Part shown: one piece after another, positions 1-64,000 of the stretch
Layout of the letters: each line of letters starts with the position of its first letter
Numbering within the stretch: the first letter of the stretch is position 1
Origin: Amphiscolops sp. MND2022
Lineage: Eukaryota
Reading direction: 5' to 3'
NCBI GenBank assembly: GCA_964187785.1
Contig: OZ076409.1
Coordinates: 7,132,001-7,196,000 of the forward strand
Length of the DNA: 64,000 nt
Made by a program: the position numbers and the translations under genes
Notes under the pieces: generated by a model
The model's database searches: none
Seen by the model: the letters and a program-made list of their open reading frames with translations, nothing else
What the model was told of the DNA's origin: nothing

Positions 1-3000
1 TAATGTGAGTGCTTCGGAAGCATGAGGTCGTGAGTTCGAATCCCACTCATAGCTAAATTTTACAAAACCAGATGATACCAAAAAGTCTGATCGGTTTTTT
101 CAACGACACTTGCAATTTTTCGCAAAGTTTTTCACCTGAAGGGTTCCCTTTATGACTTTTTATCATTTTGATTTTAAAAAAGCATCGTTCAACTACTGAA
201 GGTCCGTCTCTCTTTTGAGTTTCTGACACTGTGCAGTGTTTTAGAAATTTCCTCTCTTACTTGAGTTTTTTGTGTTTTGAGCTATAGAAAAGCGTGTTTC
301 GATCCGTGCGGGTAGTTTCTGGCTATCTAAGGTTGTCAGAAGACATCTTCCAACATATTTAAAAGAGATGAAAGTTTTCGAGCGTTGATAACATTACCGA
401 TTGTAAGCGTGTCCGTCTTGTCAATTTTTGTTTACTGATATTCGGTAAACATATATATTATAACACCTGATGATTGAACGCAACTAAAGACTGGAAAAAT
501 TCGTGTTGCAGTTTTATTTGAACTTCCGAAGTTAGAAAAGAATCTGCAAAGAATCTCATCCGCGGTCTTCTTGTCAGAAACCTCAGTCCGAATGAAACCG
601 GATCTCCTTTTTTAAACCTTGTGATTTTTTTACACTGAACACTTATCTCAACATTTTTTGTGCACTTCGAGGGAATTGAAACTAGTCCGACAGAAAACCA
701 CTACGAAAGTTGCCTTTGCTTTCATTATAATAGTATGGTATCCCAAAAAAGACAGGAAAAGACCTTTTCAGCTCGTCTAGTACCTGCCCTGCAAAACAAT
801 TCTTTCGTTTCCAGCTAATGGTAGCATTTCCTAGCAATCAGAGAAATAATTCGAAAAGATCCACGTAGAGTGTGCCACGTAGAGTGTATCCAGCGTTCTA
901 ACGTAGTTTTTCGTTTGATTATCTGATTGTTTCAATAATTTTGAGGGTATCAAATCATTCGCTTTCAACTAATTGTAACATTTGTTTAGAGCATTTCCAA
1001 ACTTCATTACAGTCCGGTCGGTGGTTGCTGCTAAAAGGTGTTATGTAAAAAGGTGTTAGGTAAAAAGTTATTTTCTTGTGGCTTTTTCAAAATTATTTTA
1101 ATGCAATAGATTTTCTTGACTAATTTTCCGGTAAAAAGTTCCCATTTTAGATTTGTACTCAATCCGAAACTCTTTTCCGGAATATTGTAGCAACGCCCTA
1201 TTCTAATTGCATCATATTGAGTTGGTTTGCGTAGAGGAAGGACAAAAATTATTTGTGTAGATGGAGGAAAATCAGCAACTTTGCTGCATTTTTTGATACA
1301 AATTCTGTCAAAAAGCCACTTAGTTATATAATCCATTTAGATACTGTATAGTTACTGCAACTGTCACAAATTGCAGCACGTCCGCCTGCCAGTGAGTAGG
1401 TCGTGCTTTCGAACCCTGGCTGTCGCATGAAATCTTTTTGCAATAAGAGTGTGGCGCAAACTATCCCGCGCTTAGCCGGCGTCTTGTTATTTTCCGCCCA
1501 CATAAATGGGGGAGGAAAATCATGATCTGTGTTGCGTTTTTTTTCTCCACTTTTATTTACTCCATTTAGTGAACTAGTCACCGTGGCACAGTTGTTAGTG
1601 CGTCTTCGAATCTGTGCCTCCTCTTTAGTAAAACGCAATATAGTTCGGATATTACGTCAAAAATTCGGATATAGCGCAATATTTTCGAACCACCACCTCC
1701 TAAATTCGGATCGTATTGAAAATTTATCGAAGGATGTTTTTTGAAAAAACCTAATATCAGACAAAAATGAAAATTTTGAACAGTCTCATAGTGCCGAAAA
1801 AATGTGAAATTCGGGACCATTTGGGATTTTTTAACATCCATTCTGTTGCAAAATTTCAAAAAAAATTGAAGGAGGACCCTTTGGTGTAATCAAAAAATTG
1901 TAGAAAAAAGTCTCCTAGTGCCAAAAAAATCTCAATAAAAATCACCAAGATAGCCAAAGGGGATCCGTAGTAGGTTTTCAAGGTTCTGGACGTCGGATTT
2001 GTTTTGGACAGGGTTCTGACGTTTCCAGTATGTTTTCGACATCCGTAGTTCAGGTTGCATGAATGAACAAAAAAGTGGACCATACGTGGCTAAAAAACTA
2101 CCCACTGAAAGAGCCGGGCACTTTTTTTCTTCAAAAGCGTCGATCAAAAAACTTTCATCTTTCTCCTTCTTCTATTAGTCTACAATTATACGTGATAGAG
2201 ACCAGGTTATATCTACACATTACAACACCGACTCTCTTCGATTTCGCAGAATATCAAACACCTCGAAGAACGAATTTGTCATGACAAAAGATCCTTTGGA
2301 CCTTCAAAAACTCAAAACTGAATCTGTTGTTTTTTTTCTGTTTTCGTAAATACCTTGGAGCAACAAATACGAAACAAGAGCAAAAGGTGTTATTGTGTCA
2401 AGAATTCTAAAGAGCAATCTTAACGTTTTTGATTCCATGTCAGTACATGCCATCTAATTTCTCAGTAAAAGCCTTTTGAAAATCTTGGTTAGGGCACAAA
2501 AACGCAAATATCTCGATAATTATAAAGAACCCGTTTTTGAGAATAATCAAAACAGTCGCAAAAGTGTCAAAACGTTGAAAGTAGGAACATTTGGGATTTC
2601 TTTGCTTCATTAAAAAAGATATTGAAATCTTTGTTTTGAAAAGTGCAAACTAACGATGCCGCGCTCTGCTGTAATGTAAGGCTAAGTACTAAGAAAAGAG
2701 GTTTGTTACTAATTATAGCCTTCTGTACCGCCGTATAACACAACGTTTTTCTGACCTATGCAGAATCTCACTTTAACATGGTATAAAAATAATTGTCAAA
2801 TGTTCGAAAAATCATTGGTCATTGTGATCCGAGGTTTTTTCAATCACCGCATTTAGATGTCCGCCCGTTGTACTCATAACGATTTTCTTTTTTTTTTCGA
2901 CCACATATTGAGACTGAATGGTTCACTTGTTAAATATTTCGTTTTCGCAGTATGGCCCGCAATTTGACGTTGTGGTTAGTGTGTGTGCTTCGGAAGCATG

Positions 3001-6000
3001 TTGTTGTGGGTTCGAATCCCACTCATAGCTAAATTTTACAAAACCAGATGATACCAAAAAGTCTGATCGGTTTTTTTTCAACGACATTTGCAATTTTTCG
3101 CAAAGTTTTTCACCTGAAGGGTTCCCTTTATGACTTTTTATCACTTTGATTTTAAAAAGGCATCGTTCAACTACTGAAGGTCCGTCTCTCTTTTGAGCTT
3201 CTGACACTGTGCAGTAATTTAGAAATTTCCTCTCTTACTTGAGATTTTTGTGTTTTAGGCTATAGAAAAGCGTGTTTCGATCCATACGGGTAGTTTTTGG
3301 CTATCTAAGGTTCTCAGAAGGCATCTTCCAACATATTTAAAAGAGATGAAAGTTTTCGAGCGTTGATAACATTACCGATTGTAAGCGTGTCCGTCTTGTC
3401 AATTTTTGTTTACTGATATTCGGTAAACATATATATTATAACACCTGATGATTGAACGCAACTAAAGACTGGAAAAATTCGTGTTGCAGTTTTATTTGAA
3501 CTTCCGAAGTTAGAAAAGAATCTGCAAAGAATCTCATCCGCGGTCTTCTTGTCAGAAACCTCAGTCCGAATGAAACCGGATCTCCTTTTTTAAACCTTGT
3601 GATTTTTTTACACTGAACACTTATCTCAACATTTTTTGTGCACTTCGAGGGAATTGAAACTAGTCCGACAGAAAACCACTACGAAAGTTGCCTTTGCTTT
3701 CATTATAATAGTATGGTATCCCAAAAAAGACAGGAAAAGACCTTTTCAGCTCGTCTAGTACCTGCCCTGCAAAACAATTCTTTCGTTTCCAGCTAATGGT
3801 AGCATTTCCTAGCAATCAGAGAAATAATTCGAAAAGATCCACGTAGAGTGTGCCACGTAGAGTGTATCCAGCGTTCTAACGTAGTTTTTCGTTTGATTAT
3901 CTGATTGTTTCAATAATTTTGAGGGTATCAAATCATTCGCTTTCAACTAATTGTAACATTTGTTTAGAGCATTTCCAAACTTCATTACAGTCCGGTCGGT
4001 GGTTGCTGCTAAAAGGTGTTATGTAAAAAGGTGTTAGGTAAAAAGTTATTTTCTTGTGGCTTTTTCAAAATTATTTTAATGCAATAGATTTTCTTGACTA
4101 ATTTTCCGGTAAAAAGTTCCCATTTTAGATTTGTACTCAATCCGAAACTCTTTTCCGGAATATTGTAGCAACGCCCTATTCTAATTGCATCATATTGAGT
4201 TGGTTTGCGTAGAGGAAGGACAAAAATTATTTGTGTAGATGGAGGAAAATCAGCAACTTTGCTGCATTTTTTGATACAAATTCTGTCAAAAAGCCACTTA
4301 GTTATATAATCCATTTAGATACTGTATAGTTACTGCAACTGTCACAAATTGCAGCACGTCCGCCTGCCAGTGAGTAGGTCGTGCTTTCGAACCCTGGCTG
4401 TCGCATGAAATCTTTTTGCAATAAGAGTGTGGCGCAAACTATCCCGCGCTTAGCAGGCGTCTTGTTATTTTCCGCCCACATAAATGGGGGAGGAAAATCA
4501 TGATCTGTGTTGCGTTTTTTTTCTCCACTTTTATTTACTCCATTTAGTGAACTAGTCACCGTGGCACAGTTGTTAGTGCGTCTTCGAATCTGTGCCTCCT
4601 CTTTAGTAAAACGCAATATAGTTCGGATATTACGTCAAAAATTCGGATATAGCGCAATATTTTCGAACCACCACCTCCTAAATTCGGATCGTATTGAAAA
4701 TTTATCGAAGGATGTTTTTTGAAAAAACCTAATATCAGACAAAAATGAAAATTTTGAACAGTCTCATAGTGCCGAAAAAATGTGAAATTCGGGACCATTT
4801 GGGATTTTTTAACATCCATTCTGTTGCAAAATTTCAAAAAAAATTGAAGGAGGACCCTTTGGTGTAATCAAAAAATTGTAGAAAAAAGTCTCCTAGTGCC
4901 AAAAAAATCTCAGTAAAAATCACCAAGATAGCCAAAGGGGATCCGTAGTAGGTTTTCAAGGTTCTGGACGTCGGATTTGTTTTGGACAGGGTTCTGACGT
5001 TTCCAGTATGTTTTCGACATCCGTAGTTCAGGTTGCATGAATGAACAAAAAAGTGGACCATACGTGGCTAAAAAACTACCCACTGAAAGAGCCGGGCACT
5101 TTTTTTCTTCAAAAGCGTCGATCAAAAAACTTTCATCTTTCTCCTTCTTCTATTAGTCTACAATTATACGTGATAGAGACCAGGTTATATCTACACATTA
5201 CAACACCGACTCTCTTCGATTTCGCAGAATATCAAACACCTCGAAGAACGAATTTGTCATGACAAAAGATCCTTTGGACCTTCAAAAACTCAAAACTGAA
5301 TCTGTTGTTTTTTTTCTGTTTTCGTAAATACCTTGGAGCAACAAATACGAAACAAGAGCAAAAGGTGTTATTGTGTCAAGAATTCTAAAGAGCAATCTTA
5401 ACGTTTTTGATTCCATGTCAGTACATGCCATCTAATTTCTCAGTAAAAGCCTTTTGAAAATCTTGGTTAGGGCACAAAAACGCAAATATCTCAATAATTA
5501 TAAAGAACCCGTTTTTGAGAATAATCAAAACAGTCGCAAAAGTGTCAAAACGTTGAAAGTAGGAACATTTGGGATTTCTTTGCTTCATTAAAAAAGATAT
5601 TGAAATCTTTGTTTTGAAAAGTGCAAACTAACGATGCCGCGCTCTGCTGTAATGTAAGGCTAAGTACTAAGAAAAGAGGTTTGTTACTAATTATAGCCTT
5701 CTGTACCGCCGTATAACACAACGTTTTTCTGACCTATGCAGAATCTCACTTTAACATGGTATAAAAATAATTGTCAAATGTTCGAAAAATCATTGGTCAT
5801 TGTGATCCGAGGTTTTTTCAATCACCGCATTTAGATGTCCGCCCGTTGTACTCATAACGATTTTCTTTTTTTTTCGACCACATATTGAGACTGAATGGTT
5901 CACTTGTTAAATATTTCGTTTTCGCAGTATGGCCCGCAATTTGACGTTGTGGTTAGTGTGTGTGCTTCGGAAGCATGTTGTTGTGGGTTCGAATCCCACT

Positions 6001-7576
6001 CATAGCTAAATTTTACAAAACCAGATGATACCAAAAAGTCTGATCGGTTTTTTTCAACGACATTTGCAATTTTTCGCAAAGTTTTTCACCTGAAGGGTTT
6101 CCTTTATGACTTTTTATCACTTTGATTTTAAAAAGGCATCGTTCAACTACTGAAGGTCCGTCTCTCTTTTGAGCTTCTGACACTGTGCAGTAATTTAGAA
6201 ATTTCCTCTCTTACTTGAGATTTTTGTGTTTTGAGCTATAGAAAAGCGTGTTTCGATCCATACGGGTAGTTTTTGGCTATCTAAGGTTCTCAGAAGGCAT
6301 CTTCCAACATATTTAAAAGAGATGAAAGTTTTCGAGCGTTGATAACATTACCGATTGTAAGCGTGTTCGTCTTGTCAATTTTTGTTTACTGATATTCGGT
6401 AAACATATATATTATAACACCTGATGATTGAACGCAACTAAAGACTGGAAAAATTCGTGTTGCAGTTTTATTTGAACTTCCGAAGTTAGAAAAGAATCTG
6501 CAAAGAATCTCATCCGCGGTCTTCTTGTCAGAAACCTCAGTCCGAATGAAACCGGATCTCCTTTTTTAAACCTTGTGATTTTTTTACACTGAACACTTAT
6601 CTCAACATTTTTTGTGCACTTCGAGGGAATTGAAACCAGTCCGACAGAAAACCACTACGAAAGTTGCCTTTGCTTTCATTATAATAGTATGGTATCCAAA
6701 AAAGACAGGAAAAGACCTTTTCAGCTCGTCTAGTACCTGCCCTGCAAAACAATTCTTTCGTTTCCAGCTAATGGTAGCATTTCCTAGCAATCAGAGAAAT
6801 AATTCGAAAAGATCCACGTAGAGTGTGCCACGTAGAGTGTATCCAGCGTTCTAACGTAGTTTTTCGTTTGATTATCTGATTGTTTCAATAATTTTGAGGG
6901 TATCAAATCATTCGCTTTCAACTAATTGTAACATTTGTTTAGAGCATTTCCAAACTTCATTACAGTCCGGTTGGTGGTTGCTGCTAAAAGGTGTTATGTA
7001 AAAAGGTGTTAGGTAAAAAGTTATTTTCTTGTGGCTTTTTCAAAATTATTTTAATGCAATAGATTTTCTTGACTAATTTTCCGGTAAAAAGTTCCCATTT
7101 TAGATTTGTACTCAATCCGAAACTCTTTTCCGGAATATTGTAGCAACGCCCTATTCTAATTGCATCATATTGAGTTGGTTTGCGTAGAGGAAGGACAAAA
7201 ATTATTTGTGTAGAGGGAGGAAAATCAGCATCTTTGCTGCATTTTTTGATACAAATTCTGTCAAAAAGCCACTTAGTTATATAATCCATTTAGATACTGT
7301 ATAGTTACTGCAACTGTCACAAATTGCAGCACGTCCGCCTGCCAGTGAGTAGGTCGTGCTTTCGAACCCTGGCTGTCGCATGAAATCTTTTTGCAATAAG
7401 AGTGTGGCGCAAACTATCCCGCGCTTAGCAGGCGTCTTGTTATTTTCCGCCCACGTAAATGGGGGAGGAAAATCATGATCTGTGTTGCGTTTTTTTTAAA
7501 CAAATTCTGCTAGATCTCCACTTTTATTTACTCCATTTAGTGAACTAGTCACCGTGGCACAGTTGTTAGTGCGTCT
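1..7576. repeat. Head-to-tail tandem triplication, unit ~2.98 kb (<1-1605, 1606-4583, 4584-7576)
   Basis: Near-identical ORF sets recur at offsets of 2978 (1031 to 4009) and 2975 (4009 to 6984). Homology ends at ...GTTAGTGCGTCT (1605, 4583, 7576). Confidence 0.95.
2965..3030 (+). mobile_element. tRNA-derived (SINE-head-like) cassette inside a HINE-like repeat; copies at ~1-55 and ~5942-6007
   Basis: A-box-like TGTGGTTAGTG, CTTCGGAAG loop and B-box GGTTCGAATCCC, but no proper acceptor stem. The host repeat ends with ...CCGTCTTGT (~421, ~3399). Confidence 0.6.
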
Positions 7577-7671
7577 GCCTGCCAGGCACGAGGTTTTGGG
7601 TTCGAACACGGGCTGGAGCGTTACATTTTTTTATAGCGGAAAATATCCCGGTGCTTAGCGGGCGTCTTGTT
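7441..7671 (+). mobile_element. HINE-like family 2 element with internal tRNA-like cassette; inverted copy ~40389-40623, partial copy ~58189-58290
   Basis: Subterminal inverted repeat TATTTTCCGC...GCGGAAAATA, then a CCCG-n8-CGGG hairpin and a CTTGTT end. Internal TGGCACAGTTGTTAGTGCG...GGGTTCGAACACGGG. Preceded head-to-tail by a more degenerate copy (~7200-7440). Confidence 0.65.
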
Positions 7672-8146
7672 CAACTTGCACTGCCATCCAGAGTTGCAAG
7701 CTATTGTTATAAGCTTCATTTGTTTTCGAACTTTAGTATCCATCAATTGTCATCGGTAGACCGGTCCGGGTCGGAGATCGAACTGCTATAGGAGGAATGC
7801 TATAAAGTTTCACTAAGGTTAAGCATTGTTGCATCCCTAAGGTCTTGCCTTACAAGCTGTATAAACAGCGGGAATAAATTGTCCTACCTGGTGATGCCTT
7901 GTACATTCACATTTTGCCCAAATTGTCTTGAGACATCTTGTCATGAATACACTCACCAAAGGCAAAAAGTACTTTCGCCAAATGGCTCCCAAATATCTTC
8001 ACTGAATGCGCAAAAGAAAAAAACTATTCCTTTTTTGCACGAATGTTTCATCTATTTCCTCATATCTCTCTATGCTTTTCTGGTACTTTTTCCGCCATTT
8101 TATGGAGCTTGTTACTAATATCATTTCTCTTCTTTCCGACACGTCG

Positions 8147-8705
8147 ACAAGCCGGGAAGGGCATAATTTGGCGCCCGCTCATGGCTCAAGAAGAGCAGAA
8201 GTACTGCAAAGCGAAGAGGATTTTTCGTTTGAATAGTTTCGCAGTGTCAAAAAACCCTTGCCTTTGGGCTAAAGAAGCTTTTTGGCATTTATTCTGATTG
8301 GAAATATCAAAAAAAACGAAACGTTTCTGCTTCTTTTCCCACCAGAAACTAAAAAACCAAAGCGAGAACGTTTTTGTGAAGAGTAAGTTACTTAAAAACG
8401 CTCTTTCCTAGCCACCAATATGGAAAAAACGAAGGTCCCTTTTGGAATACTGAAATTTCTGTTCAAAAAAGTCTCACAGATCCAGGAAAATTCTATTAGG
8501 TTTCGAACACAACCTATTTGATCCGAATAAGTATGCGGAAAAGGAATGGAGAGAAACTTCCGACTATTTTGCCAATTTTTAGAATTTTTAAATAAAATTG
8601 TGGATGTCTTGGCATTTGGCATGAAACGGTCCCTTGAAAAAAAAGAAACAAGACGAAAAGTCACTATAATATTCACGTTTTATTACATGAAATGCCGACT
8701 AAAAA
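8147..8705 (-). mobile_element. HINE-like family 1 element (degenerate copy)
   Basis: Starts ACAAGCCGGGAAGGGC..TTGGCGCC and ends TGCCGACTAAAAA, the same termini as the copy at 37174-37595. Confidence 0.7.
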
Positions 8706-8960
8706 CGAGTCTACTTCTACCAAAAATTCACTTGATGTCAATATTTGCTCTAGATACAAAAACGGGAGGTTCCAAGTTCCTGAATCCAATTCTTCGACTA
8801 CCGGCCTGCGAAGGGAGACAATGCAACAGTCCAAACTTTTGGGGGGTCACCAAACTGACAACCGGGTGCGAATTCTGGGAGTGCCAGTAGTTGACAACAC
8901 CGTTCCACTCACCAAAAGAGGGTTCCCCCAATACGACATCAAAACAGGGTTACAACCTAT

Positions 8961-9423
8961 CAGGGGTGTTCAATATTTTATTCGAGTATTATTGCTTAAA
9001 AATAAATTATTTTATTTTAACTGTGGAAAAAATAAATAATTTTATTATTCTTTTGCTAAAATAATTATTTTTATTCTCAGCGAAAAACGGATATCAACAA
9101 AAACTTAAATTAGCCATTCATAATCAGGCCAAAACGCGGCGACAGAGTTTTTTTAATGGACTCTTCGACCTTTTGCGTCAGTAGCCCAAGGTACTTGACA
9201 AAGGTATTTCTAGAAATGAGCTCAATATTTCTCTATTTTCGAATTTAGTTGGCTGGCGTTATGTTGAATTAAACACTCTTGGTTTTATTTATCTCAAGAA
9301 TAATCATTTTTATTTTAACAGGTCCAAAAAGAATTATTTTTATTCGTTTAAGTGTAAAGATAAATTATTTTATTTTATTTATAATAACTATTCTTAACCA
9401 TAAATATTTTTTGAACACCCCTG
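8961..9423. mobile_element. hAT-like MITE
   Basis: 13-bp TIR CAGGGGTGTTCAA / TTGAACACCCCTG. Flanks CAACCTAT and TAACCTAT form a near-perfect 8-bp TSD. AT-rich interior. Confidence 0.75.
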
Positions 9424-10143
9424 TAACCTATTAGATATTAGACGCCACTAATTTTTTGATGAAAAAAAGATCCAATTTTAACTTTTAACTAGCAAGTCAT
9501 CCTGCCCAAAGGCATGCCTGCTTGCAACCAAAAATGCTGATCAAACTCTGATTTTGATTCGACCACTGAACAAAAAATAGTTTGAAAACCAGAGTTGTGT
9601 ATCAAACCTTACAGCATTCAGGGCGAAGCTAGTTCAATTTCACACACAAAAAGTTCGTTTAATTACGACGTTTAATTCTTTCTTCAACTCCAGACTTTTT
9701 TGATTGGATGAGAAATACGGATCGCTTCAGTTCGATGCCGTAATTTGTCGTGTCTAATGAAATTGAAGCGGAAACATGACGTCAATAGCCGAGACAAAGT
9801 CCAACTTCTCCATTATATTGTGATTACTCAAACTTTTAGTATGAAATTGCCCTCTTGATAGTAAGTGAGAATAGGAATCAGTGGGAATGATCATAAGGTG
9901 ATGTTCTATGGAGAGAACACAGAGCCTAAGTTTGTTTTTCACCTCGAAGTCTCAGTCGAAGCTTGCAAGAATCTTGAAAGTTCCAAGAACCGTGCAAGAC
10001 ATTTTGGAAAACCTAGGGTACCTATTTTGAAATGATTACAAGGTATTTCAACTTTACAGGAGGCTTACGTCTCAGAGACTTTAACTTCGGAGGCTATCCC
10101 TTGGGAGTGTTAACCTGATGCTTTTGAAATCATCAATCTGTTA

Positions 10144-10565
10144 TTTTTAGGAGTCGAAAAAAATTGTCGACTACTTATGCACTCGTACCTTTCTTCTCCC
10201 GACCTTTCAATGAAAATTACCGATTCCTTAAAAACTGTCCACACTGTGCTTACAAAATTTAGCACAGTCATTCTACACGCAAAGATGCTCCTGCTTGCGC
10301 AATGACATCAAACTTTTATAACTGGGATCTGAGAAAATTTAGTCCAAAAATGACCAAAAAACGGCCATTTTTGGACTTTTTTCGATTTTCTCAAAAACTG
10401 TCCATTCGGTTTCAAGGAAGTTTTTCACAATCAATCTACACCATATTAGGGTCCTACTTTAAAATTGTATGACTTGGATCCTAGAAACATAGCCAAAATT
10501 AGGTAGTTTATTTTTCAATATTTTAATCAGTTTCCGACTCCTTTACCGCACATGCGGCTCTGGTT
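10144..10565 (+). mobile_element. HINE-like family 3 element; other copies ~40965-41160 (-), ~41769-42100, ~46970-47277
   Basis: 5' TTTTTAGGAGTCGAA with nearby partial IR TCGACTAC. 3' TCCGACTCC, CCGC-ACAT-GCGG hairpin and CTGGTT end. The internal sequence is shared among the listed copies. Confidence 0.65.
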
Positions 10566-10716
10566 ATAAATGTTTTAGTGTTTTGGGGCTTTGAATTGCA
10601 GTGTATCAATTTTACAGTTCAGACCGCGAAAAATTTCAAATTTTTTGAAAATTGTCAGTTCCCATAAAACTGACGATAGAATGTCTCCATGATAAAGTTA
10701 TGGTTTTTGCTTTTAG

Positions 10717-10854
10717 ACATCGTTTCCCAAGAAAGAAAGAATACGGAGCAAAATTTGACGAAGTTTGTCGTTCGGAGAAGTGGAAAACGAGCAAAGTTCA
10801 GACTGTGCGAAGAACAGTTCAAACTCTAGATGAGCAGAAAGACTACAGATACAG
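10717..10854 (+). CDS. Exon (phase 2-2): HRFPRKKEYGAKFDEV...DEQKDYRY
   Basis: TTTTAG acceptor, GTTTCA donor, open frame; phase matches the next exon. Confidence 0.6.
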
Positions 10855-13800
10855 GTTTCATGGCCACACGTTTTGACCGAAAATTGAAAAAAAAGTCTAG
10901 TCCTCAAATCTTTCAGGCTCTAAGTTGGTGTTCTTGGTACTAACTGGGTCTCATCAAAATTTAACTGAAGTTCAATTTCATCTGATCTTGGACGGAGGAT
11001 TTAGAACAAATTTTGCTAGGACGCCAAAACTTGGACAAAAACAGTTTCCAATAGAAGGTGTATCAATCATCAGCAATATTATATTTCTCGATTAATTAAT
11101 AGCTTAAGCTTTATTTGTATGAAGTGCTTCTTTATAAACACATCCCAACTCATGTTTGAACCCCTGAGTGTATATATGATTCTGATGCTTTATCGTTAAA
11201 TATGATGAACTTCCTTGTTCAATTTCCAATTGATGTCAACCATGAAATATGAGATCTAACATACTCTATTTGCTTCTGCCACCTGATACAAAAATACCGC
11301 GTTAGAGTTCTTGGGTGTCTATATCTTTGTTCCCCATGAGCATCGAAGACTCCTGGGCCAGTAAAGTCGGGCATCAGGTGTGCAGAAGCCGCTGAAAATG
11401 ACTAGCACAACAGAGGTCTGAGATACGAGTTTTCAAGGATTTTTTCAGTTTTTGTACTTTTATGATTTTTTGAATTGCTCTGCGGGGTTTCCCTTTAAAT
11501 GCGGAAGTGGACTGAAATAAGGTAAATCTAACCAATAACTCAATATGTTCAATCTAGTTTTTTTAAAATCTAAATTTTCTCCATAAATTCCATTTAAATT
11601 CTTTTTTAGTGAAACTCTTAGACATACTAAAAATGAAAGGTACAAAAATTCTCAAACTTGAAATACGGGATCCAGCTTAGATGGCATGAACTTGCCTTTT
11701 TGGTTTCCATCCAACACCAGCTACTCTCTGGCTACTATCGATCACAATTTATATTAATTTGGTGATTGGAGAAACGTTTATTAATAAAAATGCACCAAGT
11801 ATTGGTAATTTAGAGATACACTAGGGTACCGAAGTGTTGAAGTCAATTTAATTTGGCTAACGAACACTTTCAAAGCGCGAAATACTTTAATATATTCATT
11901 TTACAAAAACTCTCTGGAGCAAAGGTGGCTCAAGTTTTGACCAACAATACAAGGTGTTTTTTGTTTTGAAATCCAAGCAATATTTGAAAAATTATGCTAT
12001 AAGGTAATGCTATAGGTCAGAAATATTTCAATATTTAGAATTTTCATACACATTATCTCAAAACCTACTGGCCAGAAAAAACATCCCCTCAATCATTTTA
12101 TAGCCGTCACACCGTTCTTTAACTTATATATTTACCAATTATACTGAAAATTTTCTTAAAAAATTAACACCCAAAAAGACTTGTAATTTCGTCGAAGCAA
12201 TATTAAACTGGGTAAAATAGAAGATTTCAAGATTTTGTGATCATTTTGCGGTGTGAACCCCTGAAGAAGGCGTTTTCGGAAAAGTAGTAAATTCAAAAGT
12301 TGGAGATTTGAATCAAATGTACAAAACTGTCGCAAACACTTTTTGCAAAGAATATTACATGATGAATTTCGAGAAATACCAACAGTCAAATATTGGAGAC
12401 GGAGAAAGTGTTTGTTAGCTAATAACTTTTATAGTTTCTGTGAGACTTAAAAACAAAAATTACTCTTGTGATTTCAGTTGAAATTTGAAAAAAAATTTTC
12501 GCTCCAATACCTTTTGAGTCTACTGAATATGTACAATTTTATTGCGCTTTGAGATTTGGAATCAAGTGTCTTTAGATTTTTGGTGCTCTAGTGTATTAAA
12601 AGCGCGGCGTCCGGCTTATTCAGGTTTGGAGACGGGACTGAGCGGCGAGTGAGTGAAAAGAGTTCTTTGCACAGTGACGTCACTGAAACGATCGTGAAAC
12701 TGCCAATGAGAGACTCTCATGCGTGGAACCAGCAGTTCGTGAAGCTAGAGATGCCGGCCATCAGGTTCCAGAAACAGAAGTCCATGATTGGTTAGAGCAG
12801 AACTTTCTTCTTTTTTTTCTAATTTGTTTTCATCGAAGCCCCCCTCAATTTTAACTAGAAACGAAACGTCTTGTGAGCATAAAGGAATCCTTAGGGTTTT
12901 CGGCACTATTCGACTTACCGAAGACCTTCATCAAAAATTTTTGCGAAAAAAATTGTTAAACCCCGCTCCAATTTCTCGTTTTTTGAAAGGTTTTCGGATA
13001 AGCAAGATGTGTTTTTTGCTCTGTTTCCAGTCGGGGAAAAGCCTTCTGGGTCTTACGCGTATCCCTTCGGGTAGTTTTTGACACTGTAAAGCTTGATGAA
13101 ATCTTAACAATAGTGTCCTTTTGCATATTTAAAAAGCATTTAATTTTTTGACCAACTTGGGCCGTTCCCTGCTTGTTTGTTTTTCTTTTCATCATCTGTA
13201 GACATGTCGAAACCCGTCGATGGGATCCAAAATTTTGATGTAAAAATGCCAGGTGCTTAGTTCAGAGATGCATTTCTGAACTAAGCACCTGGCATTTTTT
13301 CTAACCCCAAATTTCGAAACCCCAAGTTTGGACGGGCTTCGACGAAATTCGATGGCCTTCGATGGGTGCGAGTTCCTGGTACAATGCCTGTGATAGTCAC
13401 CCCACCACAAACCACGAGGGCCACCGATGGAACACCAGTGACCACCTGTAGAGGCAATCTTGGATTATAACTCCCTATTTCCACCGGTGGCCACGGGTGC
13501 TCGTCAGCTTTAAACCGGTGGAATTTGTTCTAAAAAAACGTGACAAAGATTTTCGGAATTTTGTTGGAAATGTCAATGTTGACTTTTTCATTTATATTTG
13601 AATCCGGAGGGTTTCCGTCAATTACATCTGTAGCACTAAAGACGATTTTCAGGACCGCATGTTCCAAAACCACGATGTAGAGAGTGCGGCAGAGCAAAAA
13701 AGATCATACAAAACCAACAAAATAGAGGTGCTCATAGCACAGAGGTAAAACAATGGAGGCTCAATAAATAGATTACAGGTTTGCGTCACGGGTTTTGCAC

Positions 13801-16800
13801 TATTTCGTATTAAACAAGCAATTTTTCCACCGGTGGGCCATTGATTACCACCAAAAAAGCTACAAATTCCACATCGGTGGTCCAGCAGTGGAACTTGGCT
13901 GCCCAAGTTGAGGTTCTTGAACTTTTTACATGCTGCATGGACACGTGCAGGCTAATTTTTTTTTACAAAACATGGAAAATGCTGGTCCTGCATGGAAACA
14001 TTTTGTAGAATTACAATGCAGCCTCCACTATTTGAATTAAAACTGAGGACAATTCCACTTCTCCACCGCTATTGTCATTTTGTTTTCACCCGTAAGTTTC
14101 TGAAGTAAATAACTTATGTAATCACCGTTAGTCAAATACCTAGCACGCTGAATATGACGCTACTTTGAAATTTATGATGTGACTGAAGTTTATTTGCATT
14201 AAAATTGCGGTAAAATTGGTGAAGGTTTCAGCTACTTTCGAAATTACAACGGCGTCTTAGTGAAACCTGTAAAACGTTGCGGCGCAGAAGTGCCGCCAAA
14301 TTTAGCATGCATCTTGTAGGCAGCTTGATAAAATTAAATCGAATCATTGAAGTTTTAATGCATGGACGTTTCTTTGAGAGTTTTATAAAGTCGTGGAACG
14401 TTAGCTTGGTAACCTACTAAAACATGTAAAACGTTCAAGCAGTTTCAACCAGGGTGGATCATGGGTGACTACCGCTGGACTGAGATTGATTGCCAACCCG
14501 GAATTTTCTTTTCACAGAGGCCACAGGACAGTTGCACCTGGGCCGTGACAGGCAACTGACGAGAGAAGTGAGCTCGGGCAGAACTTCTAAAAGAACACCT
14601 GCCACCGCGACCAGTCTGTACAACGCGGTGGGGGAGGAATGCTTGGCCGAGATCAACTGCCTCACAGAGCCTAAATACAGGGTATGGGTTACATATAGGG
14701 TTGTAAAATAATATATTTATTTTTAAATATATTATTTTTAAATAAGAATATATATTTTTCGACTCAAACAAATAAGATACAATATTTTTATTATTAATTC
14801 TTTAGAAGAAATGTTTTGCATAGCTAGCATTGCAATTTTTACTCGCGCTTCCAATATTGTAGATCCTTCCTTCAGCCGTGCAAAGCCGACACTTGACTAT
14901 CAAAGAAATCGAGTGTTGCCAATGCATTTCCAACAACAAGTCTTCCCAGTTGCTGACAAACGTTTATGGAACATTAAAAATGTTGATAACGTTGTTGCTG
15001 AAATTGGACACATATTTTTTTTGTATTTAAAATACCTATTTTTTAAGAGAGTCATATTCATAAAAGTATTTTTCTTCCAAAATATATTTAAATATATTGT
15101 TTTACAACCCTGGTCGCATATCAAAGCCTGTGGCAAATTTTACTGTAGTTTCGAGAAAGAAAACGTTTCCAGCATTATACCTAAAAACGACAGGCATTAT
15201 ATTATTTTGGAATATTCAACGTTATTTTTAGTCGACGCAATTTGCAAGAAATTTGCCCGACTTTAATAGTGACTTGTTTTTTCTTCATTTTTTTAAGACG
15301 ACAGAAAATATGCGAATTGCCCACTTTTCAACAGACTTTGCTGACACTGATAGTAGTTACAATGAGCAAGAAAATTTGATCAACAAGTTTCAAAAGTTGA
15401 CATTTTGGGCCGTGAATCACCAGCGAATTTTGCCTAATTTTCGAAATTAGGCATTTTCGACATTATACCGGACAACAACAAAAACCGCATTTCTACAATT
15501 CTATTTTTTTAAAGAATAATTTTCCAAGTTATACGGTGAATTAGGGTGATTAGGCGAATCGATAATAAAACATAAGGTTTTCAAAGTTAGATATTATTTC
15601 TCTATAGCGATCGATGATACCGTAAATTCAATCAAAAGGTCAAGAAGTTTTGGGCTCAAAGCTGAAAAATGGAAGAATTACAGATGATTGAAGTTCGACA
15701 GGTAACTGTTTTAGTTTTTGCATCTCGCGCTTTCTCTTTCATAACCGTTTCACAGAGCTGTGGAGAATTGCTTGAACCATATCAATAGTTAGTTAGAAGA
15801 AAATTAAACAAAGATACCGCCGAACAAACTTATTGAGAAGATGCAGAAAATTCTCGAAATAAATTTCGGGCAGAGGAAATAGCATTCTTGAAGCCTATTG
15901 AGGATTTAACAGGCAATAAAGCAGTTTTCTTTCAAAAACAATCTCTTTACAGTGTTGGAATTTTTTTCAAATTATAGATTTTTAATTTTTCCAGACTGGA
16001 AAATGACAAATTTCGGAAAAAACTTAGCTGATAACATGAAAAAACATTATTACTTGACACTTTGAAGTCCTTTTGCTATTTTTGAGCCTTAGATATCGCG
16101 CCCACTTATGCCGTTCCCGGCTTGTTTTTTGATTTGATCGGATGTTCAAGAGGAATTCAATCTCCGTTCAGCGTTTTCATGTGCATCAAATATTACTGTA
16201 TTCGTGACAACTGTGAGATATTTTGCTCAATTGAGTTCGTTTGCCGTGAATGTGCCAAAGTTGAAGTTTTCTTTCGATATCCTGAAGTGGTGAATTCAGC
16301 GTGTTGCGTAAAACTGTGACTTGTATCGGTTATGTGTTTCGGCTCCTTTCCTCAAAGTCTGTAGAAGTACTGTATTTATCACTTCATTGTAGCTGCTGCG
16401 TCTTTCTTGTATTTCGTTGGGTTGCTTTGATTGGATGGTGAAGTGTTCTGGGAAAACTTTGGAAAACGATTTCAACGGCGATTAGTTTTCATGTGTTGGA
16501 TGCAAAAAAAGACAGTGTGAAACTAATGGGCGTTGAAATCTGTTTTGGAAATTTGCAAAAACAATCTTCACTCCGGCCAAGAATTTCTCGATATTTTCAT
16601 CAAATTTGTTTTAAAAATATTTCTCATTGTGTTTCTCAATATTGAGAAGACGAACTGAAATAACTATGTTGAAGGCAGGTATCAAAATGAACCTTAAAAA
16701 TTTAGTCTTATCTGAGTTTTTGGTGGGCGCCGTTTCCCTTAAGAAAAAGTCCGACTATTACAATGGGTAGTTTTTTCAGCTGACAATCTCACTCTGAATG

Positions 16801-19800
16801 GTCCACTTTTCTTGTAATTCTTACACTTACATACTATTTCTTAAAATTTTTACTTAGATTACGAAGTAGTATTTTTACATCATCAAAGAAACTCAACGGG
16901 GCCAAAGGGTACTCCCTTAGAGCGTTTTCGGCTCTGTGAGACTTTTTTTCGAAAAAAAAATTTCATCAAAGGCTCCCCCTTGAATTTGTTGATATTTTCC
17001 GACAGAATGGATGCTGAAAAATCCCAAAGGGTCCCCCCTTTCAATTTTTTTCGGCATTGTGAGACTTTTTTTCAATTTTTTTTCATAAAAGGGTCCCCAA
17101 TTCACCAATACTTTGACACTTTGAAGTCCTTTTGCTATTTTTGAGCCTTAAATATGGCGCCGACTTGGGCCGTTCACGGCATGTTTGAATGAACGGTCTT
17201 GCATTTTCTTCAACAAATGTCTCCAAAACAATCTCCAACCAATGAGATCCTGTTTTAGGAGAATGACCCCCGCAACAAAAGGACTTACGTGCCCTATTAC
17301 GTCACAGATATGGTCAAGTTCAAGGAGATCCACGGTGCCAGAAACAAGCCCCTCGCAGGTCTGTTCAAAGAGAGGGCAGCGAAAAAGGAGCCTGAGTTCG
17401 TGAAACACTTGAAGTATTTGGGGGCGGAGACTGACGAGTTTTACCAGGAAATCGCGAGATCAACTGGCGAGAAGTCCCACAGTGTCAAAGGGAAGTCTGT
17501 TCAGTTTCCCAGGCTTCGTAGATACGTAAATGCAAAACGGGAATAACGTCTAAAGTCGAGTCATGCTCTTTCCTTATGTTAAAGCATTGAATTTTAGATG
17601 TTATTCCTTTAGACGATATTCCCGAAACACTTTTAGACGTTATTCCAAAGACGTTATTCGCACTACTGCGTATATACGAGTAAAGTAGTGCTATGATTGA
17701 AAGCAACATAGCACGCGGAAAGGGAGCAAATAAACAAAGCTCATTGACTGATCAAAGTCTCACGCGCTCATTCAATTGGTCGAGAGCAAATTCCAAAACA
17801 TCATTTTTGTTGGTTCTTAAAATTTTGACCCACTTACATTTTTTGATTTCGAAATAAATTTGACATAAAAATTCTTCCGAACCTTTCGAATCCGACAGTA
17901 TTGACTTTCTGGAACTATTGTATCAGTATGATCTTGTTTTAGGTTAAATTCCAAAATAGTATACTTTATACATGATCTTAGAATGATTTCAAATAAAAAA
18001 GACAGGGGTCCATTGAACATGAAATTTTGCGAAACATCTGAGCAAAAGTAGACCAAAAGTGAGGAGAACCACAGTTTGTATACCAACCAGTATTTGTAAA
18101 CTAGACAAAAATCTAAGAAACTTCTACTTTCAAATTTTTAAAATTTTTTTGCTGTTTTCGAGATTTTGCCTCTTGTTGCTTTAAATAACCCGACAAGGTT
18201 TTCATACCGGGTTTCCCGACAAGGTTGATCATACTCTGATCATATATGGCAGCACAAAAATAATGCTAATTTTTTTCTATGATCTTACTATTGGAGCAGC
18301 GTCTACATGTCTCACTTTCTCACTGTTCTGTTCAAGTAATTTTTCCATCATAGCCTTCAGCGATGACTTTTCTGTTTGGAGCATATTAAATCATAGCTCC
18401 ATATTAAATCATAGCATAGGATATTTTTTCCATCATGGCCTTCAGCGATGACATTTCTGTTTGTAGCTTAATTAATCGCTCTTCGTTTTCACGTAGAGCT
18501 TCATTGTGATTCTGAGCGGAAGGAGATCTAGTTCGCGATTGTTCGCTTTCAACATCATTAACGTTTTCCATAACTAACGTACTACTTCCACAGAATTATC
18601 GGCTTGGTTAAAACTTTTTTGACTGAGTAGTTTACCGTTTCTAAGCTTTCTGGATGAAAGATGGCTCCTGTAACACTAGCAGAGAGGTTTTGGTGGATAA
18701 GAGTTGAATGTAGTTTAGTATTTAGTCCCAGTAAAATAATCAGTTGACAAGAATCGTAACGTATTGAAAATCGATGTACTACTAAGTCGCGTAATGGTGG
18801 CTCGGTCGTAGACCCGCGTTTGCAGGTGGTAACCTCAAATACTCACCAATCGTGTAATTTCCTTGATCCATCAACGAGGTGTTCATGTGCGTCTGGTCTC
18901 GTGACAAGTTCCCTCTCGTTGGTATTAAGGGGTTACCATCGTTAATTACGCGCCAACTGAAAATTTATTCAATGTACATGCATATATAATGAGTGTAATT
19001 TATATCGCATAGCTAATATCGTTGAATCATTGGTAAACCGAATAAAACGCTCATCAGATGTGAAAGCGATGAGTCTTGTAGTACTCAGGAGTTGCGTATC
19101 AGCAGTTATGAAATGAGCGATGCAAAAGCGATGAATCTACTGTGAGGTGATGGCTATTGCACTAAGTAGATGAATTTCTTCGTTTAGACATCGTTTTTCA
19201 CTAGTCGTGTGTGTGCGGTGTCCGTATGTTCTAATGGATGTGAAACCGATGGATGAATCTCATCTCTGATACATAGTGAATTTTATAACACAAAGGTGTT
19301 TGTTTAAGTGGCAGGATTAAATCATCAATAGCTTCCATCCATTTGCCATCGTTTTTCTCCGTGCTAGCATGTTCTACCTGTGGTTCTGGTTTGGTGCGGT
19401 CAAACGATGCAATACAGATGAAAAGTATCGGAAAAGCACAAATTGTATTTAGCGTATAGCTTTCATCGTTTTAGCATCATCACAATTGCTGGGGGAGCGG
19501 CTCTTTCACGCGATGTAAAAGCGATTAAACTTGTTCATCGTTTTACATGTATGGACGATGTGACTTAGATGAAATTCATGTTTCAAGTCAACAGTTTGCT
19601 GTGAGGCTCAGCTCTCTGTCGTGCAATGTGATTCATCGTTCTTTCAACGTTTTAGTCTTTCTGTTTTTCTTTTTCGTGACTTGAGTCCTTGTTTGGATTT
19701 TCTCCAAACTTAAACATAACAAACGTATGTGCACAATAGGGGTCCAGGATGCTCATAAATCAATGGTAGAAAACTTAAAACTCAAGGTGGGGGATCAGTA

Positions 19801-22800
19801 AAGTAAGGTAGAGTTGCGCACAACCTTGAAACTTATTATATGACATCATATTTCCCTACCATGTTGAGTGACGATGTTTTTGCGATGAACCTGGTTTACA
19901 CTGGTGATTGTGTGTCACACATCAATTGGTACGTCTGGAGGTGCCTTGTTGATTCTTCTCCAGGGGCCTCGTGTGAGTCATCTAAACGTTTCATCGGTTT
20001 GTCATCGTCTTTGCACACATCGGCTGTGATTCGTGTCATCGGTTTGCCATTGTCATGGGTTTTGTGTGCATTGGCAGTCGTCGATATGCGTTTACCATTG
20101 TCATTGGGTACTGCTGATGGGACAATCGACTTCATCGGACTGTCACCGTTTTCTTCTATCTCATTGAGCCGCCCTGTGGGAAGTAGTCCGGTTCATCGTC
20201 TTCCTGTTTGGGCGTCTTTGAGGTGTACGATGGAATGTCGATTTCTTTGTGGTGTACTGGAACGGAATCAGTCAATTTTAAAAGAACAGGCTCTTCAGGT
20301 CGGATTGCCAATCTGGATAGAAAATCCACAGCGGCATTTTCAACACCTGGAACATGAGCTAGTATAAAATTGAACTGAAGCGTTTGATCGCAAAAATTCT
20401 AAAAAGACGGTGGAATATGTTTGGCCTGAAAGAAACGGGTGAGTACCTTATTGTCAGTCATTACAATTATCGGTTTCTGGGCACCCCAGTGGACATGAAC
20501 AAACTCATCAAATGCAAAGTGCATCGCTAAAAACTCTTTGGCGTACATGGTGAATGACATCTGGCCACCCTGAAATTTCTTTGGTCCAAAGGCAACTGGT
20601 GCGTACTTCTTTGAAATACCCGAGTTTGATTCAGAGTAGTCTTCTATGAATAATACATAACCAGCTGCGTGTTCACGCGCGTCACACAAGATTACCAATT
20701 GTTTATTCGGAAAAGGAAGTTTCAGGGACAGTTTAGTTGCTTTGAGTGAGTTTCGTTAATGTCAAAATTACATCTTTGAGGCGTTGTTCTAGCTTGAAAA
20801 TTGTCTCTTTTTTAATGAGTTCATGGAAAACAGCTGTTTTGTCGGCCGACCGGGAAATGTAGGACCTGTAAAAAATGACAAATCCTAAGTATCTTTGGAG
20901 AGATTTGACTGAGTTTGGTTGTTTGAGTTTCTGCAAAAAATCAGTTGACGTTTTTCAATTGGAGCAATCCCTGTGCTGGAGATTGTTTTACCGAGGTAAA
21001 CAATTTGCTGTTGGCCGAATTTACGTTTACCCATGCTGAGTTTCAATCCGGCCTTAGTCAGTTGCTGAAAAACGAGTTCTATATTTTCAATTAGTTGATC
21101 GGGTGTGTTAGCTGCTATGCATATATCATCAACATATTGGGGTATTTGTCCGCTTTGACCAAGGATCCAAGTACTCGGGGACCACACTGGTGAAGGCTGA
21201 AAGTAAACGGTTAAGACCTTGGGCTAATCTGAGAAATGCAAACGTAGGCGACTCAAACAAAAGGACGAAAGTTCGATTGATTGCTCGTCTGACATTGGTA
21301 TGCAATGGTAGGCCTGGGACCAATCGAGCTTGCAAAAATATATTTTCGCAGCCATGTGTTGAGCAGCATCTGAAATAGTGGTTCAGGGTGGTTGTGTTCT
21401 CCATAGTCGTTCTTTATCAGATACTTTTTTGGTCGTAGGTCAAATAAATTCCTCATTTTACCATTTGATTTGCATTGAGCAAATATCGGTGAGGAGTGTT
21501 TGTTGTGAGGAAGAGTAGTTATGATCCCGTACTCCTGTATTAGTGCTAATTTTGCACGTTTTCTTTGAGATTAGTTGGAGTAGCGAGACTTTGAGAACAA
21601 ACCGGCACGTCATAATGAGGTGTTTGGTTTACTTTAAAATCAGTGTTCAAGCTGATGTCTAGACGATGTCTAGCAAAAATGGAGTTGTACTTTACCAGCA
21701 ACTCCTCTACATGAGCTTGTTGAGACGGAGAGTAGTGATTCGTCACACTTGAAGTTCTGCAGGAACTTGACTCGTTCGTTGTGGGAGCGGGCAGGGTCAA
21801 GCTTCTCCAGCTCTCTTAAAGCCCCGATCTCTTGTTGAGTTTGTCTGGCTCACTACGTCTCAGGCGTCGGGTACCGTTCTGTAGACTTTATGCCAGGGTT
21901 CATAAAAAGTTGATTTATCACCGCTTCTGCGTCGTCGGGGCTTTCTGTAATCAACTTCAAGTGTTCAACTGGCATCGGTGTGATCTTTACATCTTGGTGG
22001 GCGTTGATATCCGGCAGTTGGCCAGGTTGATGTTGGCTTCGAGCGTGTACACGTGTTCAATGAGGTTAGTGACCTGAATCATCGTTTTCCCATCGTCAAG
22101 GTCAAACACTGCTGGTGAAACCAAGAGACACGTCTTGCGCATGGAAACTGGCGTCCCTTCGACCATGCCAGTTGTACGTGATATGTCCGCGTCGCTGTGG
22201 ACCTCAATCAGTACTTGGTGGTGGGGAGGGATTGCTGTTCTGCAGCTGGCATACAAATCAATTAAACCAATTTTGAACTTTTTATTTATTTGCTGTCTCA
22301 CTTGCATCCACATCATGTGATTAGGAAAGTGCACTAGGCGATATTTGATGTCGAGGTTAGCAGAGTACTTTTCAGAAAAAAAACATTCTAACCAGTATGG
22401 TTCACAACGTCGGGAGTACTAGAAAACCTTCTTCAAAGACTTTGCCTGCTTTGAAGAGGCGTAACAAGACTTGTTTTCTGATGGACACTACTTTGCTGTT
22501 GGCAAGGTGGACTTTAAAGTTGGGGGGTTATAGTTCGTCCAAGACGGCTTAAGGGTGAACGGTTGTACTTTTACGTATTTCGGTTTCTGAGAGTGCGCTT
22601 TGCACTGCTGCAGTATTCAAAAGGCCGTGGGTTTCGTAAGTGTTAACTTGAAGAGGGACAGACAACATCTTTTTCTTTTTTTTAAATTGTAATGTGGGAG
22701 TAAGTACGTGAACTTCAGTATTTTTGCATGTTTTTCATTTTGCGGGTTACTACTTGTTTGCTCTGCATGTTTTTATTACTAAGCCGTGTTGAAGAGTTGT

Positions 22801-25800
22801 CATCAGTCTGGAGTCGTGTCGTCTGTTGAAGATGCGAAGACATTTCGTCGTCTTGCCAGGTCATCGCTTCTTCATCGAGTGAATCTACCACCGGAATGAG
22901 TCTGTTGATGTTTTTCATTGACTTCATCGGTTGTTCATTGGATTGCTGAATTCTTAGCAGATAGATTTCGTTTGCTTTGCGGGAATCACCAGAAGGCTGC
23001 CAAGACTTCTGATGACGTTTACGGATCGTTAATCGAGTCAAGTGAGTAGTTGAGTCTGAGTTTGGGTGCGCACTTTTGTTATTCGCGGAGTGAAACTGAG
23101 GCCTTATAGAAAATCCTGTTCTCCCTCTGAGCACAGGTCATTCTTGTTTCTGGGACCTCCAATTGGTTCAAAGGTCTCATCGTTGATGTTTTAGTTCGCA
23201 TTGTCGTTCCTTATTTTCTTGGTCGTCCGTTCGCTTGTATGGTAATTGTCCGTACGGGGTGCTGGTCTATTTGGGCATTCGCTTTCTGGAATCCCTACCT
23301 GAATGACCTGTTATCCACAAATCTTACACACGAGTTTTGGGTGGTATTTTGGTTTGTCGTCTTCTCTTTGTTTGGCATCTGGCTTGGATATACCATTGTT
23401 TTCGTCTCTTTGGCGTCCTCTGCATTCTTGCTTCCTGTGGCCCTGTTTTCCACAGAAAGAGATTTTCCTTCGAACCTCTTGTTACTGATTTGGGTCGATT
23501 TTGATCAGATCTCGTAAATTTTCGTTTTGTAGTGGTGTCTGATATTTGGTTGAATGACTGGTAGGTTGATGTAGACTTTTGCATAACTTGCTGTTATTGG
23601 TTTTTGCGGAGCAACTACGTTGTTATTTCTTCTGGGCTACTAACTTAATTGTTGGCCATTGTTAGTTCTTGTTGGATAATGACTGGGAGTTTTCCGAACA
23701 GGAACGTTTTCATACATTTGTCCGCTTCGTCACCGTAGGTTTGCTTAGCAATTTTTTTGAGATCTTTCAATAACTCCCCAAGTGACTGTTGTGGGGTCAT
23801 ATTTTGTATCATTCCACTTGTATCTGACGACTTCTCGCATATCTTCTTTGGCGAACTCCTTCCTGAACATCTGGAGGACATTCGTTAGTGTGGTCATGGG
23901 AGTAATAGTGATCGTCTGCAAGTAGTTTATGGCCTCGTCGCGTAATAGACTTTTGAAAGACGTGGAATTTGTCTTCTTCTGTTATTTTGTTGACTGCAGG
24001 TTGGTTGTGATTTAGCAGTAAATGCTCGAACTCGTTGTATTTGTTATTTGCTCCTCTAAAGTTGGGACGTGTGTTTGGAGCAACTTGTTGTTTGGTTTTT
24101 GTAATCGTCTTGGTAAATCCTGACGTTAAGTGAGGCGGTTTCTGTTGAATTGAGGGATGATTCTTCGTACTCTTCTTCATCTTCGTAATCCTGGTAGTGG
24201 ACGCGTTGAGTCCGGTTGACTCCCGTTACCAAGTTAGACGACTGCACCATAAATGAGGACGTTGTTGGAGCAGCGTGTACTTGCCTCACTTTCTCACTGT
24301 TCAGTGCAAGTAATTTTTCTATCATAGCCTTCAGCGATGACATTTCTGGTTGGAGCTATTAAATCGCCCTTCGTTCTCGCGTTGAGTTTCATTGTGATTC
24401 TGAGGGGAAGGATATCTAGTTCGCGATTGTTCGCTTTCAACATTATTAACTTTTCCATAACTAACATACTGCTTTCACAGAGTGAATTATCAGCTTGGTT
24501 TAAACTTCTTTGTCTTGGTATAGAATAGAAAAACTTGGTAGTTTACCGTTTCTAATTTTTCTGGGTGAAAGATTGCTCATGTAACACTAGCAGAGAGATT
24601 TTGGTGGAAAAGAGTTGAATTGTATTTACTATCTAGTCGCAATAATATATTCAGTTGACAAGAATAGTTACGTATTGAAAATCAGTGTACTAAATTGCGT
24701 AATGGGGGCTCGATGGTAGACCCGCGTTTGCAGGTGGTAAGCCTCAAATCCTTATCAACCGTGTAATTTCATTGGTCCACCAATGAGGTGTTAATGTGCG
24801 TCTGGTCACGTGACCAGTTCTTCTCGTTGGTATTAAGAGGCTACCATCGTTAATTACGCGCCAAATGAAATTTAGAGCAATTTACATGCATATATAATGA
24901 GTGTACTTCACATCGCATAGCTAATATCGTTGAATCATCGATAAACTGCAAAAAATACTCATCAGATATGAAAGCGATGAATCCTGTAGTTCTCAGGGGT
25001 CGCGTAACAGCAGTTTTGAAATGAAAAAGCAATGAATCCACTGTATGGGGAGGGCTATTGCACGAAGTAGATGAGATTCATTGTGTAGACATCGTATTCA
25101 CTAGTCGTGTATGTGCGGTGTCTGTATGTTCTAATGGATATTAAAACGATGGATGAATCACATCTGATACATATTGAAACATATGACGCAAAGGTGTTTG
25201 TTTAAGAGGTAGGATTAAATCATCCCAGCATATTGTTCCTGCATTTGCCATCGTTTACCTTCGTGCTAGTATATTGTACTTGTGCTTCTGGTTTGGTGCG
25301 GTAAAACGATGTAATACAGATGAAAAGAATTGAAAACCGAAAAATGTATTCAAGGTAAAGCCTTTATCGTTTTAGTATCATCACAATTGAAATGTTCATC
25401 GTTTTACATGTATGGACGATGTGATGTAGATGAAATTCAGGTTTCAAGTCAACAGTTTGCTGTGAGGCTCAGTTCTCTGTCGTGCTATGTGTTTCATTGT
25501 TCTTTCATCGTTTTAGTCTTTCTGTTTTCCTCTTTCGTGACTTGAGTCCCTATTTGGATTTTCGTCAATATTTAAATGTAACAAACGTATGTGCACAGTA
25601 TAGATCCAGGATGCGCATAAATAAATAGTAGATAACTTAAAACTCAGGTTGTAGTGTAGTATCGTAGAGTTCCGCACAAGCATGAATCTTATTATATGAC
25701 ATCATATTGCACATAGATTAGTATAAATGACATAAAATGTACATTATAGATATAATTAGATTATAGTTCCATCATGATGGAATGACAATGGTCCAGTCTG

Positions 25801-28800
25801 GAATCATAAATGGCCCAGATTATGATCAAACTAATTTCATAAACTTTTGTTGCCCACGCGGGTTGCTGTGACACGCAATTTAGAGAAAAGTTTTCAGATA
25901 TTAAGAATAGCCTGCTGCTAAAACCTGCTGTTAGAGAAAGCTGCTAAACCTTGATGATTGCGAACTTCATTCACCCCTCATTCATTTCACCCCACTTTCA
26001 TTTCACCCGATATTGTAATTATACAAAAGCGTCTCACGTTAATTAACCAATTAGCATTTAAACTTTATGCCTACTGTCTTGGAGTTAGCATTGAAGTTTC
26101 TGGCCGGTAGGAAAGTGTTTGCCGAAGGCAAATGGAATAGAAAATTTTTGCTGAATATTAGCAACATCCAAAATTGTAGATTTTGATTGACAGAAAGTTT
26201 TTTTTCTCAGCTCCTTGTTCCGAAGTATTACAATTCCGAGAAGCTAAGTTTTCCGGCTCCGATTCTGTGGTTCACGTAGCAGCATCGTTTGCTTATCTAA
26301 TTGGTAATTAGAACCAAGACGCTTTTCTATTACCGCTAAGATTGAAATTGGGTGGCAATAATCATTTATCTGAGACACATTTGATAATTTTAGTTTGGGG
26401 TAAATGAACGTGGGGTGAAATGATATGGGGTGAAATGAACGTGGGGTGAAATGATATGGGGTGAAATGAACGTGGGGTGAAATGATATGGGGTGAAATGA
26501 ACGCGGGGTGAAATGATATGGGGTGAAATGAACGTGGGGTGAAATGATATGGGGTGAAATGATACTGAACCTCAATATACAATCATTGAAGTGTATTCTG
26601 CAAGCAAATAAACCAGCAAAACTTGTGAAAAGCTACGAAAACTTGTCTAAAACATTAGTTGCTTCTCATTTGAAGGAAATTGATTCGAGTAAAGCTACGG
26701 GACCCGACGGAATTCCCCCTGTTCTTCTCAAAGAGATGAATCGTGAACTTAGTCATTCTTTACACGCTATATTCAAGAAAATACAGCAAACGTGCGTTTA
26801 TCCAAAAATATGAAAGTGTGCAACGATTGTCCCAGTTCATAAGAAAAACTCTAAAATCGAAGTCACGAATTACCGGCCTGTGTCCTTGCTGTGTTGCGTG
26901 TCCAAAGTCTTTGAGCGATGCATTTATACTACATTGTACAAGTTTCTTCGACCAAAGTTCTCAAACAGTCAGCATGGCTTCAGAAAAGGGAGATCCTGTG
27001 TAACTCAGCTTTTACATTATCTTGATCTGGTATTCAAAGGAATTGACAGTGGGTCGAAGGTCGAAGTTGTTTATACTGATTTCGAGAAGGCCTTCGATAA
27101 AGTAGATCATGGTATTCTTCTGTCCAAACTCTTCAGACTTGGTGTTCGTGGTAAACTGTTACGACTTTTGGAGAGCTATTTATCGGAACGGACATTTAGA
27201 GTAAAAGTAGGTGATTCTTTATCGACTCCCCGTGTCGTAACCAGTGGTGTCCCTCAAGGATCGCTCCTCGGGCCCCTATTATTCTTGGTATTGATCAATG
27301 ACTTTGCAGACTGCTGTGAATTCACCTCCTGTTTCCTGTGCGCAGATGATGCAAAATTGGTTTACATCGGCAATGAACCATCAGTCATGCAGCTAGATAT
27401 CGACAATATCGCTCTCTGGTGTTTTGAGAACAATATGTTTCTCAACGCTGATAAATGCACCCACCTTTCAATGGGAAAATCTTGCGAATATTTCCTTGCC
27501 AGTGACAAGCTGAATCTCGTCCCTAAACAAAGAGATCTGGGTCTCATTGTAGAAGGTTCTCTAAAATGGCATGAGCACATTGCTGAGAAATGTCACAAGG
27601 CCTTATCAGTCCCAATGATGATTAAGCGGAACTGCGGTACAATAACACTCGAGTGCAAAAAGAATGTATATAAAACAATGGTTCTCCCGATTTTGAGCTA
27701 TGGTTCACCTTGTTGGTTCGCCAGCGTCGATGGACTCAAGCGGCTCGAGCGGGTACAGAAGTATGCTGTCATCTGGATGTTAGGGAAATGTAATTACAAA
27801 ACTGGCTTGCTGACGACAAGTTTGTTACCCGTTTCATTGTACCTCCAATTGAGTGACTTACTGACCCTCTCCAAATCCATGAATGGTCAATATGATATTA
27901 TAAACGAGAATTTCGTCCAGTTGCTTTCACCAAATAGAGAAACTAGGTACTCGACAACTATGCATTTCGTGGTGCCCTTGGTCAGACGAGCTCTGTGTGA
28001 AACGAATTTTTGGATACGTTGCCCTAAGCTAGTGAATAGATTACCGACGTCTGTCGATTTCTTCCAGCCGATTGGTCTCAAGGCAAGGTTGCTTCGATTT
28101 TTCTGGAATTATTTTCGAAACACTTATGACCCAGATGTTGCTCATACTTGGAGGTTTTGAATTCATCTCGTTTGATTGATTGTACAGTTGTAAATCGGAT
28201 CAGCTCTTGCCCGGTTAATAGATAGTATCACGTGTCGTGTGCTATCTCTACCAACAACATTCCAAAATGTAGTATCACTGTTAAATTTATCTCCTAGTAG
28301 TAATCACACTTGAATTCATCTCGTTGGATTGATAGTGCAGTGGTAAGTCGGATCAGCTCTTGCCCGGTTAATAGATAGTATCACGTGTCGTGTGCTATCT
28401 CTACCAACAACATTCCAAAATGTAGTATCACTGTTAAATTTATCTCCTAGTAGTAATCACACTTGAATTCATCTCGTTGGATTGATAGTGCAGTGGTAAG
28501 TCGGATCAGCTCTTGTCCGGTTGAAAGATAGTATCACGTGTCGTGTGCTATCTCTACAATCAACATTCCAAACTGTAGTATTCGTGTGAGCCCCACAGAT
28601 TTTGTCAACAACCCTAATTTCGACTCTCTGGTACCTTTCCTGGATTCTGTTGATGATGTTTGATGATGATCAAGATTCCTACGCTATTCTATGGCGATTT
28701 TGAGTTAGGGAGTGATCCCTTCAGGTCAACTGATCTTGAATTATGATGATGAGTTATGTGCGATTTTGTCTTCTTACTTTTGGTTTGCATATTTTTGTTA

Positions 28801-31800
28801 CATCAGTTGCCTGTAAATCCATAATAATAATAATGATAATAAACTAATGAAGTATTCCACTAATTGAATAGAAATAGTTATAAGTAATAGCAAAAAGTAG
28901 AAATATTAAATACAGTATCGTCTTTTACAGGAAATGCCAAAAGCTGCATCACCTTGAAGGAACGTCCGTCGCCCGTGGAAGACATTTGGGTCACTAATCA
29001 GGGCAGAGACTGGGCAGAGCTCTGTTGGGACTTCGACGACCATGAAAAACTTCCCAAGGGGGTCTCGCGATCCGTGAAGCTTGTTTTGATCGACCAGGAT
29101 GGATTCCTTGCCAACTACGCCCGAGTAGACTTCGAACCCGACTACAGGTCTCTGTCTTACCGCATCCCATGTTGAGCTTCCCTTCAGAATCTGTACAAAT
29201 CTGCGAGCCAATTTTCTTTGAGGATCTGTAAAGATCGTGTCACTACTTCGTAAGGACAACTGCAGATCTGCGAGGATCTTCACTGATTTTTAAGGATTTT
29301 CTGTACAGATTTTTCAGGAACATTTTTGAGGATCTTCTGGTGAAACAATGTATTTCAATTTGGGTTTCTTCAACAAGTATTGCAGCTGACGGATTCGATT
29401 GCGACAGATCTGAACAGATTCGCAGGGAGTGCTCAACATGGGATAGCGACAACTCCTATCAAGCGAAAACTCATATCAAATTAGACAATAGGGTACAAAT
29501 ATCTAAAATTAGTTCTAAGAACAACTTATAATTAACTGCAATTAGAATTTTCAAAGTTCCTTTGGCATTATTTTGCTTTTGACGCGCTCTCCTCAACGTT
29601 ATTTTTCTGCAACCTTTTTGGATGAATGAAGTAACTATCCTTTACATTGATATTTACCATGAAATCATGTTATTTTACAATTTGTAAAACTTCGCTAATT
29701 AGCTGATGAATTATTTGGAATAAATTTTCCTAAATAGTTTTAATTTTCTGATATGAATTTTGATTGATAAGAGTTATCGCTTGATATGAGTTGTCGTTTT
29801 TTGAAATTAATATGAGTTGTCGCCTGATATGAGTTGTGGCCCAACGCTGTCTTGCTAATGGCATAGTGATTCTTCCCTGAAAGATTGTAATGATCTAGTT
29901 TTTTATTCGAGCTTTCTGGGTGATATCCGTAGGGATGTTTCGAACAAGATAGCATTGCCGACGAAAAGGGTCTTTCTTCTTCATTGAACAATGGTGAAAC
30001 TTTGGACAAAGATGAAATTTTATTTTCTTTGAGATTTCTGGACTCTTTTAAACTCGGCGTTTCTAGAAAAAAAACGAAAAAAGTTGTGAAAGTTTCAGTA
30101 TTCTGTTTCTTCTCATCAGCCTTGTAAATTTGACTATGGTTAGAACCGAGCAAAGATTTTAAAAATTCAACGGGTAAAAAACTCGGTTTCAGGACATTCC
30201 ATTATATGCAATTTCAACAGTGGCCATTTTCAACCATCCGCAATTTGAGCTGATTAATTTTGAATAATGGATCCCAATTATACTATAGTCAAATAATTAG
30301 TTTAGGTAGTCCTTATTGTCATGCATTTCTAAATTCAAATGTACTAATTTTCATTTGTACTAATAGTTTTGATATGTTTTGGTTTCTTCATGAAGGATTA
30401 CCATTAATTGAGGCTGTTTGATTCATTACTAAAGATTCAATTGTATTATTTCATTACAATCTTCAGTAAGGAATCAAACAGCCTTAATTAAAATCAATCC
30501 AATTTAATTTGCTAATAAACGAGTTGTCAACACCATATGATATATATAATATTTTTACAATACTTTTTTAACTTTTATAATTCCAAAAATTCCACGAAAG
30601 AATATTCCATATTTTGTAAATCTCATTGTAATATCTTTGATAAATTGTTGGGTTTCAATCATAAATAAACAGTTTCTTTGTAAATTTCTCCAAGCTTCAG
30701 TTCGAATTAGGTTTCTGTGCCGACTTTGTTGTCGTTATCTTCTTAATCAACTTTCTTCGCTTCAGTCAAATACTTCGGAAGGATTCGATTGTTCATTGCC
30801 TTAATTAATGGTAATTCTTCATGAAGAAACCGAAGTTCAACTGTAACTCAATTGAATAAGGAGTTAAGGTTGAAATTGCGGAAGGTTGAAAATGCAATAG
30901 GTTGAACTTGTGAACGGTTGAAACGGCAACAGTTGAATTTGCATAGGACGAAATATCGTGTAACCAAAAAATTCAACAATCACTTTGCTTCTCGCAGGGG
31001 ATGTCGAATCCAGGGTCTGATCAGTGAAAAGCTGTACGAAGTGATGCTTTTTGTGTGCGTGGGTGAAAAAAACATGAGCGTCCCTACCATCATCACAATC
31101 AGCCCCAAAGGTACCCTAGATTTCTGTTATGTATCCTGAATTCATTCATGCCTGCGTATACCCTAGCTGAACATTTACACGTTTGCTGCCAGAATCTTCC
31201 ATGTTTCATGGGAAGAAACAAGACCATGATGTGTTGGAAATGTATCAGGTAATTTTTTGCAAATTTTGAGGAAAATACTAGACATTTTTCTGAGGATCCG
31301 TTGAAGAATCTTGAGAATCTTGTAGAAAATATCTCGCAGTAAACTTCCTAGAGTTCGATTAGAGTATGCATGTATACTTCAGTTCAGAAGAAACTCTAAA
31401 TTGTTCAATTGTATAACGTTAAGAGTGATTTCGTCCTAAAATCGTCAGTTTGAAGCTGAAAATGCTTACTGCGAACGTACGCTGATTCGTCAGAAAAAAA
31501 TCTTTTCGGAAATCTCGAGCTTAAAAACTTGAGGAAAATGTCCAGTTATTCTAACGGCTATCTAATTTAAAAATGTTCGAGAATATTCTTCTTGACGCGT
31601 TCAAAAATACGAGAATGCGAAAAAAATGAAACCGAAGGAAGTAATTACTTTTGAACTTGACCGAATTTCCCAATAATCTCACAATATTCTTGCTAACATA
31701 CTTTTTTTCTCAATTTTTGAAAACATTGCACCCCTAATAACTATTTCGCGCCCGTTATAAACAAATTTTCAAAGCCATTACTGCGAAAAGGACTGATGTC

Positions 31801-34800
31801 TTGTGATTCCTTCCATTTGTGCGTTTAAACTAAATAATTGAAGTTGCAAAAAACCTTCAATTGATTTTTTAAACCTAATTATAGAACTAAGAAGCCAATC
31901 AGTTTATACTAGCAAAAAACGTTAATTTTTTAGGAATTGGAGAGGGGACTGAACATAACAGGGAAGGAAATGAAGAAGAAGAAGAAGAAGAAGAAGAAGT
32001 TTGGGTTCTAGGTCCGGAACTACAAGCAGAAATAATTCAACAAGGTGAATCAGGTAGGTTCAATGATAAAAACAAAGAATATTAACAATAATACACCATT
32101 TCAAACGGATTTTCGCCCTTCCCAAATTCAATTTCGTCTTGGTTTTAAGTTTTTTTGTCAATTTATTATAAGTCCAAATTAAATAGGACGTAATTGGTTT
32201 CACGGAAGCCACCGCGACGAATTTGATTTTGGCTCGGACGAAATTGAATTTGGGAAGGACGGAAATCGGTTTGTAATGGTGTAATTCTAGTTACAAGAGG
32301 GCATAAATTATAGAAAATATTTTAACATGAAGAATGTACACTGCAGCCCCTGAAATGGACCCCTAAGAGCACTTGGCTTTTGAAGAGGGATCCTTATCAA
32401 TGGAACAAAAGTATTGTTTTTTTTGTGTGTGGGTGGGTAAAAATAAATATAATAATTATAATGTGTGGATAAAGATCTTATAAAGAATAATTTAGTGTCA
32501 CCTTTGACTTAACGGATCGAATAACTCGAACGTGTTTTTTTAAAATTCCCAAACAGTTTCTGCCAGAAACTGTTTGGGAATTTTAAAAAAGTGGAGTTTG
32601 ACAGAGGAGCTATTTTAATGTGACGCAATTTTAAGAAAAGGCCGACGATTTTGAGCATTTTCGTTGGTTTTCAAGTTTGTGAAAGTGACCAAAAAAGTTC
32701 AACAAAAGTTTTATTTTAATACTAGCGAATTGACAGATTTTTAAAAGCATTTCGATAAGTTACTGTACTCTAACTGCTACTAGGCCTAGAGGTTACCTCT
32801 GATTTCTTGAAGACGATGTCTGAGATGAAGAAAGAGTACGTGGGTTCGAGTTTTGCACTAAACCAGAATTTTATGCTTACAAAAGTAAAGGGAAGACCAG
32901 AGGGCCCCACGCTCGGTGTTTTTTCGGCACTATGTGACTTTTCGAGTTAGGGTGAAAGTGGTTTTCGTGTCTTTTTTGATGCAATACCTCACAATTGATC
33001 CAAAAATAGTTTCATTTGATTGCACTAAACTAGAATTTTATGCTTACAAAAGTAAAGGAAAGACCAGAGGGCCCCACGCTCGGTGTTTTTTCGGCACTAT
33101 GTGACTTTTCGAGTTAGGGTGAAAGTGGTTTTCGTGTCTTTTTTGATGCAATACCTCACAATTGATCCAAAAATAGTTTCATTTGATTGCACTAAACTAG
33201 AATTTTATGCTTACAAAAGTAAAGGAAAGACCAGAGGGCCCCACGCTCGGTGTTTTTTCGGCACTATGTGACTTTTCGAGTTAGGGTGAAAGTGGTTTTC
33301 GTGTCTTTTTTGATGCAATACCTCACAATTGATCCAAAAATAGTTTCATTTGATTGCACTAAACTAGAATTTTATGCTTACAAAAGTAAAGGAAAGACCA
33401 GAGGGCCCCACGCTCGGTGTTTTTTCGGCACTATGTGACTTTTCGAGTTAGGGTGAAAGTGGTTTTCGTGTCTTTTTTGATGCAATACCTCACAATTGAT
33501 CCAGAAATAGTTTCATTTGATTTACAAGGGAGCTTGTGTATTGATTGTGGGCCCAAAAATTTTGATAAAACATGACTTTGGAACTCACAAAGTAGAAAAA
33601 TTTGAAATTCATCTCTAAACAAGAAAAGCCTCAAGATCCCACGCTCATACAAGGCTGAAGTCATTGCGTCTATATACACAGTGCAAAAATGTTTGAGTTG
33701 AAAATTTCAAATTACTGAAAGGAATTTTCGGCAAATTAGTCAATTTCGTACCAAACAAGCCGGGAACGGCATAAGTTGGCGCCATATCTAAGGCTTAGAA
33801 ATAGCAAAAGGACTTCAAACTGTCAAGTATTTCTTACTTCACAAGTATTCTTTACAAGTAGTCAGTACCTGAAAAACCCAAGAAGTTTGACCAAATTTGC
33901 AAGCCGGGTGCCCGCTAGCGGGCCCCGGCGCGCTAAAAGTGGGATCTTTTCGGATTTATAACATCCATTGTTACAAAACGTCTAAAAATTGAAGGGGGAC
34001 CATTTCATGATATTTTTTTCGAAAAAAAATCTAAAAGTGCTGAAAAAATGAAAAAAAACTAAAAGGGGGACCCTTCAGTCTGTCCTGGTATTGTATGTTA
34101 CGCGGAAAAACATAAAAAAACTTTTTTGGTTCAGTTCGCTAAGCCAAATGTTGCAATTTGGTCTCATGAAATTTCGTAGAACTTTTAAGAACTCTTTCGG
34201 TCAGTTCGTGTGGATTGAAAAAAAAGAGTCACTATAATAGTCGCGTTTCAGTTCATGAAGCGCCGACCAAAAATACACGAAGCTTATAAACATGTATCTA
34301 AATAAAATTAGAATCATTTACAGTGGTGTGAGGAAAGAACGCGACCCCGTACAAAATTTTATCGAATTGAAGTCAGATCAAAAATATAACAAAACGTATC
34401 CAAAAACGAAAAAAAAATGCAAAACGTACCATCACGTAGAAAAAAGTGTAATATTTCGTCGGATAGCTTCTTCTTGCAACAACTAGCTGCAATCGTCGAG
34501 ACATTAAGAGTTTTAAAGTTTTACAATGTACTCAACCGGAATTTTTCGAATTCTTCGTGTGCATAAGTCCAACGTTCTTCCAGGTTCTCCGGATGTCTTT
34601 TACAGTTGTTTTTCTTCAGGACACTCCACACATTTTCGATAATGTAATGCTGAGATCAGGGAACTGTACAGGCCAATTTTACAGTAAAGTAAACCCATTT
34701 TTTGTTTTTTTTTGTTTTTATCAATGTATCGGCTGGGGCATTGTCTTGTTCATGCATATAAAGGAAGTCTAGAAGATGATCTTTGAGAATTTTGGTGTAC

Positions 34801-37800
34801 TTATTTATCATACTTTGGTTTTAGCTGCGAGCAAATCGAAAGACATAGACAAACAGGATATGACTTTTTCTGGAGATGTACCTTCAAGAGACGCTTCCGA
34901 GTGTTCAACTGAAGCTGATTTTCTACAGGGTTGGTTGAATCACTTCTTCACTTTTCATTTCAATAAACAACCCAAAGTTACAAAATCCAGAACTTTTTTC
35001 TGGCATTGCTTTATAATTTCGGCTCTCAACTCTGTTATTGTAGATTTGAAAACATTAAAAACTGACTAACCTTGACATGTCATGCAACCGAGGAGGGGGG
35101 AAAATTCTATGACCTTGAATTACTTTCTCCGAGCATTTGAGGATAACTCCCTTCGATGCTTCAGACGAAAAACGATATTTTAATGTGAAGACGAATCCCC
35201 ATGGATGTACACTGTACTGACACCCGATGGCATTCCATCCATGGCCAGTCTGGTTTTCCATCCATGGACAGTCTGGTCTTCCATCCATACCAGTCTGGCT
35301 CTCCATCCATGGCCAGTCTGGTTTTCCATCCATTCCAGTCTGGCTCTCCATCCATGGCCAGTCTGGTTTTCCATCCATGGCCAGTCTGGTTTTCCATCCA
35401 TACCCAGTCTGGTCTTCCATCCATACCAGTCTGGCTCTCCATCCATGGCCAGTCTGGTTTTCCATCCATGGCCAGTCTGGTTTTCCATCCATACCCAGTC
35501 TGGTCTTCCATCCATACCAGTCTGGCTCTCCATCCATGGCCAGCCTGGTTTTCCATCCATACCAGTCTGGCTCTCCATCCATGGCCAGTCTGGTTTTCCA
35601 TCCATGGCCAGTCTGGTTTTCCATCCATACCCAGTCTGGTCTTCCATCCATACCAGTCTGGCTCTCCATCCATGGCCAGTCTGGTTTTCCATCCATGGCC
35701 AGTCTGGTTTTCCATCCATACCCAGTCTGGTCTTCCATCCATACCAGTCTGGCTCTCCATCCATGGCCAGTCTGGTTTTCCATCCATGGCCAGTCTGGTT
35801 TTCCATCCATACCCAGTCTGGTCTTCCATCCATACCAGTCTGGCTCTCCATCCATGGCCAGCCTGGTTTTCCATCCATACCAGTCTGGCTCTCCATCCAT
35901 GGCCAGTCTGGTTTTCCATCCATTCCAGTCTGGCTCTCCATCCATGGCCAGTCTGGTTTTCCATCCATGGCCAGTCTGGTTTTCCATCCATACCCAGTCT
36001 GGTCTTCCATCCATACCAGTCTGGCTCTCCATCCATGGCCAGTCTGGTTTTCCATCCATGGCCAGTCTGGTTTTCCATCCATACCCAGTCTGGTCTTCCA
36101 TCCATACCAGTCTGGCTCTCCATCCATGGCCAGCCTGGTTTTCCATCCATACCAGTCTGGCTCTCCATCCATGGCCAGTCTGGTTTTCCATCCATTCCAG
36201 TCTGGCTCTCCATCCATGGCCAGTCTGGTTTTCCATCCATGGCCAGTCTGGTTTTCCATCCATACCCAGTCTGGTCTTCCATCCATACCAGTCTGGCTCT
36301 CCATCCATGGCCAGTCTGGTTTTCCATCCATGGCCAGTCTGGTTTTCCATCCATACCCAGTCTGGTCTTCCATCCATACCAGTCTGGCTCTCCATCCATG
36401 GCCAGCCTGGTTTTCCATCCATACCAGTCTGGCTCTCCATCCATGGCCAGTCTGGTTTTCCATCCATGGCCAGTCTGGTTTTCCATCCATACCCAGTCTG
36501 GTCTTCCATCCATACCAGTCTGGCTCTCCATCCATGGCCAGTCTGGTTTTCCATCCATGGCCAGTCTGGTTTTCCATCCATACCCAGTCTGGTTTTCCAT
36601 CCATACCAGTCTGGCTCTCCATCCATGGCCAGTCTGGTTTTCCATCCATACCAGTCTGGCTCTCCCTCCATGGCCAGCCTGGTTTTCCATCCATACCAGT
36701 CTGGCTCTCCATCCATCGCCAGTCTACATTCTGATCATAGAGAAAAATTATAGATTTTCTTGCAAAGTCATTTCATCTAATTCTGTAATATCTTGTTAGA
36801 AAATGCATTATATGACACTAACGTTTCAAGATTCTTGTAAGATTTGCAAACTCCAGCTGAAAACGATTCAAAAGATGCATTAATTTTTTACAAAATTCTT
36901 TCCAAAGTTGCATCGTTCAATTTAAGGAAATGATGTGGGAAAGTGCAGCTTATCAATCCAAAATATATGAAAGCAACAAATGGTACCATTTCTAAGGAAA
37001 ACTATTGATGTGTGTTTACAAGTTCGAAACCAAAATAAAACAGATATGATAGAAGTAAGATGACATTAAACTTTTGTATTTTTTAAGAACCTGTGACTGA
37101 TGAAAAGAAAGTGAAAGTAGAAACGAAGTCGCCAGTCGGAGGCAAGAAGGAATCGGAACCAAAGGAAGGGGCAACAAGCCGGGAACGGCATAAGTCGGCG
37201 CCATATCTAAGGCTCAAGAATAGCAAAAGCCGTCGAAGTCTCAAGTATTCTTTTACAGTACGAAAGTTGGGCCGAATTGGCAAACCGGGGGCCGCTAGCG
37301 CGCTAAAAGGGGGACCCGTTTGGATTTTTTAACATCCAAAAAAATGAAAAAAGTCTCACAATGCCGAAAAAACTGAAAAGGGGACCCTTTATTCTCTCCC
37401 GGTATTGTATGTTACGCCGAAAAAGAGGAAAAACGTTTTTAGTTCAGTTCGCTAGGCCAAATGGTTCAATTTGACACCATAAAATTTCGAAGAACTTTTA
37501 AGAACTATTTTGGTCAGTTCATGTGGATTGAAAAAAAAATTTAAAAAGAGTCACTATCATAGTCGCGTTTCACTTCATGAAGCGCCGACTAAAAAGGGAA
37601 AGTTTGAGCCGAGAGAAGAGCAATATGAAGAAAGAACAGAGGAATGATTTGAAAGGGGCCGAGATCGAGTCGGCCTATCAGAGGATGGTAGAAGAGCTGG
37701 CAGTCAGTGGTCACATGCTATCTACATGTTGGTTTGTACTTTTTAAAGTACCAACTTTGACTTATAAATACAGTAATAAGTTAATATACCTTCTTTTCAT

Positions 37801-40800
37801 TCTTATTCGTCAAAACTTCAAGAAAGTTAGACAATCTTCTTTCAAATGAAAAAACTTCAAGCAGTTTAATGAGACTTCAAGCAAATTGGACAGACCAAGT
37901 TTGGTCGGTTTTTCATCCAATTTCCGCTTCAAATTAGCGGTTTCAAGCATGGCAAGCATCAAAAGAACCGATATATGACTAAAATGTATCTATTCAAAGA
38001 ATTGATAATTCACTTGAAGTTTGTCGAACTTGGTTGGAGTTCTGATCAATTTGAACTAAGTTATTGCTGTAGTTCAATTTGCTTGAAGTTGTGTCTAAAT
38101 TGGTTGTCCACATGAAATGAAGAAAGGCATAATAGAAGTTTAGCAGAAAGCAGATCAGACAATCATGATAATATTCCTTTTGCTTAATTTCCAACATACA
38201 CCTAGTTATAATATGATCCCAATCATTACACAATATATGCGTTAACGTTTTATTAAAGATACGGAATTGAGCCAATTTTAGGTTGAAAATTATTGTCTTG
38301 TTTCCACTTTTCTCTAATTACGCTCGATGATCACAATTTCGTATTACACGATACGGTTCGCTCTCGTTTTACGGACAAAAACACTTCACACTTAATGATA
38401 GGTTCCACTTTTCCGGCGTATGTATCGTAATGATAGAATTTCTTTATTTTTCAGTTGGTCACGAATTAGGAATTAACTTTCAGCTGGTTAAAAGGTACTA
38501 AAATCGAGAGTCAGTTCATGGAATTTTCAGAGACAAAAACTGTTTCAGCTGTGAAGAAAAGCGTGAGTCCAGAAAACATTGAAATAACTTATGATGGCGA
38601 GCGGGGCCACCTGAGCGTAGACTGGGTCAGTTGTTCCAGCAGCGACGCGATAGTTCATTCTGAGTCCAGTGCTGGTCAAAAGTATCTCTACCGAGTCAAA
38701 ATCAAGGTTGGTAATAATCCATAATCGAATTGTGTATTTTTAGTCGGCGCTTTTCTAGTGAAAGGTGCCCGACTATTACAGTGGCTAGTTTTTACCCCAG
38801 ACCACAGAATTCACCCTGTATGTACCTCTTTTTGTGCACTGTACACGTTTACCAGAAGTACTTAGTACTTGGTTTGGAACGCATCCAAAGCCTCTAACAT
38901 GAAATACAAAACCATTGCAGAGCAGAAGGGTCCCCCTTTCCAATTTTTGGCCCTATGAGACTTTCCCCTCCGCTTTTTTCAGTGACTAGTTTTTTCGTCA
39001 GACCACAGAGCTCACATATTAGATACCACTTTTTAGTGCAGCTTTAATCGGTTTAGAGGGAACCCAGCAGTTGCGGGTTTAAGTCCCCGCTTCAGAAACT
39101 TTTTCGTGAAACCAGAAACGTTTTCGTGCATTTGCGGAACCGGTCGAGTCTGAATGAGTCCCCCTGTCACCATTTTTTAAAGCACTGTGCGACTTTTTTA
39201 CGAAAAATTTTTGATGTCTCCCCTTTTCAATTTTTGATATTTTTGCAACAAACTGAATTTTCAAAAATCCAAAGGGATCATCCCTTTCACAACTTTGGGA
39301 ATTGTGAGATTTTCCAAAATGAATAATTTTCGTCTTAAAATTTGGATTTCTCAGTGTACAAGCACATTATATCCGAATTTTATTTTTTTAAGACCGTCAA
39401 AAAGTAGTTCCCGAGTCTTATCGAGCATGAAAGGCACTCTTCGGGTGTGTCGGAATTGTTTTCTGCATTATTCATAAAATCGTCCTGGGCATATTTTTAA
39501 AACTTTGCGCTTTTTGAAACTTAGATATGGCGCCGACTTTAGACGTTCCCATCTTGTTAAGCATAGTTCGTGAACTTACTAGCGACGTTGATCAACTTTA
39601 TGTTTTTTTTCGTCATGCGAGCATGAAAAGCTGTCTCATACGCATGAAGAGATGTCTCATTGTCAAGAAGCTTATACTTGTTTTCGGGATTTTAAAAATT
39701 GAATTTGTCAAAATCTTTCAACCTTAGTGTTTTTTTGGGATAGAAACATTATTCACGAAGTAACACATTCTCTCTATTGGCTTAGAGTTTCTTGCATAAT
39801 CTAATTTCAAGTGACACGCGACTATACTAGTGACTTTTTTTTCAATCCACACGAACTGACCTAAATAGTTCTACAAAGATCTGTGAAATTATAAGGTGTC
39901 AAATTGGACCATTCGGCTCAAGGACCTGAACTATAAAAGTTGTTTTTTTCAGCATAACATACAATAGCGGGCGAGACTAAAGGGTCCCCCTTTCAGTTTT
40001 TTTGGCGTTTTGAGACTTGTTTTAATGTCTCCAAAGGGTCACCCCTAATTTCTTTTGATACTTTGCAACAGAATGGATGTTAAAAAACCGAAAGCGCGCG
40101 AACCCATTTTTAGCGCGCCAGGGGTCCGCTCCAGTGGGTACTCGCGGCTAGTTCGGTCATTTGAGTTTTCGAAAGTGCTTCGAAAGCTTTTTTGTGAGTT
40201 TGTTCATGAAAAACGTCCTGAGCATATTTTATAAAATTCCGCTTTTTGAGCCTTAGGCATAGCGCCGACTTATGCCGTTCTCGGCTTGTTTTTCACGACG
40301 TTGCTAAATTTGACGAAGGTAAAAAAACGCCTAAAATTTCGAAGCAAGATACGATATTAGTAACATCGGCTTCTCAAATCAATATGAAACAAGACGCCCG
40401 TTAAGCACCGGGACATCCTCCGCTAAAAATGTAACGAATCAGCACGGGTACGAACCCACGACCTCGTGTCTGTCAGGCAGACGCACTACCAACTGTGCCA
40501 TGGTGACTAGAATTTACAAAATAGTCAAGTGAAGATGGAGATTGTGGAGATTTGGCAGAATTTGGGAAAAAAACGCAACACAGAATATGATTTTCCTCCC
40601 CCATTATGATTGGGCGGAAAATAAAAACTATTTTCATCAGCAGAAATATCCCCTGTATTGCAGTACCCTGGAAACAATGGGGAATTTGTGGAAGTTACGA
40701 AGCGGACCCCTCAAACCCATCTGGACCTGCAGTTGCCGCCGGGTGTCGCCAGTGCTGATGACATCCAGGTGTCCATCTCAGCCGAGCCAGTCCAGAAGAG

Positions 40801-43800
40801 AGGGGGTGTCAGAATGGATTCAGAGGGATCCATCTCTTTCTCAAGCCGTAAGAACCTTCACACTTCTCATACCTGTCAGCCTTCAAGGAAAACCGCATGT
40901 GCTATAAAAGTGTCGGAAACGGATTAAAATATTCAAAAACTAATGACTTACTTTACTGTCACTTGGTCATTTTGAACTAATTTTGGCCATGTTTTTCAGA
41001 TGCCATTCATACGATTTTAATGTAATGGTACACGTAGGAGCACCTTTGGATACAATGACTGTGCTAAATTTGATGAAAAATTGTATGGACAATTTGAGAA
41101 AATTGAGATTTTCATTGAAAGGTCGGTAGAAAAAAGGTACGACTGCATTGGTAGTCGAAAATTGTTTCCGATTCCTAAAATTGGATTTGACTGACACTCT
41201 TTTCGATTTCAAATTATAACAGAATCGTATAATCAGAAAAAATATCTTTCGGTACCTTTTGTCGTTTTGGTGTCACGATTTTTGACACTATTCAAAGCGT
41301 TTTCGGGACCTTTTTGATGAACTAAATTTCAGAATTTCTGGCATTTGAAAACGAGAAAGTACGCATAAAACGTAAATAATTTTGCAATTCCTGTTCATCT
41401 GCCGTGTTCGATGTTGGTAACGCAAAACCCACAATAAGCGCGGACCTTATCTAGCTCAGAAACTTTTTCTTGCGAAGAATTTTTCAAGTTTTGCAGGGCA
41501 CAGTCTTGCTTCGTTGGTTTTCCATTGAGGATAGGCTAGGCTACCAAAACTGTACCGTTGTAATTCTGATCACAATTTGAGAGACTTTTGCTGCTGAGAC
41601 TATTTTAATAATATCAATATATTGAAGGATATTGCACTTTGAAAAGTGTCGTTAGTCAAATCAACTGTCTTAATTTTTTGGGTCTTAGCTTTTTTGGAGA
41701 GCACAAGCGCTTTTGGTGCTAATCATCACTTTATACGTACGAGCGAACAGACAAAGAAAAATCATCGCTTTTTAGGAGTCGAAAAAAATTCTTTTCTCCC
41801 GACCTTTCAATAAAAGTTTCAAATTCATCAAAAACTGTCCGTACGATTTTCATAAAATTTTGCACAGTCATTTTACACCCAACGGTGCTCCTGCGTGCGC
41901 CCCAAAATCGTATGACTGAGATCTGAGAAACATGGCCAAAATTAGCCCAAGTCACTGAAAAACGGCCATTTTTGGACTTTTTTTATTTTCTCAAAACTGC
42001 CCATACGATTCGAAAGAAACTTTCTACAGTCATTCTATACCATATCAGGGTCCTATTGTGCAATCCCATCAAATTCCTAATAACTGGGATCTGAGAAACG
42101 TTTCTAGATCGTTCCACAAATCTTGTGCTTAAACTTTAAACCGCAATATCTCCTAAACTATTGAAGTCCGACAAACGATTTATAGCGCGTTTGAAAGAAG
42201 AGAATCAGGGCTTTCAAATCAATCTGGACTGGCCTAGGACTTTGCGCCAAAACTTAGCACGCTTCGTGTCTCTGACTGCATTTCAGCATGTTTGAAAACA
42301 TGCTAGATCCACTTCGACCCAATCTTCATACCAGTTGGATAAAGTCGCCACAAACAAAAACTGTAAAAACTGAAAATCTGCGTACATTTTTTTTGATTTT
42401 TTGGCCCCGTTTACTTGGGTTTGGAGACCTCATGTCAATATTCCGTGAAAAGACGTCCAATGCTGTGTAATATCGTCTGAAAATCAAATTCAAGAGTTTT
42501 TGTTACCATATGGTCAGCTGGTGGGTTTAGAAGTTTGCAGAAAGTAACTGGTACGAAATCGTACCAATGGTCCATTTAGGGTTAAAGATCTTGTTGACCA
42601 ATTCTTAGATCTAGTTTTCAACTTGGCCGCCTTGTAGAACATTTCAAGCGACCTGCATTGCTACTTCAAATGAAGAGTAGTTTTGATGTCTTATTCAGGT
42701 CAAAAAATGAACTTCAACATTTTCTTCAAAACCAACTTTCATGTTTTTAACCTAGAAGTTTTGCGTAATAGAATCAATGAGATGTCTCAATTTTACTTAT
42801 ATCTTAGGTTCTTATCTTTATCGAAATTTCGTTCATTGAATGCGAGATTTTTGGTTTTACATTTGAGCTCCAGTAGAGGTGTTTGTTTTGGGTTAATAGA
42901 GCACGACTACAACCTAAGCGCAAGTAACAACTAACTTGGGTTTTTACCGAGCGATTGCGGAGCATTTGACGCGTGAAAAAATCAACTGTTTCTTATATCT
43001 TTCTGAAACATTTTTGTTGCGTTCTCTTTCGTGTACGGTGGCAACTCAAATCAAGCGACAAGTCATATCAGGCGACACCTCATTCCAGGCGACAACTCAT
43101 AGCAAATTGAAGAAGCGACAACTCGTATCAAGCGACAACTTTTATCAATCAAAACTGTTTTTAGAGAATTAAATCCTGTTTAAAAAAATCAAAATAATCA
43201 TTTTAATTATTTTATTAAATATTTAGCGATAATTAGTTGAGCAAATATTTAGAAATTATAAATCCAGTGTCATGGATAATCATGGTGCAGAGAAAATAAT
43301 CTTTAATATAGCGTATAAAATGAGAAGTTTATCTAAATAAACGTTGGAATCTCTAATCGTAGTTAATTCTAAATGTTTTTGAAGATTAATTCAGGTATTT
43401 GTAATTAGGTATTTTTAATTCATGTATTTAATTAAATACCTGAATTGAAAATACTTAATTAAAACACCTGAAATAAACTTCAAAAACATTTAGAATTAAC
43501 TGCGATTAGAGATGCTTAATGCTCAAGCCTAAAGGCAAACCTGATATAACATGTCGCTTTTCCCGGTTGATATGAGTAGTGACTTTTTTGATTTGATATG
43601 AGTTGTCGCCTGATATGAGATGTCGATATGCCCTTTGCTCTTCTCCAGATACCACATACAAGACCTTGAAGAAGTCTTCCACTGGAACGGTGGTATCACT
43701 TTCACACAGTCGATGCTCGTTGCGAGAAAAGATGTCGACAAGTGAAGGAGAAGGCAATGGAAAGGGTCTTGATTCCACGATGCAGACACTTCCAAGTTCC

Positions 43801-46800
43801 TGGAAATCAGAAACAGAACTGCATCAAGTATGTCCACAGTTTTATGACTTTTTCCTGAATTGTAAAATTCTTCTTGATTCCGCAATGGGAAAAAAGGTGG
43901 TTATGTGAACTTCACTATTTTCCATTACGCACGTTGACACAGCTACACCATCCAGGCATAGACCGTCTTGACTGACTTACGCTGAATGACGATTTTCAGC
44001 GATGAACAGATTACGCTGCCTGAGTGAAACCCATTTTATCGGGATGTGTCTCGTAATGAAGAAAAAACGTATGTAACGTAGGTAAATATATTTGCAATAT
44101 TTGGCAAAACCGAAATAAACAAACTAAACGATGCAATGACAGTTTCTTTTTGACAGTTTTCATTGATATTGCATACAAGAAATGAACATCAATCAACCTC
44201 TCAGTGGATTTCTTTCCGTATTTTGTCTTCCAAGTTTTTACTCAAACGACAGATACTCTCTCGCAGAGCTGAACGAGTAAAATCAGGTTTGTAGCATACA
44301 CAGTTCAAATTTTAAGAAATTACAGGGAGAGAAGCATGGTGTAGTGGTAAGGGCATCCAGGAGCAGTGTCAGGTTCGAACCTCTCTCAATGCATCATTGT
44401 TGGGGCTTGAGCAAGTCCTTCATCCTGAGCTTAGTGGTGTGATCAATTACAAAAACAAAAAGAACAACGATGAGCAGTCAGACCTTTGTAACCTTGAGCA
44501 AGTCACTTTGAAACTTCAGCTTCCAGCCGACTATTGTTTGACCACTTGGCTGCAAATATGGCACCGTAGCTTGCTAGGGAGAGATAGTAGTAACATAAAG
44601 GGCGCCGACTTAGAAAAGCAGAACGGCTTGTTCGGCGACTACTCCATTTAATCGGGGAGCTTAGTTTTTTTAATTTAGAAACTTCAGGAAACCAATGTAA
44701 CCAAAACATTTTCTCAGTTTGAAGAAAATATCCGGAGAATTTAGCAAGAAAGGTAAAAGGGACATATTTTGTTATAATTTTTTCCACTAATTTCCATAAA
44801 AGTTTGGTGGTGGGGAAGATAAGAACTCGAGAGAAGCAGCAGACTAGGGGCAGACATTGCCGTTTTTAGCCGGCGCATTTCGGAGAAATCTACTTATCTG
44901 GCGTTTTAAATTTATAGGATGATGACTTTAGTATATACCAAAGTTTGTATCAAAACTCATTCGAGTTAAGCACCCCTTATGAGTTGTTGCCGAAATTATC
45001 GCAAACTTGCTGAACATTTTCGCGATTAACAAAACATGTAGCTTTCTGTCTACTATCTTCATCAATGATTCATAGATTGTCACCGTAGCCATGAATTTGA
45101 ATGTTTTCATCTTGGGGAGAATGTAATGAAAATCATCATGGATGATTATCCAGGATTCAAATTTAATTTGAAATTATCCATGTTTATCCATGAATTTGAA
45201 AGTAGTGCCGTGAACTAAACTAACAATGGCCATGAAATGAATGCTGCTTTTCTTTCCTCTTTCTTTCTATTACAACCACTCATTTTATTTCCTAAGACGG
45301 AGTTCGAATTTTTTGCACTGACTTCGAGCTGTGCTCGGCTTGTTCAAGTTTTTTCGTTAACAAACTTTTGATCTTAAAAATTAATAAAAAAACTTTTTTA
45401 CCGGTGTACTTTTTTGTATTTAGTTGCAATGTTTGTACGGGATGCAGGAGAAAACAGCCGATTTTAAAACGAGACAAAACAAGCGATTTTCAAAACGAAA
45501 CAAAACAGCCAATTTTAAAACGAGACAAAACAGCCGAATTTCAAAACGAGACAAAACAGCCAATTTTAAAACGAAACAAAACAGCCAATTTTAAACGAGA
45601 CAAAACAGCCGAATTTCAAAACGAGACAAAACAGCCGATTTTCAAAACGGGACAAAACAGCCCATTTTAAAACGAGACAAAACAGCCGATTTTGAAAACG
45701 AGACAAAACAGCCGATTTTAAAACGAGATAAAACAGCCGATTTTCAAAACGAGACAAAACAGCCGATTTTGAAACGGGACAAAACAGCCGATTTTCAAAA
45801 CGAGACAAAAGAGCCGATTTTCAAAACGGAACAAAACAGCCGATTTTCAAAACGGAACAAAATGAGTGCTGTTATAGCCAATATGCATGAAACTTGATTT
45901 ATTTAAGAGGTTAGTATATTTGTTGTATGGCTCGGTCGCTTCGCTCCCTTCGTCAAGTAGCAACATTGAGGCATGGCCATATGGCACGTCGCTCCGCTCC
46001 TGCATTTAGGACACTAGGTGTATGTGAAAATAGCGGACTACGTTAGAATAATTATTTTTTTGACTGCTAATTTCACACATTGACAAAATCGGCGAAAATA
46101 CTTCTTTATTTTTACCAATCGGCAATTTTGTACTGTTTTGAAAATCGACTGTTTTGTCCCGCTCCCGTTTTTACAGTCAAGGAATACAATGCAGTTAAAC
46201 TAAAGACATGAAATTGTGTACTTTCATACCTAGCAAATGCAACGATTTCAGGGGCCAGAGCAACTAGCTCCAGAATCCAGGAAGCTGGAACCTCCCAGAA
46301 AGAAGTCTGATCAAAAGTTGAGGAAGGATTCTCGGAAACTGAGTTCTCGCACATCTTCCGATCTTAGCAAGACATCTTCTGACAGCCTCCTCGAAAGTGA
46401 GTAGAACACAAACAGGAGATTAAAACTTTCTCGAAAACGAGCAAATGTGGGGGTAATATCTAGGTTGGGAGAATGGTGAAATAGAGAAAGACAATTTTGT
46501 GGGAATACTTTTAAAAACTGCATGCTGCCTGATTGGAGACATTTAATGCCACCGATTGAGATTATATTTTGGTGATGATAAGTTTTCAGGTGAGTTTCAA
46601 TTTTGAACAAATGGTTTGAAATTCTATCTTACGCTTTTTGATACTTGAGCTTTTTCAGCTTTTAGGTTGACGGATACTTCTAGGTATTTGTCTCCCTGTA
46701 TACAACTGGAATATTGTTGTCTGGCTAACTTGAACTATAAAATATTGGTTTTCTTGTTATTGGCTGTGGCTGCATTGACTAAGAGCTTGAAAGGAGTTGA

Positions 46801-49800
46801 AACGTTCAATTTTTTCCAAGATTTTTCCCAGGTATTTTATTGGATAATGTTGAAAGATTTTGCAACATCAAAAGTTTTTGAATTTCAGATCGTTTGCTGA
46901 AAATGAAGTCTTTGTCGCAGATAGACACGAACAAAGAGAACTCTCAGGTAACTCTTTCTAAAACCATTTTTTATTACTTATATTCTATTACTTATGCAAT
47001 CGTACTTTTTTCCTCAAAAACTCTCGATACGATCTGTATAAAAATTTAGCAGTGTCAATCTACGCCCAAAGGTCCTCCTGCGTGCGCAATGACATCAAAA
47101 TTGTATGACTGGGATATGAAGAATATAGCCGAAATTAGCCCAAAATGACCAAAAAACGGCCAATTTTGGACTTTCTTCGATTTTCTCAAAAACTGTCCTT
47201 ACAACAATTCATTTTAAATTTGTTTTCCAATGTTTGGATCCGTTTCCGACTACTTTACCGCACATGCGGCTCTGGTTCCAATCTTTTTCTGGTTGACTGC
47301 GGTTAGCATTGTTTGCTGTTTGTGTATAGGACCGAGAGAAAGCAACAAAGTCTACATCCTCCAGTGGAAAGTTGCCTCGGAGGGCGTCTTTTCCTGCCGA
47401 TTCCACAACCGACAGTGCATCAAACACTTATTTCGACATGTATGTACCATTTAAAGTAAATTAACGTCAAAAATGTTGAAATAGATTTTCGATTACCATA
47501 TTATGCAGTTAGCAAGCTTAATATTCATGGAAGAAATTGGAAGCTTTGGTAAAGTCTTGCAAACGAAGACACATTTCGAGATATTGATTTTCAGAGACCC
47601 TCTAAACGTTCTTTAAAGAAGTCAATGTTTAGCAAATAGCTTCCAGAAATGCTGGTATGCAATAGGGAATAACTTGAGTTACAAATTGGGGATTTTTTCA
47701 AACCTTTTTTCAACCAATAAACATTTCAGACATGTGAAAAGACGAGGCAGCTTACTCACCTCAAAGCCCGGTTAGAAGTTTCAAATAGAACATCAAAGAT
47801 CTTGAAAATAGTCTCTCATTTTTAGTCAGCGCTTTTCTGGCAAAAGCCGACAATAGATAGCAGTGAATTTTTTAGCACCAGCGAACTGACAGTTTTCTAA
47901 GTTTCTACCAATTTCTTCAGCTGTAAAGCAAGGGTGAGTGTGCGTGGGTTCGAATCCCTGGACGGACAACTTTATCTGATTTTCACAAAAGTAAACCAGA
48001 GCAAAGAGACAAACGTTTTTGAACCCTTTGATTTTTTGGGCATTTCGCGACTTCTTTTTGCGAAAATGTTTTAATTTCATCAAATGGCACCCTTTTTGAG
48101 TCTATACTAGCGAGTCTAAAGAATCTCCTTTTGGGTTTTTCGGCACTTTGCCACTTTTTTCAAAAAATATTTTGGAAAAATGTTTTCAAAAAATTGGGTT
48201 TCACTTTCTTCCACCGTTGCTCCACTGGTTGAAAACGGTAGACTTTTTCCAAACAAAACACTGAGTTTCAGACATGGTTGCATATGGGAAGTTTGATTGA
48301 TTTGAATGTTTTTCACGTTTTCTTCGGAGGTTTGCATTATTAACTGATGCAGCATTAAGATCGTTTTTCAGGAGAGCCTCTTGTCACACCGCTATATAAG
48401 CAATAGTTTCTTAGACTTTTATCTAGTTTACAAATATGCTTGTTTGAAAATTAAGCGATGAAAATTGTAAGAGTTACGATACTGCCAATTTTAGCCAAAT
48501 TTTGGTTGCTGTTCTTGCAGATTTCTCAGACAATTCGCAAGTATCGGAGACGAGTGAGACGCCATCTAGGGCAGTTGCCAAACCAACTCAAGCCCCGCCC
48601 CCAGCTTTGACCGGGTTGAAGTCCCTGGACAAATTCTACCCCAAACCACCTGCTACTGCAAAACCGGTAATATTATTATTGGAACTTTTTCCTTTCCCAC
48701 ACACTTTTCTATGATATTGTTCTGGCAATTAATTTGCTCTCAATTGAATTTCCAACGAAATAGTTCACGTAACTTCATGTGGAGACAACAAAACTAAATA
48801 AAAGATTTTATATCTGATTTATATGCACTGTCTTTTATATCTCATTTTGTTAAAAAAACTCGTTTAATGTATAAAATTACCCAAAACCTACTGGAATAAG
48901 ATCTGAACTCACTGAAAAAGCCACAGGAAAAAGATCTGAAATTACCAAAAAACCACTGGGATAAGATCTAAAATGACTGAAAAAAACACCGGAATAAGAT
49001 CTAAATTCACTGAAAAACCACTGGAATAAGATCTAAAATCACCGAAAAAGTCATTTGTTCAAGTCTAAAATTACCGAAGAACCGAGGAAATGAGATATAA
49101 AATCAGTGATAAAAAGCACTGGAATAAGATCTAAAATCACCCAAAAAATCACTGGAGTAATATATAAACTCATTGGATAACCAATGGAAAATGATTTTCG
49201 GACACGATTTGAAATTGCAAACAGGGTTTACAGATACTTCAGTACCGGTCCCGATAATTTTCTTACTTTGTTTCGCTTTGATGCGTCAAGGGCGCGAATA
49301 ATATCTAAAGGTCTTTCGTGTAGTGAATTTTTCAGTTGCTAGAAATTTTGAACGAAATTTTCATTTTTCGGTGGGAAAGCCTCCACGTTAGCTAATTTTC
49401 TCCCACCGGTGGCCATCGGTGTCAGTACGGGCAACTTATATCTGATTTTTTTTTCAAACAGAAACGGGTGAAGAAAAATGCAAAACCAAAGAGTCGGACA
49501 GGAAAGAGAAGCAAACAAGCACCAGAAAAAGTGTTCATACCTCCAGAAGTTGTCAACAGCAAGTCAAGTAAGTTTTTATTTTTTGACTCCTATTGAAAAA
49601 ACCATCATTCAATAGAAACAAGTCGGGAGTCGCGCCAAGTCGGCGCCATATCCAAGGCTCAAAAATAGCAAAAGGACATCAAAGTTTCAAAGTATTCTCT
49701 TCTACAGCATTAAAAAAATTTTGAAAAAAGTCTCACAACGCCGAAAAAAATTGAAAGGGGGGACCCTTTGGGATTTTTCTATACCCAGTCTGTCACAAAC

Positions 49801-51820
49801 CCCCCAAAAAATTGAAGGGGGACCCTTTGGGGATTTTTTTTCCGGAAAAAACTCTCGCAATGCCGAAAAAACTGAAAGGGGACCCTTTGATCTCGTCCGG
49901 CATTGTATGTTATGCGGGAAACTTTTTGGTTCTGTTCCCTGGGCCAAGAGGTGAAATTTGAAATTTTGTAGAACTTTTGGTAGAACTATTTTGGTCAGTT
50001 CAGGTGGTCTTAAAAACACTGACGAAAAGCCATGACTATAGTCGACTCTTTTCTAAAGAAAAGCACCGCTAAAACGAAGTTATTCAATATAATATTTTCT
50101 ACAAGATCAAAATGCAAACGTTTCAAGTGGGCGTCGCGCTCAACTATCGAACCCTTTTATAGTCTTTATACATTCGCAAGGTGCTTTTGAAGGAAACTGG
50201 GAATTTCCACAGAGCATATAAACTCAGATAATGGGGCCTTTTGGTTTCATTCAGTTTTGTAAAGTTGATCAAAAGTTGATCAAGTTGAAAAACTGAAGGT
50301 AAAAAAACTCTGCTGGACTCCTCGATGCACCGACGATCCCGTGTAGACAAACCATATGCTTCCATGCATGGTACTTGTTTGATACATGTGAATTCCATGC
50401 ATGTGACTTCACTTTTTTTCCTTTTTTCGTTTTTCCGCAGTTAATTGACGCTAAAAAGCCGAAAAAAGTAAAAGGTAGAGAAAAACTGAAAAAAATGAAA
50501 TGACTAAATGAATCATGAATAGCATCAAAAACTTCTGTAAACTCCTGCGGAATTGCTACCATGTAGTGATTGCAACTGAACTGATACTCAAAATTTAGGA
50601 TAAATGCGCTTGAAAAGAATTTCTGATCTTTGACTTTAGATCTTTTCTTATTGTTTTGTTTTAGTCAGCGCTTTTTGTTGCAACTTTTTTGTCAAACTTT
50701 CTGTCGGGTTCAATTTCGTCAGGTACTTCATTTCGTCGTGAAGCAAGTCTAAAACGTATCTCGGACCATTTCATATCTCGGAATTTTAATTGGAAACATC
50801 AACAAGGCTAGAAAGTAGCAAAGGGGTTTTTCGGAACTGTGCGATATCTTTCGGTAAATTTGCCAAATTGATATCTTCGGATGATTTCAGTCATTGAAAA
50901 GCGTTTTTAGAGGCAACAGGATTTTGTTTCGAGAATAGTTGGTCTAGAAAATGGATCTCTGTAATTCAGACTCCTCTTAATTTAAACATAATTAGAAATA
51001 GAACAATGATTAAGGTTTAAGCCAAAGCTAATTTTGTGACTTCGCTGTTTGGAAAAAATGCATTCCTTCAAAGATCTTGCAAGATTTGTAATGCATTTTT
51101 TGTCAACCAGGGTTGGGAAAGCTTCCAGTGAATTGGTGAAGTTAGTTAGAAGAAGAAAGTAAAAGAAAGTTATTTTCCAAATTATCGCGGGATGGACGCC
51201 GAATAAGCAGTTCTGCTTTTCTAAGTCGGCGTCATTTCGGATACGATCTCCCCATAGCAAGCTATGGTACCATATTTGCAGCCAAATGGTCAAGCAATGG
51301 TGGACTCGAGGCTGTGGTTTCAAAGTGACTTGATTAAGGTCACAAAAGTCTGACTGCTCACCGTTGCTCTTTTTATTTTTGCTTTTCTCCGCCAAATGCG
51401 TTTTTTTTTATGTCTTGACCATCCACTAAACTAGGGATGATGGACTTGCTTAATGCCCAACAATGGTGAGTTGAGAGAGATTCGAACCTGATAACGCCCT
51501 AGTACAGGCCGAATGCTCTAACCACTACGCCATGCTCCCACTAGTTAGTTTTGTTATAAAGTTCTCACTCTTTCGAAGGCAGTGAAGGCGAGACCGTTGA
51601 AGAACTCCAAGTGCCGCCCCAACCGATGACGTCATCAGTGAACAGCACAGGGAACTTGACCTTCACGAGAGAGGTAACGGGCGAGAGAACCCTGCCGTCC
51701 ATCCGGGAAGAGAGGGGTGTGAGTGCAGACGAGAACGAGAGTCCCTTCTTCGAGCCAGAGCAGAACCAGACTGGCCGCGCCAAGAGGAACAGGATGAGAT
51801 CCTTGAGCCAGAGAAGTTAG
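10717..51820 (+). CDS. Multi-exon gene (5' end not located) encoding a protein with two fibronectin type III-like segments and a low-complexity K/S/E/P-rich C-terminus
   Basis: About 18 relatively GC-rich open segments bounded by AG/GT whose intron phases chain consistently, ending at TAG 51818-51820. FN3-like patterns: PSPVEDIWVTNQGRDWAELCW...IQGLISEKLYEV and SPENIEITYDGERGHLSVDW...YLYRVKIK. Confidence 0.75.
11819..12593. mobile_element. Putative TA-flanked Tc1/mariner-type MITE
   Basis: TA|CACTAGGGTACC ... GGTGCTCTAGTG|TA imperfect TIRs. Confidence 0.45.
12624..12790 (+). CDS. Exon (phase 2-1): FGDGTERRVSEKSS...FQKQKSMI
   Basis: TTATTCAG acceptor, GTTAGA donor, open frame; phases fit both neighbours. 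Confidence 0.65.
14518..14681 (+). CDS. Exon (phase 1-0): ATGQLHLGRDRQ...CLTEPKYR
   Basis: TTTTCTTTTCACAG acceptor, GTATGG donor; lies within ORF 14490-14711. Confidence 0.75.
16717..17186 (+). mobile_element. HINE-like family 1 element
   Basis: TTTTTGGTGGGCGC start; GGCGCCGACTT plus GCCG-TTCA-CGGC hairpin and TGTTT end. Confidence 0.7.
17259..17517 (+). CDS. Exon (phase 0-1; alternative donor at 17526): ENDPRNKRTYVPYYVTDMVKFKE...VQFPRL
   Basis: TGTTTTAG acceptor; open frame overlapping ORF 17289-17546. The donor choice is uncertain. Confidence 0.7.
18290..19850 (-). mobile_element. Second, diverged copy of the LTR/5'UTR/gag-start block of the adjacent Gypsy element
   Basis: Collinear direct repeat of ~24264-25708, including the first part of gag. 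Confidence 0.8.
19851..25713 (-). mobile_element. Decayed Ty3/Gypsy LTR retrotransposon (gag-PR-RT-RNaseH; integrase not seen)
   Basis: Frameshifted fragments in Gypsy order: gag ~24570-23250 with degenerate knuckle FCGKQGHRKQEC (~23420-23455), protease-like GLLNTAA (~22610), RT YVDDICIAA (ORF 20885-21187), RNase H CDAREHAAGYVL...EFLAMHFAF...MTDNK (20399-20698). Confidence 0.9.
25966..26563. mobile_element. Foldback-like element with terminal tandem arrays; right arm is a 31-bp minisatellite (GGGGTGAAATGAACGT/GGGGTGAAATGATAT)
   Basis: Array at ~26396-26563 with an inverted degenerate counterpart CATTTCACCC at ~25966-26010. Confidence 0.6.
26880..28160 (+). pseudogene. LINE reverse transcriptase ORF remnant (426 aa)
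   Basis: ORF track plus non-LTR RT motifs; no endonuclease domain upstream. Confidence 0.9.
28157..28582 (+). repeat. 153-bp tandem repeat (~2.8 copies) in the LINE 3' UTR
   Basis: GAATTCATCTCG recurs at 28159, 28312 and 28465. Confidence 0.9.
28931..29147 (+). CDS. Exon (phase 1-2), first half of FN3-like domain 1
   Basis: TCTTTTACAG acceptor, GTCTCT donor; encodes NAKSCITLKERPSPVEDIWVTNQGRDWAELCW...DFEPDY. Confidence 0.8.
29166..29442. mobile_element. MITE with CCCATGTTGAG TIRs; related copy ~57338-57972
   Basis: CCCATGTTGAG...CTCAACATGGG; the internal AGATCT-rich sequence is shared between copies. Confidence 0.7.
29441..29842. mobile_element. Foldback-like element with GCGACAACTCATATCA terminal repeats; second copy ~43038-43633
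   Basis: Direct sub-repeats on the left and inverted TGATATGAGTTGTCGC sub-repeats on the right, in both copies. Confidence 0.65.
30381..30831. mobile_element. MITE with ~34-bp imperfect TIRs
   Basis: GGTTTCTTCATGAAGGATTACCATTAATTGAGGC versus GCCTTAATTAATGGTAATTCTTCATGAAGAAACC. Confidence 0.65.
30998..31110 (+). CDS. Exon (phase 2-1), second half of FN3-like domain 1
   Basis: TTTGCTTCTCGCAG acceptor, GTACCC donor; encodes GCRIQGLISEKLYEVMLFVCVGEKNMSVPTIITISPK. Confidence 0.8.
31972..31999. repeat. (GAA)n microsatellite
   Basis: About 9 perfect GAA units. Confidence 0.95.
32094..32281. mobile_element. TA-flanked MITE with ~45-bp imperfect TIRs
   Basis: TA|CACCATTTCAAAC...CCCAAATTCAATTTCGTC versus GACGAAATTGAATTTGGG...GTAATGGTG|TA. 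Confidence 0.7.
32784..32915 (+). CDS. Exon (phase 1-1): LEVTSDFLKTMSEMKKEYVG...GRPEGPTL
   Basis: CTCTAAC branch-point-like motif and TAG acceptor; open frame; the GTGTTT donor gives the phase the next exon needs. Confidence 0.6.
32853..33522. repeat. 167-bp tandem repeat, 4 copies
   Basis: Identical ORFs at 32916, 33083 and 33250. Confidence 0.95.
33754..34273 (-). mobile_element. HINE-like family 1 element
   Basis: AACAAGCCGGGAACGGC ATAAGTTGGCGCC ... GCGCCGACCAAAAA. Confidence 0.75.
34825..34929 (+). CDS. Exon (phase 1-1): ASKSKDIDKQDMTFSG...EADFLQ
   Basis: TTTTAG acceptor, GTTGGT donor; phases consistent with neighbours. Confidence 0.65.
35233..36725. repeat. 22-23 bp satellite with higher-order structure
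   Basis: Monomers TGGCCAGTCTGGTTTTCCATCCA, TACCCAGTCTGGTCTTCCATCCA and TACCAGTCTGGCTCTCCATCCA, arranged mostly as 91-bp four-monomer blocks. Confidence 0.95.
37088..37709 (+). CDS. Exon interrupted by a HINE-like insertion (coding parts 37088-37173 and ~37595-37709 or 37727)
   Basis: TTTTTTAAG acceptor. PVTDEKKVKVETKSP...EPKEGA on the left and RESLSREKSNMKKEQ...ELAVS on the right rejoin in frame if 421 or 418 nt are removed. Confidence 0.65.
37174..37595 (-). mobile_element. HINE-like family 1 element; further copies ~1760-2150, ~12810-13176, ~38737-39558, ~39805-40292, ~47820-48200, ~49617-50074, ~54509-55170
   Basis: ACAAG terminus, GCCG-GGAA-CGGC hairpin, subTIR AGTCGGCGC...GCGCCGACT, A5 terminus and no TSD. 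Confidence 0.8.
38531..38706 (+). CDS. Exon (phase 1-0; alternative acceptor 38549), first part of FN3-like domain 2
   Basis: TTTTCAG acceptor, GTTGGT donor; encodes SPENIEITYDGERGHLSVDW...YLYRVKIK. Confidence 0.75.
40664..40847 (+). CDS. Exon (phase 0-1): YPGNNGEFVEVTKRTPQTHLDLQL...SISFSS
   Basis: TATTGCAG acceptor, GTAAGA donor. Confidence 0.8.
42125..42585. repeat. Unclassified dispersed repeat; second copy ~58947-59322
   Basis: Both copies share GTGCTTAAACTTTAAACCGCAATATCTCC ... TTTAGAAGTTTGCAG ... TTAGGGTTA. Confidence 0.75.
43649..43827 (+). CDS. Exon (phase 1-0): TTYKTLKKSSTGTVVSL...ETELHQ
   Basis: CTTTGCTCTTCTCCAG acceptor, GTATGT donor. Confidence 0.8.
44325..44637 (+). mobile_element. 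tRNA-derived SINE-like element; inverted copies ~51197-51540 and ~58500-58769
   Basis: A-box TGGTGTAGTGG and B-box GGTTCGAA(C/T)CT, followed by two CTTGAGCAAGTC(C/A)CTT-type motifs. Three dispersed copies. Confidence 0.75.
45437..46168. mobile_element. Foldback-like element; left arm is a 25-26 bp minisatellite (AAAACAGCCGATTTTCAAAACGAGAC, ~45451-45862)
   Basis: The right end TTTTGAAAATCGACTGTTTTGTCCCGCTCCCGT is the inverted counterpart of the left end ACGGGATGCAGGAGAAAACAGCCG. An internal ~110-bp segment recurs inverted at ~53604-53730. Confidence 0.7.
46252..46396 (+). CDS. Exon (phase 0-1): GPEQLAPESRKLEPPRKKS...DSLLE
   Basis: TTTCAG acceptor, GTGAGT donor, open frame. Confidence 0.8.
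46889..46947 (+). CDS. Small exon (acceptor at 46889 or 46921)
   Basis: Strong CAG|GTAACT donor with two possible AG acceptors. Confidence 0.55.
47330..47443 (+). CDS. Probable exon; reading frame and donor unresolved
   Basis: TGTGTATAG acceptor. Two frames are open (DREKATKS... or PRESNKVYILQW...). Candidate donors GTATGT and GTACCA. Confidence 0.5.
48521..48666 (+). CDS. Exon (phase 1-0): FSDNSQVSETSETPS...PPATAKP
   Basis: TTCTTGCAG acceptor, GTAATA donor; only one frame is open. Confidence 0.75.
48872..49190. repeat. Degenerate ~31-33 bp minisatellite (CACTGGAATAAGATCTAAAATCACTGAAAAA)
   Basis: About 10 imperfect units. Confidence 0.8.
49462..49567 (+). CDS. Exon (phase 0-1): KRVKKNAKPKSRTGKR...VVNSKS
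   Basis: TTTTTTTTTCAAACAG acceptor, GTAAGT donor. Confidence 0.8.
51579..51820 (+). CDS. Terminal coding exon: SEGETVEELQVPPQP...MRSLSQRS*
   Basis: Phase-1 AG acceptor, GC-rich open frame, TAG stop. Confidence 0.7.
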
Positions 51821-53283
51821 TCTCCGATCCCTCTTTCTGGCATCATCTGGATCTCACACAGGATCTTGCCCAGTGTTTGAAGCCATGGACGCTTGCCATG
51901 GTCATGGGTAATCTGGCTAAATCATGGTTAACCATGGTACCCTTGTCAAGACCATGGCAAATCATGATACATGGAACGCTTGTCATGATCGTGGCAAGAT
52001 CTTGATAAGATAACCATGGTTTGTCATGGTTCTTGCCAACGATATCATGTCAAAAATTCGATAAAACCATTTTCAGTTTTTGACATGTACCAGCTCGTTT
52101 GGTGTGTATCAGTTTTGACATCGCTATTTTCTTTCGCTAATAGCCTAAACCGCTACTTCTGATATCGCTGAAAATATTTCGCTGAAATTTTTTTTCAAAT
52201 TGATATTATTTGACTTCAAGTAAGTCGTAAAACTGAATAAAAACTCAATTCAGTTGTTGCAAGAAACTTTTTCATATAGTCTAACATTTTTCATATTGTC
52301 AGTGGTTTACAAGGGTAAGTGATTAAATTTTTCGAAACTCAATTTGAAACTCCCTGCGATGATTCTCCTCCGCGCAGTCATTAACAATTAAGGTATCGTC
52401 TAAATCTGGTTATTTATGTGCCATGGGTTTTACCGATTGTAGAAGTTCGTTCATTTCAGAAGAATAGAAAGGAAAAATCTTCAATTACTGAGTGTACAAT
52501 TTCGTTTTCTGATGCGTGAACTCCGTTAGACTGCTCAATTTTTAATTTCAAAGGACCTGCATTATGCATACAATTCACTTCTGATTCTAAACGTGTCATC
52601 GTGGATGCACGTTTATTCGATCTCATCACCATCAATGTTGATTCAAGTTGTGTCTTCTACCTCAAGTCTCATTCTTCCAATCGTTTCGTAATTTCTTTCT
52701 TCGAAAGTCTGACTCCGCGCCTGTAATCGTGGTTTGTTTGGGTTGTGGATCTAAACTTATGTGGATCTATTCGTATACGCTGTGTATCTAAACTAATTCC
52801 ACCCAAATCTCCAGATTGGTTATCAATAATAACGAACGATTCAATATCTTGTGTTTCGTCCACCTTGCATGAGCTCAAGCTCTCATCGTCTCTTTCTGGT
52901 GAAGAGCAAAAATCAGTCCTTTTAGACCTTCTGTTTCTTTTAATTCACATCATAAGCCTGGCGAAAAAAAGATTGGCGTGAAAAAATGTTTGAATTGAAC
53001 GATTCAAAGGGAGACATTTATCATGTGTAAACCCTAAACAATGTTCGTTTATTTCGCGCTGAAGTTATAAATCAGAATAACTGTGTGTTCATATGAAATT
53101 ACATCTATACATTAAGGTTACGTCACAACGTTCTACTGTGCACACTTGACGTTCTACTACAAATTGTATAATAATCCACCTCAATTTCTTCACCTAGTTG
53201 GGAAATACAGATTCTACATAAAATCTCAATGAAGATACATGTATTTCACCAAAATGCACAGATGTGCATAAACAAATTTATTA

Positions 53284-53461
53284 CAGTAAACCCTCGATTA
53301 TCCGCCACTCGATTATCCGCCACCTTTGGTCAACCGCCACAAATCTACGGGGACATTTTGCTATACCACCCGTGTCTAAGCTCCCTTGATTGACCGCCAC
53401 TCTCACTTATCCGCCATAATTCGCGCTGGACCGATGGTGGCGGATAATCGAGGGTTTACTG
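53284..53461. mobile_element. Tc1/mariner/pogo-type MITE
   Basis: Perfect 25-bp TIR CAGTAAACCCTCGATTATCCGCCAC with TA on both sides. Confidence 0.9.
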
Positions 53462-56276
53462 TACATCGTTTACGAATAAACACCCATCGAACATTCAATT
53501 CGTCGAACACGTATTAATTTAGCGACCATGGTATGACGTAATGGAATGAATTGATTTCGGCCAATCAAATTCGAGCATTCAAAATTACGATAACGTAGTC
53601 AGATATGTTCACATACCCCTAGTGCCCTAAATGCAGGAGCGAAGCGAAGCGGAGCGACGTGCCATATGGCCATGCCTCAATGTTGCTACTTGGCGAAGGG
53701 AGCGAAGCGACCGAGCCATACAACAAATATGTTATTCGCCGCAAAATATAACCAAATGAAAATATTCGCTGATATGGAATTCTATCGACGCATTGAATAG
53801 CTTTCCATTTTTCGACGATTTGAATGTTCGACGAATTGAAGTTGCACCAAACACCCAATTATTGAATAATGCTGTGGGAACCGTTCAATCGGACGACCGC
53901 TCAGTTAGACGACTGTGCGTGCAATTGATCGATTTTGCACGCATTCCATTTTCAGTTCCGCTCACAACTTGTAATGATTACGTAATCGGAGTCTGTCAGC
54001 GAAGATGAATCAACCAATAATATTTCAGAAACAACTTATAGTCTTCCAATTGATCAATCCGTTAGTTGAGCGGTCGTCCAATTGAGCTAGACTCTAATGC
54101 TGTACATTTACGTCATTGTAGTAATTCTTCCGTAAAACTGTGAAAGTAAAGATAAATTTGAGGGTATTGATGAAAGGCAATGATTTATATTTTCGTTAAG
54201 CAAATGAGCAGTTTTAATTTACGAGTCTCGAAAGTTTCTGATCTGCGTAAATATCGCTGCTCACCTAACACCACACAGCAGTAGGGCTGTGACCTTTACT
54301 AATGGGAAACTTGGAATTGGGACAATGGTTGCTAATTATAATTAATTAAAAGGCCGAAAATTGCTGAAAGCGCTGGATCGCTAATTAGCGATGTCAAAAC
54401 TGTGGCGTGTATGCAGCTTTTTGTCAATGCACAGAAGGGTTCAGTCCCGATTCTTGTTTCTAACGCTGTTTTTTCCTTCTCTTCTCGTTTTCCCCCCAGA
54501 CCTAAGGTTGACAATCCGGGAACGGCCGAAGTCGGCGCCCCGCTCAAGGTTCGGAAGAGTAAAGTTTTTTTGAATATGCAAAAGAAATCTATTGTTAACT
54601 ATTTATCAGTTTTACAGAGCCGAAAATTAGCCGAAGTCGTACGCATAAAACGCGAAAACCAATTTTTGTCCAACATGATATTTGGCCGTTTTTCAAAAAA
54701 TGTTCCAACGTTTCGATTCGAGTAAAAATCGAGAGGGCTTCGATAAAACGAATTCGAAGAAAAAGTCCCATAAAATGAATATACGACGGTCTCGAAAAAA
54801 AACAAAAATCGGATAAAGGGTGCTGAAGAAACCTAATTTTAGGACGGATATTATTCATTCTGAAAAATCTCACAATGCCGATAATTATAAAAAGGGGACA
54901 CTTTTTGGGCTTTTTAAAAATCCAATTTGTTACAAAATGTCAAAAAGATGAAGGGGACCCTTCGGAGAAATCAAAAAAGTTTCGAAAAAAAGTCTCAAAA
55001 AATTTTGACAAGTACAAGACTCGAACCCAGGTCATTCTGCTTCTCAGACCTCAAAAAATCAGGAATAAACTCTGTGCCAAGTGGCAGTAGAAGTTACAAG
55101 TTACTAAGCAACAGCTTATAAAACTTATAAAATCTATTAGTTCGTCGGTCTTGAAAATTTAAAAAAGTCTTCCTTTTCTCATTCTTATTAAAATGAGCCT
55201 AAACTTCAAGAAGATGGGCTCAGGCAAGCGATAACAATTTCCACAGCAATGCTCGGAAGTCTGTATATTAAGTATGTAACATTGCTTGAAAGTTTTTTGT
55301 TTTGCAAATATCAGAGTCCTTCTCACTTTTAATGTTTCATCATCATTATTAGATTCCATAGAAATGACAGTGAAAGAAAACTGGTGAAAACGGATTCCGT
55401 GCCCATTTGAAAGAAATACAACCACCCAAAATATTTTCACTAAAAAGTTGATCACAATTCTCTAATTCTGTAAGCATGAATCAACTCTATTCAGTAGGTA
55501 ATGAGGGGAAAAGCTATCGCAGGCCATGATTGTGAACAAAACTGTTGAAGCTAGGAATCTAACGCAACAAAATTGGTCGTCCCGGTTTTATTGGCTTCAC
55601 CATAAGCCGAGCATCAACGAGGGACAAAAAACTGCCGAAAGGTGCTAGTTAAAACCTTCAGCGGTAAACAAATAGAAAGGCGGTTAATGAATGTTTAAGA
55701 AGCATTTTTTCAAAACTTTTTGCTGCCTTGGCCTGAGAGAAATCAATTCGCAGTAAAGTTGCGCAACGTCCCAATAGTTTATCATGGTGATCGTGATTTT
55801 GACCGAACATGATTTTAGCTGCTCGACGTTATAACCGAATCTACGTACATTAACTGAAGCTTCTCCTGACTGTATTCGATTGTTACATAATAGTTACGAA
55901 ATTGAAGCTTCGGTCTCAATTGGTTCGGCCAATTACAATCGAGAATACAAGTCTATTCGGCTACAATACTAATCGCCTTCAATCCTGTTTGGCTATACTC
56001 CAAACTACCGTTTTTATATAGTATTAGAAAATGACCGATTCGGTGACAAAAAAGGCAAGTTTGACCATGCGGAGTACACTAAAGACATTTGCGTTGTCGA
56101 CAGTTCCGAAAAATCCACTGCACGCAATTTTGAATAAACCCTTCTTCTGGCTAGTGTCTGGAACAGTAAACTAAACTTACTTCGCAGCCTATACATTACA
56201 TGCAAAGTATAAGTTTCCACTATTTGCTTCCACGGATTCCACGGTAAGTCAGTGAAAGAGATGTTTAAAACTACTA

Positions 56277-56739
56277 CAGTACTGTGATTAAGAAATCGTC
56301 CCCCTGTGACGTTCTCAGCCAATCAAAATTGTTTATTTGGTCTTACTTTCAACTCTGATTGGCGCATGAAGAAAAATTCACATAAATTTAGGAAATTTTA
56401 CCCTTTGAGCCTGATATTTCGGAAACAGTTGATCATTTTTGAAATCAAAATATATCTATCAATTCAGTAGATTTTTGGGAGTTAAATGAGCATAAAATTT
56501 GTCAGAAAAACTGCAAAAAACGGTCAAAAATAAGAAAAACGGCAAAAAGTCCCAATTTTGCTCAAAATCAGCTATTTGTAACTTTCTCGATTTTTGTCTC
56601 AGAAATTTTAAAAAATACTCATGTAAACTAGATGAAATTCTAAGAAACTTTTATTTCTGATGTTTTTCAAAATTTCCAACCGATTTTGAGAAAATCGAGC
56701 CTAAAACGCCCAGGGAACGTTTTCTTAATCACAGTACTG
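56277..56739. mobile_element. Tc1/mariner-type MITE
   Basis: Perfect 19-bp TIR CAGTACTGTGATTAAGAAA with TA on both sides. Confidence 0.85.
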
Positions 56740-56865
56740 TATGTTACCAAAAACCACTGACTTATAACTACAAAGTTGTCAGCCCACATTTGTTACAGTC
56801 TCTACTTGAACCAATCAACGTGTAGTTTTCATATCAAGTTAAATCAAGTCCTTTTTTTTCAACAG

Positions 56866-58453
56866 ACGCAGAAAGGCAACTAGTACTGGCCAAAGCCAGA
56901 GGTCAAGACAAACAGCCGATTCTAATGTTTCCTACCAACAAAAACTGGCCAGAGGATTATCTGGAAGATCCACGAGAAACGTCAACTGCTGGAGATCCCA
57001 GGTGAAAAAAATTTACAGATGCGCCCAGTTTTGTTGCTGTTTGTAGAATTGATGTAGGAACGCCAATTTAAGAAACAAATTATCCCCATTAGCCAATTGA
57101 TACTTGGCGTATAACGTAATTATCTCAGAGGCGAAAGTTTAAAATTGTTTACATTACTCCAAGTAAGAAAAGTTCAATTTGGGAGTAAATCATCGCACTT
57201 GATTTTGCGTCAATTTTCGCACTGTCATATTGCGGAATTTTTCTAAAACTCGGATTTTTTAAAACAAATCATTAATTGGTGCAGTTTCTCGATAAGACCT
57301 TTTGATGACAGTATGATGGATACAGTATAAGCTCTCACCATGTTGAGCTTTCCCTGTGAATCTGTACAGATCGGGACAGATCCTCACAGATGTTTCAGGA
57401 TTTGTCAAAATTAACCATACGCAAAGGACCAATAAATTACTATAACGTATTTGAAGTTTCCAGCAATTACTAAGACTACTCCAGCAAAACATGTTCCCAG
57501 AATATTACAACAGCAGCACTTTATCAACACAGACGGAGGTCACATGTCTAATTTCATCCGCCGAAACGATGGCAATATGTCAAATGAGCCTCAAAATTCA
57601 ACAACCACTTCTGGAAAGTTCAAGTGAAATGGATAAATTTCCCTGTTGTACCAATTTCTAACATTCCCCAGATACCAAAATTTCCGTGTTGGGGACAAGC
57701 TTATTGGAGAATTTTGAGTGTTGGAGAGTTTCAGCTGACTGAGCCTCGGTCAGCTGAAATATTTGTTAAATTAGTTGAAGAAGCCAAAAAATGCAAATAC
57801 ATTGTTTCCATAGAAGCTCCGCACAAATTTTCTGAAAAACCTCTACACAAAATCTTTAAACATCTGTAAAGATCCTTGCAGATCTGCAGTTGTCCTTACG
57901 TATCAGTCGCACGATCTTTACAGATCCTGAAGGAAAAAAGGCTCACAGATCTGTACAGATTCTCAACATGGGTTGTCCTCTTAGATACACTGAATGAAGT
58001 TTCCAATTTTTGAAACCTCAATGTCTTCTGTATGTTAAAATTATATTCACAAATTGTCACTGACAAAACTTACGTAGATAGATCAAACATACTTAAGAAA
58101 AGAAAAGCACCAAGAGAACCAATTATATTTGAAAAACTCGATTATATATTTTTTCTGACACCTAGAAAATAAATGAATGGAGCTGTTTGTATTTTCCGCC
58201 CACTTATAATGGGGGAAGAAAATCATAATCAGTATTGCGTTTTTTTCCAAATTCTGCCAAGTCTCCACGATCTCCATCTTTTGGTCACTTCTTGGATTAT
58301 ACTGAGTTTAATAGTGGCAAATAGTGAGCATATGGTTGTTTATAGAAATCTGCCTCTAAAAGGAAACTTTAATTCTGTTTTTTTTGTCCTTTTCATCGAA
58401 TTTTAGGAACAGACAACACACTGCCAATGAGCTGGAAGAAGTCGCCGAGGGAT
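56866..58453 (+). CDS. Two candidate exons (56866-57001, 58407-58453) of a second gene, product unknown
   Basis: TTTTTTCAACAG/GTGAAA and TTTTAG/GTGAGT boundaries. The phase-2 join gives AERQLVLAKARG...TAGDPRNRQHTANELEEVAEG. Confidence 0.4.
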
Positions 58454-59465
58454 GTGAGTTATTCTTATTTGATAGAAACCCAAATAGGATCCAAATTCAT
58501 GAGATTTCCATACAGTTCCATGGTTGGACCTTGCAATGGCTGACTTGAAGCTGTGCCTTCAAAGTGACTTGCACAAGGTCTGCCTGCTCAAAGTTGCTCT
58601 TTTTGTTTTGCTTTTCTTCGCCAAATGCGTAATTTTTTGTCGTTGACCATACCATTAATCTAGAGATGAAGGACTTGCTTGAGGACCAACAATGGTCAGT
58701 TGATAGAGATTCGAACCTGTCACCGACCAATACAGGACGAATGCTCTGACCACTACACCACCCTCCCAGGTATGGAATCGTATGGATTTGTACTCTAATG
58801 AAAAATATTTGAACTCTATTTTGAACCCGCACTCTTGTGGAGGAGAAGGAATAGCGTGTAAGGAATAACGTCCTCGATAGATAAAAGCATCATCGATATT
58901 TAACCCGGAATGGAGGTTGAAATTTCTGTATGCATCCAAAATTCTGGTGCTTAAACTTTAAACCGCAATATCTCCAAAACTATTCAAGTCCGACTAACGA
59001 TTATTGGTGCGTTCAAAAGAAGACAATCAGGGCTTCCATTTTGATATTTAAACGGCTGGGATAGGGGCCCGCTAGCTGCGTCGCACTGGCTCCGGACTTT
59101 GCACCGAAACTTTGCACTCGTGGTGTCTCTGGCTGCAATTCAGCTTTTCAGCTTTTCAGCTTGACATCAACTCAAAAATCCGTGAAAATGCGTGCAAAGC
59201 TATGTAATGTTGTCTGAAAATCTTATTCAAGAGTTTTCTTTACCATACGGTGGGCTGGTGCCTTTAGAAGTTTGCAGATCTTAAGTGGTGCAAATACGTA
59301 CCGTGGGTGCTAATTAGGGTTATAGGCATCAATTCTGCTTCCAAAAGATGTCAATTGAAACTGTTGCAACATCGTTGAAACCAACAATCAATACTTGAAA
59401 TATCATTATTTCCAAATTAGAATTGTAGCATGGGGCAAACTGCATGAAATTTACATATTTTTGTT

Positions 59466-60114
59466 TGTAACGTCAAGCTAGCGACGCACATACCAGAACT
59501 GGGACAGTACTTAGGTAGCCTGGACAGGAGACCAAAGTCTTACAACATGCCTAAATACTAGTTTTTCGTCCCTAAGGGTCTCCTGGGAACTTTTCCAAGA
59601 CGCCGTGGAGTCTCCTCATATTAGAGCTCCGTGGCGACGTGCCGGCACACTCCAAGTCCAGACACGTCCCACAAGCACGTAAAAACAGTCCTGAAAGCTT
59701 CCTGCGGTCCTACATACTCCCGAGGTCCGAAAACAGGGGTTTAGGCAGAGCACATCTCAATTAAGTGAATAACGTCTAAAATCAACACCTTCCAGTTTTA
59801 CCATTAACAAACACCTGAAAATCTGCCAAAATACTATAAAACAGCACTGGGGAGGCATTCTGAACAGTTCCCAGCGAGTTTTGAGCTTTGGGTTCAACTC
59901 ACGCAAAAATCGCACCTTCTTCTTCATCTCTTTTCCGGCTCATTCTTGCGATTTTCCGGTTTTGATGGCACAACACTGGGGTATTGGCTAGTTTCTGCTT
60001 CTGAATATCTTCTTTCGCTGCTTTTCGGTCTTCTCTGTGGTCTGGGGGGGTCTTTTTTTGTTGTGTGTGCTTCCTTTTCGATTTCAACGACCTGCTAGGT
60101 CGGCCAACGTTACA
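59466..60114 (-). repeat. 3' LTR (649 bp) of the right-hand Gypsy element
   Basis: TGTAACGT...ACGTTACA terminal inverted repeat. Polypurine tract GGGGAGGA lies immediately upstream on the - strand (60115-60122). Confidence 0.85.
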
Positions 60115-61320
60115 TCCTCCCCGGGCCGTAGTTTGTCGTCCTCGGCAAACGAGAGAGAATGATACATACCCAGCGGGTCTTTTAGCAACATTATTTCATT
60201 TTTTTTACTGCTCCAAATTTCTGCATCATTTTTACAGCACTTTTTTTTGACATTAGCACTTTTTCATCTTTTGAATTTAGCACTTTTTCAACATTCTAGA
60301 GGATGAAAAACATTTTCTCTAAAAGAAAACTCTTTCCACTCGTTTCAATCTAGTTAAAACTTCTTTGAAGGGTGGTAATGTACGCGGCATTCCAAGAATT
60401 GCAAGAAAGCATAGTTGCAGGAATTTCAATTGCAAATTTTTTGTTTTTGGGCAGGGAGGCACCAAGTTGGGACCCACCTACCAGATTGGGTATTACAGAA
60501 TGCACAAGAGCACTTGAATTGGGTGCGATGCCTCATGAATAGCTCCAATATAGAGATACAACATGTAACACGTCAAAGAAAATCACCAGGTGAGAGTCCA
60601 TTCAGTCCATTGTGTTCTCATGTTTGTTTGGGATCCGTTTCAAGCACTGTGCTCACTTCTCAAAGTTCACTCATCGTCCATTCAAGTGTATAAAAGTCTG
60701 GCAGAACAAGCATTTCTGAAGCCAACAACCATGTGGCTGGAACGTAGAACACTTATTCAGACGACAAATGCGTGATTGTATCTGGAACCGGTTCCGTATG
60801 GGGTGCTTCGCACAAATCACAGGCTGAGTCAAACGTTTGGAGACTAGTGGTTCGAACACCACTAAATTTGACTTGATATTCGTCTCCTGTCATGCACGGC
60901 TTCACCATTCCATAGTTGATAACAGCAGTTGGTCGACGGTGATCTAAGGACTACTATATCAGTTTCTTGTCGTTGTCAGTTGGATCCACATTGCTCGGAA
61001 TGCTGCATGGTGGCTCTCTCAACCAAGTGAAAGATTAATGCACTGTGTACAAACAAGAAACAATAGGATACTGCGTTAGCATGTAGCACCTGGGGTACAA
61101 CCTGAGGATGTTGCGAGGATGTGACTGGGATGATGATCTGATACCACGCCAATACAGCGAAATAGGACACAACTGAAAGACAGGCAGCAGTTGTAGATTA
61201 AAACAATTTTTTTATGAGTGCAGACGAAACACAATAAGACGATAAGGAGATGACTAATCAAACAACTTTGACCACCCGCATTAAGAGACATCCATCAATT
61301 GGTTAAAACGACACATAGGC

Positions 61321-63999
61321 TTAAAAAGAAGGCAAGTGGCCTTTCGAGTGGCTATTCCATAGTGCCACAGGGACTCGGTCAAGCTTGGGCTTCACATGAT
61401 TGAGGTGTGTTCTGACCAGTGCTATCGACACATACACCCGATCATGTAGAACTATGTCGACGCTGGAATCAATTAAATGATCTCTCAACATTGAATACCA
61501 AGCTGGTAGCATGTTGATAGACCTTTCGGGGTCATAAATAGGCAGATGTATTCGGGTGATTTGTGCTCGCTCGAGCTTCTGCACCAGGTCTGTCAGGCAC
61601 AGATGTAGCACATCATGTAAAATAGGGTGTTTACTAGAGGCTCTGGTGACTAACAAAAACATCTCGTTGTTCCACGGCGCTGATGGTGATCTGGTGAGAT
61701 GTACGGCCTTTCCCACGGCTGGACGTAGCCGGAAGATCTCTTCCTGGCCGTATTCTCGAATAACGTAACGCGCCATTGCTGAGTTCGACAACAAGTCTAC
61801 CGGACAACATATTGCCACGGTACCTCGGGCTTGCAAAATGTCTGTTTCCTCGTAGGAGATCCATGACAGGTAATTCGGTTTGACCTTTGGGTGTGTCGTC
61901 AACAACTTACCCGTGACGGTGCTTTGATCGTCTAGACTTGGTGTGAGATGATCTAGAATGGCTTTACGATCTTGCCACACTGTTCTGCGCAAAGGCCTGT
62001 CTCCCAAGTTCGTGCAAGACCAATCATGAACTACAGAGAGTGCTTCCAGCACAGTCACCGGGTTCTCGAACGTATATGTGTATCTGTCCAGCAGGCGTAT
62101 TTTGGCTTGGCGACAGAAAGTAATAGCTAGTAGCTGTAACCAATGTTGACTAAGGAATTTCCCGCGATAGATATCTGCTAGATGGAAACACAGCGTGTCC
62201 TCGAACTCTACAAGTGTACGCAAGTTCTCTAAACAAATCAATAGAGTTCCTGGATTCACTGGTGATGTTTCGTCCAAGGAGGTGACCAATAGCCACCACC
62301 CAGCCGTTGGATGATACACATCTCCAGGAGGGGAGGTCACACCATATTGTTGCCACAGCTTCTGCGCGGGGATACAGCGTACCATTGCTACTTTCGTGTC
62401 TTCTGGCTCTATTTTTCCAAACACCATCGATGGTGGGAGTGGGGGAATGATAGCAGCTAACGTAAATTCCAATCCACTCTTGTCGTGGCACGACCACTCC
62501 TTGAACCGATAGGTGGGACAGTCTGAGGGTGATGTTCCTTGCATGGCTCTTAGTGTGGTTTCCAGGGGTGGAACCACACCTGGTCCAATGCTCGAGTACG
62601 TCTTTTCTATTGAAATTACAACATGATGTACTTGTGGAACATCCTGGTCCTTTGCGTGTATGGACCTGATTGTATGTTGTATATGGTCTTCGAATATTTC
62701 GGTGTCGGCTAAGTCAAGAGCAGGAGCGTCCACTCCCCGGGCCAATCGCTTGTCCGGTGTTTTCATTTCAACTAGGTTGACGCAACTACAGTTGCGGGAA
62801 CCACAGGTTCCACACCTGTATCGTGGTGCTCTGTTACGTCGTAGCTGATAAGGTGGGGCTTGTGAAGGGGTTGGTTGCTCCGCTTCTCGTTGCTCTGGCG
62901 ATATGCTTTCCGCTATGTTGGGTAATGTCATTGCACGTTCCAAAGTTTGAGACTGAGCTCTGGCTCTTACTCGGCCTCTCGCTCGCGTGTAAGGTCTGTG
63001 CGCTCTTGTAAGTGTTCTGCTTGATGAAGTGGTACTTCCTCTTCTACGACCTGGAGGTCTGCCTCTTGGTCTGCCTCTTCTAGTTGCAGTTCTCCCTGAT
63101 GAGGGTAACGTTTCCATGCTTTGACCGGGTTCTTGAATTTCTCTGTCAGTTCCTTCTTGGGGTTCGGCTTCCTCGGCAAGTTCTAGTCCTACCGAGCTAC
63201 CAGCTCGAGAACTGAACAGTGGGAAATTATTCAATGTATCGGTTAAAGCCGGGTTCGAAAGCAATGGTGCGGACGTTCCTGACGGTGAAGGTACCAAGCT
63301 TGGTGCTGGTTCAGGTAAGACTTCCTCTTGATCGGAATACAGCGGTTCTAGGTCATCAATATCAGGATGAACCATTGGTTGCTGTGGTTCTTCAATGGGT
63401 TGATCCATTGGTTCTCTGTCAGATTCCGACTCAGACGGATATCCAAAGTGACTGAATCGTCTACGTGGGATTCCTCGTTCCAGAGCGGACTGAGTACGTG
63501 TCTGAATCGTGCGCGGTGGGACAGGCGCGGTTGGTTCCATTTCGAACGATGCCTCCGGCAGTTGTTCTGGAAGAAATGAGTCTCGTGATATATCTGACGT
63601 TATCTCCTCATTGCTTTCTTCCACGTATGGATCTGCGACGATGGCTACATTCTGGTCTAACCCGAAGGGTTGATGTGCTGCCCAATCCCATGGCGCTGGC
63701 ACATGCTTCTTCAGACGCTCAAAATGAACCTTTTGACCTGTATCCAAAACGTACAATCTTCCATCTTGTAACACATCCGTGACCTTGTGAGGTCCACGCC
63801 AGGCACGAAGAAGTTTGCGGGTACCGCCCTTGGGGATTATGTGGCAAAAAACCCAAACGGCATCACCCACGGCGTGAGCTTTTGCCTTCAAATGCCTGTC
63901 AAACTTCTGTTTTTGTCGTATTTGCGCCTGATGAATGTTTCGGCGAACAAGCTCGTGGATTTCTTGTTGTCTGGCAAGTAGGTGCTCTACAATTTCTTC
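61321..63999 (-). CDS. pol C-terminus: integrase GPY/F region, acidic/Pro-rich linker, AT-hook, Cys cluster and two macrodomain-like repeats
   Basis: Frame is open to the window edge (EEIVEHLLARQQEIHELVRRNIHQAQIRQKQKFD...VGDAVWV...KLLRAWRGPHKV), with more than 890 codons without a stop. Confidence 0.85.
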   Translation of the reverse strand, partial: EEIVEHLLARQQEIHELVRRNIHQAQIRQKQKFDRHLKAKAHAVGDAVWVFCHIIPKGGTRKLLRAWRGPHKVTDVLQDGRLYVLDTGQKVHFERLKKHVPAPWDWAAHQPFGLDQNVAIVADPYVEESNEEITSDISRDSFLPEQLPEASFEMEPTAPVPPRTIQTRTQSALERGIPRRRFSHFGYPSESESDREPMDQPIEEPQQPMVHPDIDDLEPLYSDQEEVLPEPAPSLVPSPSGTSAPLLSNPALTDTLNNFPLFSSRAGSSVGLELAEEAEPQEGTDREIQEPGQSMETLPSSGRTATRRGRPRGRPPGRRRGSTTSSSRTLTRAHRPYTRARGRVRARAQSQTLERAMTLPNIAESISPEQREAEQPTPSQAPPYQLRRNRAPRYRCGTCGSRNCSCVNLVEMKTPDKRLARGVDAPALDLADTEIFEDHIQHTIRSIHAKDQDVPQVHHVVISIEKTYSSIGPGVVPPLETTLRAMQGTSPSDCPTYRFKEWSCHDKSGLEFTLAAIIPPLPPSMVFGKIEPEDTKVAMVRCIPAQKLWQQYGVTSPPGDVYHPTAGWWLLVTSLDETSPVNPGTLLICLENLRTLVEFEDTLCFHLADIYRGKFLSQHWLQLLAITFCRQAKIRLLDRYTYTFENPVTVLEALSVVHDWSCTNLGDRPLRRTVWQDRKAILDHLTPSLDDQSTVTGKLLTTHPKVKPNYLSWISYEETDILQARGTVAICCPVDLLSNSAMARYVIREYGQEEIFRLRPAVGKAVHLTRSPSAPWNNEMFLLVTRASSKHPILHDVLHLCLTDLVQKLERAQITRIHLPIYDPERSINMLPAWYSMLRDHLIDSSVDIVLHDRVYVSIALVRTHLNHVKPKLDRVPVALWNSHSKGHLPSF

Positions 64000-64000
64000 T

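What the first reader, a model, noticed from the sequence alone, without database searches (positions are those of the whole stretch)
37088..37727. Helentron-like element inserted inside a coding exon, with an in-frame splice-out route
Seen: a family 1 element (37174-37595) splits an exon whose halves rejoin as EPKEGA(K)RESL. Read-through stops at 37332. However, a GT in the element's subTIR (37194, phase 2) and the AG formed by its A-tail plus flank (37595-37596) define a 403-nt intron that restores the frame (..EGATSRERHKESLS..). All downstream exons remain open. Inference: this is a recent null allele, a skipped exon (its outer phases are 1-1), or intron gain from a rolling-circle element, similar to Introners. 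Both candidate splice sites are weak.
Basis: partly seen in the sequence, partly recalled or inferred. Interest (0 to 1): 0.7.

Follow-up and report, generated by a model that had tools for sequence, protein, structure and literature searches.

The report
Helentron fragment breaks a worm-like gene
A short copy of a very common rolling-circle jumping element sits in the middle of a likely protein-coding exon and most likely just damages the gene; the proposed route for splicing it out as a new intron uses an acceptor site weaker than any of 57 inferred introns of this genome, so this is probably ordinary.

Summary
Coordinates, stop, GT, AG and the in-frame 403-nt route are all real. The element (37174-37594, minus strand) is a HINE: subTIRs, hairpins, TT target, and an intact 2304-aa Rep/helicase partner sharing both ends. 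Its flanks score as coding.

Intron gain is not supported. Against 57 introns inferred from this genome's myosins, the AG scores -12.1 bits (lowest true -1.0). The route ranks 52nd of 93 open in-frame routes. The G that makes the AG is depleted among copies (596 of 3531), and 0 of 152 other copies have coding-like flanks.

A second, ~99.5% identical copy across a scaffold gap (likely the other haplotype) also carries the insert, so there is no empty site. The copy is ~5% from its family consensus. Exons near it look unconstrained between the two copies, unlike the gene's ends, and the next exon's best acceptor closes the frame.

Verdict: likely loss of function, with exon skipping the main rival. 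No RNA run was listed.

The parts
37174..37594 (-). 421-bp non-autonomous Helentron derivative (HINE), antisense to the host gene, in a TT target
   Evidence: ends fixed by 80 full-length copies; at least 3531 exact matches to one 29-nt end variant set
37582..37590 (-). 5' subterminal inverted repeat, after a T-run and nested in a hairpin (about 37560-37591)
   Evidence: hairpin z -3.2; shared with the autonomous partner
37193..37201 (-). 3' subterminal inverted repeat; on the + strand it holds the candidate donor GT 37194 (-1.2 bits; 3 of 57 true donors lower)
   Evidence: GT present in 145 of 154 copies
37178..37189 (-). 4-bp 3' terminal hairpin
   Evidence: in the MFE structure; z -1.55 for the 46-mer, not significant alone
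37088..37173 (+). 5' half of the interrupted predicted exon (E6), acceptor 37086 scoring 5.6 bits, phase 1
37595..37727 (+). 3' half of the interrupted predicted exon; donor 37728 (2.9 bits, phase 1) or 37732 (1.6 bits, phase 2)
37330..37332 (+). first in-frame stop on read-through into the element
38453..38706 (+). next predicted exon (E7); strongest acceptor 38453 closes the frame, in-frame acceptors 38482, 38493, 38529 are weaker: possible second lesion
34825..34929 (+). preceding predicted exon (E5), phase 1-1
28931..51820 (+). predicted host gene fragment, about 15 exons, about 720 aa, mostly low complexity; first exon FN3-like as a lead only; 5' end not found
   Evidence: exons conserved between the two copies; Atlas 0.88 to fn3 clusters, not confirmed

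Best explanation
A 421-bp non-autonomous Helentron copy lies antisense inside a predicted coding exon, puts a stop in its frame, and likely knocks out or strongly reduces the gene rather than being spliced out as a new intron. It would have been pasted into a TT target by the Rep/helicase of its autonomous partner (inferred). The exon's own splice sites are intact, so the likely main transcript includes the whole 640-nt exon, stops at 37330 and would be degraded by nonsense-mediated decay (inferred from general knowledge, untested). Both assembled copies of the region carry it, so the sequenced animal likely has no insertion-free allele.
For: Shown: stop at 37330-37332. No acceptor near the element's end is usable: 37595 -12.1, 37561 -7.2, 37581 -4.5 bits against a lowest true leave-one-out score of -1.0; with an 8-nt model 37595 is -8.5 against -5.6. 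The best of 93 internal in-frame routes sums to only -3.6, while the outer sites score 5.6 and 2.9. Between the two copies, exons in the 14-kb block around the insert differ as much as non-exon DNA (5 of 1103 vs 44 of 11154; four of five change the protein), whereas exons at the gene's ends differ 4-6 times less (13 of 935 vs 256 of 4362; 16 of 1095 vs 132 of 1512); five differences against 0.7-1.0 expected, P 0.001-0.004. The next exon's best acceptor closes the frame; only 1 of 57 true acceptors has a 3.5-bit stronger AG within 80 nt upstream. 0 of 152 other copies have coding-like flanks.
Against: If the insertion is as old as its 3.5-5% distance from consensus, neutral decay should have left 4-5 lesions in the six neighbouring exons; the chance of at most one is 0.03-0.09 (0.29 at 2%). 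Recent variants are purged less, and with an exon/non-exon ratio of 0.5 the five differences give P 0.07. A 640-nt exon is twice the longest of 37 myosin exons measured (318 nt), which favours skipping. Exon skipping to 38495 or 38531 is open. The exon model is mine, has no homologue or transcript behind it, and was chosen to stay open. One other model exon (47728) also has a 3.5-bit stronger AG upstream.
Confidence: 0.55

Rival explanations
1. The gene still works because the enlarged exon is skipped or cut short: E5 joins the next exon at 38495 or 38531 (loss of 73 or more residues of a low-complexity linker), or a donor inside the element (37266 or 37194) joins acceptor 38482.
For: All four routes are open and use sites in or near the true range (34930 4.1; 38529 1.7; 37266 1.1; 38482 -1.9, or 1.3 in the short model). 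Both copies carry the insert. Neighbouring exons are intact although the copy is up to 5% old (neutral survival 0.4-1.8% at 3.5-5%). Joining the interrupted exon to 38531 would make a stop, joining E5 to it would not.
Against: The stronger acceptor 38453 must be bypassed. The interrupted exon keeps good outer splice sites. No sign of constraint in the central exons between the copies.
Confidence: 0.3
2. The segment was already dead or is not an exon of a working gene, and the element landed in unconstrained DNA.
For: No homologue found, no Pfam family, 5' exons not found, and the frame problem at 38453 could predate the insertion.
Against: Coding score of both halves, phase-matched splice sites, and strong conservation of the outer exons with only in-frame indels, 6 and 3 nt.
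Confidence: 0.1
3. Intron gain: the element is spliced from GT 37194 to AG 37596, leaving six extra codons, as an introner would be.
For: The geometry is fixed for the family: 20 element bases kept and 2 host bases lost give +18 nt whatever the element's length; GT present in 145 of 154 copies; donor inside the true range (3 of 57 lower). Introners that co-opt a host site and add codons are described (PMC9860276, passages). The insert is in both copies.
Against: Acceptor lower than all 57 true ones and than 86% of all 3472 AGs in the window; all 73 G-flanked copies score -8.9 to -14.6; neither site has moved from the family sequence towards the splice consensus; G after the A-run is 16.9% against 28-30% background; 0 of 71 other G-flanked copies are coding-flanked; the route also needs a weak downstream acceptor.
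Confidence: 0.05

Closest known systems
HINE / DINE-1 non-autonomous Helentrons (PMC4067079; passages on structure, target sites and classification read)
   Same: subTIR a few bases from a T-rich 5' end, second subTIR plus short hairpin at the 3' end, 5' hairpin nested on the subTIR, TT target, no target duplication seen, variable T number, very high copy number, autonomous Rep/helicase partner with the same ends
   Different: The strict inverted match between this copy's ends is 9 bp (12-15 in the paper) and lies about 20 bp from the 3' end (38-60 in mite HINEs). The interior is not a simple deletion derivative of the partner found.
Introners, including the helitron-derived family of Suillus subalutaceus (PMC12130899, PMC9860276; passages read)
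   Same: Mobile element in an exon with one splice site carried and one offered by the host, and a few codons added
   Different: No evidence of splicing, unusable acceptor, and no population of exonic copies; introners are defined by many spliced copies
Ordinary transposon insertion alleles causing nonsense or exon skipping (recalled, no call)
   Same: Premature stop inside an enlarged exon; possible rescue by skipping a symmetric exon
   Different: None shown

Membership tests
HINE (non-autonomous Helentron) | subTIRs near both ends, the 5' one 2-4 nt from a T-rich end | tested here: met
   37582-37590 and 37193-37201; four T before the 5' one. 9-bp perfect match, shorter than the 12-15 bp of PMC4067079
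HINE (non-autonomous Helentron) | short hairpin near the 3' end | tested here: met
   4-bp stem 37178-37189 in the MFE fold; stem kept with changed bases in the partner; z -1.55 alone
HINE (non-autonomous Helentron) | TT target, no target-site duplication | tested here: met
   78 of 80 copies have A at one end, 68 of 80 an A5 run at the other; flanks differ. No true empty site was available, so inferred from copies and frame restoration
HINE (non-autonomous Helentron) | autonomous Rep/helicase(/endonuclease) partner sharing at least 11 identical bases at the subTIRs | tested here: met
   2304-aa ORF with PF14214, PF05970 and weak PF03372 (E 0.0025, below cut-off); unit of 11 kb at C10 and C1, 99.5% identical; 13 and 14 identical bases at the two ends. 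10 Rep/helicase loci examined; one has both ends, one more a nearby 3' end
HINE (non-autonomous Helentron) | partner has the Helentron S (not Helitron L) between G and P in Rep motif 2 | tested here: inconclusive
   the partner has neither residue pattern at that place
Introner | many copies lie in exons as introns | tested here: not met
   0 of 152 other full-length copies (0 of 71 with G flank) have coding-like flanks on both sides; sample limited mostly to C1 and C2
Introner | usable, consistent splice sites carried or co-opted | tested here: not met
   donor marginal; acceptor below all 57 true sites; G flank depleted
Introner | splicing shown in transcripts | not testable with these tools
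   no RNA holder listed

The most novel reading that the evidence does not exclude
This HINE family has a built-in, length-independent splice-out geometry (+18 nt, always in frame) when it lands antisense before a G in an exon, and this site is a real new intron made by a Helentron in an animal, fixed in both haplotypes and using an A-rich acceptor.
Probability: 0.05. Interest if true: 0.55.

Novelty: new member of a known kind. Interest (0 to 1): 0.2.

Why it matters
As most likely read, it matters little: one more transposon-damaged allele, plus a well-defined HINE family with an intact partner that is useful for repeat annotation of this genome. If the splice-out were shown, it would be a case of a Helentron making an intron in an animal with a non-standard acceptor; helitron-derived introners are already reported in a fungus (PMC12130899), so it would be a variant, not a new kind.

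Tried and rejected
RNA: no RNA holder listed, so no reads could be laid; this is not evidence either way. Empty site: both flanks occur only twice in the assembly, both with the insert. Homologues of host exons: none; one search gave one repeat-driven hit, dismissed on inspection; Pfam gave nothing under E 0.03 for 8 segments. FN3 identity: Atlas lead 0.88 for the first exon and nothing for E7; an FN3 profile from 30 domains of this genome scored no better than shuffles; single-sequence model all-beta, pLDDT 65, no PDB match at E 0.001. So FN3 stays a lead. 5' exons: not found in 109 kb upstream at my threshold. Acceptor 37561 inside the element (in frame from E5): -7.2 bits, rejected. Sharing of the insert by two copies as proof of age: rejected, the block is only 0.4% diverged. 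A younger, near-identical donor copy: not among 40 scored of 5399, 1707 and 363 candidates. Earlier scan notes: none near, none by sequence or words. Literature searches for a Helentron or DINE-1 intron; only listings seen except the four papers cited; none of the listings described one in an animal, which is not proof of absence. No supplements were read; the introner datasets of PMC12130899 may hold animal rolling-circle cases.

Full report
Setting. The window is C1:7,132,001-7,196,000 of a 1.07-Gb animal assembly. I did not identify the species; a myosin exon had named hits at 55-67% identity and one unnamed hit at 84%.

Observation. From 80 full-length copies the element is 37174-37594: 68 have five A at one end and 78 an A at the other, which fits four element bases plus a split TT target, and joining 37173 to 37595 restores the frame. 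A codon model trained on 10.9 kb of this genome's myosin coding sequence scores both halves best in the predicted frame (+6.5, +12.5 bits) and the element at -104 to -112. The site and its twin are the only 2 of 154 rejoined family sites passing a two-sided test; 3.1% of random AA sites and 81% of training windows pass. The flanks are therefore probably exonic, though no transcript or homologue confirms it.

The element. On the minus strand it has a T-run, a subTIR nested in a hairpin (z -3.2), a second subTIR and a 4-bp terminal hairpin, as described for HINE/DINE-1 (PMC4067079, passages). Two patterns for one end give 596 + 2935 exact matches. Of 10 Rep/helicase loci fetched from 152 matches, one 2304-aa ORF (PF14214, PF05970, weak PF03372) lies in an 11-kb unit present at C10 and C1 at 99.5% identity whose ends share 13 and 14 bases with the element's ends. 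That it moved this copy is inferred. The copy differs from the consensus of its 30 closest sampled relatives at 19 of 369 positions; the best other copies were 92-95% identical, with only 40 candidates scored per search. So its age is at most about 5% divergence and at least the 0.2% since the two regional copies split.

Second copy. The region recurs inverted at C1:7.28-7.43 Mb. The homology is symmetric about a 200-N gap at 7,274,404 and the second copy ends near another gap, the pattern of a retained haplotype (10.1101/2020.05.22.110833, passages); a true duplication is not excluded. Both copies carry the insert and the flanks occur nowhere else.

Splice test. I aligned myosin proteins to 11 myosin loci and kept 57 of 73 junctions whose GT/GC-AG pair won by 8 or more points of protein score; 16 were dropped as ambiguous and widely spaced exon pairs were skipped. 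True acceptors are T-rich with at most two A in the six bases before the AG. An 8-base model agrees (-8.5 against -5.6). In its favour, the geometry is a family constant: 20 element bases kept and two host bases lost give +18 nt, and 145 of 154 copies keep the GT. But all 73 G-flanked copies have acceptors at -8.9 to -14.6, the G is depleted (16.9% against 28-30% in a 498-kb sample), and 0 of 152 other copies look exonic (90 of 596 G-flank and 50 of 2935 C/T-flank places fetched, from C1 and C2, plus copies from other loci). The matrix rests on one gene family and 57 sites, and some modelled host acceptors also fall below its minimum (47728, -6.7), so it is a guide, not a limit.

Host gene. 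A chain of about 15 exons from 28931 to 51820 gives about 720 mostly low-complexity residues. In the blocks where the two copies are 6-9% apart, exons differ 4-6 times less than other DNA and have only in-frame indels (13 of 935 vs 256 of 4362; 16 of 1095 vs 132 of 1512), so the gene has been under selection. In the block around the insert (0.4% apart) exons differ as much as other DNA (5 of 1103 vs 44 of 11154; four of five change the protein); P 0.001-0.004 under the outer ratio, 0.07 under a ratio of 0.5. The next exon is a problem for any intact model: its best acceptor (38453, 5.2 bits) closes the frame by all three routes tried, the in-frame ones are 3.5-7.1 bits weaker (1.5-8.6 in the short model), and 38531 makes a stop when joined to the interrupted exon. 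This may be a second, one-base lesion; it is inferred. Against the null: at 3.5-5% neutral divergence the chance of at most one lesion in the six neighbouring exons is 0.03-0.09, which suits a younger insertion or rescue by skipping. That test is partly circular and ignores recombination.

Mechanism. Most likely (0.55) the enlarged exon is included, translation stops at 37330 and the message is degraded. Rescue by skipping or a shortened exon (0.30) has four open routes. A dead or non-exonic target gets 0.10 and intron gain 0.05. Shown: anatomy, stop, scores, counts. Inferred: exon status, transcript fate, haplotig status, the partner's role. No RNA run was listed.

Comparison. It is a HINE by the features tested, except the Rep motif residue, which was inconclusive. 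It is not an introner: two defining features were tested and not met. Helitron-derived introners and introners that co-opt a host site and add codons are in print (PMC12130899; PMC9860276; passages only), so even the bold reading is a variant of a known kind. Interest 0.2.

Noticed in passing
G000:C1:7150000-7270500 versus 7277100-7425900 (window 17800 onward): Inverted second copy of about 120 kb mirrored about a scaffold gap, with identity in blocks from 85% to 99.6%: likely a retained haplotype, so copy numbers in this assembly need care.
   Followed up: partly
L333:3731-L334:4689 (C10) and G000:C1:7344433-7358754: Intact, 99.5% identical 11-kb Helentron with a 2304-aa ORF; a weak JAB/MPN hit (E 1e-4) at its N-terminus, tandem repeated 5' ends at C10 and a 3.4-kb internal tandem duplication at C1.
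   Followed up: partly
window 38453-38530: Strongest acceptor of the exon after the insert closes the frame; the best coding frame changes between 38455-38492 and 38495-38530: possible frameshift shared by both copies.
   Followed up: partly
window 35228-36725: 1.5-kb satellite with a roughly 23-bp unit inside the intron before the interrupted exon.
   Followed up: no
window 32853-33522: 167-bp tandem repeat, four copies here and about 28 in the second copy.
   Followed up: no
window 26814-28160: 448-aa open frame that looks like a LINE reverse transcriptase (by eye).
   Followed up: no
window 18291-25967: Decayed LTR retrotransposon-like block with 1.4-kb direct repeats at 81% identity.
   Followed up: no
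window 1-7576: Tandem duplication with a unit of about 2977 bp, 97-99% identical.
   Followed up: no
G000:C1:71.6-76.5 Mb: Cluster of about 15 near-full 2375-aa Rep/helicase ORFs, all on one strand.
   Followed up: no
L123:1868-5917 (C4) and L124 (C11): A myosin with a 1350-aa intron-free frame, and another whose two inferred introns both use GC donors.
   Followed up: no
window 8147-8705, 16051-17187, 33754-34273, 39809-40290, 49617-50016: Further copies or pieces of the same HINE family, several inside introns of the predicted host gene.
   Followed up: partly

Follow-up and report, generated by a model that had tools for sequence, protein, structure and literature searches.

A young Ty3/Gypsy retrotransposon with abundant copies ends its pol in a selected accessory module of ~450 codons, in frame with the integrase. 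Its parts, in order, are an AT-hook-like basic stretch, a Cys knuckle and two macro folds, the first reduced and macro-like, the second a full macrodomain. Both folds are under purifying selection and both are predicted to resemble the ADP-ribosylhydrolase TARG1, with changes at the positions of its active site. We put at roughly 45% the probability that the module is a pocket-based one that binds ADP-ribose or something related to it and serves as a reader tied to the integrase.

The element is a Ty3/Gypsy LTR retrotransposon of ~15 kb that extends beyond the window, by which we mean the whole 64,000-nt stretch of DNA analysed (Table 1). Its LTRs are identical at 640 of 641 nt (99.84%), the partner of the 3' LTR being located at C1:7205745-7206385, and similarity to another copy begins exactly at the 3' LTR edge, 59466. 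Besides the TG..CA termini and the polypurine tract, the hallmarks of an LTR element include a PBS-like TGGCGCCCC. An exact 3-bp target-site duplication is found in 17 of the 18 evaluable copies, while the duplication of the window copy matches at two of three bases; duplications of 4 or 5 bp were considered and rejected (0/18 copies). With adjoining DNA added, gag and pol form one open frame of ~3134 aa, and Pfam finds protease, reverse transcriptase, RNase H, integrase H2C2 and rve domains in its upstream 2240 aa, in the order expected of Ty3/Gypsy. The peptides quoted in the initial annotation are all present in the tail of this frame, 61321-63999 on the minus strand; the 856-aa ORF to which it assigned them is real as a frame, but represents only the TTG-started part of one that leaves the window. 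Copies of the clade carrying the macro pair number in the thousands, dozens of them long and open.

Table 1. Features of the element within the window. Residues are numbered according to P0001, the 892-aa part of the frame inside the window.
Feature	Window position	Strand	P0001 residues	Remarks
3' LTR	59466-60106	-		641 nt; termini TGTAACGT...ACGTTACA; 5' LTR outside window
Polypurine tract GGGGAGGA (element orientation)	60107-60114	-		directly upstream of 3' LTR
gag-pol ORF, last 892 codons plus stop (P0001)	61321-63999	-		runs past window end
Integrase C-terminal end, with WRGPHKV	63700-63999	-	1-100	from sequence; highly constrained
Linker, low-complexity: acidic, Ser/Pro-rich, then basic	62863-63699	-	101-379	from sequence
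AT-hook-like RRGRPRGRPPGRRRG, within linker	63037-63081	-		motif kept in homologues reaching the region (alignment columns 150-175)
Cys knuckle YRCGTCGSRNCSC, CX2CX5CXC	62782-62820	-		nearly invariant columns in alignment A1
Proximal fold	61933-62640	-	454-689	beta-rich N-terminal extension, reduced macro-like core, C-terminal helices
Proximal macro-like core	62083-62439	-	521-639	predicted structure
Distal macrodomain fold, TARG1/DarG-like	61435-61875	-	709-855	predicted structure and profile
C-terminal tail	61324-61377	-		18 residues after ...KPKLD; common to 4 of 20 loci read
Distal-fold peptides			719-723, 731-736, 782-788, 822-827, 850-854	TDILQ, CCPVDL, LLVTRAS, YDPERS, VLHDR, respectively
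Proximal-fold peptides			539-546, 570-576, 609-614, 634-639	MVRCIPAQ, LLVTSLD, DIYRGK, IRLLDR, respectively

The macrodomain pair had originally been placed at 61438-62400, where chromoviruses carry a chromodomain. That span captures the distal fold and falls 39 nt short of the proximal core. Likewise, the folds do follow the integrase, whose WRGPHKV region we take to be GPY/F, but they do not abut it: a disordered linker of ~280 aa, the AT-hook-like motif and the Cys knuckle intervene, the knuckle being preceded by a basic stretch (YQLRRNRAPRY) and modelled with low confidence (pLDDT about 58). Chromodomains, by which a chromovirus is recognised, were sought with Pfam in 3132 aa (P0001 and P0202), and no Chromo family was returned at E<=10. 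Most other copies stop right after KLD and thus before the tail of 18 residues found here.

What, then, suggests that these are macrodomains? In predicted structures, both domains adopt the three-layer alpha/beta/alpha macrodomain fold. The modelled distal fold superposes on TARG1 (4j5r_A) with a VIA Z-score of 18.6 and an rmsd of 2.0 Å over 137 of 141 residues, followed by DarG (Z 16.0) and Poa1p (13.4), and TARG1 is also its best Foldseek match (4j5s_C, E 2.2e-9, TM 0.85); in the first model, pLDDT averaged only 55. The proximal fold, modelled from a 43-row alignment at pLDDT >90 over most of its length (model m1c4adc89a4b0), retrieves TARG1 in all of the best eight Foldseek matches (best E 7.9e-5). 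TARG1 also comes first in a Foldseek-independent comparison with 48,161 chains (Z 10.9, rmsd 3.2, 117 of 152 residues, model residues 142-260), ahead of DarG (Z 10.4). Six chains reach Z>=8, each a macrodomain protein or a design built on a macrodomain scaffold, and the 50 rows listed are mostly macrodomains or aminopeptidase N-domains. Viral macrodomains are among the structural matches as well. The TARG1-like reading with which we started thus holds for both folds in these searches.

Homology of the distal fold to TARG1 at the level of sequence is weak but consistent. A profile built from 30 relatives places TARG1 first (E 0.016), with TARG1 making up the best five matches; the alignment obtained with the A2 profile (E 0.045) spans almost the entire TARG1 chain, the five best matches again being TARG1 chains. 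The closest sequence relative that we found is a canonical TARG1 homologue borne by a retroelement in the same genome (hhalign E 2.6e-6, probability 88.6%; BLASTP 1e-4). Less sensitive searches are blank: Pfam returned nothing at E<=10 for P0001, both domain pieces or the 30 relatives, so that Pfam Macro (PF01661, curated cut-off 22 bits) was not reached; PADLOC matched neither piece; a single-sequence PDB search with the ORF and both pieces gave nothing useful; and the 15-row A1 profile had no PDB match at E<=10, matches emerging only with deeper, domain-level alignments.

The two folds are also related to one another. The initial annotation had noted that a segment upstream repeats the skeleton of the distal one, and this repetition exceeds chance: when the profiles of the two folds (33 and 30 trimmed rows) are compared, hhalign aligns 121 columns at E 7.8e-5 (probability 61%), pairing RCI(T/P)A.L with CCP(A/V)DL, LLVTS with LLVTR, LCLENL with LCLTDL and the D.YRGK loop with the DPER loop (CFHLADIYRGK against IHLPIYDPERS). 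Gaps in the proximal fold fall over the loop-1/helix-1 segment. Because the motif skeleton is common to both folds we prefer duplication to independent capture of the proximal fold, which we set aside. Both folds derive from a TARG1/OARD1-type ADP-ribosylhydrolase domain taken into pol by retroelements in this genome, the proximal fold being an internal duplicate of the distal one minus its loop-1/helix-1 segment.

The initial annotation had staked its reading on a fold being found and on the extension being neither missing from other copies nor decaying neutrally in them, and had proposed a dN/dS analysis. The reading survives this challenge: four or more divergent lineages retain the extension, and dN/dS indicates purifying selection throughout (0.06-0.24 over both folds). 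Keeping in mind that the pairs compared share ancestry and that copies are recombinant mosaics, dN/dS is 0.06-0.11 for the distal fold in eight of nine copy pairs (dS up to 1.14) and 0.07-0.24 for the proximal fold in all nine; the integrase end yields 0.01-0.07 in the seven of nine pairs with dS >=0.29, and the linker 0.10-0.53. Three motifs persist at 19 of the 21 module-holding loci scanned, in lineages down to about 33% identity (three further loci, flank stretches of the element that do not include the module, lie outside the 21). In other lineages the module is kept at about 30-40% identity, and it also occurs in records that match this genome at no more than 33-45% identity. The best 150 of 426 matches in a large representative search are all close fragments, and a cluster look-up found no source that names any of eight relatives.

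Conserved motifs in the distal fold (TD.LQ, CPxDL..SA, TRAS, DPER and LHDR) bear directly on the active site. HMMER places Arg786 at the position of TARG1 Lys84, which we take to be the catalytic lysine (LITK), and D720 under TARG1 Asp20. Arginine occupies the lysine position in 27 of 30 relatives and at 19 of 19 loci in the element's own genome that match the motif pattern. In the proximal fold the position is Ser or Ala, the Ser of LLVTS lying under the distal Arg in the hhalign comparison. DPERS lies under GCGLD: ungapped alignments set Ser827 under Asp125 and Asp823-Pro-Glu-Arg under Gly-Cys-Gly-Leu, leaving an acid within two residues in a register that does not resolve single residues. 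MGAGIA of TARG1 corresponds to SNSAMA in loop 1, where Ser740 and Ala741 are conserved; the register there shifts by two residues depending on whether the HMMER alignment or the hhalign comparison with the retroelement homologue is followed. Given Arg under Lys84, Ser under that Arg and DPERS under GCGLD, the original reading of the motifs, namely LVTR or LVTS in place of the catalytic lysine motif and loss of the Gly-rich loops, stands, and the pair may be catalytically dead, as was then proposed. The Gly loops are replaced by the conserved motifs CPxDL..SA and DPER. The sequence alignment locates the most conserved polar residues of the distal fold at the old pocket positions: D720 (22/24), P733 (25/27), D735 (24/27), S740 (24/26), A741 (24/25), R786 (27/30), D823 (28/29) and R826 (26/29). 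A single relative, P0115, keeps the lysine; it already has a DAER loop, suggesting that the loop changed earlier than, or apart from, the lysine.

Fully canonical sites exist in the same genome. In two other retroelement families we newly find TARG1 homologues translated within pol that keep both Lys and Asp (LVTK/LITK and GCGLD/GCGVD) and reach E 3e-27 and 1.9e-22 against human TARG1. One family (L055/L047) carries the macrodomain C-terminally, after the integrase and a long linker, a site it shares with the macro-pair element; in the other (L052) it sits between RNase H and integrase. Unlike the tandem altered folds described here, each is a single domain that Pfam Macro recognises (23-27 bits against the cut-off of 22). 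That two sister families maintain canonical sites shows that activity directed at ADP-ribose is useful to such elements.

How might the module work? We favour a scenario in which ADP-ribose, or a molecule closely related to it, is engaged through the pocket without the lysine chemistry of TARG1: the distal pocket, with its adenine-side Asp, CPxDL..SA, an Arg for Lys84 and DPER for GCGLD, would still be the most conserved polar surface. Of binding and hydrolysis we favour the former, with a reader that would join the integrase, or the pre-integration complex, to chromatin, proteins or nucleic-acid ends modified by ADP-ribosylation. Further contact with DNA would come from the AT-hook and knuckle, and the role of the proximal fold would be that of a structural partner. 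The ligand, a preference for binding over hydrolysis and any effect on integration are all putative. In known macrodomains the Gly backbone of loop 2 holds the diphosphate; with loop 2 reading Asp-Pro-Glu-Arg, binding of ADP-ribose could be prevented altogether. Insertion-site preference, which the initial annotation had suggested mapping, revealed no sequence target: 17 reconstructed sites share no sequence, and their GC content is only slightly low (0.35 vs 0.39 in the window), so there is no positive sign of targeting at this level.

One might instead imagine that the distal fold has remained enzymatic, as a hydrolase for ADP-ribosyl (or related) groups whose site is rebuilt from Arg786, Asp823/Glu825, Arg826 and His818/His852, and that it strips host ADP-ribosylation from element proteins or cDNA/RNA ends, like viral macrodomains and DarG, in counter-defence. 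The most conserved polar residues do lie at TARG1 catalytic positions, with an acid within two residues of the place of Asp125; one relative keeps the lysine, the sister families imply that hydrolysis is useful, and the nearest structural neighbours (TARG1, DarG and Poa1p) are all hydrolases. However, the mechanism of TARG1 proceeds through a lysyl adduct that Arg cannot form, both Gly-rich loops are replaced, and the Arg is close to universal among the relatives and own-genome loci counted above, so we consider this unlikely. Even with Arg for Lys, the conserved acid close by could leave room for some hydrolysis. A little less likely again, in our judgement, is that the folds have left nucleotide chemistry and become a docking scaffold for protein or nucleic acid (in the intasome, in capsid assembly or for a host tethering factor), with the conserved loops as interaction surface. 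It would suit such a role that Pfam Macro recognises neither fold, that the proximal one lacks loop-1/helix-1 and has Ser/Ala at the lysine position, that loop 2 is acidic, and that the module also brings an AT-hook-like motif and a Cys knuckle, as is typical of docking regions. Against it speak the retention of the adenine-side Asp and of a basic side chain where TARG1 has Lys84, and conservation that gathers, along the sequence, on the pocket loops rather than across a surface.

That the resemblance is an artefact of modelling or chance, or the extension a decaying one, is barely credible: blank single-sequence Pfam and PDB searches and the low confidence of the first model might be cited in its favour, but two structure searches with different aligners, two TARG1 profile matches and the hhalign match to a TARG1 homologue agree, dN/dS is about 0.1, and the module survives at considerable divergence elsewhere. 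Taking the favoured pocket-based reader a good deal further, we can sketch a broader history, speculative and on balance improbable as a whole: host ADP-ribosylation of element proteins or cDNA/RNA ends would restrict retrotransposition, LTR elements here would repeatedly have built host-type TARG1 into Pol, and the most successful clade would have made of it a tandem pseudo-enzyme reader that, with AT-hook and knuckle, guides the integrase to ADP-ribosylated chromatin, for example at sites of DNA damage. If true, this would be a new principle of integration tethering beside chromodomains.

Macrodomains of TARG1 and DarG belong to the TARG1-like or ALC1-like class. With TARG1/OARD1 (C6orf130) and DarG the distal fold shares its architecture, detectable sequence homology, an Asp at the Asp20 position and a length of about 145 aa; it differs in having only about 14% identity, in the changes at Lys84 (Arg in the distal, Ser/Ala in the proximal fold), GCGLD (DPERS) and MGAGIA (SNSAMA), and in being part of a tandem on a retroelement Pol, whereas its counterparts stand alone or accompany DarT. 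Add-ons at the integrase C-terminus are a known way for LTR elements to choose their landing site, Ty5-Sir4 and MLV-BET being examples of tethering. Like the chromodomain of chromoviruses, the macro pair is an accessory module of reader type behind the integrase C-terminal domain; unlike it, it comes without a chromodomain and its chromatin target is putative. RNA viruses (alphaviruses, coronaviruses, rubella) have also acquired a macrodomain, but theirs is of MacroD type and sits in replicase polyproteins. A preprint (bioRxiv 10.1101/2021.11.30.470311) describes TE proteins fused to Chromo and PHD domains. According to a passage in a review (PMC4977317, citing Basta et al. 2009), fish epsilon-like ERVs have taken up macro domains too, there in separate additional ORFs and not, as here, as a TARG1-type pair fused to a Gypsy integrase. 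In the literature searched, from which subscription journals are mostly missing, we found no LTR-retrotransposon integrase reported to carry a fused macrodomain.

Our results suggest that the way in which these mobile elements cope with host ADP-ribosylation resembles that of some RNA viruses. Macrodomains are weapons of viruses against PARP-based immunity, and this theme is here joined to that of the integrase add-on: a tandem of TARG1-type folds, conserved and under selection, is fused to a Gypsy integrase, and two sister families carry the canonical enzyme. The system is tractable for asking whether ADP-ribosylation restricts retroelements, and offers a possible example of a hydrolase turning pseudo-enzyme within a mobile element. 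Since Pfam is blind to the pair, similar modules may go unseen in other genomes. A protein atlas yields no more than a lead: its closest clusters consist of unnamed phage proteins about 150 aa long, and in one cluster 14% of the members carry Pfam Macro.

The sequence of interest is the tail of the Pol protein of a mobile element. Within the window (C1:7132001-7196000 of the 1.07-Gb assembly), the minus-strand frame encoding this tail (P0001, 892 aa) stays open up to the window edge; the rest, in the adjoining stretch, is 2240 aa long and starts with ATG, so that the uninterrupted frame totals about 3134 aa. Pfam returns no match on the 892 aa inside the window and places in the upstream part, in this order, a weak zinc knuckle, aspartyl protease, reverse transcriptase (RT), RNase H, an integrase H2C2 finger and the integrase core. 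A repeat in the window is 99.84% identical to a stretch 14 kb upstream, has the termini TGTAACGT...ACGTTACA, and is preceded in its 3' copy by a polypurine run and followed in its 5' copy by the PBS-like TGGCGCCCC. The element is therefore a very recently inserted Ty3/Gypsy-type LTR retrotransposon of about 15 kb. Upstream of the window (L021:3-6722), the single ORF opens with some 500 aa that have no assigned domain, are partly coiled-coil-like and precede the Gag zinc knuckle; the 5' LTR and the ATG are separated by a leader of about 3 kb, and about 70 nt after TGTAACGT are present in the 5' LTR and absent from the 3' LTR (L021/L034).

LTR elements usually duplicate 4-6 bp of their target. 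Both ends were fetched for 20 copies (L056-L095); among the 18 that could be evaluated, 17 have an exact 3-bp target-site duplication and none a 4-bp one. These 3-bp duplications show genuine, recent integration. The 17 reconstructed sites (GC 0.35, against 0.39 for the window) share no common motif, so that the insertion-site preference raised by the initial annotation finds no support at the level of sequence, a result that is neutral on chromatin-level targeting.

Some 280 aa of low-complexity sequence separate the integrase from the folds that concern us here. AlphaFold2, given 15 alignment rows, models the last 453 aa poorly overall (mean pLDDT 55), with one confident part (residues 270-415, pLDDT 70-91), the distal fold. 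In Foldseek searches of the PDB this predicted fold retrieves chains of the ADP-ribosylhydrolase TARG1/C6orf130 on top (4j5s_C: E 2.2e-9, target TM 0.85, rmsd 2.1), followed by DarG, alphavirus and PARP14 macrodomains. VIA-align likewise superposes the model on TARG1 (4j5r_A: Z 18.6, rmsd 2.0, 137 of 141 residues), with DarG at Z 16.0 and Poa1p at Z 13.4. In a viral structure library, the matches are macro-domain proteins from RNA viruses and phages, with no retroviral protein among them. As for sequence profiles, the five best PDB matches to a domain profile of 30 relatives are all TARG1 (E 0.016-0.022), and a profile from a larger alignment covers nearly the entire TARG1 chain (E 0.045).

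A second model (P0001 380-699, 43 rows) has pLDDT above 90 over residues 75-290. TARG1 fills the top eight Foldseek places for this proximal fold (best E 7.9e-5, target TM 0.63), and when 48,161 chains are scanned independently of Foldseek, TARG1 again ranks first (Z 10.9, rmsd 3.2, 117 residues aligned, model 142-260), ahead of a Bacteroides macro-like protein (10.7), DarG (10.4/9.5) and Poa1p (9.3); the 50 matches listed are mostly macrodomains or the related aminopeptidase N-domain. The beta-rich extension ahead of the core and the helices behind it are modelled just as confidently. Compared profile against profile, the two regions align over 121 columns at E 7.8e-5, with two gaps where the proximal fold is without the segment after loop 1. 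In our reading, the proximal fold is an internal duplicate of the distal one in reduced form. The pair of TARG1-like macrodomains that the initial annotation had proposed behind a Gypsy integrase is thus supported by the models, and the underlying open pol tail is confirmed, its extension recurring in relatives and in other copies in the genome.

How widespread is this extension? A word-indexed search with the last 453 aa finds 51 relatives with identities down to 40%, several bearing RT and integrase domains, and a full HMMER profile search finds 426, some only 27-40% identical to the window copy. In the genome of the window the 453-aa query yields 4576 first-look candidates (3,400-6,900 in each such search). 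The 93 places scored are 89-100% identical; 36 lie, by our count, in open frames of at least 3000 aa and four have stops besides the natural one. Several diverged lineages of the clade occur in this genome, with open frames of about 2425, 3134-3141, 3193, 3220 and 3245-3303 aa; those other than 3134-3141 aa came to light with more distant queries. The module also exists outside this genome, since P0115 and P0058, relatives located on short contigs, find nothing closer in it than 33% and 44-45% identity, respectively. Names were looked up for eight relatives and none was found in any source. At three module positions where conservation is otherwise high, the window copy has minority residues, and it belongs to a small subgroup whose frame extends 18 codons beyond the usual stop.

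Nei-Gojobori dN/dS was computed for nine pairs from seven copies with long open frames (13 loci aligned overall), pairs that have common ancestry; for the distal fold the ninth pair, with four non-synonymous and no synonymous differences, offers too few to use. Note that dS between two given copies differs up to about 70-fold across neighbouring regions, as seen when the window frame is compared with L006, L009, L013, L016 and L019 (L001 versus L016: 0.015 in the linker, 1.04 in the distal fold), which points to the copies being recombinant mosaics of diverged lineages. Despite linked pairs and recombination, the low ratios exclude neutral decay of the module, the outcome that would have counted against the initial annotation.

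Features of the window, with dN/dS for regions of the Pol tail
Feature	Window position	Strand	P0001 residues	Details
RVT_1 frame	26814-28160	+		448 aa; RVT_1 E 4.5e-27; other retroelement fragment, unrelated to the macro-fold element
Tandem array	35233-36725			1.5 kb; periods 91, 227, 272 nt; ~93% matches
Flank compared for the 3-bp target-site duplication	59461-59465			2 of 3 bases agree with the 5' flank, which lies beyond the window
Terminal repeat	59466-60106			641 nt
Pol-tail frame	61321-63999	-		open to window edge
Distal fold	61435-61875		709-855	dN/dS 0.06-0.11 (8/9 pairs, dS 0.16-1.14)
Proximal core	62083-62439		521-639	proximal fold dN/dS 0.07-0.24 (9/9 pairs)
Minority residues of window copy	62362-62385, 61792-61809, 61474-61476		P544, V734, L842
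YRCGTCGSRNCSC	62782-62820			nearly invariant (15-row alignment)
RRGRPRGRPPGRRRG	63037-63081			in linker; kept in relatives reaching that far (15-row alignment); AT-hook-like
Disordered linker				dN/dS 0.10-0.53 (9/9 pairs)

TARG1-type domains occur in other retroelements of this genome. With Pfam Macro, 24 places in the genome score at E<=0.01. Three strong ones resemble host genes, and most of the remainder score 25-30 bits inside long open frames. We read ten of these loci. In L046-L048, an integrase tail and a long linker precede a C-terminal domain with AHCVSSDLSMSAGIA, LVTK and GCGLD (E 3e-27 against human TARG1). The full frame of this type, 1925 aa long (L055:772-6546, G000:C12) and from a Ty3/Gypsy-like family other than the window's, holds protease, RT, RNase H, integrase and then Macro at 1744-1847, with a weak dUTPase match between protease and RT and a linker of about 500 aa after the integrase; its Macro match (23-25 bits) keeps LVTK and GCGLD at the extreme C-terminus. 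In a third family, represented by L049, L051 and L052 (L052:1-2538; contigs C1, C2, C3), a LITK/GCGVD domain (E 1.9e-22 against TARG1) follows RNase H and precedes the integrase zinc-binding domain. Together with the window's family, pol has thus received TARG1-type domains in at least three architectures, the window's family being a derived, duplicated form with Arg replacing Lys. These canonical sister forms raise the interest of the macro-pair module.

Compared with TARG1, the distal fold has Arg at the Lys site and keeps the Asp at the Asp20 position. HMMER alignments place Arg786 (LLVTRAS) under the Lys of LITK and DPERS under GCGLD, bearing out both the degenerate lysine motif and the lost Gly-rich loop of the initial annotation; we take these TARG1 residues to be Lys84 and Asp125, which fits the offset of the printed chain. 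The larger profile alignment matches Asp720 (TD.LQ) to Asp20 of GDLF. In hhalign against a retroelement-borne TARG1 homologue, AICCPVDLLSNSAMA pairs with AHCVSSDLSMSAGIA, LLVTRAS stands opposite NLVTKAN and IHLPIYDPERS opposite INLPQIGCGLD. Conservation in the trimmed alignment peaks at these very positions (D720 22/24, P733 25/27, D735 24/27, S740 24/26, A741 24/25, R786 27/30, D823 28/29, R826 26/29). The three motifs are present in 19 of 21 module-bearing loci scanned in the genome, with Arg every time (three further loci hold no module); one relative, P0115, has Lys (LLITKAS) combined with a DAER loop. The proximal fold has Ser at the Lys position, Ala in many relatives, and an invariant D.YRGK loop in the 15-row alignment.

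These data show two macro folds derived from TARG1, duplicated, under selection, translated together with an integrase and with the lysine replaced. What might they do? No polar residues are better conserved than those of the pocket loops and the adenine-side Asp, so the distal fold probably still acts through its ancestral pocket, its target being ADP-ribose or a related compound. TARG1-type lysine chemistry would not be open to it. We tentatively favour a binding role (probability roughly 0.45) in which the integrase, or the complex it belongs to, would be tethered to ADP-ribosylated partners. What speaks most strongly against ADP-ribose binding is the acidic, proline-containing loop 2. We rank next, as unlikely, an altered hydrolase; a scaffold that has left nucleotide chemistry altogether follows, a shade less probable still. 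The macro pair is a variation on known kinds, namely the macrodomains of viruses or retroelements and the modules at the integrase C-terminus. Fish epsilon-like ERVs have additional ORFs encoding macro domain proteins according to Basta et al. 2009, as cited in a review (PMC4977317), and passages of a preprint (bioRxiv 10.1101/2021.11.30.470311) describe fusions of TE domains with Chromo and PHD and contain no macro fusions. Our literature search, mostly outside subscription journals and hence weak evidence, found no fusion of a macrodomain with an LTR-retrotransposon integrase.

Elsewhere in the window, none of the six frames of the tandem array contains a stop, which produces six spurious ORFs, each longer than 500 aa.
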